From positions 10,317 through 74,316 of the forward strand of contig DATCJY010000066.1 in the NCBI GenBank assembly GCA_036562565.1: DNA of 64,000 nt. The letters are read 5' to 3'. The notes beneath the pieces are model-generated. The model did no database searches, was not told where the DNA came from, and saw only the letters and a list, made by a program, of their open reading frames with translations. The number at the start of each line of letters is the position of its first letter. Within the stretch, counting starts at the first letter, position 1. Positions 1-64,000 of the stretch are shown here, piece by piece. A program made the translations under genes and the position numbers. Origin of the DNA: Flavobacteriales bacterium (GTDB taxonomy: Bacteria; Bacteroidota; Bacteroidia; Flavobacteriales_D; Sanyastnellaceae).

Positions 1-317
1 ATGGAGGTGTTGGTGTTGCCAAACAATTTTGTCCACCAGGACAAGAGCACATTGTACACCAGTGAGTTTCCTCCATTTTGCACGGTAGCTTCCACTACAT
101 TGCTATAGGTCTTGAACTTACGGATATCCTGTCTTGTAAAGGATGAATCGATTTCAGTAAGGATTGTTATAGATCCATTACCACGCGCAGCAATACCATT
201 GGCAGTACATAACGTCACCGTTTCGTTTAAAGTCAATCCGTTCTTATCAATATCGTGAAGACGTATCAATGTGGCCAATGCCACCAACACTATAATGAAT
301 ACAGAAGTCTTTAACAC
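1..317 (-). CDS. Partial CDS (N-terminal part only, runs off window start): hypothetical membrane-anchored protein
   Basis: Hand translation of the minus strand from GTG at 317-315 gives MLKTSVFIIVLVALATLIRLHDIDKNGLTLNETV... It stays open to nt 1. An in-frame TAG lies directly upstream of the GTG. There is one N-terminal hydrophobic helix. It is absent from the ORF track because it is truncated. No family recognised. Confidence 0.4.
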   Translation of the reverse strand, partial: MLKTSVFIIVLVALATLIRLHDIDKNGLTLNETVTLCTANGIAARGNGSITILTEIDSSFTRQDIRKFKTYSNVVEATVQNGGNSLVYNVLLSWWTKLFGNTNTS

Positions 318-406
318 AATCTACCTCTATCGTTAATTTTTGAATTAGATCGGCTGCAAAATGTCTAAGCCGGAACGCGCGAAGGTACTACAAGTGCTCA
401 GATTGC

Positions 407-1114
407 CTATTTGCCCAATAGAAACATGGTTGGTTCCTTTGGCAAGGATGGTTGAAGCACAAGCCATTCCGCAATTGTTTTGGTCAAAATCATTTCAGCC
501 TGGGTGGAGATATTGCAAGCAATACACAATTTGGATTCGGTTCTGCAATGTTGCAGCAGGTCTTCAAGCACTTGCTGATTGCGGTACGGCACATCCATGA
601 ATATTTGTGTATGGCCCTTTGCTCCCAGACTATCAAGTTGTTTGATTTTGCGAATGCGCTCGCTTCTGTCGCGGGGCAAGTATCCATTGAAGGTAAACTC
701 TTGGCCATTCATACCACTGGCCATCAAAGCCATGAAAATGGATGAAGGACCGGAGAGTGGAACTACTTTAATTCCGTTTTCATGCGCCAGTGCGACCAGG
801 CTGCTTCCCGGATCGGCTACACAAGGCAAACCTGCTTCGCTAATAATAGCGGCATCGTGACCTGCCAACAAGGGTTTGAGCAGGGAGCCCATCTCATTGA
901 AACGCGTATGCTCATTGAGGAAATAAAAGTTTACTTCCTCAAACTCACGTTTCAACCCGAGTGCGCGCAACAACCTGCGCGCGCTCTTGATTTCTTCTAC
1001 CACAAAATGTTCGACCTTTTGAACGAGCTGTTTGCTCAATTCTGTAGCGAATGAATTCACTCCTCCCCCTAGGGAGTTAGGAATGAGATAAAGGGTACCT
1101 TTACGTGTAGCCAC
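407..1114 (-). CDS. SAM-dependent methyltransferase, tetrapyrrole-methylase fold (RsmI/YraL-like)
   Basis: 235 aa with a GTG start. The N-terminus GTLYLIPNSLG and the segments AIISEAGLPCVADPG and SGPSS resemble the RsmI-type family. Assigned from memory of motifs. Confidence 0.65.
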   Translation of the reverse strand: MATRKGTLYLIPNSLGGGVNSFATELSKQLVQKVEHFVVEEIKSARRLLRALGLKREFEEVNFYFLNEHTRFNEMGSLLKPLLAGHDAAIISEAGLPCVADPGSSLVALAHENGIKVVPLSGPSSIFMALMASGMNGQEFTFNGYLPRDRSERIRKIKQLDSLGAKGHTQIFMDVPYRNQQVLEDLLQHCRTESKLCIACNISTQAEMILTKTIAEWLVLQPSLPKEPTMFLLGK

Positions 1115-1196
1115 TGCTGCGCTGATTTATAATTGTGGCGCAATATCCAACCGTTACGCCTTCCAGCGACTCATTTTTTTTCTCAAACTTAGGGAT

Positions 1197-1541
1197 TTAT
1201 TCAGAACCCTTACTGTTGTTTTTTGATATGCGCACACTCTCTGCTGAGCGATAGCCATCACAACCTTGTTTGCTCTCAATAAATTTCAGAGATGATTGGA
1301 GTGCCTCTACGAATGCCTCAAAGTCTTCCTTGTAAAGAAAAATTTTATGTTTCTCGTACCGTGGTTCTTCATCATCATGACTTATGCGCTTGCTCTCGGT
1401 GATGGACAGAAAAAGGTCTTTACCCTTCGTTGCCTTTACATCGAAGAAATAGCTTCTTCGACCTGCCCTCACAACTAGCGAGGATAAGTCATTGGGTGTG
1501 TCGGTTTCCATGAGTTCTGGTAAATTCTCGGTTCTAATCAT
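1197..1541 (-). CDS. PUR-alpha-like nucleic-acid-binding protein (DUF3276 family)
   Basis: The core VVRAGRRSYFFDVKATKGKDLFLSITESKR...YEKHKIFLYKEDFEAFVEAL matches the Bacteroidota DUF3276/PUR repeat as I remember it. I moved the start to the internal ATG (MIRTEN...) at 1541. The track start at 1613 adds an implausible hydrophobic extension. Confidence 0.7.
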   Translation of the reverse strand: MIRTENLPELMETDTPNDLSSLVVRAGRRSYFFDVKATKGKDLFLSITESKRISHDDEEPRYEKHKIFLYKEDFEAFVEALQSSLKFIESKQGCDGYRSAESVRISKNNSKGSE

Positions 1542-1738
1542 TGATTTAATATGGTTTAGTGTAACAACTTCAAAAGTTACCCCGCAAATGTATAGAAATT
1601 CGAACCGCCACAATCAATAGAGTTTTGAGCATATCCTTTGATTTCAATTGTTAGTTTTCGAAGATTTTGGCAGGAATGTTGGAATGCCCTAAAACGAACA
1701 ACTTATTTTTGCATCAACTTAATATTTAAAAACCAATT

Positions 1739-2875
1739 ATGAAAAAAGCAGTTTCTGTAGTTCTTTTTGCTTCATTGGTCGTGAGTGGGATAGCACAAGC
1801 CGATGTCACTTCCGCTTTCAACGCCAATAAGGCTAACGATTACGACAAAGCAGTGATGTATATCGAAAAAGCCCTCAATGACCCAAAGGCAACTTCCAAA
1901 GAGAAAACATGGAGATATAGAGGGAATATTTACAGCAATATTTTGATGAATGAAGAATATGCTACCAAATATCCCGATGCAGCTAAGTTGGCTACCGAAT
2001 CTTACTTCAAAGCAATGGAGTTGGATAAGTCCAATGATTATATCAACGAAAACCGTTTGGCTTTGGCAAACATTCAAGCCAAGGTATTAGAAACTGCTGC
2101 TAAGCAATATGAAAATGCTGATTACTGTGGAGCTGCAGAAAGTTTCCTTTCAGCAGGCGAAATCAGCAAAAAATTCGGTATTGTGGATTCAGCGTCCATT
2201 TTCAACAATGCTTATTGCAACGACCGCTGTGGCAAATCAGATCTCGCTATCGAAGGTTATAAGAAAAGTGCCGAAATCGGATATAATGTTCCGGAAGTTT
2301 ACATCTACATGGCTGATATCTATGTGAAAGAAGAAAAACTTGATGAAGCCAAAAAGATTATCTCCGAAGCGCGTGCCAAGTACCCTAACAATGCAGACTT
2401 GCTCCGCTCTGAAGTGAACTTCCTGTTGAACGACAAAAAATATGATGAAGCACTTGAGTTGCTCAAATCATTGGCTGCCAAAGACGAAAACAATGCTACC
2501 ATCTGGTTTGTATTGGGCGCCACTCATGAAAAGCTAGGTAATATGGATGAACAAGAAAAGGCATACAAAAAGGCTATCGAAATTGATAGCAAACACTATG
2601 ATGCACTTTTCAACTTGGGAGCTACTTATTACAACCGCGGTATCGAAAAATTGAAAGAATGCGACAAAATCCCTGCTCGCGAGAAAGCTCAATACAACGA
2701 TTGTACTGCTCAGAGCGAAGTATTCTTCAATAAATCAGTTGAAAACCTCGAAAAGGCATACAACATCCGACCACAAGACAAAGACATCATCTCTGCTTTG
2801 ATGGAAGCATACGCTCGCGTAGGCAACTTCGAAGGCAACAAAAAGATGCGTGCTGAGTTGGAGAAAATGAAATAA
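1739..2875 (+). CDS. Secreted tetratricopeptide (TPR) repeat protein
   Basis: 378 aa. Signal peptide MKKAVSVVLFASLVVSGIAQA. Repeated A/Y/L-rich 34-residue TPR-like units (e.g. AKKIISEARAKYPNNADLL, EKAYKKAIEIDSKHYDALFNLGATYY). Confidence 0.75.
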   Translation: MKKAVSVVLFASLVVSGIAQADVTSAFNANKANDYDKAVMYIEKALNDPKATSKEKTWRYRGNIYSNILMNEEYATKYPDAAKLATESYFKAMELDKSNDYINENRLALANIQAKVLETAAKQYENADYCGAAESFLSAGEISKKFGIVDSASIFNNAYCNDRCGKSDLAIEGYKKSAEIGYNVPEVYIYMADIYVKEEKLDEAKKIISEARAKYPNNADLLRSEVNFLLNDKKYDEALELLKSLAAKDENNATIWFVLGATHEKLGNMDEQEKAYKKAIEIDSKHYDALFNLGATYYNRGIEKLKECDKIPAREKAQYNDCTAQSEVFFNKSVENLEKAYNIRPQDKDIISALMEAYARVGNFEGNKKMRAELEKMK

Positions 2876-2907
2876 TCCGACTTAACTGTATTAAACACAA
2901 TAAAAAA

Positions 2908-2930
2908 GGGGAACAATTGTTCCCCTTTTT
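2908..2930 (+). terminator. Rho-independent terminator after the TPR gene
   Basis: GGGGAAC-AATT-GTTCCCC is a perfect 7-bp stem. It is followed by TTTTT and preceded by an A-run. Confidence 0.8.
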
Positions 2931-3126
2931 CTATTACTAGACCGATTGCTGATTTTTTATCTCTGTTAGCAACTAACTTTGGGCGCAGCATCCTGTAGTT
3001 ATAATTAACACACAGGTGCAACTATTGTTGTAATATTAATGGTCTAAGCTCAGGTAATCATTCACCACTGATTACATGCGTTGCATTTAATTACTGCAAG
3101 AAAATTTGAATTAAGTCGTTTTACGT

Positions 3127-6100
3127 ATGAAAGGTCGATTAGGGGGGAAGAAGTTTGGAATAATTCAAATTTTTAAATCCGCTTTCTTTACAATACTGTC
3201 TGTCATGCTGGTGCCCATGGTGTTGGCTCAAACACCTGCCCAACATGGTATGACTAAATCTTCCGGAAACTTCAAGACATTCTCCGGTAATATAAATACA
3301 TTTGACACCGAAACTTGGATGAGTTTGAATGATGAGCTGTATCATGACCATCCTGAGTTTGGTATCAAACCCAAATATGCCCCAACGGAAGACTTGGTGG
3401 AAGTACTCGCCATGCGCACAGCCAACGAGCGCTATTTCGTCAACCCGAATAATCCTTCGGAGTTCTTCAAACAAACCAGCCATGGTGATTTGCATTATAT
3501 GTCAGGAGGCCGATGGCTGACCATCGATCCCAGTCTCTCTCCTCTCTCAGAACATCATTACGCAGCTACTTCACAACCGGAGCCTGTAGGCATTCACACG
3601 CAGCAACAACTCTCGTATATCGAAACCGTCAACGGCAGAGTTGAATTCAATAAATGGGAGCTTTATGGTATCAACCAAAACACTTCCACACTTCTGAGTG
3701 TGGCTGACTGGTCCAACTATACTGCTGGTGACGATGGTGTTTACATCCACAACATCTTTGAAGGTATCGACCTAAAGATGCGCGTACTACAAGGCGCTAT
3801 TAAGTCCGAATTCATTGTTAGAGCATTCCCCTATGGTGAGTACCAATTTGTCCAGTTCAGAGACCGCTTTTCATCACCGTTAAAATCTCTGATGATTGAC
3901 ACAGCTCACGATTCTGTAAATGTTATTGATGAGCACGGAAAGCCTCTCGTAAACATTGGAGATGCCATTGTTTATCCTCAAAGCGCAAAACGCGAAGAGA
4001 TGTTCATTGCTCCTTATGCCATTCTAAAGAACCAACTCAACATCAACGTACCATATCAATGGCTCAAGGAAAAGCTGGCCACTGATGTGGTGATCATTGA
4101 CCCATTGGTATCTTCAAACAATACCATGGGTGTTTCCGCAATTACCGGTTCACAATACAACGCGAGTTGCAATTTCGTTAACTCCTGTAACTACAACATG
4201 ACAGTGAACACACCGGCAGATGCGACCATCACGGATATCCTTTTTAGTTTTGCGTATGAAGCTATTGGCATGTGCTGGTTAGAAGACGGTGCTATGCGCT
4301 ACGCATTCAATAGCTGCGTGAGCCCGAACGGAAGTACTACCTGGACCTGTGATGATTGGGGGCCAGGTACTTGTACCGGAGTTAACATCAGCTTGGCCTC
4401 TCACTTTTCAACGTGTATGAATGCGCTCACTCCGAGCTGTTCTCCCCAACCGTTGAATTTTGAAATGCGATTCTACCGGACTTGTTACGGTGATCCCGGT
4501 TGTAATGGCAGTTGCATCCGCGCCTATCAACCGTGGATTATGACCGTTAGAGGTTACACCGTTCAATTCACATCCACCAACCCAACGCAACAAATTACGC
4601 TTTCATCTACCAACGTGTGTCCAGGGGCTTCGGTAACAGCTACGGCCAATATTCAATACGGTGTTCCACCATATAACATCAACTGGAGTCTCAACAGCTC
4701 CGGTACACCATCTATTGGAAGCGGCACTACAATAACTACTTCGTTTGAAAATCCGGGAGTCAGCACTATTTATTGTTTCATAACGGATGCTTGTGGCAAC
4801 TCCATCAGCTCCAACAGAAACATAACCGTTACCAATCCATCTGCCGGACCAAATGTTACATCTCCGGTAAACTATTGTATCAATGCCACAGCCACAGCAT
4901 TAACGGCTTCAGGTAGTGGACTCAAATGGTATGATGTTGCCACCGGAGGTACTGAGTTGGGTGCTGCTCCTGTCCCAAATACCAGCACAACGGGGACCAC
5001 TTCCTACTGGGTATCACAAACTGTTGGTGGCTGTGAAAGTCAACGTTCTCAAATTGATGTGGTGGTGCATCCTTCGCCCACCGTTACCGGCACTCCTACC
5101 ATCACACCAAGCGAGTGCAATGGTTCAACAGGAAGCATCAGCGGACTCACTACCAATGCCACCGGTACTATTACCTATACATGGTATAACGCATCCGGAA
5201 CCGTTGTGAGCACATCTACCACCTCCTCTACTTTGAGCAACCAACCGGCAGGCGAATACAGCCTCACCATTACGGATGGTTATGGTTGCCAAGGCACACA
5301 AAGTGGCTACATCATCCCAGTAGAGGCGGCACCTGCTCCTCCCGTTGTAGCTTCTCCGGTACACTATTGCCAACTGGATGAAACAACACCACTGACTGCA
5401 ACCGGCTCATCATTGACGTGGTATGCTAGCGCGAGTCTCACAGATGGTTCTTCCACACCTCCCACACCTTCTTCAAACGCTGCGGGAACCACCACTTATT
5501 ATGTCACACAAACGATAAATGGTTGTGAAAGCTCTGCGGCTACCATAACAGTAAACGTAACAGCCAAACCTTCACCTCCTACTGTTACTTCTCCCCTCAT
5601 GTATTGCCAAGCTGACACTCCGGCTCCTCTTGAGGCCAACGGAACGGACTTGTTGTGGTACAGTACACCAACAGGAGGGACAGGCAGCCCAACGGCTCCT
5701 GTACTTTCTACCAGCAACTATGGCACGCAATACATTTATGTATCGCAATCCATCAATGGATGTGAAAGCGAGCGCGCTGTTATTGAAGCCGAAATCATAG
5801 CGTTGCCGACTTTCACGGGCAATTTACAGGTAACTCCATCGGCCTGTGGACAAGCTACCGGTTCTATATCCGGAGTGTTTGCCGAACCGGGGAACTCTCA
5901 GCTACTCAATTTCCAATGGCATAATGAAAACGGTGATTGGGTTGCCGGCTCACTTAGTTTGATCAATCAACCATCAGGCTATTACACGTTGACGGCTATT
6001 GGTCAGAACAATTGCTCGGCTAGCTACGGACCGGTATTTATCCCTTTGACGGCAATACCGGCCGGCCCGCTTGCTCCTAGCCCTGTGGAATATTGCCAAG

Positions 6101-7080
6101 GTTATACCGCCATTCCGCTTACAGCCAATGGCACCGACTTGCTCTGGTACACCACAGAATCAGGTGGTACACCATCCACTACTGCACCTATTCCTTCTAC
6201 TGATACAGTGGGAAGCACGACTTACTATGTAAGCCAAACCGTTGATGGCTGTGAAAGCGAACGCACTGAAATTGTAGTGAACGTATTGGATGCCCCCGGT
6301 GCCGAATTCCACACAAACGGCCAAACCGGTTGTAGCCCGTTCTGCGCAGCATTTGAAAACTTGAGCACACCTACCGGTGCACCTTTGGTAGCTTATGAAT
6401 GGAAAGCAAACGGCTCCATCTTTTCCAATGATGTGAATCCTACTCATTGTTTCCCGGCCGGCACATATACCATCGAGCTCAAAATAAGAGATGCTGTTGG
6501 ATGTACGAAAACCGTTTCAAAGACGGATTACATAACGGTGCTTCCAGCGACTATTTCTGAATTCACTGCAGATAAATATGAAGCCCCGGAGGACAATTCT
6601 ACCATTCATTTCAAGACAGTCAACCCAAGGCCAAATGAAACAGTAGAATGGAATTTCGGTGATGGCAATACAGCCACAGGATATTTGGCTAGCAATACCT
6701 TCCCCGGGCCTGGACAATACTGCGTAACACACACGGTGAGTAGTAGCTACGGATGTTCTGACCGCAGTGAAAAATGTGTGATTATCACTTCCCAATTCAA
6801 TTTGTATATCCCCAACAGCTTCACACCGGACGGTGACGGAATCAATGACGTTTGGAGACCCGTTATACGCGGTAAGTTCACCAAATACTCTTTACAGATA
6901 TACAACCGATGGGGTGAGCGCGTGTTTTTCACCGACAATCCGGAAATACCATGGATTGGTGAAGTCCAAGACGGTGATTACTACTTCACATCGGATGGCA
7001 TGTATCATTACATCCTTTTGATTGAAGATGAATTGGCTATGCCCAAAGAATACCGAGGACACATCTACCTGCTGCGCTGA
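3127..7080 (+). CDS. Large modular cell-surface protein (adhesin-like): Ig-like/CHU-type repeats, PKD domains and a type B T9SS C-terminal domain (gliding-motility-associated CTD)
   Basis: 1317 aa with an N-terminal signal/anchor. It has four approximately 75-aa modules and two SprB-like modules. Two PKD-like segments are present (WKANGS..., WNFGDGNTATG). The C-terminus YIPNSFTPDGDGINDVWRP...IYNRWGERVF...GHIYLLR is typical of the CHU_C / type B T9SS sorting domain. Confidence 0.85.
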   Translation: MKGRLGGKKFGIIQIFKSAFFTILSVMLVPMVLAQTPAQHGMTKSSGNFKTFSGNINTFDTETWMSLNDELYHDHPEFGIKPKYAPTEDLVEVLAMRTANERYFVNPNNPSEFFKQTSHGDLHYMSGGRWLTIDPSLSPLSEHHYAATSQPEPVGIHTQQQLSYIETVNGRVEFNKWELYGINQNTSTLLSVADWSNYTAGDDGVYIHNIFEGIDLKMRVLQGAIKSEFIVRAFPYGEYQFVQFRDRFSSPLKSLMIDTAHDSVNVIDEHGKPLVNIGDAIVYPQSAKREEMFIAPYAILKNQLNINVPYQWLKEKLATDVVIIDPLVSSNNTMGVSAITGSQYNASCNFVNSCNYNMTVNTPADATITDILFSFAYEAIGMCWLEDGAMRYAFNSCVSPNGSTTWTCDDWGPGTCTGVNISLASHFSTCMNALTPSCSPQPLNFEMRFYRTCYGDPGCNGSCIRAYQPWIMTVRGYTVQFTSTNPTQQITLSSTNVCPGASVTATANIQYGVPPYNINWSLNSSGTPSIGSGTTITTSFENPGVSTIYCFITDACGNSISSNRNITVTNPSAGPNVTSPVNYCINATATALTASGSGLKWYDVATGGTELGAAPVPNTSTTGTTSYWVSQTVGGCESQRSQIDVVVHPSPTVTGTPTITPSECNGSTGSISGLTTNATGTITYTWYNASGTVVSTSTTSSTLSNQPAGEYSLTITDGYGCQGTQSGYIIPVEAAPAPPVVASPVHYCQLDETTPLTATGSSLTWYASASLTDGSSTPPTPSSNAAGTTTYYVTQTINGCESSAATITVNVTAKPSPPTVTSPLMYCQADTPAPLEANGTDLLWYSTPTGGTGSPTAPVLSTSNYGTQYIYVSQSINGCESERAVIEAEIIALPTFTGNLQVTPSACGQATGSISGVFAEPGNSQLLNFQWHNENGDWVAGSLSLINQPSGYYTLTAIGQNNCSASYGPVFIPLTAIPAGPLAPSPVEYCQGYTAIPLTANGTDLLWYTTESGGTPSTTAPIPSTDTVGSTTYYVSQTVDGCESERTEIVVNVLDAPGAEFHTNGQTGCSPFCAAFENLSTPTGAPLVAYEWKANGSIFSNDVNPTHCFPAGTYTIELKIRDAVGCTKTVSKTDYITVLPATISEFTADKYEAPEDNSTIHFKTVNPRPNETVEWNFGDGNTATGYLASNTFPGPGQYCVTHTVSSSYGCSDRSEKCVIITSQFNLYIPNSFTPDGDGINDVWRPVIRGKFTKYSLQIYNRWGERVFFTDNPEIPWIGEVQDGDYYFTSDGMYHYILLIEDELAMPKEYRGHIYLLR
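4855..6294 (+). repeat. In-frame tandem protein-module repeats inside the adhesin gene
   Basis: Four copies of the pattern SP[VL]xYC....PL.A.G..L.WY...(S/T-rich)...YYVSQT.(N/D)GCES.R..I.V.V lie at nt 4855-5076, 5344-5571, 5581-5805 and 6070-6294. Two TPS.CG..TGSISG modules are interleaved at about 5077-5325 and 5806-6051. Confidence 0.85.
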
Positions 7081-7124
7081 TATTGAATAGCTAACAATTT
7101 TTTTCATTAGCACCATCGCAATAA

Positions 7125-7166
7125 AACAATGCCCATCTCGTATCCGAGTACAGGATGGGCATTGTT
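7125..7166 (+). terminator. Strong hairpin downstream of the adhesin gene (terminator-like, no clear U-tract)
   Basis: AACAATGCCCATC (7125-7137) pairs perfectly with GATGGGCATTGTT (7154-7166), with a 16-nt loop. Confidence 0.5.
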
Positions 7167-7386
7167 CATTACTTGTGGATTGTTAACAGGCTCAAAATCA
7201 CAAGATGTTCAAAAAATACCTACAGCAAAACCGTCCAAACCCGCTGTGGGGGCTAAATTCGCGCGTGTTTTGCATCGTTGCGCCCACTATTCAAATCTTA
7301 CATTTCGTATAGTTTGTACACCAGGGCTGTAGAGTCCCAACTGCGGATGCAATTCAACTTTATTACCTGCAAATTTTAGAATCTTC

Positions 7387-9267
7387 ATGGCAGAACAAGT
7401 TCAGTATACAGAAGACAATATCCGCTCACTGGAGTGGAACGAACACATACGCATTCGTCCGGGTATGTACATCGGTAAACTGGGAGATGGCTCCTCTGCC
7501 GATGACGGTATCTATGTCCTTCTCAAAGAAATCATCGACAACTCCATTGACGAGTTTGTGATGGGACATGGAAAAACCATTGACATCACCATCAAAGACG
7601 GAGCAGTAACCGTGCGTGACTACGGACGCGGTATTCCGCTCGGAAAAATGGTAGATGCCGTCTCAAAAATGAATACCGGTGGTAAGTATGACTCACGCGC
7701 ATTCAAAAAGTCGGTTGGTTTGAACGGTGTGGGTACCAAAGCGGTAAACGCATTGAGCAGCTTCTTCCGTGTTGAAAGTGTTCGCGATGGTGAAAGCAAA
7801 TCGGCAGAGTTCTCAAAAGGTAATTTGCTCAAAGAAAACGCCATCACAAAAACCGATGCCAAGAATGGTACGACCACGCATTTTGTACCTGACCCAACCA
7901 TCTTCCTCAACTACCAATTCCGCGCGCAATACGTGGAAAAACTTCTTTGGAACTATGCATACCTCAATGCAGGATTGACCATTGTATTCAATGGTCAGCG
8001 TTTTAAGAGCGAGAATGGTTTGCGTGACTTGCTTGCAGCCAACATCGGTGAAGAGCAATTGTATCCAACGGTTCATCTCCGCGGTGAAGACATCGAAGTG
8101 GCCATCACTCACACCAACAGCTATGGCGAAGATTATTACAGCTTCGTAAACGGACAGTACACCACCCAAGGTGGTACACACCAGGCTGCATTCCGCGAGG
8201 CTTACGTGAAAGTAATTCGCGACTTCTTCGGAAAAGATTATGAGGCCGTGGATATCCGTTCCGGTATCACCGCAGCCATAGCCGTGAAAGTCATTGAGCC
8301 CGTTTTCGAATCTCAGACCAAAACAAAATTGGGCTCCAATGAGATTGAACCAAACGGCAAGAGCATGAAGGCATTCGTATTGGAATTCCTTCAGAAAGAG
8401 CTCGACAACTTTTTGCACAAGAATCCCGAAGTTGCCCAAAGCCTTCAGAAAAAAATTCTTCAAAGCGAACGCGAGAGAAAAGAACTATCGGGCATTGCAA
8501 AACTTGCACGCGAACGCGCCAAGAAGGCCAATCTTCACAACAAAAAACTTCGCGACTGCAAAGTTCATTACTGTGACAAACACGATCGCGCTGCAGAGAC
8601 CACCCTCTTCATTACCGAGGGGGATAGTGCAAGCGGTAGCATCACTATCAGTCGCGATGTGGCCACACAAGCCGTATTCAGCTTGCGAGGTAAACCACTC
8701 AACACCTATGGCATGACCAAGAAAGTGGTTTATGAGAACGAAGAGTTCAACTTGCTACAAGCCGCATTGGACATTGAAGATGGTCTCGATTCGTTGCGCT
8801 ACAACAAAGTCGTTATCGCAACCGATGCCGATGTGGACGGTATGCACATCCGACTCCTTATGATAACCTTCTTCCTGCAGTTCTTCCCGGATTTGGTGAG
8901 ACACGGACACTTGTATGTCCTTTCAACACCCTTGTTCCGCGTGCGCAACAAGAAGGAGACAATCTATTGCTATAGCGAACAAGAACGTATTGACGCCATT
9001 GCGAAACTTGGCAACAAACCTGAGATTACACGATTCAAAGGTCTTGGTGAAATATCTCCTGAGGAATTCAAAAAATTCATCGGACCGGATATCCGTCTGG
9101 AGCCCGTTGTTATCGGTAAGGACTCTCACCTAAAAGATTTGCTCGAGTTCTACATGGGTAAGAACACGCCCACAAGACAAGAGTTCATCATCAAAAACCT
9201 GAAGGTGGAGAAAGATGAAATCCTAGAAAAAGAGAATGTGAAGACGGTTGCAGAAACTGTGGAATAA
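7387..9267 (+). CDS. parE: Type IIA DNA topoisomerase subunit B, most likely topoisomerase IV ParE
   Basis: Motifs seen: [45 protein letters not shown], Toprim EGDSA and DADVDGMHI. The 626-aa length and N-terminal motif fit Bacteroidota ParE better than GyrB. A subunit A gene follows directly. Confidence 0.75.
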
Positions 9268-9404
9268 CCCATCTACTTCAACTCTGTTATGGATTTCGGA
9301 TGGAGAAGATTCCTATTTGAATAATGAACTAACTATTGATTGTTACATAACAGGATAACAACAGCTTGAACAAGCGATGAGCTTATCCCGTGACATTTTA
9401 GAAA

Positions 9405-12188
9405 ATGAGCGATATAGAAAATAACCACTCGGAAGAAAACAACACAGGTGAAAGCAACTTGGGCAATGTACTCCAAGTGCAAAACCTTTATGAAGGTTGG
9501 TTCCTTGATTACGCGAGCTATGTAATTCTGGAGCGTGCCGTTCCGCATATTAATGACGGGCTGAAGCCGGTACAGCGCAGAATCTTACACTCGCTGTGGG
9601 AAATGGACGATGGCCGCTATAACAAAGTGGCCAACGTAATCGGTAACACCATGAAGTATCACCCGCATGGAGATGCCAGTATCGGTGATGCGCTGGTGCA
9701 ACTCGGTCAAAAGGATTTGCTACTCGACACACAGGGTAACTGGGGAAATATTTTCACCGGTGATGCTGCAGCTGCTCCGCGTTATATAGAAGTACGTCTC
9801 AGCAAATTCGCACAGGAGGTAGTATTCAACCCCAAAACAACCAAATGGCTTTCGAGCTACGATGGTCGCAACAAGGAACCTGAAACCCTTCCTATCAAGT
9901 TTCCATTGTTGTTGGCACAAGGTGTCGAAGGTATTGCTGTGGGACTTGCTTGTAAGATTCTTCCTCACAACTTTAATGAACTCATTGATGCAAGCATCGA
10001 TGTATTAAAAGGTAAGAAAATTCAGCTCTTCCCGGACTTCCAGCAAGGTGGTCTTGCCGATTGCAGTGATTACAACAGCGGTATTCGCGGTGGCCGCGTG
10101 CGCGTGCGTGCACGCATCCGCAAGGATGATAAAGAGAGAACTTTGGTCATCACTGAAATTCCTTATGGCACCACCACCAGTTCCTTGATTGATTCCATCA
10201 TCAAGGCCAATGAGAAAGGAAAAATCAAAATCAAGAAGATTGAAGATACTACCACCGATAAGGTAGAGATTACCATTCACCTTGCACCAGGCATTTCTCC
10301 GGATGTGACCATGGATGCGCTCTATGCCTTCACGGATTGTGAAGTGAGCATCTCGCCTAACTCCGGTGTGATTCAAAACGACAAACCTCACTTCTACGGT
10401 GTAGAAGATCTGCTCCGTTTCTCAACTGAACAAACCAAAAACCTCATAGGTCAAGAACTCAACATTGAACTTGGTGAGTTGCAGGAAGCATGGCACTTTG
10501 CTTCTTTGGAAAAAATCTTCATCGAAAAGAGAATCTATCGCAAGATTGAAGAATGTGAGACCTGGGATGAAATCATCGAAACCATTCACAAAGGATTGAA
10601 GCCTTATACAAAAGACTTCATCCGTGAAGTGACCGATGAAGATGTAACCAAGCTCACAGAAATCAAAATCAAGCGTATCTCCAAGTTCGACTCATTCAAA
10701 GCCGATGAGCACATTGCCAAACTTGAGGAGAAAATTGCTGAGGTAAAACACAAACTCGATCACCTGGTTGAAACTACCATTGCCTACTTCAAGGACTTGA
10801 AGCAGAAATATGGCAAAGGCAGAGAACGCAGAACCGAACTGAAAACATTTGATACGGTAGCCGCCTCCAAGGTGGCTATTGCCAATGCAAAACTTTATGT
10901 GAACTACAAAGAAGGTTTTGTAGGAACCGGCTTGAAGCGCGATGAAGGAGAGTATGTAATGGATTGCTCCGACATTGACGACATCATCATCTTCCGCAAA
11001 GATGGTAAGATGATGGTGAAACGCGTGGAGCCCAAAGCCTTCGTGGGCAAAGACATCATCTATGTTTCCGTTTGGAAAAAAGATGATAAGCGCACCATCT
11101 ACAACATGATTTATTCCGATGGTAAAAAAGGCGGTGCAATGATGAAACGCTTTGCTGTAACTGCCATCACAAGGGATAAAGAATATGATCTCACTAAGGG
11201 AACTCCGGGAAGTGAAGTATTGCACTTCAGCGCCAACCCAAATGGTGAAGCCGAAGTTGTAACTGTTCACTTGCGTGCATTGGATCGGTTGAAGAAACTC
11301 AAGTTTGATGTGGACTTCGCACAGCTTGCCATTAAAGGTCGCGATGCCATCGGTAACGTAGTGACCAAGTATCCTGTGAAGAAAGTAGAACTCAAACAAG
11401 CCGGTATCTCCACGCTCGGTGCACGTAAGATCTGGTTGGATGAAAGCGTAATGCGACTCAACGAAGAAGGCCACGGTCGCTTCCTCGGTGAATTCGAAGC
11501 TGAAGACAAATTGCTTGTGATTCTAAGCAGTGGTGTTTACAAACTCATCACTCCTGATTTGAGTACACACTTCGATGATAACCTTTTATCGGTAGAAAAA
11601 TGGATTCCGGAGAAACCAATGAGTGTTGTGTATTATGACGGAGAGAAAGAGCAATACTTTGTAAAACGCTTCTTGGTAGAAGAGTCGCGAGGTCCGGTAA
11701 CTTTCATCACCGAACATCCGAAGTCAAAACTCATTGTTGCCACTACGCTGCATCATCCATTCGTGTACATCCGATATGACAAGCGTAACAAGCTTGCCAA
11801 AAACAAGATGGATGAAAGCGTAAACCTCCGTGAGTTTATTGCGGTGAAAGGATTGAAAGCGCTGGGTAATCGATTGACGCAATATCCTGTTCTGAATATC
11901 GACCTCATGGAAGCAGATCCCCAACGTGAACAAGAAAGCGAAACGCTGTTGCAACAAATGATTGAAGCTCGCAAACCTAAGAAGGTGGAGGTTGAACCAA
12001 ATGATGAAGAAGATTTGTTCGTAAGTCAAAACCCTGACGATATCGATATGGAAATTGAAGGCCTTGAAAATTTGGAAGCCGACATGGCCAAATTCAAGGC
12101 AATGAAAGAAAAGAGTTCTTCCATTTTCCAACAAAAGAAGCCGTCATCAAAAAATGCAGATGCCGGTGAACAAGGAAGCCTCTTTTGA
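9405..12188 (+). CDS. parC: Type IIA DNA topoisomerase subunit A, most likely topoisomerase IV ParC
   Basis: Motifs seen: GLKPVQRRILHSL, HPHGD, and the active-site region AAAPRYIEVRLS. 927 aa with an acidic C-terminal tail. It is paired with the upstream B subunit. Confidence 0.75.
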   Translation: MSDIENNHSEENNTGESNLGNVLQVQNLYEGWFLDYASYVILERAVPHINDGLKPVQRRILHSLWEMDDGRYNKVANVIGNTMKYHPHGDASIGDALVQLGQKDLLLDTQGNWGNIFTGDAAAAPRYIEVRLSKFAQEVVFNPKTTKWLSSYDGRNKEPETLPIKFPLLLAQGVEGIAVGLACKILPHNFNELIDASIDVLKGKKIQLFPDFQQGGLADCSDYNSGIRGGRVRVRARIRKDDKERTLVITEIPYGTTTSSLIDSIIKANEKGKIKIKKIEDTTTDKVEITIHLAPGISPDVTMDALYAFTDCEVSISPNSGVIQNDKPHFYGVEDLLRFSTEQTKNLIGQELNIELGELQEAWHFASLEKIFIEKRIYRKIEECETWDEIIETIHKGLKPYTKDFIREVTDEDVTKLTEIKIKRISKFDSFKADEHIAKLEEKIAEVKHKLDHLVETTIAYFKDLKQKYGKGRERRTELKTFDTVAASKVAIANAKLYVNYKEGFVGTGLKRDEGEYVMDCSDIDDIIIFRKDGKMMVKRVEPKAFVGKDIIYVSVWKKDDKRTIYNMIYSDGKKGGAMMKRFAVTAITRDKEYDLTKGTPGSEVLHFSANPNGEAEVVTVHLRALDRLKKLKFDVDFAQLAIKGRDAIGNVVTKYPVKKVELKQAGISTLGARKIWLDESVMRLNEEGHGRFLGEFEAEDKLLVILSSGVYKLITPDLSTHFDDNLLSVEKWIPEKPMSVVYYDGEKEQYFVKRFLVEESRGPVTFITEHPKSKLIVATTLHHPFVYIRYDKRNKLAKNKMDESVNLREFIAVKGLKALGNRLTQYPVLNIDLMEADPQREQESETLLQQMIEARKPKKVEVEPNDEEDLFVSQNPDDIDMEIEGLENLEADMAKFKAMKEKSSSIFQQKKPSSKNADAGEQGSLF

Positions 12189-12219
12189 CAATTTCACATC
12201 CCGATGAGCTGAGCATGTG

Positions 12220-12678
12220 ATGCAACATGACGACAAGAACATAGAAACACGATTGATTACTCCTGAGCAAACCAGACCATTGAGACACTTAGTTCTCTGG
12301 CCTCATATAGCGAAGGAAGAAGATTGTGTTATTGATATTGACCACCGAGATGATGCATTTCATCTCGGTGTTTTTGTTAATGGTGAACTGAAGTGCATCG
12401 GTTCATTCTTCGCCATGCAATCGGATAAGATTCCTTTTTCCAAACAATACCGACTCCGCGCCATGGCCACTCATCCTCACTGGCACGGCCAAGGATTGGC
12501 ACGACAATTAATTCTTCATGCACTGGACATTTTGAAAAACAAGGAACAAGATGTACTGTGGTGTGATGCGCGTTTAAAGGCTGTCGGTTTCTATGAACGA
12601 CTCGGTTTCTCTCAAATCGATGAAGTGTATGAAGTTCCGAAAATCGGTCCCCATAAGTTTATGTGGAAAGAGATTTAA
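12220..12678 (+). CDS. GNAT family N-acetyltransferase
   Basis: About 152 aa. Acetyl-CoA-binding-type segment HWHGQGLARQLILHAL and the end CDARLKAVGFYERLGF. The track start at 12217 is GTG; the adjacent ATG at 12220 is preferred. Confidence 0.7.
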   Translation: MQHDDKNIETRLITPEQTRPLRHLVLWPHIAKEEDCVIDIDHRDDAFHLGVFVNGELKCIGSFFAMQSDKIPFSKQYRLRAMATHPHWHGQGLARQLILHALDILKNKEQDVLWCDARLKAVGFYERLGFSQIDEVYEVPKIGPHKFMWKEI

Positions 12679-12686
12679 TCAAGGGC

Positions 12687-13100
12687 TTAATCAAACTTGA
12701 AAAAGAAGAACAGCACAGCCGCCCATTCTTTATCGATTGACTTGGCATAACCCAAGGTTCGATAACTCGCATCCTGTACTGTTCCGTCATCCTTTACATA
12801 TCCCAGTGTGCGATAGCTGCTGCTTTGGACCGTTCCATCCTTTTTGACATACCCCACCGTTCTGTATGAGTTATCCTGTATGGTTCCTCCACTTTTGATA
12901 TATCCAATGGTTCGATAATTCTTGTCCTGAATAGTGCCATCGCTTTTGAAATAACCAACAGTTCCATAGCTGCTGCTTTGTATCGTACCATCGCTCTTTA
13001 CATAGAACGAGGTCCTGTAACTATTGTCCTGTACAATTTTCTGCGCTGGCACCGCCATCGTTGACATTAAAAGGATGAGAAATACAACAAACTTATTCAT
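12687..13100 (-). CDS. Small secreted protein made of six tandem 17-residue repeats
   Basis: I moved the start to MNKFVVFLILLMSTMAVPAQ (signal peptide). Six consecutive units of the pattern xxSYRTxGYxKxDGT[IV]Q follow, then a hydrophobic tail WAAVLFFFFKFD. Confidence 0.7.
   Translation of the reverse strand: MNKFVVFLILLMSTMAVPAQKIVQDNSYRTSFYVKSDGTIQSSSYGTVGYFKSDGTIQDKNYRTIGYIKSGGTIQDNSYRTVGYVKKDGTVQSSSYRTLGYVKDDGTVQDASYRTLGYAKSIDKEWAAVLFFFFKFD
12723..13028 (-). repeat. Six tandem 51-nt coding repeats
   Basis: Units in order: DNSYRTSFYVKSDGTIQ, SSSYGTVGYFKSDGTIQ, DKNYRTIGYIKSGGTIQ, DNSYRTVGYVKKDGTVQ, SSSYRTLGYVKDDGTVQ, DASYRTLGYAKSIDKEW. The period is exactly 17 aa. Confidence 0.85.
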
Positions 13101-13164
13101 AACATCAAAGGTAAACAATGCAGCATTTACGCATCCGTTCACCATTTGCGACAATCATTCTTAT

Positions 13165-13719
13165 TTAAAGAGACAAGCGTTTGATCTGCTCCATGTGTCT
13201 TTGCTCATGTGCAATTACAAATCGAAACGTATCTCCAAGGTTGAGTTTAATCAAGATGGACAATGAGGTGGAGATTTTGATTTTACGCAGATTCACCTTC
13301 TTAGTAATTTCAAGAACGTTGAGCAGCTGATGTTGGTAGCCAATGAATTTTTCAAGCTCTTGCTTGGCATTCGGAGTTGGAGGAGGTACTGCATTCTTAG
13401 GCGCTTTCATCTTGGATTTCACTTGGCCGTCTTCTTTTGGTTTCATAGTGTTGGCAAAATAATTACCCAACCACGATGATTTGAAGAACAGCGTTGGTTG
13501 TGCATTTGAATTGCTCAAAGCTCGTTCTATCTCATTTAAATAATAACCAGCATAAAAGTTGAGATGCGCCAAGACCTGTGCCGCACTCCATCCGCCATCT
13601 TTTGCAGGTAAGCTGAGTTGTTGTTCCGATTTTGATTTGAGTGTTTCGGTATAAGCCAAAATAGATCTTACGTCCGAAGACAATTCATCTAATAAGGCTG
13701 TTGAATTAAAAGCTGTCAT
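13165..13719 (-). CDS. DinB-family (DinB_2) metal-dependent protein
   Basis: GWSAAQVLAHLNFY... and the C-terminal FVIAHEQRHMEQI resemble the His triad of the DinB/YfiT-like four-helix-bundle family. Start moved to MTAFNS. Confidence 0.6.
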   Translation of the reverse strand: MTAFNSTALLDELSSDVRSILAYTETLKSKSEQQLSLPAKDGGWSAAQVLAHLNFYAGYYLNEIERALSNSNAQPTLFFKSSWLGNYFANTMKPKEDGQVKSKMKAPKNAVPPPTPNAKQELEKFIGYQHQLLNVLEITKKVNLRKIKISTSLSILIKLNLGDTFRFVIAHEQRHMEQIKRLSL

Positions 13720-13785
13720 GGGTTTGAATTTGATGGAGCAAAGATTTAGCAATGCTTCATCTCCAATTCTTGGTATCCACCAAGA

Positions 13786-14370
13786 TTATATCTGAACACT
13801 TGCGAGCAACTTGCTAAAATTGGTTGCGTCCATGCCTAAATATGAAGCAATGTATTTATGCGGTATCAGTTTTAGAAGATGTGGGCTGCGCTGCATCAAC
13901 GATTTGAACTTTTCTTCTGAAGTAAAAATCTGCACTTCTGCCTGACGCTTCAATACACCATGAAGTGTATGCCCTAGTGCTTTTGTGATAAGCGTATGTA
14001 TTCCTCTGTGCTTATCCATCATATTGTGCAACTCAGCCGCGGGCATCCGAATAAATCTGCTGGCCGTTAAAGTCTCTAGATAGAACAGTGACGGAAGACC
14101 TGTAAGAATCGCATCGGCCACACCACTGAACGAAGGTGCATAGGTGAAAACGATAGTCGCCTCTCTCTCATTTGGCCCCACATAGTAAGCTCGCTGCACA
14201 CCTTGCAACACGAAATACAAATACTTCTCACGCTCACCTGCCGCGGTCAGCATGGTTTTGCGCTTAGCAATGAACGGCTGCCAATGTTTGGACAAATCCA
14301 TCCACTCATCGTCCGTGAGTGGATGAATGGCATCAAGGAACTGCTTTAGTTGATCAAGGTCTTCGGTCAT
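13786..14370 (-). CDS. Crp/Fnr-family transcriptional regulator (cyclic-nucleotide-binding domain plus C-terminal HTH)
   Basis: 194 aa. An N-terminal cNMP-binding-like beta-roll (YLYFVLQGVQRAYY..) and a C-terminal HTH-like IASYLGMDATNFSKL. Confidence 0.7.
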   Translation of the reverse strand: MTEDLDQLKQFLDAIHPLTDDEWMDLSKHWQPFIAKRKTMLTAAGEREKYLYFVLQGVQRAYYVGPNEREATIVFTYAPSFSGVADAILTGLPSLFYLETLTASRFIRMPAAELHNMMDKHRGIHTLITKALGHTLHGVLKRQAEVQIFTSEEKFKSLMQRSPHLLKLIPHKYIASYLGMDATNFSKLLASVQI

Positions 14371-14375
14371 ATACT

Positions 14376-17297
14376 TCAGTTCAATTCATCCTTGAGGAAT
14401 TTTCCGGTCCAGGAATTTTTGACTTTTACAATTTCTTCAGGAGTTCCTTCAGCCACAATAGTTCCTCCACCTTTGCCTCCCTCCGGGCCAACATCTATAA
14501 TATGGTCTGCTACTTTAATGACATCCATGTTATGCTCGATAACCAAGACCGTGTTACCTCTGTCCACCAGACGGTTCAGCACATTGATGAGCATCTGAAC
14601 ATCTTGAAAGTGCAATCCCGTTGTCGGTTCATCTAAGATATAAATTGTATTTCCTGTATCGCGCTTACCAAGTTCGGTTGAGAGTTTGACACGCTGTGCT
14701 TCACCTCCACTCAGGGTGGTACTGTGTTGTCCCAAGGTAATATAACCCAATCCCACATCCTGAAGCGTCTTCACTACGTTTCGGATTTTCGGCATGTTTT
14801 CAAAAAACTCTACCGCTTGGTCAACTGTCATGTCCAACACATCACTGATGCTTTTCCCCTTGTAGCGAATCTCCAATGTTTCGCGGTTATACCGCTTGCC
14901 GTTGCAGGCTTCACAAGGCACCATCACATCGGGTAGGAAATTCATTTCAATGGTTTTTACACCGGCCCCTTTACATGTTTCACATCGTCCGCCACTTACA
15001 TTGAAGCTGAACCTTCCAGGTTGATAGCCGCGCACTTTTGATTCAGGAGAGTTAGCAAACAAATTCCGGATTTCCGTGAAAATTCCTGTATAGGTACTTG
15101 GATTGCTTCGCGGTGTGCGACCAATTGGGCTTTGGTCAATCTCTATGACTTTATCCAAATTCTCAAGACCTTTTATTTTCTTATAAGGCAAAGGTTTCTT
15201 CACTCCATTGTAGAAGTGGGCATTGAGTATTGGATACAAGGTATGCTCTATCAACGATGATTTACCGCTACCACTAACCCCCGTCACACATACAAATTTT
15301 CCAAGTGGTATTTTTAGCGTCACATTCTTGAGGTTGTGACCGGTAGCACCTTCCAGCTCAAGAAACTTTTTGTTTCCTTTTCTTCTCTCCTTCGGAACTT
15401 CTATTTTCAATTCACCACGCAAGTATTGCGCAGTGATGCTTTCACCTTTGATCAAGTTCTTAGGATTTCCCTGAGCAATCACACGTCCACCATGAACTCC
15501 GGCTCCTGGGCCGATATCAATCAGGTGGTCGCTTTCCAGCATCATGTCCTTGTCGTGCTCAACAACCAAGACGCTATTACCTCCATCGCGCAACGCTTTG
15601 AGCGATGCAATCAATCGATGGTTATCTCGCTGATGCAATCCGATGCTCGGCTCATCCAGTATGTACAAGACCCCAACAAGCTGCGAACCAATTTGCGTGG
15701 CAAGACGAATTCGCTGCGCTTCTCCTCCACTCAATGTGCGCGCACTGCGGTTAAGTGTGAGATAATCCAAACCAACATCCACCAAGAAACGCAATCGGCT
15801 GCGTATTTCCTTCAACGGTTCGGAAGCAATTGCCGCTTGTCGTTCTGTCATTTTGGACTCAATATTGTCCATCCATTGAATGAGTTCATGCAGTCCGGAT
15901 GAAGCAAGTTCGTAGATATTCTTTCCATCGATCTTGAAGTAGAGTGCTTCCTTCTTTAGGCGCGCACCATTACATTCAGGACATGGCACTTTGTTCATGA
16001 AGCTATCTACCCAGCGCTTCACACCGGGAGCAACTGTATCATCATCCAATTGTTTCTCGATAAAGGAAATGATGCCTTCAAAGCGTGCACGATGCGTATA
16101 GCCTGTGCTGCTCTTAGCTTCAAACATTTCATCAGAGCCGTAGAGCAAGACGTTGATGACTTCTTCATCCACATCTTCCACTGCGGTGTTCAAATCATAA
16201 CCGTACTTCTTCAGCACCGATTCTACCAATGAGAAGGTCCAGTTATTCTTGGCTTCACCCAGCGGAGCAATGCCGCCCTTTTTAATTGTCTTCTTAGGAT
16301 CCGGAATGATCTTTTTCAAATCCACTTCGGCCACTTCACCTAGGCCATTGCAATGAGGACAAGCGCCATAAGGCGAGTTGAACGAGAACAAATTCGGCTC
16401 CGGTTCAGGATAAGAGATCCCACTGGTGGGACACATCAAATGGCGACTGAAGTGGCGCACAGAATCGTTAGGATGGTCCGCGCTTTTTTTCTTCTTCGAC
16501 TTTGATTCTGTTGAAGGCGCATTGTGCAATTGCACCATCAAACTTCCTTTGCCCAAGCGCAATGCTGTATTGACTGTCTGGCGCAAGCGTTCAAGGTCTT
16601 TGTTGGAAGCCGGCTCCTCGCCTTTCTTCTTCTTCGCAGTAGTGGGCATTTCTTCCGGTATGGCCAATCGATCCACCACTACTTCTATATCGTGTATCTT
16701 ATATCGATCGAGTTTGTATCCTTTGGTGAGCTCAACAATTTCACCATCTACGCGTGCGCGCAAGTAGCCTTGTTTCATGATTTGTTCAAAGAGCTCGCGG
16801 TAATGCCCTTTGCGGCCCTTCACCAATGGAGCAAGGACAATGATTTTTTTGCCCGCATATTCATTCATGATGCGCTGAACGATTTGATCATCGGAATACC
16901 GCACCATCAACTCACCGGATACGTGGCTATATGCATCGGAGGCACGGGCAAACAACAAGCGCATGAAATCATAAATCTCCGTGATGGTTCCAACGGTAGA
17001 GCGCGGATTCTTACTCACTGTTTTTTGCTCAATGGAAATAACAGGAGACAATCCGTTGATTTTATCTACATCGGGACGCTCCAGCTGACCTAAAAACTGA
17101 CGTGCATAGGCATTGAATGTCTCAATGTACCTGCGCTGACCTTCGGCATAAATCGTATCAAATGCAAGCGATGACTTACCGCTGCCACTCAAACCTGTAA
17201 TGACAACAAGTTGATTGCGCGGAATAGTGACATCTATGTTTTTGAGATTGTGCTCGCGAGCACCAATGACTTCGATTACTTCCTCTTCCAATTGCAT
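14376..17297 (-). CDS. uvrA: Excinuclease ABC subunit A
   Basis: Two Walker A motifs (GLSGSGKSSL, GVSGSGKSSL) and two ABC signatures (LSGGEAQR). Zinc modules CPHCNGLG, CPECNGAR and CETCKGAG...CEACNGKR. 973 aa. Confidence 0.95.
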   Translation of the reverse strand: MQLEEEVIEVIGAREHNLKNIDVTIPRNQLVVITGLSGSGKSSLAFDTIYAEGQRRYIETFNAYARQFLGQLERPDVDKINGLSPVISIEQKTVSKNPRSTVGTITEIYDFMRLLFARASDAYSHVSGELMVRYSDDQIVQRIMNEYAGKKIIVLAPLVKGRKGHYRELFEQIMKQGYLRARVDGEIVELTKGYKLDRYKIHDIEVVVDRLAIPEEMPTTAKKKKGEEPASNKDLERLRQTVNTALRLGKGSLMVQLHNAPSTESKSKKKKSADHPNDSVRHFSRHLMCPTSGISYPEPEPNLFSFNSPYGACPHCNGLGEVAEVDLKKIIPDPKKTIKKGGIAPLGEAKNNWTFSLVESVLKKYGYDLNTAVEDVDEEVINVLLYGSDEMFEAKSSTGYTHRARFEGIISFIEKQLDDDTVAPGVKRWVDSFMNKVPCPECNGARLKKEALYFKIDGKNIYELASSGLHELIQWMDNIESKMTERQAAIASEPLKEIRSRLRFLVDVGLDYLTLNRSARTLSGGEAQRIRLATQIGSQLVGVLYILDEPSIGLHQRDNHRLIASLKALRDGGNSVLVVEHDKDMMLESDHLIDIGPGAGVHGGRVIAQGNPKNLIKGESITAQYLRGELKIEVPKERRKGNKKFLELEGATGHNLKNVTLKIPLGKFVCVTGVSGSGKSSLIEHTLYPILNAHFYNGVKKPLPYKKIKGLENLDKVIEIDQSPIGRTPRSNPSTYTGIFTEIRNLFANSPESKVRGYQPGRFSFNVSGGRCETCKGAGVKTIEMNFLPDVMVPCEACNGKRYNRETLEIRYKGKSISDVLDMTVDQAVEFFENMPKIRNVVKTLQDVGLGYITLGQHSTTLSGGEAQRVKLSTELGKRDTGNTIYILDEPTTGLHFQDVQMLINVLNRLVDRGNTVLVIEHNMDVIKVADHIIDVGPEGGKGGGTIVAEGTPEEIVKVKNSWTGKFLKDELN

Positions 17298-17424
17298 AAG
17301 GCTTCAAAGATGGCAAGGGCATTGTCAATCTGAAAAGCGTTTTTTGAACTTTTGGAAGCATGTGAGCTGTGATTTTGTCAATAAATAACTTTCGGAGAAA
17401 TGGCACTTTGTTTTTGGCCTGTGG

Positions 17425-18081
17425 TTAAGACTTCAGGAGAAGTGCCATCACCGTAGGGAAGGTCATTCCTTCTAATCCCGGAATCACCACGTGTGCTTCC
17501 TTGAGTACCTCCGGGTCACCAATTCCTATACAATGGAAACCTCCATCCATAGCTGCTTTCACGCCACTTTGTGCGTCTTCAAAAACGATAATCTCTTTTG
17601 GGGAAAGGTTCAACTCACGGGCACCTCTGAGAAAGACTTCGGGATTTGGTTTGGAGACCGTCACTTTATTGCCATCAATGATGGTGTCAAACAAATCGAT
17701 GATTTCGAGCTTTTCGAGAATAAGCATCGCGTTTTTGGAGGATGAGCCAAGGCCGATTTTTATACCGTTTTTTTTTAGTTCTTGCAGAAAAACGTGCACC
17801 CCCGGCAGCATTTCGGCCGGTGTCACCGTGGCGACATATTCCAGGTACCAATCATTCTTTAGCCTCATGAGCTCTTCCTTTCGTTCCTGAGGTAAAGTGA
17901 GATTTCCCCAAGAAAGAATTCTATCCAATGAGTCTGCACGGCTTACACCTTTGAGCTGCTCATTTTGTTCTTCGGTGAAGGGTACGCCCAACGAATCAGC
18001 CAAGCGCTGCCAAGCAAGAAAATGGAATTTCGCGGTATCCACAATGACACCGTCCATATCAAACAAACAAGCTTTAATCAT
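17425..18081 (-). CDS. pgmB: Beta-phosphoglucomutase (HAD superfamily)
   Basis: HAD motif I FDMDGVIVDT, then HFLAWQRLADSLG and QLKGVSR, and FEDAQSGVKAA. These are typical of beta-PGM. Confidence 0.8.
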   Translation of the reverse strand: MIKACLFDMDGVIVDTAKFHFLAWQRLADSLGVPFTEEQNEQLKGVSRADSLDRILSWGNLTLPQERKEELMRLKNDWYLEYVATVTPAEMLPGVHVFLQELKKNGIKIGLGSSSKNAMLILEKLEIIDLFDTIIDGNKVTVSKPNPEVFLRGARELNLSPKEIIVFEDAQSGVKAAMDGGFHCIGIGDPEVLKEAHVVIPGLEGMTFPTVMALLLKS

Positions 18082-18482
18082 GCATTGTTTCTTTTAGATG
18101 CCTCCATGCGAATGAGGCCAACAATCAACAATTCAGCGCTGGCCGGATTGGATGCCAACGGAATATTTTGCTTGATACAAGCCTTGACGAGTTGCACAAT
18201 ATCGTGCTCTTGTTCATGGTCAATTTCCGGATCGCGGAAGAAGATAACCAGCGATATTTCTCCTTTGTTGACGCGCTCGGTGAGTTCTCTAAAGCCGCCA
18301 TCACGGCCGCGACTCACGGCTTCGATGTCCACCTTCATTCGCTCTGCTTGCAGCAGTTCAGCGGTGTGGCCTGTTGCCACCAATTTTCTCCCCCACAACC
18401 AGTCAGCGCGCTCCTTCAGGAAGGCAACCAGTTGCGGTTTCATCTTATCATGTGCGATAACGCATATCTTTTGTTCCATCAT
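18078..18482 (-). CDS. mgsA: Methylglyoxal synthase
   Basis: 134 aa. IAHDKMKPQLVAF...LVATGHTAELL...GGFRELT.. fits the MGS family. Its stop overlaps the pgmB start by 4 nt. Confidence 0.8.
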   Translation of the reverse strand: MMEQKICVIAHDKMKPQLVAFLKERADWLWGRKLVATGHTAELLQAERMKVDIEAVSRGRDGGFRELTERVNKGEISLVIFFRDPEIDHEQEHDIVQLVKACIKQNIPLASNPASAELLIVGLIRMEASKRNNA

Positions 18483-18495
18483 TCTCCGGTGTGAT

Positions 18496-19359
18496 TTATG
18501 CCAATGTAGGCAACTTATAACGTATATGATATTCTACCAACCCGTCTAATGGTCTGCGAATCACATTGCCCAACTTCCAACCATCTTCTTGAGCCACACG
18601 CTGCAACACATCCTGAAAAATGTGCCCAACACTGCCTATGAAATGAACCGGCACTTGGCTATAGTTCCTAAAGCACCGAATGTGGATGCTTGAGAAGTGC
18701 TTCATGCCTTTGTAAATCCATTCACGTACATGCGGATGGCGGTAATGCTCCCCCACGAATTGCATAAAGCCGGCAAGGTAAACATTCGCATTTGGTTGCT
18801 GGTAGATACGCATCAGAATAGCATCCTTATCCGGATTGTATTTGGCAATAAATGCTTCCCTCAAATCATCGGGTAGCTTTTTGTAGAAATATTCTTGCAG
18901 TAATATTTTTCCGTACCAACTGCCACTGGATTCATCACCGAGGATATAGGCTAGCGAGGGTACCTCTTCATAGATTTCTTGACCATCGAAATAACATGAA
19001 TTGGAACCGGTACCCAAAATGCAAGTAATACCGGGACGTCCGTCATAAGTGGACATGGCTGCTCCAAGCAAATCGTGGTCGACAATAATTTCTGCCTCGG
19101 TAAAAACACGTTGCAAACCGCGCTGCATGCGTGCGCATAAATCTGGAGTACTGCTACCGGCACCATAGAAAAAGATATGCGTAATCTGAGAGGCTATTGC
19201 CATGATGGATGCACTATCTTTCAATGCCTTTTCTACCACTTCTTCATTGTGGAAGTAAGGGTTCAATCCCATGGTGTTGAAGTTATCGATTCGCTTACCT
19301 GACTTGTCAATCAGCGCCCAATCGCATTTGGTAGAACCACTGTCCGCTATTAAAATCAT
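18496..19359 (-). CDS. BadF/BadG/BcrA/BcrD-type ATPase (N-acetylglucosamine-kinase-like)
   Basis: Start moved to MILIADSGSTKCDWAL, which is the typical N-terminus of this family and removes the overlap with gap. GTGSNSC motif is present. Confidence 0.7.
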   Translation of the reverse strand: MILIADSGSTKCDWALIDKSGKRIDNFNTMGLNPYFHNEEVVEKALKDSASIMAIASQITHIFFYGAGSSTPDLCARMQRGLQRVFTEAEIIVDHDLLGAAMSTYDGRPGITCILGTGSNSCYFDGQEIYEEVPSLAYILGDESSGSWYGKILLQEYFYKKLPDDLREAFIAKYNPDKDAILMRIYQQPNANVYLAGFMQFVGEHYRHPHVREWIYKGMKHFSSIHIRCFRNYSQVPVHFIGSVGHIFQDVLQRVAQEDGWKLGNVIRRPLDGLVEYHIRYKLPTLA

Positions 19360-19406
19360 AATTCGTTCTTCAAAAAATTGTACTGCAACTAAGCAGAGTG
19401 TTTGAT

Positions 19407-20432
<1,026 letters not shown>

Positions 20433-20471
20433 TTATACTTGTTGATTTTCGTTCAAAGTTTTAGAAACACA

Positions 20472-21455
20472 TCAAATGGACAGGATGCGGCCGATGCGCA
20501 ATTCATCTCTGTTCGGAGTGTTTCTTCTGGTGACGGCTTCCATGAGCGGTGTGTATGTTTCACGGTCATTCATGATGCCTATCATCACATCTTTTCTTCC
20601 TTCCAATAAGCCTTCTACAGCTGCTACGCCCATGCGCGATGCCAGCACGCGATCATAACATGACGGACTTCCTCCACGCTGCAAATGCCCGAGAACCGAA
20701 ACACGCGTTTCGTATTCGGTGTATTGCTCGGCAACCTTTCTGGCTATTTCATAAGCACCACCACTCTTGCTGCCTTCAGCCACAATCACAATGGAACTCG
20801 ATTTTCCACTTTCTTCACTTGCACGCAGGGTAGCAATGAGATCGTCTATGCTCATCTCATCTTCAGGAAGGACTATGGCTATCGCACCTGTAGCTATACC
20901 GGATTTCAAAGCGATAAACCCGCTGTGACGTCCCATCACTTCAACGAAGAAGATGCGATTATGCGATGTGGCCGTATCACGGATCTTATCCACCGCATCC
21001 ACAACGGTATTGGTTGCTGTATCGAAACCGATGCAGTGATCGGTACCATAGATATCGTTATCTATTGAGCCCGGAATGCCGATGACCGGCACACCAAACT
21101 CCTCATAAAATTGGTGCGCTCCGGTGAAGGTGCCATCTCCTCCAATACAAACAAGAGCATCAATCCCTTCTTTCTTGAGATTATCATAAGCCTTTTGGCG
21201 ACCTTCCTTCGTCATGAACTCCTTGCTGCGCGAGCTTTTCAGAATGGTTCCTCCTCTTCCAAGGATTTTGGCCACTGACCGCTCATTCAGTTTTTTAAAA
21301 TCTCCATCTATCATTCCCTGATATCCTTGGAAGATACCTTCGCATTCTATTTTGCGGTAAACGCATGTGCGCACCACGGCACGGATGGCCGCATTCATTC
21401 CCGGTGCATCGCCACCGCTTGTAAATACTCCTATTCTCTTAATTGAATTTCCCAT
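20472..21455 (-). CDS. pfkA: ATP-dependent 6-phosphofructokinase
   Basis: Motifs GVFTSGGDAPGMNAAIRAVVR, IGGDGT, PGSIDND and MGRHSG. Confidence 0.95.
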   Translation of the reverse strand: MGNSIKRIGVFTSGGDAPGMNAAIRAVVRTCVYRKIECEGIFQGYQGMIDGDFKKLNERSVAKILGRGGTILKSSRSKEFMTKEGRQKAYDNLKKEGIDALVCIGGDGTFTGAHQFYEEFGVPVIGIPGSIDNDIYGTDHCIGFDTATNTVVDAVDKIRDTATSHNRIFFVEVMGRHSGFIALKSGIATGAIAIVLPEDEMSIDDLIATLRASEESGKSSSIVIVAEGSKSGGAYEIARKVAEQYTEYETRVSVLGHLQRGGSPSCYDRVLASRMGVAAVEGLLEGRKDVMIGIMNDRETYTPLMEAVTRRNTPNRDELRIGRILSI

Positions 21456-21563
21456 ATAGGTCTCTTTTAGTGTGGTTTTACTGAAATAGCAAGTATAGTG
21501 TTGCCATCCTCAGCATTCCATTTCATCATCGTTATATAACGTGAAGAAGAAATGTACGCTGCT

Positions 21564-21590
21564 AACTTAGTGTATTTTTCACACTAAGTT
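21564..21590. promoter_or_regulatory. Perfect 10-bp inverted repeat in the pfkA / Nudix-regulator divergent intergenic region (candidate operator)
   Basis: AACTTAGTGT-ATTTTTC-ACACTAAGTT. It ends 91 nt upstream of the ATG at 21681 and begins 109 nt from the pfkA start. Confidence 0.35.
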
Positions 21591-21680
21591 ACAAGTGTCA
21601 TCATTTTTTTTGTTCTTTTACAGCTGCAAAAGCGGCTCTTTTTATTCAAACCAATGACCGCTGCATGAGGAAAGGAAATT

Positions 21681-22394
21681 ATGGCATCTAAAGATCCCGC
21701 ACCAATAGACATTTCAGTTGATTGTGTAGTATTTGGTTTTGATGATAAAAAACTCAAGGTATTGCTCATCGAGCAAAAACAACCTGAGAGCGGACCACCG
21801 CTGAAGAACTTGCAGATGGCGCTACCGGGTGATTTGCTTAAAGCGAATGAGAGCTTCGACAAAGCGGCCAAGCGTGTATTGAAAGAATTGACTTCACTGG
21901 AAGGCATCTACCTCAAACAGTTCCATGCATTTGGCGATCCCAAGCGTGTGAAAGACCTCAAAGACCAAGAGTGGTTGCGCACCTTCAGAGCACACCCTGA
22001 AAGACGCGTAGTGACGATAGGTTATTACTCTTTGGTAAATCTTTATGACTATAAGCCTGTCGCATCCAGCTTTGCCGGTAAAACCAAATGGGTGGACGTT
22101 TACAATATCCCGGAGCTGGCCTTCGACCACAACATCATTGTGAACCATGCTTTGGAAACATTCCGTCATGAACTCATAGCTGACAATATAGGTTTTGAAT
22201 TATTGCCGGATAAATTCACTCTGACGCAGCTTCAACATTTGCATGAGATTATTTTGAATAAAAAGCTCGACAAACGCAACTTCCGCAAGGTGGTACTCAA
22301 GATGGACAGCATCAAACCCTTGGATGAAAAGCAAAAAGGTGCCCCGCACAAGCCCGCACAATTGTTTAAATACCAAAAGAAGAAAACCAGCTGA
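21681..22394 (+). CDS. NrtR-like regulator: degenerate Nudix domain plus C-terminal winged-helix domain
   Basis: 237 aa. The Nudix-box position reads GDLLKANESFDKAAKRVLKELTSLEG, so REUxEE is replaced by RVLKEL. The C-terminal part FTLTQLQHLHEIILNKKLDKRNFRKVVLKM resembles NrtR/AraR-type wHTH. Confidence 0.65.
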   Translation: MASKDPAPIDISVDCVVFGFDDKKLKVLLIEQKQPESGPPLKNLQMALPGDLLKANESFDKAAKRVLKELTSLEGIYLKQFHAFGDPKRVKDLKDQEWLRTFRAHPERRVVTIGYYSLVNLYDYKPVASSFAGKTKWVDVYNIPELAFDHNIIVNHALETFRHELIADNIGFELLPDKFTLTQLQHLHEIILNKKLDKRNFRKVVLKMDSIKPLDEKQKGAPHKPAQLFKYQKKKTS

Positions 22395-24682
22395 TGACTT
22401 CAATTGCCACCACTTTTGTCCATTACTTGACCAAGCCCTTTTGGACGCTTTGTGTGGTGGGAATGATATTATGTGGGCACCGCCTTTGTGCGCAATTTCC
22501 AATGCCTGATTTCGGTGCTGCATTTCTGCAAGATGAAGTGTCTACCATCCGCATCTTCATGGATACGGATGCTCTGAACGAAATGATAGAAGAGCAAGAA
22601 GATGAAATGTACTATCACGGTACTTTCATCTATCAAAGCTCTTTGCTTCATGATACGATTGAATATGTTGGCATACGCTTGCGCGGCAACACGAGTCTCA
22701 ACGCAGAAAAGAAATCCTTCCGCATCTCGTTCAACGCTTTTGAGCAAGGCGCCAAATGGCAGGAGCTTGAAAAACTCAATCTCATTGCTCAACAAAATGA
22801 CCCTTCACTGCTTAGAAGTAAGCTCTGCCATGACGCTTATCGTTATTATGGTATTACCTCTTGCAGAACCTCGTATGTAAAGCTTTACATCAACGATGAA
22901 TATCGCGGATTGTACTTGCATCAGGAACACATCGATGAAGAGTTTGCTAAAAAGTATTTTGACGGGCAAGGTGACGGTAACCTTTATAAATGCACGTATC
23001 CCGCGCCACTGCAATACCTTGGTTCAAATCCCGATTTGTATAAGCTGAACAGTTGGAATGGCCGCATCTACGATTTGCGTACCAATGAATGGCGCGACAA
23101 TTACAGCGATTTAGCGCAATTCATCACGGTTTTGAATAATACCCCCATCAATAATCTTGCGTGCGAATTGCCGAAAGTTTTCAATGTTGAGAGCTATCTC
23201 AAAGTGGCCGCATTGAATGTTTTGCTGGGCAACTGGGATGGATATATCTACAACCAAAACAATTATTACCTCTATCAAGACCAACGTACCGGTTTGATCA
23301 CATACATTCCTTACGATTTAGACAATACGCTCGGAATCGATTGGGTGGATAGGAATTGGGCCCAGCGCAACATCTATAATTGGGCACAATCAGGACAACC
23401 TCGTCCGTTGTATTGGCGATTATTACAAGTGCCTGAATACCGCGAGCGTTTCTCTTTCTACATCCATGAAATGTGTCAGGATTATTTCACTCCTGAAAAT
23501 TTTTATGCACTCTCACTACAATGGCAACAGTTGATTGCATCGGCCGTTGAAAATGATCCATACTACTCGCAAGACTTCGGCTATACCTACAATGATTTCC
23601 TTTCAGCCATCACAACAGCTTGGGGCGGGCATGTAGATTTTGGCATTGTTCCTTATGTAACAGCAAGGCGGCAGAGTGCATTGCAACAACTGGACGATAT
23701 CAGCACTCTTGCTCCGAATCCTCATTGGCTGACCAGTGAGACCATTGTGTACCGCCCCACGGACATCATTCATCTTCATAGTTTCATTGGGTCAACCAAT
23801 GATTTCTCTTGTGATTTATGGATTTCATCGGATAATGCATCTTGGACAAACACCGGCAATGAATTCGCGGACAACGGTGCTGTTTGGGATGTAGCCGCTG
23901 ACGGGATTTTCAGCTATTTCACGGCCAACAATCACGGAGGTGATAAGCTTTACTATAAACTCAATTGCGATGGATACGAATATCCATGCTCTCCCAAATT
24001 CATATGGACGACCAAGTCTTTGCTCGGAGTTTACATCAATGAAGTGATGTCATCCAACAGCACATCCATTACAGATGAATACGATGAACACGAGGATTGG
24101 ATTGAACTGTACAACAGCAATAGCTGGTCAATCAATCTAAATGGCAAATACCTGACCGATGATCTCCGCAACTGGAATAAGTTCCCATTGCCTCCTGTGT
24201 CCATTGGTCCCGGTGAATTCTTGATTATTTACATGGATGACCAACCCTATCAAGGACAACAACATGCGACATTCAAAGTCGGAGGAAATGATACGGATTT
24301 ATACCTAATCAATGTTGAACAAGGAGTCCCTCGCATCGCTGACCATTTCAATCCTGTGATTGCCCCCACAGATGTTTCATTATCACGCCTACCGGATGGA
24401 GGAGCTACCATTACACTGACCTCTTCCCCTACACCGGGTGCTACCAATGGTACAGTACATACCGATGAAAACAAGCTTACTGTTTGGTCAGTCTATCCCA
24501 ATCCTTCAACTGAAACAATTAAATGGAATGAAGGCAGAAAGGAAGTCATCCTGTATGATTTGCATGGCCATGCCATCAAAACATGCACCAACTGCAATGA
24601 ACTCCATGTGTCGGACTTGGCCGCAGGCCAATATTACCTACGCAGCGGAGCGCATGTGCATTCCATTGTCATTACCCGTTAA
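22394..24682 (+). CDS. Secreted CotH-family (atypical kinase-like) protein with a lamin-tail domain and a type A T9SS C-terminal sorting domain
   Basis: Signal peptide ...WTLCVVGMILCGHRLCAQ. CotH-like NNYYLYQD...IPYDLDNTLG. LTD-like VYINEVMSSN...HEDWIELYNSN. The C-terminal VYPNPSTETIKW...LAAGQYYLRSGAHVHSIVITR is T9SS-CTD-like. Confidence 0.75.
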   Translation: MTSIATTFVHYLTKPFWTLCVVGMILCGHRLCAQFPMPDFGAAFLQDEVSTIRIFMDTDALNEMIEEQEDEMYYHGTFIYQSSLLHDTIEYVGIRLRGNTSLNAEKKSFRISFNAFEQGAKWQELEKLNLIAQQNDPSLLRSKLCHDAYRYYGITSCRTSYVKLYINDEYRGLYLHQEHIDEEFAKKYFDGQGDGNLYKCTYPAPLQYLGSNPDLYKLNSWNGRIYDLRTNEWRDNYSDLAQFITVLNNTPINNLACELPKVFNVESYLKVAALNVLLGNWDGYIYNQNNYYLYQDQRTGLITYIPYDLDNTLGIDWVDRNWAQRNIYNWAQSGQPRPLYWRLLQVPEYRERFSFYIHEMCQDYFTPENFYALSLQWQQLIASAVENDPYYSQDFGYTYNDFLSAITTAWGGHVDFGIVPYVTARRQSALQQLDDISTLAPNPHWLTSETIVYRPTDIIHLHSFIGSTNDFSCDLWISSDNASWTNTGNEFADNGAVWDVAADGIFSYFTANNHGGDKLYYKLNCDGYEYPCSPKFIWTTKSLLGVYINEVMSSNSTSITDEYDEHEDWIELYNSNSWSINLNGKYLTDDLRNWNKFPLPPVSIGPGEFLIIYMDDQPYQGQQHATFKVGGNDTDLYLINVEQGVPRIADHFNPVIAPTDVSLSRLPDGGATITLTSSPTPGATNGTVHTDENKLTVWSVYPNPSTETIKWNEGRKEVILYDLHGHAIKTCTNCNELHVSDLAAGQYYLRSGAHVHSIVITR

Positions 24683-24798
24683 TCGCGCAACCCTTCCGCC
24701 CCATAGAAATTAATTACCAAGCTTTTGGACAATTAGATTTTTACGTTTGAATTATTAGCCGTTTTTTTGCGCGCCCTAATTTCACGAATAGATAGGAT

Positions 24799-26220
24799 AT
24801 GAATTTTCGCCAACACGTAGACGATAAACTATTTCACACCATCAGCGACCAAGCAGCATCTTTGGGTGTGGAGGTTTATGCCATTGGCGGATTTGTGCGC
24901 GACATCTTACTCAAACGTCCATGTACCGACATTGACTTTGTGACCAACGGCAAAGGTATTGAGCTCGCCCAAGCATGTGCCAAGGCACTCAAAGTAAACA
25001 AAGTGGACGTCTTCAAAAACTTTGGCACCGCACACTTCAAATACAAGAACTTGGACATTGAATTTGTAGGTGCACGCAAAGAATCCTATCGTGCGGAATC
25101 GCGCAAACCGGATGTAGAAGCCGGCACTTTGCAAGATGATCAGAACAGACGCGACTTCACCATCAACGCGATGGCTATCTCGTTGCAAAGGGATACGTTT
25201 GGCGAATTGGTTGATCCATTCAACGGATTGGCCGACCTCGAAGCCAAGATTTTGCGCACTCCGCTTGACCCCGATATTACATATAGTGATGACCCCTTGC
25301 GCATGATGCGTGCGGTGCGTTTTGCCAATCAACTCGGATTCTTCATTGAAGAATCATCACACGCTGCCATCAAGCGCAATGCACATCGCCTGGATATTGT
25401 ATCGCAAGAACGCATTACAACAGAACTTAATAAAATCATGCTTTGCACGAAGCCCTCGATTGGCTTCAAACTCCTGTTCAATACGGGCTTGCTGCACCGA
25501 TTTTTTATGGAGGTGGTGAAATTGCACGGAGTTGAAAAACGTAATGGCTGGGCGCACAAGGACAATTTTTACCACACATTACAAGTATTGGACAATGTTG
25601 CAGAAATGAGCGACAACCTTTGGTTGCGCTGGGCTGCTTTGCTCCACGACATTGCCAAGCCTAACACCAAACGTTTTGAAGAAGGCAGCGGGTGGACATT
25701 TCACGGGCATGAAGATGTGGGGGCACGCATGGTACCCAAAATTTTCAATCGACTGAAACTGCCATTGGATCACCAGATGAAGTATGTACAAAAACTCGTA
25801 CAACTTCACCTGCGCCCAATATCCCTCACAAAAGAAGAAATCACGGATTCCGCCATTCGCAGACTGCTCTTCGAAGCAGGTGATGATATCGATGATTTGA
25901 TGACCTTGTGCAAAGCGGACATCACCTCTAAGAATGAAGCAAAAGTGCAGCGCTACTTAGCGAACTATGAATTGCTCAAAGTGAAATTGGTGGAAGTGGA
26001 AACCAAGGACCACATCCGCAATTTCCAACCACCTATCAGTGGTGAGCTCATCATGAAGACTTTCGGTCTTCCGCCAAGTCAGAATGTTGGTGTGATCAAG
26101 AACGCCATCAAAGATGCCATTCTAGATGGCGCCATTCACAACGACTATGATGAGGCTTATGCATACATGCTTGAGCAAGGCAAGAAGCTTGGTTTGGAGC
26201 CGGTGAAGCAGTCTTCTTAA
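24799..26220 (+). CDS. cca: CCA tRNA nucleotidyltransferase / poly(A) polymerase family with HD domain
   Basis: IGGFVRD, the DIDF nucleotidyltransferase head, RDFTINA, and the HD motif ALLHDIAKP. 473 aa. Confidence 0.8.
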   Translation: MNFRQHVDDKLFHTISDQAASLGVEVYAIGGFVRDILLKRPCTDIDFVTNGKGIELAQACAKALKVNKVDVFKNFGTAHFKYKNLDIEFVGARKESYRAESRKPDVEAGTLQDDQNRRDFTINAMAISLQRDTFGELVDPFNGLADLEAKILRTPLDPDITYSDDPLRMMRAVRFANQLGFFIEESSHAAIKRNAHRLDIVSQERITTELNKIMLCTKPSIGFKLLFNTGLLHRFFMEVVKLHGVEKRNGWAHKDNFYHTLQVLDNVAEMSDNLWLRWAALLHDIAKPNTKRFEEGSGWTFHGHEDVGARMVPKIFNRLKLPLDHQMKYVQKLVQLHLRPISLTKEEITDSAIRRLLFEAGDDIDDLMTLCKADITSKNEAKVQRYLANYELLKVKLVEVETKDHIRNFQPPISGELIMKTFGLPPSQNVGVIKNAIKDAILDGAIHNDYDEAYAYMLEQGKKLGLEPVKQSS

Positions 26221-26227
26221 ACATCAT

Positions 26228-26752
26228 TTACCAACTACTTCCTAGCTCCGTCATCCACATGCCCTTCATCTTGAGTGCTTGCTCAAGTATATCGCGCACG
26301 CATCCTTCGCCACCATTGAATGGCGATATGTAATGTGCCAAGGCTTTGATTTCCGGCACTGCATCAGCCGGACAAGTGGCCAAGCCAACTTTCTGCATCA
26401 CTGCATAATCAGGAATATCATCTCCCATGTAACAGATATCTTCAGGAGCAATGTTGTTCTCCTTGATGAATTGATTGAATACTTCCAGCTTGGTACCTGC
26501 ACCCAAATAGATGTCTTTTACTCCCAGCCCTTCAAAGCGCTTGCGAGTAGCTTCACCCTTGCCACCGCTGAGTATCACGATGCGCAGCCCCATTTTCACT
26601 GCGAGTTGCACTGTATAGCCATCACGCACATTGGCGGTGCGCAAAGGTTCGCCATTGGCAGACAAGTAAATGATATTATTGGTAAATACCCCATCCACAT
26701 CAAAAATGAAGGTATGGATGTCTTTCAGTTTTGCTTTAAAATTTTTCTCCAT
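26228..26752 (-). CDS. kdsC: 3-deoxy-D-manno-octulosonate 8-phosphate phosphatase (HAD-IIIA)
   Basis: 174 aa. FDVDGVFT motif I, RDGYTV, and the GDDIPD motif. Confidence 0.8.
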   Translation of the reverse strand: MEKNFKAKLKDIHTFIFDVDGVFTNNIIYLSANGEPLRTANVRDGYTVQLAVKMGLRIVILSGGKGEATRKRFEGLGVKDIYLGAGTKLEVFNQFIKENNIAPEDICYMGDDIPDYAVMQKVGLATCPADAVPEIKALAHYISPFNGGEGCVRDILEQALKMKGMWMTELGSSW

Positions 26753-27503
26753 AAAAGCGCTTGTAGATGAACTCAGAAAGCAAGCGATATACCTCTGCTT
26801 GCTGCGGCTGATCGGCTAATTGTTGTAAATGATTTTGAATGGTGGATCGGTCGTTGCGCACAGCCGGACCGGTTTGCAGTTTAGATGCCGGTTGTTTCTT
26901 TAAATTGTTCCAATGGCCTTCCATCAAGGGTAACAACAAGTCGCTAGGAAGGTTGTTGTCTCCTAAAATATCCTCGGCTATCGTGTACAACGCATTGGTA
27001 AAATTGTTTGCAAACACAGCAGCCACATGGGCTTTCCTGCGTTGCTCGGATGTTGCAACCATCACTCTGCCGGAGATGTTTTGCATCATCACCATTAAAG
27101 TGGTTTGCAGTTCAAGCACAGATGCTTCAATGAGAAAAGGAACGCGGTTGTATTCCACTTCATTGCCTTTAATCATGGATTGGATGGGCCAAATCACTCC
27201 GCGCTTGGATTGTGGAATCACATCCATATCACTGCCACCGGAGGTATGTATCACGAAGAATTCTTTACCAATTGCAGAGGCAACCTCAGCAATGGAGCGG
27301 TCACTTACGGCCACCAAAATGAAATCATTATCACTGCTGAAGCGGGATGCATCATTTAAGTATTCGGCTCCGTGCTCATCGGCCAATGCCATGCCGGCCT
27401 CTTCATTGCGTGCATAAACTTGCAGCAGGTCATGTCCACCCTTGATGAACATGTTGGCAAAATGCCAAGCTACATTTCCTGAACCTGCAATGCTGAATTT
27501 CAT
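26736..27503 (-). CDS. Rossmann-fold NAD(P)-binding protein with DUF2520-like C-terminal domain
   Basis: N-terminal MKFSIAGSGNVAWHFANMF dinucleotide-binding motif. Length and layout fit the Bacteroidota DUF2520 family. It overlaps kdsC by 17 nt. Confidence 0.6.
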   Translation of the reverse strand: MKFSIAGSGNVAWHFANMFIKGGHDLLQVYARNEEAGMALADEHGAEYLNDASRFSSDNDFILVAVSDRSIAEVASAIGKEFFVIHTSGGSDMDVIPQSKRGVIWPIQSMIKGNEVEYNRVPFLIEASVLELQTTLMVMMQNISGRVMVATSEQRRKAHVAAVFANNFTNALYTIAEDILGDNNLPSDLLLPLMEGHWNNLKKQPASKLQTGPAVRNDRSTIQNHLQQLADQPQQAEVYRLLSEFIYKRFYGEKF

Positions 27504-27557
27504 GGGCGCAATTTCGGTAGGATTTACCGAAGAATTGGCATGATATCATAAACAGAA

Positions 27558-28178
27558 TCAATTCTTACGAAACACCTCCAGCACATCCATTACTGAAGCG
27601 TATGTATTGTCCATCACTATTTTCAAGTTTTCAGGGTGAATCCAACGCGCATCAGTGATGCCCTCAATGGTCTGTGGACGCGGGGTTATAGAGCCGTGGT
27701 ACTTCATCCTGTACCATACAGTTTCTTTGAGCATTGGTGTGCCATCTTGCACATAAGTGTGCCATGTAGAAAGTAAGCGTTCGTTCAAGTCCAGATTGGT
27801 AATGGAACATTCTTCTTCCACTTCGCGCAAAGCTGCTTCATCGAGGTTCTCGCCCACTTCAACTTTGCCTTTGGGTAAATCCCATTTATCCAACCGATAG
27901 ATGAAAAGCAGCTCGCCTTTATCGTTTTCCACCAATCCTCCCGCAGCTTGGACAAATGTGAATTGCTCCTGAAAAGCCTTCCATGATGCATCTACATCTT
28001 CGCAAATCACACGAACGTGTGATGCCCCCTTGGACAACGCATTCTCTATCAACATCACATCGTGTTTTCCTTTGGAGTAGACCACTTCAAATCCTTTATT
28101 GACAGGAGCTTCGCCCGGAACTCGTTGTGAAAAAAACACAGGGCGGTTGGCGAAATAAACTTTATATTTTTGGACCAT
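27558..28178 (-). CDS. Nudix hydrolase (intact Nudix box)
   Basis: Canonical box GKVEVGENLDEAALREVEEECSI. Start moved to MVQKYKVYF (ATG at 28178). The track extension to 28289 would run antisense through the pyrE 5' end. Confidence 0.75.
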   Translation of the reverse strand: MVQKYKVYFANRPVFFSQRVPGEAPVNKGFEVVYSKGKHDVMLIENALSKGASHVRVICEDVDASWKAFQEQFTFVQAAGGLVENDKGELLFIYRLDKWDLPKGKVEVGENLDEAALREVEEECSITNLDLNERLLSTWHTYVQDGTPMLKETVWYRMKYHGSITPRPQTIEGITDARWIHPENLKIVMDNTYASVMDVLEVFRKN

Positions 28179-28833
28179 GAACGATGAACAAAGTGCGCTA
28201 AAAGTAGCGGAATTTCTGCTAAAGATAAAAGCCGTTGAGCTAAGCCCTTCTGCTCCATTCACCTGGGCTTCCGGAATGAAATCCCCCATTTACTGTGATA
28301 ACAGAAAAACACTCTCCTATCCGGAGATTCGCGATTTCTTGCGCGACCGCTTTGCAGCGATTGTCACCGAGAAATATGGCAAACCGGATGTGATTGCTGG
28401 TGTGGCTACTGGTGGTATTGCACTGGGCGCTCTTGTGGCACAACAACTCAACCTTCCATTTATCTACGTGAGAAGCGAAGCCAAGAAACACGGCTTGGGC
28501 AATCAGGTAGAAGGTGTTTTGGAAAAAGGTCAAAAAGTAGTAGTGATTGAAGATTTGGTATCCACCGGTAAGAGCAGCCTCAATGCCGTTGCTGCATTGC
28601 GCGAAGCCGGTGCTGAAGTGTTGGGAATGGTTGCCATCTTCACTTACAATTTCCAAAAAGCAGCCGATAACTTCCTTAATGCTCAATGCGAATTGAAGAC
28701 CCTCACCGATTATGACTCGCTGCTCTCACAAGCTTTACAATCTAAATACATTGATGACATTCAGCTAAATTCGCTACGCGCTTGGAAAAGCGATCCTGAG
28801 AAATGGAGTGAATCGTTTGCTGTGAACGGTTGA
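28177..28833 (+). CDS. pyrE: Orotate phosphoribosyltransferase
   Basis: FTWASGMKSPIYCDNR and the PRPP-binding loop VVVIEDLVSTGKS. Confidence 0.9.
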   Translation: MNDEQSALKVAEFLLKIKAVELSPSAPFTWASGMKSPIYCDNRKTLSYPEIRDFLRDRFAAIVTEKYGKPDVIAGVATGGIALGALVAQQLNLPFIYVRSEAKKHGLGNQVEGVLEKGQKVVVIEDLVSTGKSSLNAVAALREAGAEVLGMVAIFTYNFQKAADNFLNAQCELKTLTDYDSLLSQALQSKYIDDIQLNSLRAWKSDPEKWSESFAVNG

Positions 28834-28877
28834 TACCTCTAAAAACAATTACTTAAGAAAAAAATAATTATCTGAAC

Positions 28878-29285
28878 ATGACAAAAATCGAAAGCAAAAA
28901 GGTAACCGTACCGGCATCTGCAGCTGATGTATTCAATTTCCTCTCCAATACCAACAACATTGAGCGCTTACTACCGACTGACAAAATCTCCAACTGGACC
29001 AGCGATGGCAAAGCTTGCTCTTTCAAAGTTCAGAACGCTTATCAAATTGGTCTTGAACTCACCGAGAATACTCCTAATACTAATGTGCGCTATAAAAGCA
29101 CTGCAGGAACTCCTTTTCCATTCCAACTCAATGTGACACTCAATGAAGTGGATGGCAAGACAGAAGCACAACTGCTTTGTGAAGCCGAAATCAATATGTT
29201 CCTTGAGATGATGGTAAAAGGGCCACTTAAGAACCTATTCGATTACATGGCTGACAAGCTGACCACTCAGTTTGTGACCGCATAA
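28878..29285 (+). CDS. SRPBCC/START-like small protein
   Basis: 135 aa. The N-terminal pattern KVTVPASAADVFNFLSNTNNIERLLP is typical of polyketide-cyclase/SRPBCC-fold proteins. Weak, motif-level only. Confidence 0.5.
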   Translation: MTKIESKKVTVPASAADVFNFLSNTNNIERLLPTDKISNWTSDGKACSFKVQNAYQIGLELTENTPNTNVRYKSTAGTPFPFQLNVTLNEVDGKTEAQLLCEAEINMFLEMMVKGPLKNLFDYMADKLTTQFVTA

Positions 29286-31000
29286 CGCGATTTCCATTTT
29301 GTATAAAGTTCAATCTGCGCTTTAGAGGCTGCGTCATTCCTACGCACTTTATAGCGCAGATTGTATTTTGTACCATCGGCAAATATTTGTCGTTTGCGAA
29401 TCACTCCTTTCGATAGCACCGTGAATTCAGCTGAACCTTCTGCAGCTCGCAACAGCTGATTAAAGTTGTGGGAGATACTTACCCTGTTCACTGAGAGAAT
29501 CTCATCTCCTACCCAAAGTTTGGCCATATCTGCTGGCGAACCTTCCGCTACAGAGCGAACAACTACTTTGCCTTGGCTTTCATCAACCACTAAACCGAAA
29601 TGTGTCGCAGCACAATCATTTAACTCTTTCTCCACCATTTCAAGTCCCACGGTATTCAATGCCTCTTTGAGGAAGGGGATATAATCATCGGTTCCGAAAA
29701 CCAATGATGAAAAGATGTGCTCAAACGACTGACCACTGATTTGCTCCAGAGCAAGTCGATAATCTTGCGAGGTATATCCTTTATTGGTTTTACCGAAGTC
29801 TTCATACATCTTGCGCATAACATCATCTAATGACTGCTTGCCACCGGTGGCATTCAAAATCATCAAATCACAGATGAGCGCTACAAGACAACCTTCATTA
29901 TAAATAGAAACCTTGCGCCATGGAATGCCCTGTACATACCCATCCAGCCAGGTTTCAAAACTGCTCTCCGCGACAGACAAATTGAAGCGACCAGGATTAG
30001 AGACATGGACATTGATGGTATCGGTAAGAACATTCAGCCATTCCGCATCACTAAATGAACCTGAACGCCATAGCAAATAGTCGCCATAATAAGTGGTCAC
30101 ACCTTCGGCCACATACCCCAGTTCCGAATAATTCTCACGAGAGAAATCGTACGGCATCATCTCCTTCGGGCGAATGTTCTTCACATTCCAAGTATGAAAC
30201 AGCTCGTGACAACTGATAGCAAGCAAGTCTTTGAAACCCTCGTCAGATGCGAAATCCGTAGCAGGTCCCATTGTGATGACTGTGGAGTTGCAATGCTCAA
30301 CACCGTGTCGCAAACGGTAGGGGACAAACTGAAACAGGAAGTGATATTCCTTGCATGGAATATCACCAAAGATGTTGAGCTGTTCTTCAGTGAATGCCGC
30401 AAACTCACGAATAAGACGGTCTTCATCGATAGTGACATCACCTTGTATCCAGATATGATATATCACGTTGTTCATACCGTAATACAAGTGTTGGAGTGAT
30501 GCGCTGGCTATAAGTGGAGAGTCAGCCAGTTGGTCAAAGCTATCTGCCAACAAAGTGTGTTCCGATTCTTTGGTAAGACCGGTAGCTATCTGATAGCGCT
30601 CCGGCAAATAGAACTGCAAACGATACGGAGCGGAGGCATTTTCCACATCATAGAAGAAACAATTGACAGGATTGATGTAAAGTTGTTCTTCATCGAGATA
30701 AGTAGAGCCTGCGTTGAGCTCTGCCGCATAATATTGGTAACGTATGTTCACCACTTCCAATCCAAGGCAATCCACTTCCCACAAGTCTTTCGATTTTTTC
30801 TTAAAGGACAACACATTACCATACTCATCCAAGGCATGCCACATGCGAATATTCTTCGCAAAGTTGCCAAGCTCATAGCGCCCGGGACGCCATGCCGGTA
30901 ATTGCAATTGCAACACACTTTTTCCTTTCACTGGAAACTTGGCTTCGAACGATATAAAATGACGATGCGGATGACTATAAAAAATGCGGTAATCAATCAT
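29267..31000 (-). CDS. M61 family glycyl aminopeptidase-like metallopeptidase with C-terminal PDZ domain
   Basis: N-terminal HRHFISFEAKF...LQLPAWRPGRYE. Zinc motif HELFHTWN. PDZ-like VVRSVAEGSPADMAKLWVGDEILSVN. Confidence 0.8.
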   Translation of the reverse strand: MIDYRIFYSHPHRHFISFEAKFPVKGKSVLQLQLPAWRPGRYELGNFAKNIRMWHALDEYGNVLSFKKKSKDLWEVDCLGLEVVNIRYQYYAAELNAGSTYLDEEQLYINPVNCFFYDVENASAPYRLQFYLPERYQIATGLTKESEHTLLADSFDQLADSPLIASASLQHLYYGMNNVIYHIWIQGDVTIDEDRLIREFAAFTEEQLNIFGDIPCKEYHFLFQFVPYRLRHGVEHCNSTVITMGPATDFASDEGFKDLLAISCHELFHTWNVKNIRPKEMMPYDFSRENYSELGYVAEGVTTYYGDYLLWRSGSFSDAEWLNVLTDTINVHVSNPGRFNLSVAESSFETWLDGYVQGIPWRKVSIYNEGCLVALICDLMILNATGGKQSLDDVMRKMYEDFGKTNKGYTSQDYRLALEQISGQSFEHIFSSLVFGTDDYIPFLKEALNTVGLEMVEKELNDCAATHFGLVVDESQGKVVVRSVAEGSPADMAKLWVGDEILSVNRVSISHNFNQLLRAAEGSAEFTVLSKGVIRKRQIFADGTKYNLRYKVRRNDAASKAQIELYTKWKSRYAVTN

Positions 31001-31029
31001 GTCTCAAAATTTCCTTTAATTCCTTGCTC

Positions 31030-32685
31030 TTACTTCTTGATGGCTTCAATAATCGGTTGGCCTGTGCACCCACTGGTCATTGGTAATCGGCAAATACTTG
31101 TAACAGTGGGAGCGATATCGGTAATTGTATAAGGCTCAAAACTCTCGCCTTTATTCACCCCAAAACCATAAAATATACCCGGAACATGTGTGTCATATCG
31201 GAAGGGCGAACCGTGTGTGGTTCCACCCATGCCATACTCGATATAGCCTGGTTTTACAATATAAACCACATCACCTGAATACTTCTGGCTGAAACCACGC
31301 TCTACCATTTCACGCACTTGTTGACCTCCCGTATAATTTGACAACTCATGAGCGGTAAATGCCATGAACACTTCCGGGAAATCTCTCACAATCACAGCCG
31401 CCTCTTCTTGAAGATCGTTCAAGTTAAGCTTCTTCTCAACGATGAGTTTTCTATTTAAAAAAATGTTTTGATTGCTTTCATTCACCACCCAATCACCGGC
31501 ACCATAGCGTTTCGTAAACTCTTCTTCAATTTTTTCTTCAATCGCTGCACTCTTGAAGTAACCATAAGCACCGTGGCGTTTGGCCATATAACTTGGAGTT
31601 GGTGTACCACCATGGTCAGCACTGAGGAACAAGAGGTAATTGTCTTTGCCATATTGTTCATCCAAGAAGTTGAGCAAAGATGCAAGCTCTAAATCCAGAC
31701 GCAGATAACAGTCTTGGGTCTCCATTGCATGTATCCCAAACTGATGCCCTACATAATCCGTGGATGAAAAACTCAAGCACAACATATCGGTGAATTCTCC
31801 TTGCCCAACGTTCTCATGTAGAATAAGTACTTTGGCAAATTCGATTGTGAGCTGATTTCCAAATGGTGTTGCTTTGAGCAATTCGTAGTTGCCATTGGCT
31901 GCTGCAAGGTCTTTCAAAACATAAGGAAACACCGGCTTGGTAGTTCCTCGGAATGGAATCTCGTGTGCATTGTTGTCCTCTATGCTTTCATCATAAGCAG
32001 TTACATCTTTCAGCAAGGACCATGTTTGCTCCATGAAATAAGCCGCACGACCCGAAGCATTAAAGTCCTTTACCCACTGAGGCAACTCATTCATGTACCA
32101 CGTACTGCTCACAAAAACGCCTTCGTTGCCACCAACAAACCAATAAGCCGCATCCGCGGTGCGACCTGCCGGAAGTATTGCTCCACGGTCTTTCATTGCA
32201 ATACCAAACACGCGCGAGCGCTGATTGGAAAAAAGCTTTAGTTCATCACCAATGGTGGTAGTGAGCAAATGCGTAGGTGACATCTGCCCGGCTTTGGAGG
32301 AAGTTCCCACACCACGAACGGAAGTATCACCGACACAATAGATAATGCTGTTGGTATATCTGTCATACCAATCGTTTTCAATAATGCCATGGTGTGCAGG
32401 TGTTGTGCCTGTGAACACCGAGGCGTGTCCGGGCGCAGTATAGGTTGGGAAATAATTGTAATGCAGATTGCGGCAGAAGAAGCCATCTTTCACAAGTCGC
32501 TTGAATCCGCCCTCGCTATAGTCATCCCAATAACGTTCTATGTAATCATAACGCATTTGATCCACGGTGATACCGATGATCACTTTTGGACGTCTTGCAT
32601 TTTCAGAACCGGTGGATGTCGGTTGAGCCACCGCACAACCAAATAATACCAACGAAATAAATAGGGAAAAGAATAACTGTTTCAT
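31030..32685 (-). CDS. Alkaline phosphatase / nucleotide pyrophosphatase family (PafA-like), probable lipoprotein
   Basis: Start moved to MKQLFFSLFISLVLFGCAVAQ (lipobox-like LFGC). VDQMRYDY, TYTAPGHASVFTG (Thr nucleophile context) and SADHGG are typical of the NPP/PafA superfamily. Confidence 0.7.
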   Translation of the reverse strand: MKQLFFSLFISLVLFGCAVAQPTSTGSENARRPKVIIGITVDQMRYDYIERYWDDYSEGGFKRLVKDGFFCRNLHYNYFPTYTAPGHASVFTGTTPAHHGIIENDWYDRYTNSIIYCVGDTSVRGVGTSSKAGQMSPTHLLTTTIGDELKLFSNQRSRVFGIAMKDRGAILPAGRTADAAYWFVGGNEGVFVSSTWYMNELPQWVKDFNASGRAAYFMEQTWSLLKDVTAYDESIEDNNAHEIPFRGTTKPVFPYVLKDLAAANGNYELLKATPFGNQLTIEFAKVLILHENVGQGEFTDMLCLSFSSTDYVGHQFGIHAMETQDCYLRLDLELASLLNFLDEQYGKDNYLLFLSADHGGTPTPSYMAKRHGAYGYFKSAAIEEKIEEEFTKRYGAGDWVVNESNQNIFLNRKLIVEKKLNLNDLQEEAAVIVRDFPEVFMAFTAHELSNYTGGQQVREMVERGFSQKYSGDVVYIVKPGYIEYGMGGTTHGSPFRYDTHVPGIFYGFGVNKGESFEPYTITDIAPTVTSICRLPMTSGCTGQPIIEAIKK

Positions 32686-32791
32686 ATTGGATGGCGAAGG
32701 TAAATTATCGAGGGTGATGAATGGTCCAACAAATTTGTCCATTGGTCATTTCCATTTGTGACTTTATTTTTTTATTCAAGTTTATATGCAT

Positions 32792-32816
32792 AAAAAAAGC
32801 CTCACACCCGTGAGGC
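32792..32816 (-). terminator. Rho-independent terminator after the DUF4139 gene
   Basis: GCCTCAC-ACCC-GTGAGGC stem (32799-32816). A7 on the plus strand (32792-32798) gives a U-run on the minus-strand transcript. Confidence 0.7.
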
Positions 32817-32873
32817 CTTTTAGCATTGAATTGAAGAATGAAAACAAGCACTACTCCTTTGGAAGGAATAAGT

Positions 32874-34538
32874 TTAGTTCATCGCAAGTACTTTGTCCTT
32901 GTTGTACTTAATATCGTATGAAAACTTCATCTTGTGCGTTTCCTTTGAGGTAAGTGTGAATTGCCAGCGCAGTGTTCCGGTATCCGCATTGTACTCGGCT
33001 TTACCGGTTGAACCGGGCTCCACTTTAATATCATCCTGTCGGGATAACGGCATTTGGTCTTCCACAACCATCTTGATAGGTGCCGATTTGAGGTTGCGCA
33101 CTGCAATCTCATACTCAACACTCTTGATTTTCTCGCTGCCAAGCGCTCGTTCTCTGTCTTCGTCTTTGATTTTTTTACGCGTGATTATCACATTGTTGTC
33201 ACGACCGAGAGGCAATGCCAGCTTCTCTTCCATCATACCGGGATGGATGCGTGTCTGACCGACATAGGTTCCGTCATAATAGATGTTAGCCACGGCAGGC
33301 AACAGATTCATTTCTTCCCATCCTGTGAGGTAAGCCATCAGATAGACGTCTTTGTCAAGCTTTGGCACTGCGTAGTATTCATAGGTGCTGGGTATTTCCT
33401 CACTCTTTATCGCCATGAGATACGGTTGTCCATTGCTCGGTATGGTGTATGGTATTTTCAAATCAAACTCTACCATGGTGAGATGCTCGGACATCGTGGT
33501 GTAAGCATGCATGTGTTGCGCATCCAACTCTGCCTTATCATTCATCACCGGTTTATCCCCCACTACAGCTCCTTTGCTTAATTCATTGTACTTTGGGAAT
33601 TGCGGTGTCTGTTGCAATGGCTGTACATAAGCCAAATACCAGGGTGCCAGTGTGGGCTTCACATTGCTGCGATGAGGATTGATGGTAGAAAGCTTGAGCT
33701 TCACGTCCTTCCAATCCACTCCGGTGGACTGAAATACATTGGCCTTGTAAGTAAGCGTCACCGGAGAGCTAATGTCATTTGCGCGCAAGTCATATGCTGG
33801 CGACCAACCTGCCTGTTGAACCATGTAACTCAACTCAAGTGTTCCTGTTACAGTAATATCGGATGAAATGGTGACAACCACTTGTTGTATCGGCTCATAA
33901 CGCTTTTTATCTCCTCCGGTGTGATGGGCGTAGTTTTCAAGCTCCACTTTGCGCTCTTGCATACGTGCAAGCTCTTGTTGGTGGTTTTGTTTGGTGCGCT
34001 CAGTTTTTAGCTGAAGCTTATTTATCTCCGCAAGCTTGATGCGCATATACTCCATGGCTTTGACGAGCGCCTGCAATGAGTCCTTAGCGCTTTGTCCCTT
34101 TACACTCCCACTGTTGAGCAACATGTTTTTCTCAAGCGAAAGAGCGTTCAATTCGTTTTCGGTTTCGCGCAATTTCCAATTGAGGTCTTCAATGGAATCA
34201 TTGAGCATGCGCAATGCTCTCTTGATTTCAACCGGCAACTCCGGCAAAGTATTGATTCCCGGCTCCGGATATTGCGTGCGCGGTGACACGTCAAGTATGA
34301 TGTATTCTCCTTTGCCTTTTACTTGAATACTTTGTTGGTCATAACCTTGCGGCAAGCCTTCAAATACCAATTTGGTCACCCCCTTATCGGCAGAGAATTT
34401 TCCTTTCTCTTTGATTTGTGCACCCTGCAGGAACACTGTGACCTGTTCTATTTTGCTGTCAACCTTTTTCTCTTTCTGAGAAAAAGCCGGTGATGCCAAT
34501 GCAATGAGCACCGCCAGCAAGAATGTTTTACCCATCAT
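32874..34538 (-). CDS. DUF4139/DUF4140 (MuiA-like) secreted protein
   Basis: 554 aa. Signal peptide MMGKTFLLAVLIALASPAFSQ. A coiled-coil middle region and a C-terminal beta-rich region. The layout is as remembered for the 'mucoidy inhibitor MuiA family'. Confidence 0.6.
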   Translation of the reverse strand: MMGKTFLLAVLIALASPAFSQKEKKVDSKIEQVTVFLQGAQIKEKGKFSADKGVTKLVFEGLPQGYDQQSIQVKGKGEYIILDVSPRTQYPEPGINTLPELPVEIKRALRMLNDSIEDLNWKLRETENELNALSLEKNMLLNSGSVKGQSAKDSLQALVKAMEYMRIKLAEINKLQLKTERTKQNHQQELARMQERKVELENYAHHTGGDKKRYEPIQQVVVTISSDITVTGTLELSYMVQQAGWSPAYDLRANDISSPVTLTYKANVFQSTGVDWKDVKLKLSTINPHRSNVKPTLAPWYLAYVQPLQQTPQFPKYNELSKGAVVGDKPVMNDKAELDAQHMHAYTTMSEHLTMVEFDLKIPYTIPSNGQPYLMAIKSEEIPSTYEYYAVPKLDKDVYLMAYLTGWEEMNLLPAVANIYYDGTYVGQTRIHPGMMEEKLALPLGRDNNVIITRKKIKDEDRERALGSEKIKSVEYEIAVRNLKSAPIKMVVEDQMPLSRQDDIKVEPGSTGKAEYNADTGTLRWQFTLTSKETHKMKFSYDIKYNKDKVLAMN

Positions 34539-34619
34539 GTGTATCGTGTTTTAATGATTACACGATGCAGTACAACTCAATGCCCATACCGTTCAATGCT
34601 CCAATATTTTGAATCCCTG

Positions 34620-34632
34620 TTTTTTTTTTTTT
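34620..34632. repeat. Homopolymeric T13 tract in a divergent intergenic region
   Basis: Thirteen consecutive T, counted directly. It lies 57 nt upstream of the lpxK ATG and 82 nt from the DUF4139 gene start. Confidence 0.95.
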
Positions 34633-34688
34633 GAATTCGCTGTGAAAGCCTTTCTCTTTTCTCGGTCGCTCTTACATTCGCACAGACT

Positions 34689-35720
34689 ATGAAAAAGCTG
34701 CGCCTCTTGCTTTATCCGTTTTCCCTGCTCTACGGAGCGGTGGTTTATTTGCGCAACCGCCTCTACGATATCGGTGTGCTTAGGAGCGAGCGCGGAGCTT
34801 TGCCCACCTTGGTCATAGGCAATTTGGCCACTGGTGGCACCGGCAAGACTCCCCACGCTGAATACTTTATCCGAGAGCTCATGGAAATGGACATTCGCGT
34901 GGCTATATTGTCAAGGGGCTATGGGCGCAAGACCAAAGGATTTATCATGGCAGATGACAAATCCACCGCGCATACCATTGGAGATGAGCCATATCAGATT
35001 CACCGCAAGTTTCCTCAATTGCCGTTGGCTGTATGTGAAGACAGACTCCATGGAATTCGAGAGCTCAAAGCTGCTACGGATGCTCAACTCGTCTTATTGG
35101 ACGATGCACTGCAACACCGCAGACTGAAAGGCGATCTCAACATCTTGCTCACCACCTATGAGCAACCGTTCTGGCGCGATTGGATGCTGCCTGCGGGCAA
35201 CCTGCGCGATAACCAACGCGAAAAACAGCGAGCGGACATCATCCTTGTCACAAAATGCCCACAGCTATTGACTCAGAAGGAGATGGACGATTGCGTACGC
35301 GCTATTTCCCCAAAAGCGAATCAATTTGTGTTTTTTAGCACCTTGGTCTACGGTGACCCCATTCAGTTAAGCGGTAGGCCTACGGATACTTCGGAAATCA
35401 AAGAAGTCATTGGCTTTGCCGGAATCGCTAATTATCAACCATTTGAAGAACATTTAACGAAACGGTACACCCTAAAAAAATTCAAATCCTTCCCGGACCA
35501 CTACATTTTTTCACACTCCGATATCGAAAGACTGGCAAGTGAATGTGGTAAATTTGGCGTCCCCGAGGCAGTGATGGTCACTACGGAAAAAGATGCCATG
35601 CGTCTCAAGGTCATGAACGGGTTACCCGATGTACCCGTTTTTTATGTGCCCATTGCCGTGGAGATTTTGGGCCAAGCAGGTCCAAAGTTGACTCGACTGC
35701 TCAGGGAACGGATTATTTAA
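34689..35720 (+). CDS. lpxK: Tetraacyldisaccharide 4'-kinase
   Basis: P-loop VIGNLATGGTGKTP, ILSRGYGRK, and the motif LDDALQHR. Confidence 0.9.
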   Translation: MKKLRLLLYPFSLLYGAVVYLRNRLYDIGVLRSERGALPTLVIGNLATGGTGKTPHAEYFIRELMEMDIRVAILSRGYGRKTKGFIMADDKSTAHTIGDEPYQIHRKFPQLPLAVCEDRLHGIRELKAATDAQLVLLDDALQHRRLKGDLNILLTTYEQPFWRDWMLPAGNLRDNQREKQRADIILVTKCPQLLTQKEMDDCVRAISPKANQFVFFSTLVYGDPIQLSGRPTDTSEIKEVIGFAGIANYQPFEEHLTKRYTLKKFKSFPDHYIFSHSDIERLASECGKFGVPEAVMVTTEKDAMRLKVMNGLPDVPVFYVPIAVEILGQAGPKLTRLLRERII

Positions 35721-35774
35721 TTGTGTTTTAATATCATCGCTCATCATAACCAGACGTAGCGAACACTAACAACA

Positions 35775-36920
35775 ATGAAAGGGTTGAGTTTATTAACGAT
35801 TGTAGCAGCAAGTATTTCCCTTGCTTGCTGCTCATCCGGAACACAGGGTACCATCTCCGGAAAAATCAAAGGCGCGGAAGGCAAAACCATCTACCTTGAG
35901 AGTTTTGCCAACAACCGAAGTGTCTTTACCGACAGCACCGTCATCGGTGCAGATGGAAGCTTTGCTATCCGTCCTGCCCAACCCCTCGAAAAAGATTTCT
36001 ACCGCTTGGTCATTTCCGATGAAGATTTCATCACCCTAATTACCGACAGCACCGAGTGCCCCAAAGTCGTTGCCGAATTGGGGAAGATTGCTGAAACATT
36101 GCGCGTGGATGGCTCTACCGACAGCGAAAGACTGCGCGAACTCGAAGTGCAATTGCGCCCGTACATCATTCGGGAAATGGAAGCGCGCAAAAAAATAACG
36201 GATTCGGAAATCAGCGATGAGGAACGCAGTGAAGCCAGCCTCGCAGCTATTGAAGCGCGCAAGGAACGTACCGAGTTCCTAAAAAAATGGCTCGATACGC
36301 ACAGCTCCACTCCATCGGCCTTGCTCACGTTGCAACATCTCGACCCTCGTGCCGACCAGCAATTGATAAACAAAGTGTTCACCGATTTGAATTCGTACTT
36401 CGGTCACACAACTATTTATAAAGGCATGAAGCAACAGATGCAATTGTTGCAACAACGCCAAATGGCGCAAACCGAAAATCCGGCTTTGTCCAAAATCAGT
36501 GTTGGCCAACCTGCACCTGAAATCGCACAGGAAGACCCTACGGGTAAAATCCGCAAACTTTCCGACCTGCGCGGTAAAACAGTGCTCATTGATTTCTGGG
36601 CATCATGGTGTGGCCCCTGCCGCAGAGAAAACCCTAACGTGGTTCAAGCCTATAAGAAATACAACAAAAAAGGATTTGAAGTATTCTCTGTATCCTTGGA
36701 CAAAACCAAACAATCATGGATTGATGCCATAGAGAAAGACGGACTCATCTGGCCCAATCACGTGAGTGACTTGCAATGGTGGCAAAGCGCTGCCGCAAAA
36801 GATTACGGAGTACAAAGCATCCCATTCACCGTTTTGGTGGATAAGGATGGAATCATATTAGCCCACAACCTCAGAGGACCACAACTCGAGGAACGTTTGG
36901 CAGAGATATATGGCCAGTAA
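35775..36920 (+). CDS. TlpA/AhpC-family thiol:disulfide oxidoreductase lipoprotein with extended N-terminal domain
   Basis: Lipobox-like SISLACCSSG. Thioredoxin active site FWASWCGPCRRENP. Confidence 0.8.
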   Translation: MKGLSLLTIVAASISLACCSSGTQGTISGKIKGAEGKTIYLESFANNRSVFTDSTVIGADGSFAIRPAQPLEKDFYRLVISDEDFITLITDSTECPKVVAELGKIAETLRVDGSTDSERLRELEVQLRPYIIREMEARKKITDSEISDEERSEASLAAIEARKERTEFLKKWLDTHSSTPSALLTLQHLDPRADQQLINKVFTDLNSYFGHTTIYKGMKQQMQLLQQRQMAQTENPALSKISVGQPAPEIAQEDPTGKIRKLSDLRGKTVLIDFWASWCGPCRRENPNVVQAYKKYNKKGFEVFSVSLDKTKQSWIDAIEKDGLIWPNHVSDLQWWQSAAAKDYGVQSIPFTVLVDKDGIILAHNLRGPQLEERLAEIYGQ

Positions 36921-36961
36921 GACGATTTAGTCGGTCATATTTATAACAGTTGATTTAGGGG

Positions 36962-36994
36962 CAGCACTCGAGCAATCGGGTGCTGTTCTTTTTT
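36962..36994 (+). terminator. Probable terminator between convergent tlpA-like and metF genes
   Basis: CAGCAC (36962-36967) pairs with GTGCTG (36980-36985). It is followed by TTCTTTTTT. Confidence 0.5.
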
Positions 36995-37031
36995 ATGGCT
37001 TTTCCCTTGCTGCCATTTGTATTTCAGTCAA

Positions 37032-37985
37032 TCAAAACACTGCTTTAGCAATGGCCTTCGTACTCTTGGCTTTACCCATGGTGTAATAATGCAAGACAGG
37101 TGCACCACCTTTCATGAGTTCTTTGGACTGCTCAATGCACCACTCTATTCCTATCTCTCGCACCGCTGCATCGTCCTTGGCTTTTTCTACCGCTTGTACA
37201 AGTTCATCCGGTAAATTGATATGGAAATGATGCGGTATCACGCTGAGCTGTGCCTTGGATGCAATAGGTTTTAATCCGGGAATAATAGGAACGGTGATAC
37301 CATACTCGCGGCACTCATCCACAAATTTGAAATATGCTTGGTTATCAAAGAACATCTGGGTGACAATGTATTCCGCTCCCGCATCCACTTTGGCTTTTAG
37401 ATGTCGCAAGTCAGCTTTGCGATTGGGCGCTTCAAAGTGCTTCTCCGGATAACCCGCTACTCCGATACAAAAATTGGTTTTGGTTGTTTCTTTCAAATCA
37501 CTGTCAAGGTAGCGACCATTGTTCATGTTCACGACCTGATGTACGAGTTCCACGGCATAAGTATGTCCATTTGGTTCGGGCTTGAAACGGCCTTCACTTT
37601 TAATAGGGTCGCCACGCAACACTAGGATGTTATCAACTCCAAGAAAATTAAGATCAATCAATGCATCTTCGGTATCCTGCTTCGTAAAACCTCCACATAT
37701 AATGTGCGGTATAGTATCTATTTTGTATTTGTGTGAAAGTGCCGCACAAATCCCTACTGTACCCGGTCGCTTGCGCACAACATGCTTCTCCAGCAAACCA
37801 TTGCCAGCATTGCGATATACATACTCTTCGCGATGATAGGTAACATCCACAAAAGCCGGTGAGAACTCCATGAGTTCGTCCATCGTTTCAAAAAGAGTTT
37901 CTATGGTTTCTCCTTTCAGCGGTGGCAGTATCTCAATGGAAAATAGCGTTGACTTAGCCTTTGCAATATGTTCGGTTACTTTCAT
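37032..37985 (-). CDS. metF: 5,10-methylenetetrahydrofolate reductase
   Basis: 317 aa. FSIEILPP, the VTYH... start, LRGDP, and AGYPEKH. Location downstream of metH supports the call. Confidence 0.9.
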   Translation of the reverse strand: MKVTEHIAKAKSTLFSIEILPPLKGETIETLFETMDELMEFSPAFVDVTYHREEYVYRNAGNGLLEKHVVRKRPGTVGICAALSHKYKIDTIPHIICGGFTKQDTEDALIDLNFLGVDNILVLRGDPIKSEGRFKPEPNGHTYAVELVHQVVNMNNGRYLDSDLKETTKTNFCIGVAGYPEKHFEAPNRKADLRHLKAKVDAGAEYIVTQMFFDNQAYFKFVDECREYGITVPIIPGLKPIASKAQLSVIPHHFHINLPDELVQAVEKAKDDAAVREIGIEWCIEQSKELMKGGAPVLHYYTMGKAKSTKAIAKAVF

Positions 37986-38072
37986 TTTTTATTCTGTCCT
38001 AGGTTATGTGTTCTATGTTATCTGTATAAGGAGATTGGCTCAAAACCAAATTGATTTCTTTGAATCCTTGCA

Positions 38073-40814
38073 TCAATAGGATAGGTTTGGAGAAAGCCAT
38101 CTCTCAGCCGTGTCAATATCTATTCCCTTGCGTTTTGCATAGTCCTCAACTTGGTCTTTGGTGATTTTTCCTAAACCGAAATATTTGGCTTCCGGATGTG
38201 CGAAGTAGTAACCGCTCACAGCAGCAGTTGGATACATCGCCAGTGAATCAGTAAGTTCCAAACCGATGTTTTCCTTCACTTGTAACAACTTCCAAATGGT
38301 GAGTTTTTCCAAATGGTCAGGACAAGCCGGATAACCGGGAGCCGGACGAATGCCCCTGTACTTTTCATCAATCAAAGCTTCGTTATCGAGTTGCTCATCC
38401 TTAGCATATCCCCACAACTCGGTGCGTACCTTTCGATGCATGTACTCTGCTAGGGCTTCTGCAAGGCGGTCAGCCAAAGCCTTTGCAAGAATGGACGAGT
38501 AATCATCGTGTTTGACGCCATACTCCTCAACAAGTCTGTCTAACCCGAAACCGGCACATACGGCAAAGCATCCGATATAGTCCTGCACGATGCTTTCTTT
38601 AGGCGCGATAAAATCAGCGAGTGCAAGATTGGGCTGCCCTGCTGTTTTCTTTGTCTGTTGGCGCAATGTTCTAAAAACTGCATCATATCCAGGAAGCACG
38701 ATATCATCTTGCTGACTGTATGCAGGAAAAATGCCTACCACCGCACGTGCGCTCAATCGCTTGTTCCTTACAATATCATGAAGCATGTGTTGTGCATCGT
38801 TGAACAATTTGGTAGCCTCTGTTCCTACTACCTCATCCTTTAAGATAGCAGGATATCGCCCCGCTAACTCCCAGGTTTGGAAAAACGGTGTCCAATCGAT
38901 ATACGGCACCAATTCCTCCAATGCTATGTCATTATATACTTCTATTCCGATGCGCTCAGGCGTATGAATCGTGGTTTCATCAAACAGGAGTTGCAGTTTG
39001 TTTGCACGTGCTTCTTCGATGCCTAAGAAGGATTTGGAAGATGTATTGTTGGCATAATGCTCGCGAACACGCGCGTACTCCCGCCTTGTTTCTTCAATAA
39101 AATCTTTCTTCAAATCGGTGCTGAGCAAATTGCTCACCACAGTCACTGCTTTGCTTGCATCCAACACATGCACCACCAGTTGATCATAGCATGGCTCAAT
39201 CTTCACGGCTGTATGCACGCGTGAAGTTGTAGCTCCTCCAATCAGTAATGGAATTTTTAATCCTCTTCGTTGCATCTCTTTTGCAACATGTATCATCTCA
39301 TCAAGCGAAGGGGTAATCAATCCTGAAAGACCGATGGCATCCACGTTTTCCGCGATAGCTGTTTCGATAATCTTCTCTGCCGGCACCATTACACCAAGGT
39401 CAATGATGTCATAGTTATTGCATGCCAACACCACGGAAACAATGTTTTTACCAATATCATGCACATCTCCCTTCACAGTAGCAAGAAGAACTTTTCCTGC
39501 TCCCCTGCCTCCCAATGGCGTGTGAGCCGCTGGAATTTGTTTGGCATATTCTTCCTTCTCTTTCTGAAGAAATGGTTCCAAATAAGCCACTGCTTTTTTC
39601 ATCACGCGTGCACTTTTCACGACCTGCGGCAAAAACATTTTTCCTGAGCCAAACAAATCACCAACAATGCTCATACCGGCCATAAGTGGCCCTTCAATCA
39701 CCTGAAGCGGTCTTCCATATTTCTGCCTTGCTTCTTCGGTGTCTTCATCAATGAAGTCAACGATGCCTTTCACAAGTGCATGCGACAAGCGATCCTCAAC
39801 ACTGCCATTACGCCATGATAAGTCTTGCGCGCTACCTTTCCTTGCCGACTCTTTGTTGCGCTCGGCATATTCCATAAGTCGCTCTGTGGCATCCTCTCTG
39901 CGATTGAGCACAACATCCTCCACGAGCTCAAGCAAATCCTTCGGTATCTCATCATAGACTTCAAGCTGTGCAGGATTTACAATGCCCATGTCCATTCCGG
40001 CATTGATTGCGTGATACAAGAAGACGGAATGAATCGCTTCACGCACGCGGTTGTTGCCCCTAAATGAAAACGATACATTGGATACACCACCACTCACCAA
40101 TGATCCGGGAAGATGTTGCTTGATCCATCTGGTGGCTTCAAAGAAGTAAACCGCATTGTTGCGGTGTTCTTCCATACCTGTTCCAACAGGAAAAATATTC
40201 GGATCGAAGATGATGTCACTTGCATTGAACTTGACTTTATCCACCAAGATGCGGTAAGCACGTTCGCATATCTGAACACGTCTTTCGTATGTATCTGCCT
40301 GACCCTCTTCATCAAAGGCCATCACAATCACTGCGGCACCATAGCGCTTAACCTTCTTTGCTTTCTCAATAAAATCCGCTTCACCATCTTTGAGTGAAAT
40401 GGAGTTCACCACACACTTGCCTTGCACACACTTTAGTCCGGCTACTATGACTTCCCACTTAGATGAGTCAATCATGATAGGAATGCGCGCAATATCCGGT
40501 TCACTAGCAATCAAGTTGAGAAACTTGGTCATGGCCGCAACTCCATCAATGAGACCTTCGTCCATGTTTACATCTAGGATCTGCGCACCGTCTTCCACTT
40601 GTTGACGAGCAACCGCTATGGCTTCATCAAACTTATCTTCTTTGATAAGATTCAAAAAGACTTTTGAACCCGTCACGTTGCAACGCTCACCTACGTTGAT
40701 GAAGTTGCTTTCGTTCGTTGCAATGAGCGGCTCTAGACCGGAAAGTTTTAGCTTGACAACCTGCTGTTGTCTTTCCCTCGCTGTGGTATTGTCTATTTTA
40801 TTCTCTGTATTCAA
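38073..40814 (-). CDS. metH: Methionine synthase, C-terminal polypeptide (pterin-binding, B12-binding and AdoMet-activation modules)
   Basis: 913 aa. Pterin-binding GERCNVTGS. Cobalamin motif [11 protein letters not shown] with [10 protein letters not shown]. The reactivation domain ends in ...[12 protein letters not shown]. Confidence 0.9.
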
Positions 40815-40877
40815 TGGATGTGATGTTGTCAGTTAATCCGATATTAGGCGAGATATTACTGATATTATCCTTGGTAA

Positions 40878-41888
40878 TTAGTGAAAGCCAACAGCCAAAG
40901 GCTTTGGTTTTCTCGGTGCATAATCCTTTGCTACCTCAGCAATCGCCTTGATGTGTTCAGGGGTTGTTCCACAACAACCACCTACAATGTTCACCAATCC
41001 TTTCTCGAAATAAGGTCGCATCAGGCTTGCCATATACTCTGGTGATTGATCGTATTGCCCCATCGCATTGGGCAGTCCTGCATTGGCATATACGCTTACC
41101 AAACAATCCGCATGATTGCTCAGTATTTCCACATATTGCATGAGTGCTTCCGCCCCCATAGCACAATTGAAGCCGATGCTTAATAAAGGAACATGTGACA
41201 CGGATATCAAGAAAGCCTCTGTGGTTTGTCCGGAAAGAATGCGTCCACTTGCATCTGTTATGGTTCCCGATACCATTATGGGAAGTTCCTTACCGGATTC
41301 ATCTTGCCATTCCTGAATGGCATATAGGCAAGCCTTCGCATTGAGCGTATCGGTAATGGTTTCGACAAGAAAAGCGTCTACACCGCCATCGGCTAAAGCT
41401 TGAACTTGCTGCTTGAATGCTACAACCAGTTCATCAAAAGTGATAGCGCGATAGCCGGGGTTGTTTACATCCGGTGACATGGAAGACAGCTTGGTTGTGG
41501 GACCGATAGACCCCGCAACAAATCGCGGTTTTGAGGGATTCTTTGAGGTAAACTCATCGGCCGCTTCGCGAGCAATCTTAGCGGCTTGATAGTTGATGTC
41601 ATAGACCAAATGTTCCAAGCCATAATCCGCTTGAGAAACTGTAGTACCGCTGAAAGAGTTGGTCTCAATGATATCAGCACCTGCTTCCAAGTATTGCACA
41701 TGTATCGCTTTAATGACATCCGGGCGGGTGATACTAAGCAGGTCATTGTTGCCTTTTATTGGAAGTGGATGCTCCTTCAACGCATCATTGCGAAAGTCTT
41801 CCTCTTTGAGTTGATAGCGCTGAACCATGGTTCCCATCGCTCCATCAAGGATGAGAATGCGCTGCATGGCTAGTTCTTTAATTGTCAT
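40878..41888 (-). CDS. Homocysteine S-methyltransferase domain protein (N-terminal module of split MetH)
   Basis: 336 aa. ILDGAMGT start, IIETNSF, and the zinc-ligand pair in VGGCCGTTPEHI. It ends 63 nt upstream of the metH C-terminal polypeptide. Confidence 0.85.
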   Translation of the reverse strand: MTIKELAMQRILILDGAMGTMVQRYQLKEEDFRNDALKEHPLPIKGNNDLLSITRPDVIKAIHVQYLEAGADIIETNSFSGTTVSQADYGLEHLVYDINYQAAKIAREAADEFTSKNPSKPRFVAGSIGPTTKLSSMSPDVNNPGYRAITFDELVVAFKQQVQALADGGVDAFLVETITDTLNAKACLYAIQEWQDESGKELPIMVSGTITDASGRILSGQTTEAFLISVSHVPLLSIGFNCAMGAEALMQYVEILSNHADCLVSVYANAGLPNAMGQYDQSPEYMASLMRPYFEKGLVNIVGGCCGTTPEHIKAIAEVAKDYAPRKPKPLAVGFH

Positions 41889-41989
41889 TTATCCCAATAA
41901 GCTTATACAGCCAATGAGGCCGCTGTTGTTAAGCTCTTCAAGAAAATTACGGGATGACACATGCGGACGAATGATTGAACTCCGCTGCC

Positions 41990-42103
41990 TCATCTATCTT
42001 CAGTCTCTGATTGGTGAGCTGAAGTAGGAATTGGCACCCGCCTTTTACTCGGGTTGCCAGGACTTCTCAGGGCCTATCCCTCCGTCCTTCTTGATAAAGC
42101 GGG
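41990..42103 (-). promoter_or_regulatory. SAM-I (S-box) riboswitch aptamer in the leader of the split-metH/metF operon
   Basis: The minus-strand read is GCUUUAUCAAGAAGGACGGAGGGAUAGGCCCUGAGAAGUCCUGGCAACCCGAGUAAAAGGCGGGUGCCAAUUCCUACUUCAGC...CUGAAGAUAGAUGAGG. The conserved SAM-I blocks are all present in order: UUAUCAAGA, GGAGGGA, GGCCC, GGCAACC, GGUGCCAAUUCC and a closing GAUAGA. It sits about 100 nt upstream of the ATG at 41888. Confidence 0.85.
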
Positions 42104-42166
42104 GCGAATATAAGTATGTTCTCACAAGCTGTTATAAAAAAAATATTTCCAAATACTTATCTTATA

Positions 42167-42174
42167 TACTTTTG
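42167..42174 (+). promoter_or_regulatory. Possible Bacteroidota -7 promoter element for metK
   Basis: TACTTTTG matches TAnnTTTG and lies 25 nt upstream of the metK ATG. No convincing -33 TTG partner was seen. Confidence 0.3.
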
Positions 42175-42198
42175 GCCGCGTTATAAAAAAATTCATAC

Positions 42199-43476
42199 AT
42201 GCCATACTTATTCACCTCAGAATCGGTTTCGGAAGGACATCCCGACAAAGTTGCGGATCAAATCTCTGATGCGCTCATAGATCATTTTCTCGCATATGAC
42301 CCCTCTTCCAAAGTGGCTTGTGAGACTTTAGTCACTACCGGTCAAGTAGTGCTTGCCGGTGAAGTGAAATCTTCTGCTTACTTGGATGTACAGGACATCG
42401 CTCGTGATGTGATCAGAAAAATTGGTTATACTAAAAGCGAGTACATGTTCGAAGCCAATTCTTGCGGTATCCTTTCAGCCATTCACGAACAATCACAAGA
42501 CATCAACCAAGGTGTTGAGCGCAAGAAGCCCGAAGATCAAGGTGCCGGTGACCAAGGTATGATGTTCGGCTATGCAACCAACGAAACAGACACGTATATG
42601 CCGTTGGCTTTGGAAATCGCACACCTTATGTTGCGTGAGCTTGCGGACATCAGAAGAGAGGCAGCTGCAGGCAAAGAGAAAAGAATGACCTACTTGCGCC
42701 CTGATGCGAAGAGCCAAGTAACCATCGAGTACAACGATGACAATCAACCTATCCGCATCGATGCCATCGTTCTTTCTACTCAGCACGATGAGTTTGCGAA
42801 AGACTCAGTGATGTTGAAACAAATCAAAGATGATGTCATCAACATCCTCATCCCGCGTGTGACGAAAAAACTTCCAAAACGCGTACAAGCTTTGTTCAAC
42901 GATAAAATCAAGTACCACATCAACCCTACCGGTAAATTCGTAATCGGTGGGCCACATGGTGATACGGGTCTTACAGGTCGCAAGATTATCGTGGATACAT
43001 ACGGTGGTAAAGGCGCTCACGGTGGTGGTGCATTCTCCGGTAAAGACCCATCCAAAGTGGACCGCTCAGCTGCATATGCAACACGCCACATTGCTAAGCA
43101 CCTAGTTGCTGCAGGTATTTGTGATGAAGCTTTGGTACAAGTTGCTTACGCTATCGGTGTGGCTAAGCCGGTAGGACTTTATGTAAACACTTATGGCACT
43201 TGCAAAATCAACATGACCGATGGTGAGATTGCAAACAAAATCCTCAAAATGCCTGAGTTCGATATGCGCCCTTACTTCATAGAGAAGCGCTTCAACTTGC
43301 GCACCCCTATCTATTCAGAAACCGCTGCATACGGACACATGGGACGCGAATGCAAAGAAGTAGTGAAGGTGTTCAACAAAGGCAAAGCCAACGAGAAAAA
43401 AATGAAAGTGAAATTGTTCCCATGGGAAGAATTGAACGCTCTCGATGCTGTTAAGAAAGCATTTGGTATTAAATAA
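42199..43476 (+). CDS. metK: S-adenosylmethionine synthetase
   Basis: Motifs [25 protein letters not shown], and [16 protein letters not shown]. Confidence 0.97.
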
Positions 43477-43497
43477 TTGGACGCTCTGAAATAAAAG

Positions 43498-43524
43498 GCC
43501 CATCTCTGTTGAGGTGGGCTTTTT
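43498..43524 (+). terminator. Rho-independent terminator after metK
   Basis: GCCCATCTC-TGTT-GAGGTGGGC (9 bp, one G-U pair), followed by TTTTT. Confidence 0.8.
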
Positions 43525-43579
43525 ATTTTACATGCTGCACCACACAACGATATCTTTACACACATCGCTGGCATCTCCA

Positions 43580-44692
43580 ATGAATACTGATGAAATAAAA
43601 TACTATCAACGTCAGTTGCGCTTAAAGGACTTCGGGCCCGAAGCACAAGAACGACTCAAAGCTGCGCGAGTACTTGTAATAGGTGCAGGTGGTCTCGGTG
43701 CTCCGTTGCTTCAGTATCTGTGTGCTGCAGGCGTAGGCACCATCGGCATTGTAGATGGAGATAAAGTAGAACTCAGTAACCTTCATCGTCAGGTATTGTT
43801 TTCAGTGGAGGATGTCGGTCAATTAAAAGCAGAGGTTGCAAAAAGAAGACTGCAAACCTTGAACCCTTACATCAACATCATCTCCTACCCGTATTATCTC
43901 ACTGGGGAGAATGCATTGCATCTGCTTGCGCATTACGATCTCGTTGCAGATGGTTCAGATAATTTCCCAACGCGCTACCTCGTTAATGATGCTTGCGTGA
44001 TTGGCAACAAGCCCTTGGTACATGCCGCCATCTCCCAATATGAAGGCCAGTTATCGGTATTCAACTATACAAATAAGAATGGAATAACTGGTCCCAATTA
44101 TCGCGACCTCTTTCCTACTCCACCTCCTCCCGGATCAGTATTGAATTGCGAGGAAGCCGGAGTACTTGGTGTATTGCCAGGCATCATTGGTAGCCTGCAA
44201 GCCAGTGAGGTGATTAAACTAATCACCGGAATTGGAGAAGTGCTCGCAGGAAAATTATGGACAATGGATGCACGTACATTGCAAGTTCACATCTTGCAAT
44301 TCAAACGCAATATTGATACTCCATTGCCTACAGAACTCATCGATTATGAGCATTTTTGCGGAGTAAAAAAAGAACCAACTGTAATGAAAGAAATTTCCGT
44401 TGCCGAATTAAAACAATGGCGCGAACAAGGCGAAGACATTCAAATCATTGATGTGCGCGAACCTTTTGAATACGAACAAGGAAATATTGGCGGCTTGCTT
44501 ATTCCTCTCAATACAATATTGGAACGTGCAAATGAAATTGACCGAAATAAAAAAGTAGTGGTGCATTGCAAAGCAGGTGTGCGAAGTGCCAACGCTATTC
44601 ATGCGCTTGAGCAAGTTCATGGTTTTGACAACCTGTACAATTTACGTGGTGGCATTCTAGCACTTATGGAAGAAACCGATTGGGTAAAATAA
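43580..44692 (+). CDS. moeB: HesA/MoeB/ThiF-family adenylyltransferase fused to a rhodanese domain
   Basis: YQRQLRLKDFG, VIGAGGLGAP, and the rhodanese active-site loop HCKAGVRS. Start moved to MNTDEIKYY because the track start at 43514 lies inside the metK terminator. Confidence 0.8.
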   Translation: MNTDEIKYYQRQLRLKDFGPEAQERLKAARVLVIGAGGLGAPLLQYLCAAGVGTIGIVDGDKVELSNLHRQVLFSVEDVGQLKAEVAKRRLQTLNPYINIISYPYYLTGENALHLLAHYDLVADGSDNFPTRYLVNDACVIGNKPLVHAAISQYEGQLSVFNYTNKNGITGPNYRDLFPTPPPPGSVLNCEEAGVLGVLPGIIGSLQASEVIKLITGIGEVLAGKLWTMDARTLQVHILQFKRNIDTPLPTELIDYEHFCGVKKEPTVMKEISVAELKQWREQGEDIQIIDVREPFEYEQGNIGGLLIPLNTILERANEIDRNKKVVVHCKAGVRSANAIHALEQVHGFDNLYNLRGGILALMEETDWVK

Positions 44693-45106
44693 TTACCATA
44701 ATGTCGATAAATAATTTACACGGTTACTCATTCATTTCTAAACACATAACCTGAGAACCTCATTATTTATTGAATAGCACGTAACCTTTCATCATTGCTC
44801 CGTATAAGGTACTCGTACCACAAAAACATATTTTTCTTATGCGCAGAGAAACAATACCTGCCACATCTGTTCCACCTATTCTACTTTACCTCTCATTGGG
44901 TTTTGCCCATCTCTCTCAGATGCGCATTCCTTGGTGGAATAACTTTTTATCTGATAAAATTTTGAGTTGACGAAACCTGTATATATTTACCCAATCCTTC
45001 TCAAAGGAAGGTTTCCACCACTCCGAAAGTATCTCTATACGGGCGTACCACCCATCAACTTCTATTGAATTAAAAGCATTATTATTCTAACACATTACGA
45101 GTGTAT

Positions 45107-46324
45107 ATGAAGAAATTATACATCACTGTTGCGGCATTGATGATGGGTTTGGCAGTTGCTGCTCAAGCCCCAAATCGCATGAGCTATCAAGCAGTCATCC
45201 GCGACAATAACAATTCACTTATTACAAACTCCACTGTAACCACGCGTATTGCGCTGCTTCAAGGTTCTGTAAATGGAACCGAAGTATATGCTGAATTGCA
45301 CAATGCCGAAACAAACGTCAACGGACTACTCAGCATTCAGATAGGAAGTGGACAAGTAATCTCCGGCAACTTTAGTGACATTGATTGGGCAGCCGGCCCC
45401 TATTTTCTAAAGATGGAAACAGATCCGACCGGAGGTTCCAACTTCAGCATCATATCAACCCAACAACTGTTGAGTGTGCCATATGCATTGTATGCAGCCT
45501 CTGCAGGTAATGCGATTCCCGGGCCACAAGGTGAACCCGGACCTCAAGGAGAACCCGGTCCACAAGGAGAACAAGGCCCACCCGGAAACGCCAACATCAA
45601 TGGCAACATCAATTACGTTGTAAAGTTTACCGCTCCTTCAACCGGTGGAGATTCTCAGATTTATGATAACGGTTATCAAGTAGGTATCGGCACATCTGTC
45701 GGATTAGAAAAGCGCCTTGAAGTAGCTGGTACCGGAAGATTCACTCATATAAGCGCAAACGAAACTTTCCAAGAAGCAGCGATTATTACGAAATCCACTC
45801 CACAAGCGGTGCAATGGGCATCCATTGGATTTGATAACGATGCCGGATTTAAGAACGGTTCTCTTGGTTTCAGCGGAGGTACTACTTATGGTACTTACCT
45901 GATGATGCAAGGAGATGGCATGACCAATGCCAGCTGTCAGGCCCAATCCTTTGTATCTGCGAGCGATTATCGTTTAAAAAAGGACATTCAGCCGATATCG
46001 GATTTCAATCTGTATCTTGAAAAAATTCGTGGTGTTCAATCCATTACCTACCGATATAAAACAGAAGATGCAACCTCATCTCCGCATATTGGGTTTATAG
46101 CTCAAAGCCTTCCAGATGGTGTAAAGGCTGATCTGCTACAACTCAAGAGAACAGATGATCAAGAAAAATTTGTGGGCGTGAATCTTACAGACATGAGTGG
46201 TCTTTTGCTTAATGGTGTGAAAGCACTTGACGTGAAGCAACAAGAATTAGAAAATACTATTCAAGCGCAACAGCAACTCATCGATGAGTTAATGAAGCGC
46301 ATTGAGATGTTGGAGAAGAAGTAA
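45107..46324 (+). CDS. Secreted collagen-like fibre protein with C-terminal tail-fibre-type intramolecular chaperone (Peptidase_S74-like) domain
   Basis: ATG at 45107 (the track start is an upstream GTG). Signal peptide MKKLYITVAALMMGLAVAAQA. A conserved N-domain of about 115 aa ends in [16 protein letters not shown]. Seven GXY triplets [22 protein letters not shown] follow. The C-terminal SDYRLKKDIQP...SPHIGFIAQSLP... plus coiled coil matches the endosialidase/tail-fibre chaperone domain. Confidence 0.8.
   Translation: MKKLYITVAALMMGLAVAAQAPNRMSYQAVIRDNNNSLITNSTVTTRIALLQGSVNGTEVYAELHNAETNVNGLLSIQIGSGQVISGNFSDIDWAAGPYFLKMETDPTGGSNFSIISTQQLLSVPYALYAASAGNAIPGPQGEPGPQGEPGPQGEQGPPGNANINGNINYVVKFTAPSTGGDSQIYDNGYQVGIGTSVGLEKRLEVAGTGRFTHISANETFQEAAIITKSTPQAVQWASIGFDNDAGFKNGSLGFSGGTTYGTYLMMQGDGMTNASCQAQSFVSASDYRLKKDIQPISDFNLYLEKIRGVQSITYRYKTEDATSSPHIGFIAQSLPDGVKADLLQLKRTDDQEKFVGVNLTDMSGLLLNGVKALDVKQQELENTIQAQQQLIDELMKRIEMLEKK
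45521..45586 (+). repeat. Collagen-like GXY triplet tract (7 triplets)
   Basis: [21 protein letters not shown], read directly from the translation. Confidence 0.9.
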
Positions 46325-46378
46325 TCTTAAACCATACGAATACTTTAAATTATTCATTCATTAATTTTTAAAAACAGC

Positions 46379-46864
46379 ATGAACAAAAGCAAAAAAGTTC
46401 TCTTTGGAACCGGTCTCGTACTGGGAACCTTAGGAATGCACGCTCAGCAGAATACTGTGGCCTCAGGAGGAGAAGCCATAGGTCTTGGCGGAAGTGTGAG
46501 CTTTTCAGTAGGGCAAATTGATTACATCACTATTTCCGGTTCAGGTGGAAGAATGACTTTGGGGGTTCAGCAACCCATTGAAATTTATCCGGTGAGTGTA
46601 AATGATTTGCACATTGAATTGCACGCCTCAGTGTTCCCAAACCCTGCGAGAGACGGTATGACTTTGCGAATTCCTGCCGCTCTTCAGTTGAGCGAAATGG
46701 GATACCGCATTTATGATTTACTAGGAAATCTGGTAGTGGACAAAAAGGTTGATGGCCCTGATACATTTATCGATTTGGCGAACCTTTCCAACGCTACATA
46801 TCTCCTCACTGTTTACAACAAGGAAAACGATTTAACTACTTTCAAATTCATTAAGAATCAATAA
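46379..46864 (+). CDS. Mini T9SS cargo: about 60-aa Gly-rich passenger plus type A T9SS C-terminal sorting domain
   Basis: 161 aa. Signal peptide ...GTLGMHAQ. Passenger [50 protein letters not shown]-like [14 protein letters not shown]...[11 protein letters not shown]...ATYLLTVYN...FKFIKNQ (nt about 46625-46861). Confidence 0.75.
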
Positions 46865-46869
46865 TTAAT

Positions 46870-48489
46870 ATGAGAAAAATCTATTCTGTACTTGCCGGAT
46901 TGATGCTCAGCGTAGCAGCTATGGCACAAGTACCACAAGGAATGAGTTATCAGGCGGTGGTGCGCAACGCGTCCAATGAACTCATCGTCAATACAAACGT
47001 TGGTGTGCGCATCAGCATTATTCAAGGTTCATCTATTGGTACCCCGGTTTACGTAGAAACTCAAAACGTTACTACAAACCTCAACGGTTTGATGTCTTTG
47101 ACTGTTGGCGCTGGAACTGTGGTAACCGGTAACTTCTCAACTATCAACTGGGGTGACGGTCCATACTTCATCAAAACAGAAACCGATCCAACAGGTGGTA
47201 CCAACTATACCATTTCAGGTGTTCAACAATTGTTGAGTGTTCCTTACGCTCTTTATGCAGCCAATGCCGGTAGCGGTGGTGGTACTCCCGGTCCACAAGG
47301 TCCACAGGGTCCTCAAGGTGAGCCTGGCCCTCCTGGCCCTCCTGGCCCTCAAGGCCCACAAGGTCCTCAAGGTCCACAAGGCCCTCCAGGAGAAGGTTCA
47401 GGTGGAACATTGGATGAAGCCTATGACTTTGGTGGTCCCGGTGCCGGCCGTACAATTACTGCTGATGCTGGTGCTGTGACTATTAATACTGTATCTGTAA
47501 ATGCGACAGCCTTAGAAATAAACAACAATGGCTCTAACAACATCGGTGTGGATGTAAACCTGAACAATAGTGGTGCAGGTATCCGTGCAAGAAGTACTAG
47601 CGCTTCCAACCAATACCCATCCATCCAAGCTGAAACGAACAGCTCGGCAGCTCTTAACTCTGCCATTGTTGCTCAAACTACTGGTGCGGCTTTCGCACTT
47701 AGCGGTCAAGCTGTATCCACATCCACAGCTGATGGTGCTGTATTTGGTAACAACCTAAGAACAAATGGTGGTACCGGTGTGTACGGTATAGGTTTTGACG
47801 GAGTAATTGGACAAACACAACTTAGCTCTGGTGTTGGTGTGTATGGTGTGAACATGGCCTATGCCAATGCGCAAGGTGATGCAATGGGCGTTTTAGGTGA
47901 GGGTGATTTAGTCGGAGTAGCCGGATATGCGGTGGACGAAGACTACGGTTATGGTATATTCTCGTTTGGCCATCTTGGTGCATTGGGTGATATTGACGCT
48001 CTAGGTACTAAGAACTTCACTATCGATCATCCAATTGACCCTGCCAACAAACTCTTGCGTCATGCAGCTGTAGAATCAAATGAAGTGTTGAACATCTATC
48101 GTGGAAATGTTGTTTGTGATGCAAACGGTAATGCCACTGTAGAGCTTCCTTCTTACTTCTCTGCTATCAACAAGGAGTTCTCTTACATCCTTACTCCAAT
48201 TGGTGGTGCAGCTCCTGAATTGCACGTGATGTCTGAAATTGTTGATGGCCAATTCACCATTGCCGGTGGTAAACCAAATATGAAAGTTTCATGGCAAGTA
48301 ACCGCTCAAAGAAATGATGTGTATATGCAAGACCATCCTTTCCAACCTGAGCAAATGAAGCCGGAGCACAAACAAGGTACTTACCTCTATCCACAAGGTT
48401 ATGGTCAAGGCAATGACCAGCTTTACATCCATAAGCCTGAACACAAGCTTCCTACTCAACAAGAACTTCAATTGATTAAAGAGAAATAA
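46870..48489 (+). CDS. Secreted collagen-like fibre protein, paralogous N-domain, Gly-rich beta-structure region, distinct C-terminal domain
   Basis: 539 aa with a signal peptide. By my hand alignment, its N-domain is about 60 percent identical to that of 45107-46324. Thirteen GXY triplets. A Gly/Val-rich repetitive region follows ([13 protein letters not shown].., GVGVYGV..). C-terminal [30 protein letters not shown].. is a domain of unknown function. Confidence 0.8.
47281..47397 (+). repeat. Collagen-like GXY triplet tract (13 triplets)
   Basis: [39 protein letters not shown]. The underlying DNA is a near-periodic 9-nt repeat (ggtccacaa / ggtcctcaa / ggccctcct). Confidence 0.9.
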
Positions 48490-48512
48490 TCCTACTCTTT
48501 AAAATGATTAAA

Positions 48513-48551
48513 CGATAAAGGCCGCAGAGTTGCGGCCTTTATCGTTTTTTT
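48513..48551. terminator. Bidirectional terminator between the fibre locus and obg
   Basis: CGATAAAGGCCGCA-GAGT-TGCGGCCTTTATCG is a 14-bp perfect stem, followed by T7. Confidence 0.85.
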
Positions 48552-48575
48552 ATACCCGTTTTTATAAGAAACTGA

Positions 48576-49580
48576 TTATTCCATATCACTCGAATTGATT
48601 TGCTGCCAAATCATATCCTTCAATTTATCGATATTAAATCCGGTAACAGCAGATATGAAAATATGAGGAACGTCTTCCGGAAGCAATGGCTCCATTTGTT
48701 TCATCATTTCTTCATCCATCATATCACACTTGGTGATGGCTAGCAAACGCTTCTTATCCAACAACTCTGGATTGTATCTTCTCAATTCATCCAACAAGAT
48801 ATGGTATTCGGCACGGATGTCCTTGGAGTCGCATGCAATCATGAACAACAACGATGAGTTGCGCTCAATGTGGCGCAAAAAACGATGCCCAAGTCCTTTG
48901 CCTTCGGCAGCCCCCTCAATGATACCGGGGATATCAGCCATCACAAACGAGCGGTCATCTCTATAACGCACCATCCCTAAATTGGGTACAAGCGTGGTGA
49001 AAGGATAATCGGCAATCTCCGGCTTAGCAGCACTTACAACAGACAGCAAGGTACTCTTACCCGCATTGGGGAAACCTACTAATCCTACATCTGCAAGCAC
49101 CTTCAACTCTAGAATCTTCCATTCTTCTCGGCCCGGTTCACCCGGCTGTGCATAGTCCGGTGCCTGATTGGTCGCGGTTTTGAAATGGTCATTGCCCAAT
49201 CCGCCTCTACCTCCGGGTACAAGGATAAACTCTTGCCCGTGCTCGGTGATTTCGGCAACTATTTCACCTGTTTCAAAATCCTTGGCGACCGTGCCCAGCG
49301 GAACTTCCAAAATTTCATCTCTACCCTGTCGGCCGGTCTTGCGCGCTCCGCTACCACTTTCACCCGACTCTGCAATAACATGTTTGCGATACTTGAGGTG
49401 GAGCAAAGTCCATACATGGCTGCTACCTCGGATAATGACGTGGCCACCACGGCCTCCATCTCCACCATCTGGACCTCCGCGTGGAACGAATTTTTCTCTT
49501 CTGAAATGACGGCTTCCAGCGCCACCCGCACCGGAGCGGCAGCAAATCTTTACGTAGTCAACAAAATTGGAATCTGCCAT
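48576..49580 (-). CDS. obg: GTPase ObgE/CgtA
   Basis: FVDYVKI, Gly-rich GGDGGRGG, and the G1 motif GFPNAGKST. Confidence 0.95.
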
Positions 49581-49657
49581 AACATAGAATATAAAACGCG
49601 CTCAACCGAATTCTGGTTGAGCGCACAAAGATGATATTAAAAAATAGAATTACAGTC

Positions 49658-50233
49658 TTAAACCTCTACCCCTATAGCTGCATACAAGCGCTCGGAGATT
49701 TCTTCAATGGAACCGATACCGTTGATTCCCTTGTACTTGCCCTGTGCTTTATAATACTCGGCAACAGGTGCCGTCTCTCTGTTATAGACATTGATTCTGT
49801 TCTGTATAATGGCCGGATCGGCATCATCAGCGCGCCCGCTGGTCTTGGCTCGGTTGAGCAAACGTGCCTTCAATTCTTCTTCATCGACTTCCAAGGCCAA
49901 CATGCATGTGATTTCGGTTCCTTTGGATTTGAGAAAGGCATCCAAAGCTTCAGCCTGTGTAGACGTTCTCGGGAAACCATCAAAAATAAACCCTTTGGCA
50001 TCAGGATATTTATTGACCTCGCTCTCAAGCATGCTAATCGTGACACTATCCGGAACAAGGGAGCCCTTGTCCATATAGCTCTTCGCCAACATTCCAAGTT
50101 CGGTCTCGCCTTTGATATTGGCTCTAAAGATGTCACCCGTACTGAGGTGCTTTAGGCCGTATTTCTTTATGAGGTTCTCCGATTGAGTTCCCTTTCCTGC
50201 TCCCGGAGGACCGAAGAGTACAATGTTCAACAT
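49658..50233 (-). CDS. adk: Adenylate kinase (short-lid type)
   Basis: GPPGAGKGTQ P-loop, LSTGDIFR, and GFIFDGFPRT. Confidence 0.95.
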   Translation of the reverse strand: MLNIVLFGPPGAGKGTQSENLIKKYGLKHLSTGDIFRANIKGETELGMLAKSYMDKGSLVPDSVTISMLESEVNKYPDAKGFIFDGFPRTSTQAEALDAFLKSKGTEITCMLALEVDEEELKARLLNRAKTSGRADDADPAIIQNRINVYNRETAPVAEYYKAQGKYKGINGIGSIEEISERLYAAIGVEV

Positions 50234-50469
50234 GGCGATAATCCGTTTTTACTTTGAAATTTTGAAAGATGCGAAGGTAAGCATCCAAGTGGCTTTTTTA
50301 ATCAGGATTATATCCTCCCACCCAAAATTGGGTTCCTGCGCAAGCTCTAGATGGCCACGACTCGGCATCCGACAAGCTCCTTAACTTACACTTAAATTAC
50401 TGAACATCACCAACGTGCAAAACCACTACCTTTGGCAGGTATTCTTAAAATCATAAAAACTAAAAACAA

Positions 50470-50904
50470 ATGACAGACAATTTGAAAGAACTCATCAAAA
50501 AATTGGGACAGGATAGCGTAATAAATAATCCTGAAATTCCCAATGAACAAAACGAAGCTGTACTCGCTTCTGCCGAAATGGCCATCATCAACGGATTGCA
50601 AAAACTTGTGTCACAAGGCAAAAAGGATGAGCTTGCGCATATGGCAGCCGACCCTAACAGTGCCGAAGCGCAACAACTTCAGAGTGGTTTTGTGCAAAAC
50701 CTGATTGACAAGCTGAGTATCAAACAAGAAACCGCGAAGCACATCGCTACTTCACTTATCCCTCAAATCCTTGCGCGATTCAATATGGGCGCTAATGGTT
50801 TCGACATCACCGGTCTGCAAGCTTTGCTAACCAAAACCGGTTTGGACAAAGATGGTGACGGAAATGTGGACTTGAACGATTTGAAAAAGATGATCGGCTT
50901 CTAA
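50470..50904 (+). CDS. Hypothetical helical protein with C-terminal EF-hand-like Ca-binding loop
   Basis: 144 aa with no signal peptide. The C-terminal DKDGDGNVDLNDLKKM fits the DxDxDG loop pattern. Confidence 0.5.
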   Translation: MTDNLKELIKKLGQDSVINNPEIPNEQNEAVLASAEMAIINGLQKLVSQGKKDELAHMAADPNSAEAQQLQSGFVQNLIDKLSIKQETAKHIATSLIPQILARFNMGANGFDITGLQALLTKTGLDKDGDGNVDLNDLKKMIGF

Positions 50905-50932
50905 GCATACTGCTTGAATCAAAAAACAAAAA

Positions 50933-50959
50933 GGCCGAAACAAATGTTTCGGCCTTTTT
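50933..50959. terminator. Bidirectional terminator between convergent genes
   Basis: GGCCGAAAC-AAAT-GTTTCGGCC, flanked by an A-run upstream and T5 downstream. Confidence 0.85.
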
Positions 50960-50979
50960 CATATCGAAAACTTTTTCAA

Positions 50980-51828
50980 TTATGATACCTTCATCATTTG
51001 CAGGGAAAGAGCAAGCTTGTTTTTGAGCTCTTTTCTGTCCACGATGTAATCGAGGAATCCGTGCTCCAATACAAACTCAGCACTTTGGAATCCTTCAGGA
51101 AGATCTTTACCGATGGTCTCTCTCACAACGCGAGGTCCGGCAAAACCTATCAACGCTTTGGGCTCGGCAATATTGATATCTCCAAGCATCGCGAATGAAG
51201 CTGTTACCCCTCCGGTTGTAGGATCTGTGAGGATGGATACGTAAGGCAATTTAGCCTCTGCAAGCTGTGTGAGCTTGGCAGAAGTCTTTGCCATTTGCAT
51301 AAGCGAGAATCCAGCCTCCATCATCCTTGCGCCACCTGATTTGGAGATACACACAAAAGGACAATTGTTCTTGATGGCTTCATCCACTCCAATAGCAAAC
51401 TTCTCACCTACAACGGAGCCCATGGAACCACCGATAAATCCGAAATCCATACACGCCACCACCGTGGTGATGCCATTGATATCACCAATGGCTACGCGTA
51501 TTGCATCCTTCAAGCCAGTTTTGGCAATGGTGGTCTTAATACGATCCTTATAACTTTTGGTATCTACGAATTCCAATGGGTCAGCACTGATGAGATTAGC
51601 TGCAATCTCATCGTATTCGTGCTCATCAAAGAGAATAGAGAAATATTCCAATGACCCAATTTTTTCATGGTAGTTACATTTTTCGCACACCCAATTATTG
51701 TCTGCAAATGCTTCAGTGGTAACTACATTCTTACACTCAGGACATTTATGCCAAAGTCCTTCGGGTATCTCTTTCTTCTCTTTGCTTTTGGTAGTTACAC
51801 CCTGTATCTTTCTTTTAAACCAACTCAT
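50980..51828 (-). CDS. accD: Acetyl-CoA carboxylase carboxyltransferase subunit beta
   Basis: N-terminal zinc ribbon CPECKNVV...CEKCNYH and the carboxyltransferase core [20 protein letters not shown]. Confidence 0.93.
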
Positions 51829-52070
51829 TTTCTGTGTAGTATGTATTGAACAGGCTGACTAATTCATAATTAGTCCTTGAATTATCAGCGCACAAATATG
51901 TACGTAAATGTAGTTTTTCCGAATCAAAAAAAACACTTCTCCAACTAGCGTTGTCCCCATCCCAAACCTTGCGCTTTCATTTTAAGTGATGAAAATCAAC
52001 CCAAAAGATGACTCCTATCAAAGCATGCACAGTTAGTGACCTACACATTTGTCGCATCAATAAACTATAC

Positions 52071-52478
52071 ATCATGCCTCACTCAAATTACACCTACATT
52101 ACCCACATGAGCAATGAACACAGCAGCTGGATGCGCGGCATTGCTTTCTATCGGGATGAAATCAAAATTTTGCTTGAAAGGCTCAACGAGCTCACAACCG
52201 ACAAGACGTGTAAGGCCGGTGCAGATCAAATCGAACAATACCACAATCAAATCCTCAATTATCAGAACACCATGGCCGAATTGGAGCAAGACATCCAAGC
52301 CAACTTCAAACTGATTGAAAGTGATTTGGAAAAAAGGGAATTACATGTAAGCAATAGTGCGATGGCTCAGGCGGACTCATTGCGCAACCGTTATATAGAG
52401 GTAGAGAAATCCTTCAATGAGTTCCGTCATGCATTCAACAGGTTTTTATGTGATAATATGGAAGTAGTGCTGAAGTAA
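52071..52478 (+). CDS. Hypothetical coiled-coil/helical protein
   Basis: The open frame has three candidate starts: 52008, 52071 and 52104. There is no signal peptide and no recognised family. Confidence 0.45.
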   Translation: MMPHSNYTYITHMSNEHSSWMRGIAFYRDEIKILLERLNELTTDKTCKAGADQIEQYHNQILNYQNTMAELEQDIQANFKLIESDLEKRELHVSNSAMAQADSLRNRYIEVEKSFNEFRHAFNRFLCDNMEVVLK

Positions 52479-52516
52479 CACCGGGGGTTCATTACATTTT
52501 AGCATGCTTTCAAAAC

Positions 52517-52547
52517 ACAAAAGGCCTCGCAGTGCAAGGCCTTTTGT
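52517..52547. terminator. Bidirectional terminator between convergent genes
   Basis: ACAAAAGGCCT-CGCAGTGCA-AGGCCTTTTGT is an 11-bp perfect stem. Confidence 0.8.
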
Positions 52548-52578
52548 TATTTATTTCCATCAATATAATATTGACATA

Positions 52579-53505
52579 TTATGCTTCCATTTCGATTTCG
52601 AAATCGGTAAGTGCTACAAATTGCTCGATACGTTCTGCAATTTCGTCTGCAGTTACTTCGAGCAAACGCTCCGGACCAAATTTCTCACATGTGAACGAAG
52701 CCATAGCAGAACCCACAATCACAGCACGTTTCATATTCTCAAATGAAATATTGTGGCTCTTAGCAAGATAACCGATGAAACCACCGGCAAATGTGTCACC
52801 GGCACCTGTTGGGTCAAGTACTTCTTCCAAAGGAAGAGCAGGAGCAAAAAAGATATTGTTTTGGTCAAACAACAAAGCACCGTGCTCCCCTTTCTTAATG
52901 ATGAGATACTTTGGTCCAAATGACAAAATCTTACGCGCTGCTTTTACAAGCGAATATTCATTTGCTAGTTGACGAGCTTCTTCATCATTGATGGTAAGTA
53001 CATCCACCTTGGCAATAACTTTCATCAAATCATCCATTGCGGAGTCCATCCAAAAGTTCATCGTGTCCATCACGATGAGTTTTGGGCGCACTTTGATTTG
53101 ATTCAACACACTCATTTGAACTGTGGGAGCAAGGTTTCCAAGCATGAGGAAATCACATGTCTGGTAGCTCTCCGGCAATACCGGATTGAAAGTGGCCAAC
53201 ACGTTGAGGTCGGTAACAAGTGTGTCTCGAGAGTTCAAATCGTAATGGTATTTACCTGCCCAGTAAAATGATTTTTCACCTTGTTTGATTTGCAGACCTT
53301 GTTGATCAATACCCTTGTCCTTCATGGTTTGAAGGAAGTCCGTAGGGAAGTCTTCCCCTACTACGGATACCAATCCACTCTCTTTAATAAAGTGTGAAGC
53401 GGACAATGCAATGTACATAGCGGCACCTCCAATCACTTTGTCGCGTTTAGCGAATGGAGTTTCTATTGAGTCAAATGCCACAGTACCAACGGATACGAGA
53501 TTCAT
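52579..53505 (-). CDS. PfkB/ribokinase-family carbohydrate kinase
   Basis: 308 aa with the family signature DPTGAGDTFAGGF near the C-terminus. Confidence 0.8.
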   Translation of the reverse strand: MNLVSVGTVAFDSIETPFAKRDKVIGGAAMYIALSASHFIKESGLVSVVGEDFPTDFLQTMKDKGIDQQGLQIKQGEKSFYWAGKYHYDLNSRDTLVTDLNVLATFNPVLPESYQTCDFLMLGNLAPTVQMSVLNQIKVRPKLIVMDTMNFWMDSAMDDLMKVIAKVDVLTINDEEARQLANEYSLVKAARKILSFGPKYLIIKKGEHGALLFDQNNIFFAPALPLEEVLDPTGAGDTFAGGFIGYLAKSHNISFENMKRAVIVGSAMASFTCEKFGPERLLEVTADEIAERIEQFVALTDFEIEMEA

Positions 53506-53692
53506 AGAAAAAAAATTTTGCCAAAGATATTGCTATTTTAAAAAAACGTTGTACTATTGCACCCCGTTTGACACGGAGCCCCTCTTTGAAACGCTGGTGT
53601 TCTAGTTTTGAAGGACAGAAAATCCTTCGGAATGGCTGATAGCAATGGAGAAAGTTTCTCTTGATAAACGAAAGAGTTTACCAAAAGAAAAT

Positions 53693-53766
53693 TCCTCAGT
53701 AGCTCAGCTGGTTAGAGCACATGACTGTTAATCATGGGGTCCCTGGTTCGAGCCCAGGCTGGGGAG
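53693..53766 (+). tRNA. tRNA-Asn (anticodon GTT), CCA not encoded
   Basis: Hand-folded cloverleaf. The acceptor stem TCCTCAG/CTGGGGA has 7 bp with one G-U. D-arm AGCTCAGCTGGTTAGAGC. The anticodon loop CTGTTAA gives GUU. T-arm GGTTCGAGCCC. The discriminator G is followed by CAAA, not CCA. Confidence 0.9.
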
Positions 53767-53767
53767 C

Positions 53768-53796
53768 AAAGCTCACACGTAAGTGTGGGCTTTGTT
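53768..53796 (+). terminator. Terminator after tRNA-Asn
   Basis: AAAGCTCACAC-GTAA-GTGTGGGCTTT stem (one G-U), followed by a T-rich run. Confidence 0.6.
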
Positions 53797-54069
53797 CGTT
53801 TATATACTTTCTATTTATTCTCTAAAGAGTTTCCTTTTAGAAATGACTTTTATTCACCTCACCGTAATACCTGAATGATTCAACCCCAGACATAAGACGT
53901 GTGAACAATCGAGTAAATAGGTATTCTTCAATTAAATACCTCCAATTATTGTTTTAAATAATTTCCATTTTATATGATTTTTGATCATGTCACGGTGATT
54001 GCTCAAATGATTCAAACCTGACAAAAACATCTACACGTAGGTTGTATCAAATTATTTAAACTCAAATTA

Positions 54070-56823
54070 TCACCTACAATATTGGCAATACTTACTATCC
54101 GGATTGTGCTCGAAGATTTCTGTAGCATACACTTGTTTTACCCAATCCATAAATGCTTGCTCAAATTCTTGAAGCTTATATGATGTCATTTTATCTTCAA
54201 ACATCATGAAGCCGTTCTTGTGTGCCACAAAACTGTAAAAGCCGGCTGTCATGTTTTCAGGTTCACGGCCATCTTGCGAATACATATAGATATAACACAA
54301 CAACTGCAAAAGTTTGCCATGCTTGTCGGACTTCATGATATCTGCAATCGGTTTATTGAGACGCACTTCCGTGTCGTCCACTTTACCGGTTTTATAATCC
54401 AGGATGCGTACTTGTCCGGCAACAGACTCCAGTCTATCTACCAATCCGCGAATGGCTACAGGTTTTGACCAATTGTATTGTTGAACGGGTAGTTCTTTGC
54501 GCAAGTACATCTCCACATCTATTATCGAAGGCTTCACACCATTTGCCTCGCGCTCTTTGGCGAGTTTCAATTCGTATCCGATAAAGCGCTCCAGCATATT
54601 CTTCGCCACTTTCGATGCGAGATAATTGTAGCCAAAGCTTGTTGTATGTATTGCATATAACTCTTCAAATGCAGCTCTTAATCGATCGTCCAATGTGGAT
54701 TGCAAGTTTTCTAAATCTTGCACTGAAGGATAGGTGCCTTTAAATGCTTCAAAAAATTTCTCCAAAACATGGTGCACAATGCTTCCAAACGTAGCTGCAC
54801 TCATTTGCTCTTCCAGCGTTTCTTCTTCACCTAGACCGAGTATATAACGATAGTAGAAATCAAGCGGACATGCATTGAACTTGTTGATTGCCGAAGGCGA
54901 TATTCCTTTCTCAAATAACTTATCCAATACTTGATGCACATAAGGTGTCGACTTTACCGCTTGTGAAGCGAGATCATATTGTGCATCGGCCAGTTTAAGT
55001 TGATAGCGCTCAATGGTTACTTGCTGATTGCGCTCTGTGAGTTCATTCTCTATTTGTGTGATGTATCTGCTCTGCTCTGTTCCCTTAAAATCAGATGATA
55101 TTGTTGAGTAAAACAAATGCACCGTTGCCGGGTGTTGAAGCAAGCGATAGAACATATAGGCAACCATGTACTCCTTCTCGTGAGGCATGGGCAGCTTGTA
55201 GTATCCGCGTAGTTCAAAAGGAATAAATGATTGCTGTACCACATTGCCGGGCAATGTTTCTTCATTCGCTCCGAGTAGTATAACTGTATCGAAATCGAGA
55301 GCGCGTGTTTCCCTCAACCCCAATATCTGTAGTCCATTCACGGGCTCACCTTCATATTGTAACACCTCACCTGAAAGCAACTGATTCCATAACACATGAA
55401 GTGTTGAAGCTTCATTGAGAAAGTCATACCGATCTAATAAACCTTTTAATCTATCCAGCAGAGCAGCCATTGAACGCGCTGCATGGCGCTCCATAGAATG
55501 CTGCTCTGCTTCATTTGCGGCTACGACAGTATGATTTCGCAGCTGTGAAATCACTTCGTCATTCTTTGACTCATATAACAGTCCGATGACTTGTGCTAAT
55601 CGCGACTCTCCATGCAAATGCTTCTCAAACAAATCATGCTGAACATAAATGGTGAGTTGTTCAATCAAGAGTTGTTTGGTGCGCAACACATCCTCCGCAG
55701 TCACTCCAACCGCTACACTTAAGTGAAGCCATTCAATAAAATCTTTGTGATAGACACCGCGACTTTCTTGTTGTAACTTCTGTCGGATGTGCAGTGTGCT
55801 TCCAATCCATTGCGCTATCGTTGTTGAAATAAGTGGCACACCAATCGCAAGGTTGATTGCCACATCTTCTCTTGTAATACTTGCCAACAGTGGCTCTGCA
55901 AGCTTTTCATCTGCAAGCACCACACAAGTTTGTTCCAGTTCTTGTGCAGTCATCGTTGACAAGAGTTCCGCAGCACCAAAGCATTGTCCTATGGCAGTAG
56001 TCGTCTCGTAAACACGAATATGCTTCTTGCTCTCCAACAATGAGCGTGATGCTTGATTCAATTCTCCAAAACGCTCACGTGCTTTGCGCGCAAAGAAACC
56101 GGCTTCCTGCATCGTGTCCTCGATGTAATAGGCATCAACATCCCAAATAACTTCTACTTCCGCTGATGATTTTACTTTTTCAATCAACGTCATCTCAGCA
56201 GGTGAGAACGATGCAATACCAATAAAGTATACTTTCTTTCCGCTGACGCGTGCCGCCATCAGCGTGTCTTGCTCAATGAGCCAACGAATAAGCCCGTTGT
56301 AACTCCATCGCTGAGTGTGTGCTTGATAGTCGCGATAAGCTTCATATAGCTTACCGAGTTCATCCCAAAACAAAAGGAATTGTTGTTGAGCAGAAGTCAA
56401 CTCTGCAGAATTAAAACTCCAGCTATCGATTTCACGGATGCTCTGCAAGTTCGAAAACACGTGCTCGCTGTTGGCCAGACTACCGTCAATATCCCCAAAG
56501 TCCTTGAGTGCTGTGGTTGCCCAGGTGGTGAACACGTCAAACGTAGCCGGCTGCTTCACCGTCTGACGGTAACACACGTAGAGATCCATGAGTGCCTCCG
56601 CTCCGGACACGATGCTTCGCGATGCCATCCACTCAATGAATTGTGGAAAGATGAATGTGCTCGGCATCCAATATGTTTTGCCTACTTCAGCACTCAAATA
56701 CTTCTGCAGGAACAACATGGAACGCCTTGCCGGTAAGACAACTACCACATCACGAAAATCGCCTTGATGAACTTCATTCAATCGTTTGGCTACAGTCTGC
56801 AAAAACTTACTCATACCGAACAA
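54070..56823 (-). CDS. PD-(D/E)XK nuclease family protein, AddB/RexB-like
   Basis: 917 aa. The N-terminal helicase-like fold lacks a clear Walker A. C-terminal nuclease motifs GLVDRLE...VRILDYKTGK and LQLLCYIYMY. Cys residues flank the nuclease core (NACPLDF ... YCQYCR). Confidence 0.7.
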   Translation of the reverse strand: MFGMSKFLQTVAKRLNEVHQGDFRDVVVVLPARRSMLFLQKYLSAEVGKTYWMPSTFIFPQFIEWMASRSIVSGAEALMDLYVCYRQTVKQPATFDVFTTWATTALKDFGDIDGSLANSEHVFSNLQSIREIDSWSFNSAELTSAQQQFLLFWDELGKLYEAYRDYQAHTQRWSYNGLIRWLIEQDTLMAARVSGKKVYFIGIASFSPAEMTLIEKVKSSAEVEVIWDVDAYYIEDTMQEAGFFARKARERFGELNQASRSLLESKKHIRVYETTTAIGQCFGAAELLSTMTAQELEQTCVVLADEKLAEPLLASITREDVAINLAIGVPLISTTIAQWIGSTLHIRQKLQQESRGVYHKDFIEWLHLSVAVGVTAEDVLRTKQLLIEQLTIYVQHDLFEKHLHGESRLAQVIGLLYESKNDEVISQLRNHTVVAANEAEQHSMERHAARSMAALLDRLKGLLDRYDFLNEASTLHVLWNQLLSGEVLQYEGEPVNGLQILGLRETRALDFDTVILLGANEETLPGNVVQQSFIPFELRGYYKLPMPHEKEYMVAYMFYRLLQHPATVHLFYSTISSDFKGTEQSRYITQIENELTERNQQVTIERYQLKLADAQYDLASQAVKSTPYVHQVLDKLFEKGISPSAINKFNACPLDFYYRYILGLGEEETLEEQMSAATFGSIVHHVLEKFFEAFKGTYPSVQDLENLQSTLDDRLRAAFEELYAIHTTSFGYNYLASKVAKNMLERFIGYELKLAKEREANGVKPSIIDVEMYLRKELPVQQYNWSKPVAIRGLVDRLESVAGQVRILDYKTGKVDDTEVRLNKPIADIMKSDKHGKLLQLLCYIYMYSQDGREPENMTAGFYSFVAHKNGFMMFEDKMTSYKLQEFEQAFMDWVKQVYATEIFEHNPDSKYCQYCR

Positions 56824-57015
56824 ACTTAATCCCGTTAATCGCTTTGCACCACATCAATATTCCAACAATTAAACATTCGGCCATTGTTCATTTTTTACCG
56901 GTTTGCACGTCCTATCTCATCTAAAATCGAATACCATAGATTTCACAGCAGAAGCTCCCGGTCTTATCTTTGATACGCTTTTTACAGGATATTTCGATAT
57001 AATTGATTTTGCACC

Positions 57016-57528
57016 ATGAAACAGCTTATCACTACGATTGCAATGGGTGTTGTGCTCATGTCTTTCGCATTTCAAACCCAACGCGACATTCTACTAGCTC
57101 AATTCTATCGTCTTGTTGGTGAATGGGAAGGACTTATGGAATACACTTCCTATGAGGACAATACAACCAAGCATGTAACTCCAGCCAAATGCGAAAGCAC
57201 ATTTGATGGTAAAGCATGGCTGTACAAAGTCACCTACGATGAAGGCAATGGCCAAATTTTCGAAGGCTCAGGAGAATGCATTGTGAGTCAGGATGGTTCA
57301 CAAGTGATGTATAACGGTATCAAATGGAATGTTGTGAGCATTCAAGAGTCTGCGGACACTGTTCGCATCCTGATGGAAACAAAGGGAAAGGATAACCGCA
57401 AGAAAGCCTCACTGCGACAAACTCTGGAGGTAACTGACAGAACGTTTACGCTCACGGAAGAAGTGAAATACGACTCAGGAGGTGATTACTTCGTACGCAA
57501 CAAACACCTCTTCCGCAAGCGCAGATGA
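57016..57528 (+). CDS. Hypothetical secreted protein
   Basis: 170 aa. Signal peptide MKQLITTIAMGVVLMSFAFQ. Beta-rich composition and no recognised family. Confidence 0.5.
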   Translation: MKQLITTIAMGVVLMSFAFQTQRDILLAQFYRLVGEWEGLMEYTSYEDNTTKHVTPAKCESTFDGKAWLYKVTYDEGNGQIFEGSGECIVSQDGSQVMYNGIKWNVVSIQESADTVRILMETKGKDNRKKASLRQTLEVTDRTFTLTEEVKYDSGGDYFVRNKHLFRKRR

Positions 57529-57530
57529 CA

Positions 57531-59768
57531 TCAATGGATTTGTTCGGTAATGGTTGTTCCATTTGTATCCACCGAAACATGAACCACTTTACCATTGAAT
57601 AAGATATTGAATGAATAGCGTTTCCATTTTTTGGGCAGCATGGTGTTGAAGGTGACTTGTCCATCCTTCACACGCATACCTCCAAATCCTTGAACGATGC
57701 TCATCCATGTGCCGGCCATGCTGGTGATGTGAAGACCTTCATGCGCCTCGTGGTTATAATCATCTAAGTCCAAACGTGATGTGCGCATGTACATCTCATA
57801 CGCTTTCTCTTCATAGCCAAGTTTGGCAGCAAGTATCGCATGTACACAAGGCGACAATGAACTCTCATGCACCGTCATTGGTTCATAGAAGTCAAAGTTT
57901 TGTTTGATTGTTTCATCATCAAAATCCGATTCAAAGAAGTAGATTCCCTGAAGGACATCCGCTTGTTTGATAAAACATGAACGAAGGATTCTGTCCCAGC
58001 TCCAGTGCTGATTAATAGGGCGCTCTGCATCACTTAACTGCGATGCCTTGCGCAATTCTTTGTCCATGAAGCCATCTTGTTGTAAGAAGATTTTTGTGCC
58101 TTCAAGCTTTCCAAAGTACATGTTTTCAATAATGTGATTCCAGCGAGCGGTCTCCTCCGACTCATTGAATTTGTACTTCACAACTTTTTCTTGATAAGCA
58201 GTCGCATGCTGTGACTTCAGATATTCCATTACCTCCATGCAATACTTCATGCACCAAACTGCGAAGTAAGAAGTGTACCAGTTATTGTTGACGTTGTTCT
58301 CGTACTCATTCGGGCCGGTTACACCGTGCATTACATATTGCTTCTTCGCTTCACTCCAGTGCACGCGTTGAGACCAGAAGCGCGCAATTCCGAGCAATAC
58401 ATCCCAGCCGTATTCCGCTAAGTATTGTTTGTCACCGGTGTAATTCACATAATTGTAAATAGCATACGCAATTGCGCCATTGCGATGCACTTCCTCAAAT
58501 GTGATTTCCCATTCGTTGTGACATTCCTCACCGTTCATGGTTACCATTGGATAAAGGGCCGCGCCATTGGTAAAACCAAGTTTTTCAGCATTTTCAATTG
58601 CTTTACCCAGATGATTGTAACGATATACCAACAGCTGACGAGCGACCTTTTGTTCTTTGGTACTCATATAAAACGGCAAGCAATAGGCTTCGGTATCCCA
58701 ATAAGTTGATCCGCCATATTTCTCACCTGTAAAACCTTTCGGACCGATATTGAGGCGGGCATCCTCACCCGTATAAGTCTGGTTGAGATGGAAAATATTG
58801 AAGCGAATGGCTTGTTGCGCCTCATCATCTCCTTCAATTACAATATCAGCCAAATTCCATGTATCAGCCCACTTCGCTTTGTGGGCATCGAGCATTTTTT
58901 CAAACCCGTTTGCAAACGCGCGATTCACGGCTGACCTACAAGCTGCCAGCAACTTCTGTTGCTCATAGTTCATCGATGAAACGATGGCCACATACTTATA
59001 TAATGTAACTGTCTCTCCTTGCTTTACAGGACTTTCATATGTGTTTGCCGCAAAGAACTCTTTGTGTGTGTGACTTGGCTGTACGTCTGCCGGAATGCCA
59101 TCCTTGATCAGCGCCAATTTCATTCCTACAGCTACATCAAACTCGGTCTTGCGCGTACGCGTGATCACATAACCTTCACCTGCACTTGCCTCACTGCTCA
59201 CGGCTTGCCAAAACTTCTCATCATAATTAGAATCATGGTTTTTGACATCTCCATCCAAGAACGGCTGGAAGCGAATAATTCCAGAAAAGTTCAGTGCTTT
59301 CACAGCATAGCGAATAGCAGCAGTTTCATCATCAGCCAATGAACAGAAACGTTGTGCTTCTACTTCAATCTTTTTACCTGAGGCCATCTCCACTTCAAAC
59401 TTTCGTAGCAGGTAGCCTTCACGCATGTTCAACTCACGATAAAAAGAAACAGGTGACTGCACAGCAAGATCCAGCTCTTCTCCATCCACCCAAACTCGGA
59501 TACCAATCCAATTGGTACTGTTCAGCACTTTAGCGAAATACTCGGGATAGCCATTTTTCCACCAGCCAACACGTGTCTTATCCGGATAATACACTCCGGC
59601 TATATAGGAGCCTTGTAAAGAAGGTCCTGAATAAGTCTCTTCATGATTGGCGCGTTGGCCAAAGCGTCCATTGCCAATAGAAAAGATGCTTTCGGAAGAA
59701 CGCTGATGTTGCGCCTTATGACCAACTTCTATAACTTTCCAAGGATCGGTTTGGAGATATTTTATCAT
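57531..59768 (-). CDS. Glycoside hydrolase family 65 phosphorylase (maltose/trehalose/kojibiose phosphorylase type)
   Basis: 745 aa. N-terminal DPWKVIE...ESIFSIGNGRFGQRANHEE and the catalytic-acid context VTGPNEYENNVNNN. Confidence 0.85.
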   Translation of the reverse strand: MIKYLQTDPWKVIEVGHKAQHQRSSESIFSIGNGRFGQRANHEETYSGPSLQGSYIAGVYYPDKTRVGWWKNGYPEYFAKVLNSTNWIGIRVWVDGEELDLAVQSPVSFYRELNMREGYLLRKFEVEMASGKKIEVEAQRFCSLADDETAAIRYAVKALNFSGIIRFQPFLDGDVKNHDSNYDEKFWQAVSSEASAGEGYVITRTRKTEFDVAVGMKLALIKDGIPADVQPSHTHKEFFAANTYESPVKQGETVTLYKYVAIVSSMNYEQQKLLAACRSAVNRAFANGFEKMLDAHKAKWADTWNLADIVIEGDDEAQQAIRFNIFHLNQTYTGEDARLNIGPKGFTGEKYGGSTYWDTEAYCLPFYMSTKEQKVARQLLVYRYNHLGKAIENAEKLGFTNGAALYPMVTMNGEECHNEWEITFEEVHRNGAIAYAIYNYVNYTGDKQYLAEYGWDVLLGIARFWSQRVHWSEAKKQYVMHGVTGPNEYENNVNNNWYTSYFAVWCMKYCMEVMEYLKSQHATAYQEKVVKYKFNESEETARWNHIIENMYFGKLEGTKIFLQQDGFMDKELRKASQLSDAERPINQHWSWDRILRSCFIKQADVLQGIYFFESDFDDETIKQNFDFYEPMTVHESSLSPCVHAILAAKLGYEEKAYEMYMRTSRLDLDDYNHEAHEGLHITSMAGTWMSIVQGFGGMRVKDGQVTFNTMLPKKWKRYSFNILFNGKVVHVSVDTNGTTITEQIH

Positions 59769-59877
59769 GCCTGACGAGTTCTAAATTGTATGTGTCAACA
59801 GGCAAAGAAAAGAAAGTGTACAATTTACACCAAGCAATTTCTTTGGGGTACGATAAAAGGCGCTTCGAAAAAAGTAT

Positions 59878-60807
59878 TCAGTACAGTTTCTGCCGTTTAA
59901 TGAGGTATTGCAAAAGCACGTGATTGAAGCCTTCGTTGATATCCACTTCCATGAAGTCGATATTGTACTGACCACATTTGAGCTTGAGTTCTTGCTTGAA
60001 TGCCGCCATGCGCTCTTTATAAGTCTCGCGGATATCGGAAGGATTGAGCTTGAGTTCCTCACCGCTTTCCAAATCGACAAACGTGTATGGGCGATTTTCA
60101 AACTGAAACTCATCCTCCAATCTCTTATCTGCGACATGGAATAAAATCACATCGTGCTTGTTGTGACGCAAGTGTTGAAGTGCGGGAAAGACTTCGCTTG
60201 AAGAGTTATCCATCATATCGCTGAAGATGACTACCATGCTTCTGCGATGAATACTCTCTGCAATTTCATGCAGTGTTGCTGCCACAGAAGTTTTCACTTG
60301 CCTCGTTTCCCCAACGGTATCCAGCACACGCTCCAACTCGGAATATAAATAGTTGTGGTGGGCTGCACTAGATGAAGCACGGGTGTGTACTTCAATTTTA
60401 TCGGAGAACAGAGTGAGCCCTACTGCATCACGCTGGCGCTTGAGCAATTCCATGAGGGCGGCTCCTGCATAAATGGAGAACTTGATTTTATTGTATTCTT
60501 CACCCTCGGGTTTTACACCTGTCGGAAAGTACATCGATGAAGAAGTATCAATCAAGATCTGACAACGCAAATTGGTCTCTTCTTCATAGCGTTTCACGAA
60601 CAGTTTTTCTGTACGTGCATAAAGCTTCCAATCAATGAAGCGCGTACTCTCAGCTGTGTTGTATTGTCGATGCTCCGCAAATTCAACAGAGAAGCCATGG
60701 AAAGGACTTTTGTGTAATCCGGTTATAAATCCTTCCACAGCTTGCTTGGCCAACAATTCCAATCGGCCAAGTGATTGCAGTCTTCTTCTATCAATGTTGA
60801 TGGGCAT
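59878..60807 (-). CDS. DUF58 domain protein (vWA-like, MoxR-associated family)
   Basis: LELLAKQAVEGFITGLHKSPFHGFSVEFAEHRQY...IDWK.YAR is the typical DUF58 N-terminus. It is followed by a vWA-like ILIDTSSSM. Confidence 0.8.
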   Translation of the reverse strand: MPINIDRRRLQSLGRLELLAKQAVEGFITGLHKSPFHGFSVEFAEHRQYNTAESTRFIDWKLYARTEKLFVKRYEEETNLRCQILIDTSSSMYFPTGVKPEGEEYNKIKFSIYAGAALMELLKRQRDAVGLTLFSDKIEVHTRASSSAAHHNYLYSELERVLDTVGETRQVKTSVAATLHEIAESIHRRSMVVIFSDMMDNSSSEVFPALQHLRHNKHDVILFHVADKRLEDEFQFENRPYTFVDLESGEELKLNPSDIRETYKERMAAFKQELKLKCGQYNIDFMEVDINEGFNHVLLQYLIKRQKLY

Positions 60808-60849
60808 AAACGAGGTGCGCTGGTTTGCGCTGGTAACGCAATATTACTC

Positions 60850-62835
60850 CTATTGTTTGATAAAACGTGTAGTGCTTGCCCCTGATGTGAAAAGATATAC
60901 TCCGGAAGACAGCGCGTCCACATCTATAAACAATTGATTTTGATTGGTGCGTGCTGATTTCACAACTCTTCCTGTCATATCGGTAATCCGCCAATCGTTG
61001 ATTGATTTATTGGCCGTCACTTGCAACAAGGAATTAACCGGGTTAGGGAACAATTGCACTCGGAGGTCATTCATCTCTTCCACACTTGCATAGACTACCT
61101 CAAAATGAAAAGTATCGGACCACTCACCTTCTCCACAACCATTGATTCCGCGGACTCTCCAATATCCTTCCGTCCCAAAATTTTGAATGTAGAGTTGTAC
61201 GGAATTATTGCTTACCAATTGTTCAATGTATAAGTCTCCGGAAAAGTCAGGTGTACCTGACACCTGAATTTGATAGCTCGAAGCATTGTTCAACGAAGTC
61301 CAACTGAACTCCGCAATATTCTGATTAAATACGACACCACCGTCTTCAACAGCTAACAAAATTGGTGCATTCGGAGTGTTTCCGGCAATCACCACAGTGA
61401 GTGGAAATTCATATTCCTGTTCAAAGTTGGTTTGCAACAACAAGCGTGGATGATACACTCCCTCTGCAATGTTTTCTAGACCGGTTATTTCAATTTCGTA
61501 AGTACCGGTTTCGGTGATGTTGATACTGTTTATGGAAGCACCGGGCAATCCGCTCAAAGCGGTAGTCAATGGAAATGCTAATTCGCTGTTGATGGTTAAG
61601 TCAAATTGAATTTGCTCGGCATTACACAATTCCCAAGTCTTTTGAGAAAGCACCACCATTTTAGGACGGGTGATAAAAATGCCTTCATACATACTAGTGG
61701 CAATGTTCACTCCACTTGGAAGAAACGCATAATTGCTCCATGTTCCGCTAAATACCGGAGCATCATTCAAAGGAAATAAATCGAAGTAGGCTATCTCATT
61801 CATTAACCCCTCATCAATTCGGATGACATCGAATATGCGCAAACCACTGCGATAATTGCTTTGATACATGAAGTGGTCATCGATGTAAAAATTATGGTCT
61901 ATCGCTGTGTTGTCGGTTTCATGAAAACCTTGGTAAACAAGATGATCCAAATCGGTGATATCGAAAATGTGCGTGCGGGTGCCGTATGGCGTGTTAGTTA
62001 TTGCGAATGTTTGTTCATCCAGCTCATCGTTTAGGAGAAAATGACGCTTATCCTTCGTCACCCAACCTTGGTGAATATAGCCTCTATTGTTATAGGTATA
62101 ATTTCCTAATGACTCGCAGTCCGTTTTATCTGTACAGTCAACTACAGCCAGTTTGGTACCATTACAAGCAAACACAATTTGCTTTCCCTGATGCTCTACA
62201 TCCGGTCCATCATAATTCCAGATAAAACAATCATGTGTGTAGCCCTCCAATGCAAAACCACCGGCAAGCGTTGGTTGAAGGGGATTTGAAATATCTACGA
62301 TGTGCAGACCTCCTGCGTACGTATCCGTTCCATTGGCATACAAAAATCCATTCAAGGTATCAATGGCAATGGTGTGACTGTTGCTGAATCCGGCATAATG
62401 TGCGGTTTCCTGAAAGATGGTCGGAATGTTCTGCACATGATCCAATTGCGTAAGATCAAATATTTGAAGCCCATGCCCTGCAGCCTCACTGCCAATAAAG
62501 CAATAATTCTTGTAGGTTTCCAAGTCTCTCCATAGGCTATTGGTGCTATGAGAAGGCAGTAAACCCAGATACACCGGATTTACAGGATCACTGATATCAA
62601 GAAAAGCCGTTCCGTTACTGCATCCTACAAGGGCATACTCTTTGCCAGTGTTAGGACTCACCCACCCCCAGATATCATTGGTATTCTCTCCATGGCCCAT
62701 TGCTGAAAGGGGCACGAAAGCCAACAAGTCCACATGCTCACAAGGATAGTTGCCGGCCATCCCATTGATACAGGGTGTTTGTGCAGATAAGAGAGAACTA
62801 AATGCGAGTGCAAAGAAGAGCGCTTTAAACTTCAT
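60850..62835 (-). CDS. Secreted beta-propeller-like protein (choice-of-anchor B / LVIVD-like) with type A T9SS C-terminal sorting domain
   Basis: 661 aa with a signal peptide. The N-terminal PCINGMAGNYPCEHVDLL...NDIWGW is as I remember for the choice-of-anchor B family. C-terminal LFPNPVNSLLQV...LSSGVYLFTSGASTTRFIKQ is T9SS-CTD-like. Confidence 0.6.
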   Translation of the reverse strand: MKFKALFFALAFSSLLSAQTPCINGMAGNYPCEHVDLLAFVPLSAMGHGENTNDIWGWVSPNTGKEYALVGCSNGTAFLDISDPVNPVYLGLLPSHSTNSLWRDLETYKNYCFIGSEAAGHGLQIFDLTQLDHVQNIPTIFQETAHYAGFSNSHTIAIDTLNGFLYANGTDTYAGGLHIVDISNPLQPTLAGGFALEGYTHDCFIWNYDGPDVEHQGKQIVFACNGTKLAVVDCTDKTDCESLGNYTYNNRGYIHQGWVTKDKRHFLLNDELDEQTFAITNTPYGTRTHIFDITDLDHLVYQGFHETDNTAIDHNFYIDDHFMYQSNYRSGLRIFDVIRIDEGLMNEIAYFDLFPLNDAPVFSGTWSNYAFLPSGVNIATSMYEGIFITRPKMVVLSQKTWELCNAEQIQFDLTINSELAFPLTTALSGLPGASINSINITETGTYEIEITGLENIAEGVYHPRLLLQTNFEQEYEFPLTVVIAGNTPNAPILLAVEDGGVVFNQNIAEFSWTSLNNASSYQIQVSGTPDFSGDLYIEQLVSNNSVQLYIQNFGTEGYWRVRGINGCGEGEWSDTFHFEVVYASVEEMNDLRVQLFPNPVNSLLQVTANKSINDWRITDMTGRVVKSARTNQNQLFIDVDALSSGVYLFTSGASTTRFIKQ

Positions 62836-62890
62836 AAATGAATAGAATGATTATATTGAAGTCGTAAAGTTATGTGAAGACACGACCTCA

Positions 62891-64000
62891 TTATCGGAAT
62901 AATGTTATATGCCCTTGGATTTCATAAGGTTGATCCAGCATATCCCGAAAGTGAATTACATATTGATAAACCCCATTGGGGACATAATAATCTCCATCTC
63001 GATAATCTCCGGTCCACGGCTCTTCAGTATCATAACTTTCAAAAATCTTTTCTCCCCAACGGTTGTATATCTGTATGTGATATTCCTTCATACCACTTGT
63101 GACCGGCTTCCATACATCATTGATACCATCGCTATTGGGTGAGAAAGTATTCGGTACATAGATGCTATAACCGCCTACGGCTACTTGTCCTGTGATTTCA
63201 TCCTTACAACCAAACTCATTGAGTACATGCTGGGTGATATAATGATAGCCTGCCGTTTGCCATATGTGAGTAAAATCTCTCACCCCATACGAACTGCCAT
63301 CCGACAAAGTATAGTACACATAACTGGCACCGATGGATGAGTCGCGCACACTCACAAAAGAATTCTGTATATCTACTTGTTGCGGATCGATAACAAATCG
63401 TGCCACCGGCACAGGATGCACCTTCACAACATTCGGAAATACTTTGGTCAAAGTCTCCACACAACCGGTAGTTGTACTCACTGTAACCGAAACATCGTAA
63501 TTTCCGGAATGTTCATAGGTATGCAAAAAACTGGCAAATGAGCTAGTTGTCCCATCACCCAAATCCCAATGATACGAGAGTGGAGTATCGGACTGAACAT
63601 TGGCAACAAAGCTCACTGTCAACTCCGGGCAACCCTCTGCTTCCTCTATCTGAAAATCGGCAATCATGTTTTTGGGCACCCAAATCACATCTTGGTATGT
63701 TCTATCGCACCCATTCTCTTGTATGCGCAAGGTGACTGTGTGATAACCTGGCTCATTAAACACGATAGATTGCGGATTCTGCTGATGGCTCACAGGCACA
63801 TTGGCTGCAGGTCCAAAATCCCACGTGTAGGACGCATTTGATGTGGTAGCACCCAACGCTTGAAAATTGAAACTGTTTGAATCAAAGCATTGAGGTGCTT
63901 GTTCCGGGAAATAAGGATTTAGGTGTCCATAAATGGCAAACTCCATTGTAGCCGTATCCGGACAAGTAAAAGGCGCACTCACTATCAATGTTACCTGATA
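62891..64000 (-). CDS. Partial CDS (C-terminal part; frame stays open to window end): PKD-repeat protein with type B T9SS C-terminal domain
   Basis: PKD-like WDFGPAANVP.. and WDLGDGTTSS.. segments. The C-terminus YVPNTFSPNSDGINDVWKP...IYNRWGEKIF...GHITLFR is homologous to the CTD of 3127-7080. The codons upstream of the track start (a TTG) contain no stop before nt 64000. Confidence 0.8.
   Translation of the reverse strand, partial: YQVTLIVSAPFTCPDTATMEFAIYGHLNPYFPEQAPQCFDSNSFNFQALGATTSNASYTWDFGPAANVPVSHQQNPQSIVFNEPGYHTVTLRIQENGCDRTYQDVIWVPKNMIADFQIEEAEGCPELTVSFVANVQSDTPLSYHWDLGDGTTSSFASFLHTYEHSGNYDVSVTVSTTTGCVETLTKVFPNVVKVHPVPVARFVIDPQQVDIQNSFVSVRDSSIGASYVYYTLSDGSSYGVRDFTHIWQTAGYHYITQHVLNEFGCKDEITGQVAVGGYSIYVPNTFSPNSDGINDVWKPVTSGMKEYHIQIYNRWGEKIFESYDTEEPWTGDYRDGDYYVPNGVYQYVIHFRDMLDQPYEIQGHITLFR

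Follow-up and report, generated by a model that had tools for sequence, protein, structure and literature searches.

The locus lies in a window of 64 kb from a Flavobacteriales MAG, this being the whole stretch of DNA that was analysed, and comprises three genes on the + strand (Table 1). As described in an earlier note on this DNA, they are co-directional open reading frames, separated by 54 and 5 nt. Genes 1 and 3 encode fibre proteins and bracket gene 2, which encodes a small T9SS cargo called P in the following. Gene 1 probably begins with the ATG at 45107; a GTG upstream of this codon, at 45101, is not kept in L001, a relative with 84% identity. About 22 kb on either side of the locus hold metabolic and housekeeping genes together with three unrelated T9SS cargos; neither flank contains phage genes. 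Because these three further cargos of the window bear type A or type B sorting domains, the host of the locus, judged by its genes, uses a T9SS. The housekeeping flanks, together with the absence of the conserved fibre domain from phage genomes (see below), bear out the chromosomal, non-phage character that had been assigned to the locus.

Table 1. Positions of the genes and features at the locus.
Feature	Position	Strand	Remarks
Intergenic region upstream of gene 1	44693-45106	+	414 nt
Putative Bacteroidota-type promoter	44961-44989	+	TTTG at 44961-44964, 17-nt spacer, TATATTTA at 44982-44989
Gene 1	45107-46324	+	MAT-like fibre, 405 aa, S74 type
Gene 1 N-domain	45164-45505	+	aa 20-133, after predicted signal-peptide cut A19/Q20
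Gene 1 collagen-like tract	45521-45592	+	8 GXY triplets, aa 139-162
Gene 1 C-terminal S74 intramolecular chaperone, self-cleaving domain	45962-46321	+	aa 286-405
Gene 2 (P)	46379-46864	+	small T9SS cargo, 161 aa
Gene 2 passenger	46445-46618	+	aa 23-80, with conserved motif ...GVQQPYEI
Gene 2 type A T9SS C-terminal sorting domain	46631-46861	+	aa 85-161
Gene 3	46870-48489	+	MAT-like fibre, 539 aa, non-S74 type
Gene 3 N-domain	46927-47268	+	aa 20-133
Gene 3 collagen-like tract	47281-47397	+	13 GXY triplets, aa 138-176
Gene 3 Gly/Ala/Asn-rich middle	47398-48009	+	aa 177-380, by composition
Gene 3 C-terminal tip domain	48010-48486	+	beta-sandwich core aa ~405-490
Hairpin	48510-48547		17-bp perfect stem, 4-nt loop, then T-run on + strand

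The view of genes 1 and 3 as paralogues with a common N-terminal domain (N-domain), collagen stalks and differing tips is supported. Their N-terminal 133 residues are 57% identical (E = 4e-50), in keeping with the approximately 60% claimed before, and the same 12-residue stretch is present in both. Of the GXY counts given earlier, 13 holds for gene 3, and the 7 of gene 1 has to be corrected to 8, both being unbroken runs. Since these tracts are short, the two proteins stay under the gathering score of Collagen PF01391 (20.4 and 21.4 bits against 27.2), a cut-off that relatives with longer collagen tracts pass easily. Collagen and Peptidase_S74 are the only Pfam matches on the two proteins. That the fibres would be homotrimeric is implied by their GXY tracts and by the S74 domain of gene 1. 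In both, the signal peptide stands directly before the N-domain of about 114 aa, as in the layout of the MAT family, whose N-domain is about 130 aa long, and it is an ordinary one, without a lipoprotein cysteine. Q20 and P22 are invariant across the fibre family, the mean identity of the N-domain among fibres across the phylum is 64%, and the domain is modelled as seven beta strands followed by a short helix (pLDDT about 90, gene 3 monomer).

The kind of fibre is already known from Bdellovibrio. Mosaic adhesive trimer (MAT) fibres displayed on the surface of Bdellovibrio bacteriovorus were described by Caulton et al. 2024 (PMC10769870), whose Supplementary Table S3 already lists members from the FCB group; the surface partner of the N-domain was left unidentified in that work. 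The sole NCBIfam match of the N-domain is NF053851 (Bdello_MAT_N), with E = 2.7e-8 for gene 1 and 5.4e-7 for gene 3, and for this reason genes 1 and 3 are, by homology, probable counterparts in Bacteroidota of the MAT fibres of Bdellovibrio. The match survives removal of the signal peptide (gene 1 E = 8.6e-8) and recurs in each of 25 diverse members of the family (best E 2.5e-13). It spans profile positions 14-78 of 162 and reaches 30-41 bits, under the cut-off of 60 bits, and the second and most conserved half of the N-domain has no match to the Bdellovibrio profile, which points to homologues that fall outside the curated subfamily of Bdellovibrio. Besides this detectable homology of the first N-domain half, the signal peptide, the conserved beta-rich N-domain, a stalk that would be trimeric here as well and the swappable S74 and non-S74 tips are common to both kinds of fibre. 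The proteins described here differ in being shorter (405 and 539 aa versus about 1000 aa), in having a collagen tract as stalk and in that a T9SS-tagged partner gene almost always adjoins the fibre gene.

At the distal end the two proteins have diverged. The self-cleaving chaperone that had been assigned to gene 1 is confirmed at sequence level, with Peptidase_S74 (PF13884) matching aa 286-335 above its cut-off (E = 7.3e-12, 45.8 bits versus 22) and the catalytic Ser-Lys motif SDxxxK present as SDYRLK at aa 286-291; trimerisation followed by self-cleavage would thus be expected by homology. Gene 1 also matches PHROG tail-fibre families, with E down to 1e-14. In its S74 domain with SDxxxK it is similar to phage S74 fibres and tailspikes such as K1F endosialidase and the L-shaped fibre of T5, from which it differs by its Sec signal peptide, its cellular N-domain and the lack of a virion cluster. 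The middle region of gene 3 can be aligned to phage tail-fibre models, and in the monomer model it has moderate confidence at aa 190-280, low confidence at aa 292-382 and no regular secondary structure. The tip of gene 3 is modelled with a pLDDT of about 94 and has many invariant columns among 62 homologues. It belongs to no Pfam family and finds no match in the PDB at E <= 1e-3; in BFVD it matches phage minor tail and tail-fibre proteins, with E down to 3e-10. Homologues of gene 3 number more than 5,000, and among the 120 matches listed every visible source name is 'hypothetical protein'.

Tips are diverse in the family: among 83 fibre relatives there are 24 Lcl_C, 15 Fib_succ_major, 7 S74 and 3 Collar domains, besides YadA_head, BclA_C and others. 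The presence of Lcl_C and BclA_C tips in relatives of genes 1 and 3 recalls BclA of Bacillus, Scl1/Scl2 of Streptococcus and Lcl of Legionella, in which, too, a globular domain sits at the distal end of a short GXY triple-helix stalk. In BclA the attachment is N-terminal, to a protein of the basal layer. The anchoring of these proteins is different, through LPXTG sortase, the exosporium or type II secretion, and genes 1 and 3 match Scl models in the collagen tract only, far below cut-off.

Gene 2 carries in NCBI only the name 'T9SS type A sorting domain-containing protein' (HEY8404603.1). Its composition of a Sec signal peptide, a mature passenger of about 60 residues and a type A sorting domain, as read before, is well founded, since the sorting domain exceeds the cut-offs of both TIGR04183 (aa 85-160, 43.5 bits versus 23, E = 2.3e-11) and PF18962 (40.4 bits versus 27, E = 3.8e-10). 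It is also modelled confidently as a beta-sandwich and gives profile matches to the translocon-bound PDB chains 8glj_D and 8glk_D. The passenger, for which no match was found in Pfam, NCBIfam or the PDB, carries a conserved motif of about 55 aa, with the invariant residues Q23, G30, G38, S41, G45, Q46, Y49, G62, Q64 and Q65. Mean pairwise identity within P is 50% in the passenger versus 37.5% in the sorting domain. The motif is predicted to be disordered on its own, with a pLDDT below 50 for aa 22-61 when modelled alone. All five variant forms of P that were inspected, two of about 600 aa and three divergent ones, bear a sorting domain. The family is large: clustered at 50% identity, its matches at E <= 1e-30 form about 2,800 distinct clusters.

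Two surveys addressed the association of P with fibres, one with the fibre N-domain as query in species-representative genomes and the other with P as query in metagenomes. Each took the 80 best-scoring matches, and their percentages, which describe the subfamilies closest to the locus of the window, are high: 84 of 92 evaluable fibre genes (91%) lie in a P-headed operon, and 70 of 72 evaluable P genes (97%) are followed by an N-domain fibre gene, at a median gap of 6 nt. In the former survey 76 fibre genes come directly after P, 8 after another fibre in a P-headed run, and the remaining 8 have no detectable P upstream; in the latter, 2 P genes have no fibre downstream. Eight further P homologues were checked individually, of which seven are immediately followed by a confirmed N-domain fibre gene and the eighth, after 6 nt, by the gene of a 494-aa Lcl_C protein. 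No other recurrent neighbour family was found around the pair in 77 loci. A single P is followed by one to four fibres with different tips. What is conserved is the pair, with P first and one to four fibre genes after it, and not the trio proposed in the earlier note, and a fibre gene upstream of P, such as gene 1 here, is unusual among the surveyed loci. In the present locus, with gene 1 ahead of P, a leading position of P is not imposed by the order of the operon, which counts against the reading preferred below.

The fibres themselves lack a sorting domain, as had been stated: genes 1 and 3 have no match to Por_Secre_tail or CHU_C at E <= 1, and 0 of 83 fibre relatives have one at E <= 0.001. 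The divergence of the passenger correlates with that of the N-domain when the sorting domain is controlled for (partial correlation 0.44, versus 0.13 in the reverse case), a relation confounded by shared ancestry and rate differences. The comparative data give strong support to the earlier proposal of P as a dedicated partner of the fibres; export or anchoring by it is what we infer from them. P, with its pairing to the fibres, is the new part of this work. That no functional description existed holds for the pairing, of which no published account was found, and does not hold for the fibres, which appear to be of the MAT kind described in 2024.

On the basis of these comparisons we lean, if only modestly, towards a two-component surface fibre system, in which P would be the dedicated partner that gives the fibres a T9SS signal, an anchor, or both, in trans. 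Genes 1 and 3 would be trimeric adhesins similar to phage tail fibres, with a self-cleaving S74 tip in gene 1 and a tail-fibre-like beta-sandwich tip in gene 3. Sec would carry all three proteins into the periplasm, where the fibres would trimerise and gene 1 would shed its S74 chaperone. The P motif would then bind the conserved fibre N-domain, and the sorting domain of P would take the complex through the T9SS translocon, so that fibre export may depend on the T9SS. After removal of the sorting domain, P would remain on the outer membrane and hold the N-terminal end of the fibre, with the tip pointing outward. A sorting domain in trans would solve a problem of topology, because the T9SS requires a C-terminal signal, and this signal later serves for attachment; the C-terminus of the fibre is its folding nucleus and its working tip, which conflicts with a C-terminal sorting domain. 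The more specific proposal, that P is a trans-acting export signal that carries a folded trimeric fibre devoid of a sorting domain and then tethers it to the surface, is a tentative one that we consider possible and somewhat doubtful.

Known systems provide partial parallels. In Flavobacterium johnsoniae, SprB is a cargo with a type B sorting domain and has an adjacent cognate partner of the PorP/SprF type. There too an accessory gene adjoins that of a large surface filament and is needed for its handling by the T9SS, although the SprB filament has its own sorting domain and its partner is an outer-membrane barrel, whereas the fibres of the present locus lack one and it is the partner, with its passenger of about 60 residues, that bears it. 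The logic proposed for P is that of Tat 'hitchhiker' and peroxisomal 'piggyback' transport (PMC9251779), in which a folded protein without signal crosses a membrane bound to a signal-bearing partner; machinery and membrane are different, and this review does not report hitchhiker transport for the T9SS.

Among the alternatives, the one that survives best is unlikely but not negligible: P would act as anchor only, being secreted alone by the T9SS, fixed to the outer membrane and docking the fibre N-domain there, while a different route takes the fibres across that membrane, as is presumably the case for the MAT fibres of Bdellovibrio. To our knowledge Bdellovibrio has no T9SS, yet it displays its MAT fibres on the surface, so a MAT-type N-domain does not intrinsically need a sorting-domain carrier. 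We also came across no published instance of the T9SS exporting a protein that has no such domain itself. Both points count against the preferred reading, and synteny and co-variation fit this alternative equally well. Against it, the fibres have no recognisable autonomous route to the surface, with neither sorting domain nor lipoprotein signal and no Pfam matches beyond Collagen and Peptidase_S74, and the tight, often overlapping junctions of P and fibre genes suggest co-production for an encounter in the periplasm. A role of P as a periplasmic assembly or holding factor (e.g., against premature trimerisation or aggregation) that is disposed of via the T9SS would suit a passenger that is conserved yet predicted to be disordered, and a single P that serves several fibres. 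We think it improbable, because it leaves unexplained why the full sorting domain is kept in every P examined and leaves the fibres without an export route. That P is an independent small secreted protein merely sharing a promoter, adjacent to the fibres without functional coupling, has nothing specific in its favour and is very improbable in view of the adjacency in two independent surveys, across Bacteroidota orders and in otherwise unrelated contexts, and of the co-variation of passenger and N-domain. Finally, we give almost no credence to the cassette as phage, tailocin or contractile-injection-system hardware, in spite of the S74 domain, the many PHROG tail-fibre matches, the BFVD tail-fibre matches of gene 3 and an IMG/VR contig (L092) on which a divergent pair has a phage-type helicase and a gene resembling tail fibres in its vicinity, since phage genes are absent within about 22 kb here and in L001, no neighbour family recurs in the 77 loci, the N-domain has 0 tblastn matches in 50,697 phage genomes and occurs in 2 loci of 2.9 million viral contigs, as compared with at least 595 relatives confirmed in species genomes, and all three proteins bear Sec signal peptides, which are absent from virion proteins. 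A fibre of a prophage, tailocin or contractile injection system was also rejected as no virion or sheath-tube-baseplate gene cluster surrounds the locus.

Fibres of this kind are very common in Bacteroidota, with thousands of family members, and recognition of the pair fills an annotation gap by giving a working annotation to two large unnamed families. If P carries or anchors the fibres, they would be an exception to the rule that T9SS cargo bears its own C-terminal domain, and the prediction of cargo from that domain alone would miss a whole class of surface adhesins. Were P a trans-acting export signal, the fibres would be the first 'hitchhiker' cargo class of the T9SS. In that case P would also be the surface partner of MAT-type N-domains that has long been sought; P is a concrete candidate for what holds the N-domain on the cell, and it can be tested in genetically tractable Flavobacteria. 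Modular tips, lectin-like or phage-like, on a constant base could moreover suit surface display.

With regard to expression, the region upstream of gene 1 has the length of 414 nt given before, but there is no support for calling it an untranslated leader: near-identity with L001 is confined to the final ~135 nt (about 44973-45106), the remainder having diverged, and a promoter-like pair lies within the region. This pair, a putative promoter, was read from the sequence and falls in the block conserved with L001. Its second element, TATATTTA, has one mismatch to TAnnTTTG, owing to which a strict pattern search missed the pair; TAnnTTTG is the consensus used here for this element of Bacteroidota promoters. 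The RNA fold of the region is not significant (z = -0.09), there are no Rfam matches in it, and a search of the 414 nt for a remnant of a P gene found none. Downstream of gene 3, the hairpin reported as a terminator with a 14-bp stem is present, with a perfect stem that is in fact longer (17 bp), and is probably a terminator between the convergent gene 3 and obg.

P, the small T9SS-tagged protein of gene 2 that is formed by a passenger and a sorting domain, and the fibre proteins of genes 1 and 3 are encoded by three plus-strand open reading frames with gaps of 54 and 5 nt, just as the earlier note had placed them. Gene 1 probably starts at ATG 45107, since the in-frame GTG at 45101 upstream of it is not conserved in a close relative. 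P is identical to the NCBI protein HEY8404603, which is named only 'T9SS type A sorting domain-containing protein'; MetK (HEY8404600) and Obg (HEY8404605) of the window are exact matches as well. The description of the flanks as housekeeping, with no phage genes, holds over about 22 kb on each side of the trio, where a SAM riboswitch precedes methionine-cycle genes and where LpxK, Obg, Adk, AccD, a GH65 enzyme and the like are encoded. The trio is present at an unchanged location in an 84%-identical relative. The hairpin proposed as a terminator downstream of gene 3 is also there, although its perfect stem is of 17 bp instead of 14 bp. Repeats at the locus are limited to the collagen codon repeats, the shared end of the N-domain (the conserved N-terminal domain common to both fibres) and the terminator hairpin, and no invertible-promoter repeats were found.

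Features of the trio and of its surroundings in the window
Feature	Position	Strand	Description
Gene 1	45107-46324	+	Open reading frame, 405 aa
Gene 2 (P)	46379-46864	+	Open reading frame, 161 aa
Gene 3	46870-48489	+	Open reading frame, 539 aa
Terminator hairpin	48510-48547		17-bp perfect stem, then T-run; between gene 3 and convergent obg
MTHFR	37032-37985	-	After the SAM riboswitch
MetH	38073-40814	-	After the SAM riboswitch
Homocysteine S-methyltransferase	40878-41888	-	After the SAM riboswitch
SAM riboswitch	41987-42100	-	RF00162, 79 bits; upstream of the minus-strand methionine genes
MetK	42199-43476		Divergent to the riboswitch-headed methionine genes
tRNA gene	53693-53766	+	RF00005, 65 bits
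T9SS cargo	22394-24682	+	CotH kinase and lamin-tail domain; weak type A sorting domain
T9SS cargo	60850-62835	-	LVIVD repeats; type A sorting domain
T9SS cargo	62891-63988	-	PKD protein; CHU_C type B sorting domain

Between gene 1 and the upstream ThiF/rhodanese (MoeB-like) gene, which ends at 44692, there are 414 nt of intergenic DNA that had been taken for an untranslated leader. This term is not justified for the full 414 nt, because only the last ~135 nt (44973-45106) are almost identical in the 84% relative, the remainder having diverged, and because the region contains a promoter-like pair, no structured RNA (fold z-score of -0.09; no Rfam match) and no relic of a P gene. The pair, TTTG / TATATTTA at 44961-44989, has one mismatch and was spotted by eye; a search with the strict Bacteroidota promoter pattern gave matches at chance level, none of them in the 414 nt. 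A degraded P gene was sought by tblastn with 20 P proteins and by an unfiltered HMM search of the three forward frames, and nothing was obtained (best E = 0.17). At ~44996-45011 there is a small hairpin (CCTTC...GAAGG) in which the relative differs by one compensatory change, the overall fold being not significant.

The N-terminal 133 residues of the two fibre proteins are 57% identical (E = 4e-50), close to the 60% estimated previously, and the rest is unrelated. Counted as unbroken GXY runs, the collagen tract of gene 3 has the 13 triplets already reported, whereas that of gene 1 has eight and not seven. The C-terminal self-cleaving chaperone domain attributed to gene 1 is recognized by Pfam as Peptidase_S74 at aa 286-335 (45.8 bits, cut-off 22) with the catalytic motif SDYRLK at aa 286, self-cleavage itself being predicted. 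Gene 3 gave a sub-threshold collagen match and no other Pfam family; its monomer model contains a confident N-domain of seven strands (aa 22-122) and a confident C-terminal beta-sandwich (aa ~405-490). The fold search for gene 3 found no PDB match at E <= 1e-3, and in BFVD it matched phage minor-tail and tail-fibre models down to 3e-10. Sequence searches with the N-domain, the P passenger and the tip of gene 3 gave no relative of solved structure.

Both fibres have the layout of the mosaic adhesive trimer (MAT) fibres of Bdellovibrio, which consist of a signal peptide, a conserved beta-rich N-domain and a trimeric fibre ending in S74 or another tip (Caulton et al. 2024, PMC10769870). Among the MAT proteins in Supplementary Table S3 of the same paper are some of the FCB group (Saprospiraceae, Salinivirga, Kordia, Patiriisocius and Dokdonia). 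From the matching layout and these entries, the fibres are new members, from Bacteroidota, of an already known kind. The only NCBIfam model that matches the N-domain is NF053851 (Bdello_MAT_N), with E = 2.7e-8 for gene 1 and 5.4e-7 for gene 3; it matches 25 of 25 diverse members of the N-domain family (best 2.5e-13), and the match is kept after removal of the signal peptide (1e-8 to 1e-10). Since the match is confined to profile positions 14-78 of 162 and scores below the 60-bit cut-off, the fibres are homologues outside the curated Bdellovibrio subfamily.

Regarding P, the type A T9SS sorting domain reported earlier was recovered at aa 85-160 (TIGR04183, 43.5 bits against a cut-off of 23), and the rest of the protein has no match in Pfam, NCBIfam or PHROGs. 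An alignment of 20 homologues shows stronger conservation in the passenger motif ([23 protein letters not shown]...GVQQPYEI) than in the sorting domain. The sorting domain is confidently modelled, and aa 22-61, the most conserved part of the protein, have pLDDT < 50. A passenger that is conserved and yet modelled with low confidence is the usual picture of a segment that would fold on a partner. The family comprises 2,827 clusters at 50% identity (exhaustive profile search, E <= 1e-30) and is uniform in size, about 152-165 aa. The sorting domain was present in all five variant forms tested, of which three are divergent and two, of ~600 aa, contain an additional middle domain. The long variants (L023, 8138-9925, and L046, 8116-9912, from Winogradskyella aquimaris and a Chryseobacterium MAG) begin, once mature, with the motif and end with the sorting domain, the two being separated by a ~450-aa insert with no Pfam match. 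In P0143, a listed match of 3,404 aa, 24 separate stretches match the sorting-domain part of the P profile, so that the protein may contain a long series of Ig repeats resembling sorting domains.

The linkage between P and the fibres was surveyed from both sides. When one genome per species was scanned with the N-domain, at least 595 stretches were confirmed as relatives, and the best 80 loci, from Flavobacteriales, Bacteroidales, Chitinophagales and Cytophagales-type MAGs, were scored with purpose-built profiles for the P passenger and the N-domain. These best 80 loci contain 95 fibre genes at 77 independent loci. A fibre directly follows a P gene in 74 cases (median gap 13 nt) and a divergent P gene, found with the full-length P profile, in two more; eight fibres come after a preceding fibre in a series that starts with P, three are cut off by the contig end and eight have no P upstream. 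Thus, 84 of the 92 evaluable fibre genes in the best 80 loci are contained in a P-headed operon. In the opposite direction, 80 P genes were analysed among the matches listed in a metagenome scan with P: an N-domain gene comes next in 70 of them (median gap 6 nt, with overlap in several), the DNA downstream is too short in eight, and two are orphans. Seven further P homologues, each checked singly, have a confirmed N-domain fibre directly downstream, and an eighth has a 494-aa Lcl_C protein 6 nt downstream.

From both surveys, the conserved unit is P followed by one to four fibres, and not the trio that the earlier note had proposed. A fibre upstream of P, as in the window, is unusual among the surveyed loci. 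No third component recurring near the pair was found, the commonest neighbour family being a generic ABC ATPase at 9 of 77 loci.

Some loci have particular surroundings. In the metagenome locus L007 (6578-8008; 1-6343), a true PorV-family gene (PF19572, E = 2e-58), itself located after an ORF of >8,000 aa, runs 8 nt into the beginning of P; this single case is the only locus with a T9SS shuttle paralogue beside the pair. In the related loci L088 (8893-11173) and L089 (8748-11055), the pair is followed by a Peptidase_M28 gene and two tandem ~185-aa phage tail 'Collar' proteins. The orphans (L095, 60-548; L110, 2978-3454) lack an N-domain gene downstream. Behind one of them, an unrelated 436-aa ORF begins after ~310 nt; behind the other there are two ORFs, the first of 165 aa and Cys/His-rich, the second of 732 aa and of no identified family. 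Three pairs with ~60% identity to the Bacteroidota N-domain (L036, L076 and L084) come from short contigs assigned to MAGs of Bdellovibrio, Gammaproteobacteria and Comamonadaceae, which are probably binning errors and not true hosts.

The absence of a T9SS sorting domain in genes 1 and 3 was confirmed even at E <= 1, and it extends to the family: none of 83 complete fibres has one, despite varied tips (Lcl_C in 24, Fib_succ_major in 15, S74 in seven, Collar in three, and also YadA_head and BclA_C). Fibre sizes range from 255 to 3,175 aa. The signal peptides of the fibres are ordinary and lack a lipoprotein cysteine, and the Gln at the predicted cut is invariant. Judging from their sequences, the fibres do not seem to have an autonomous route of a known type to the surface. 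The host itself uses T9SS with both signal types, because three unrelated cargos with type A or type B domains are encoded in the window. Mean pairwise identity, calculated over 75 pairs, falls from 64% in the N-domain to 50% in the passenger and 37.5% in the sorting domain. Divergence of the passenger follows that of the N-domain when the sorting domain is controlled (partial r = 0.44), whereas divergence of the sorting domain does not when the passenger is controlled (0.13); co-variation of passenger and N-domain is suggestive but not decisive, as shared ancestry and rate differences are confounding.

We think it highly probable that P and the fibres are functional partners. In the mechanism that we propose, Sec would carry all three proteins over the inner membrane and the fibres would trimerise via their collagen tracts and tips, gene 1 presumably cutting off its own S74 chaperone at Ser286. 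The P motif would bind the fibre N-domains, and the sorting domain would take the complex through T9SS and then be removed, so that P might stay on the outer membrane holding the fibre by its N-terminal end, with the tips acting as putative adhesins. A signal supplied in trans is appealing because a T9SS signal must be C-terminal and becomes the attachment point, while the fibre C-terminus would be both folding nucleus and working end. The main rival is that P only anchors the fibres, which would reach the surface through the outer membrane in some other way. The chief point in favour of this rival is that MAT fibres are displayed on the surface of Bdellovibrio, which is not known to have a T9SS; in addition, we found in the literature no documented case in which T9SS exports a protein that lacks a sorting domain. 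We hold true co-export of the fibres with P only tentatively, and rather doubt it; the carrier-plus-anchor mechanism in full is, in our opinion, slightly better than an even bet. We found no description of the P-fibre pairing, or of a link between MAT and T9SS, in the open-access literature that treats T9SS together with S74 domains, collagen-like fibres, MAT, hitchhiking or secretomes; the one paper naming both MAT fibres and T9SS treats them as separate systems. A dedicated T9SS-tagged partner is a new and very widespread feature, and its near-obligate linkage provides a testable candidate for export and anchoring.

A prophage origin is rejected because of the housekeeping flanks and the rarity of the N-domain in viral data, in agreement with the earlier reading of the locus as non-phage. 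A tblastn search of 50,697 phage genomes gave no match to the N-domain, and only two loci were found in 2.9 million viral contigs. In one of these two, on an 88-kb IMG/VR contig (L092, 9497-11437), a divergent P with the motif STAGD...QLSWTVGEVTIE...QGFHQ and an intact sorting domain is followed by a fibre with a shortened N-domain, so that divergent P is paired with divergent N-domain. A phage-type, DnaB-like helicase and a tail-fibre-like gene are encoded nearby, and this pair is a rare mobile copy, not the rule.
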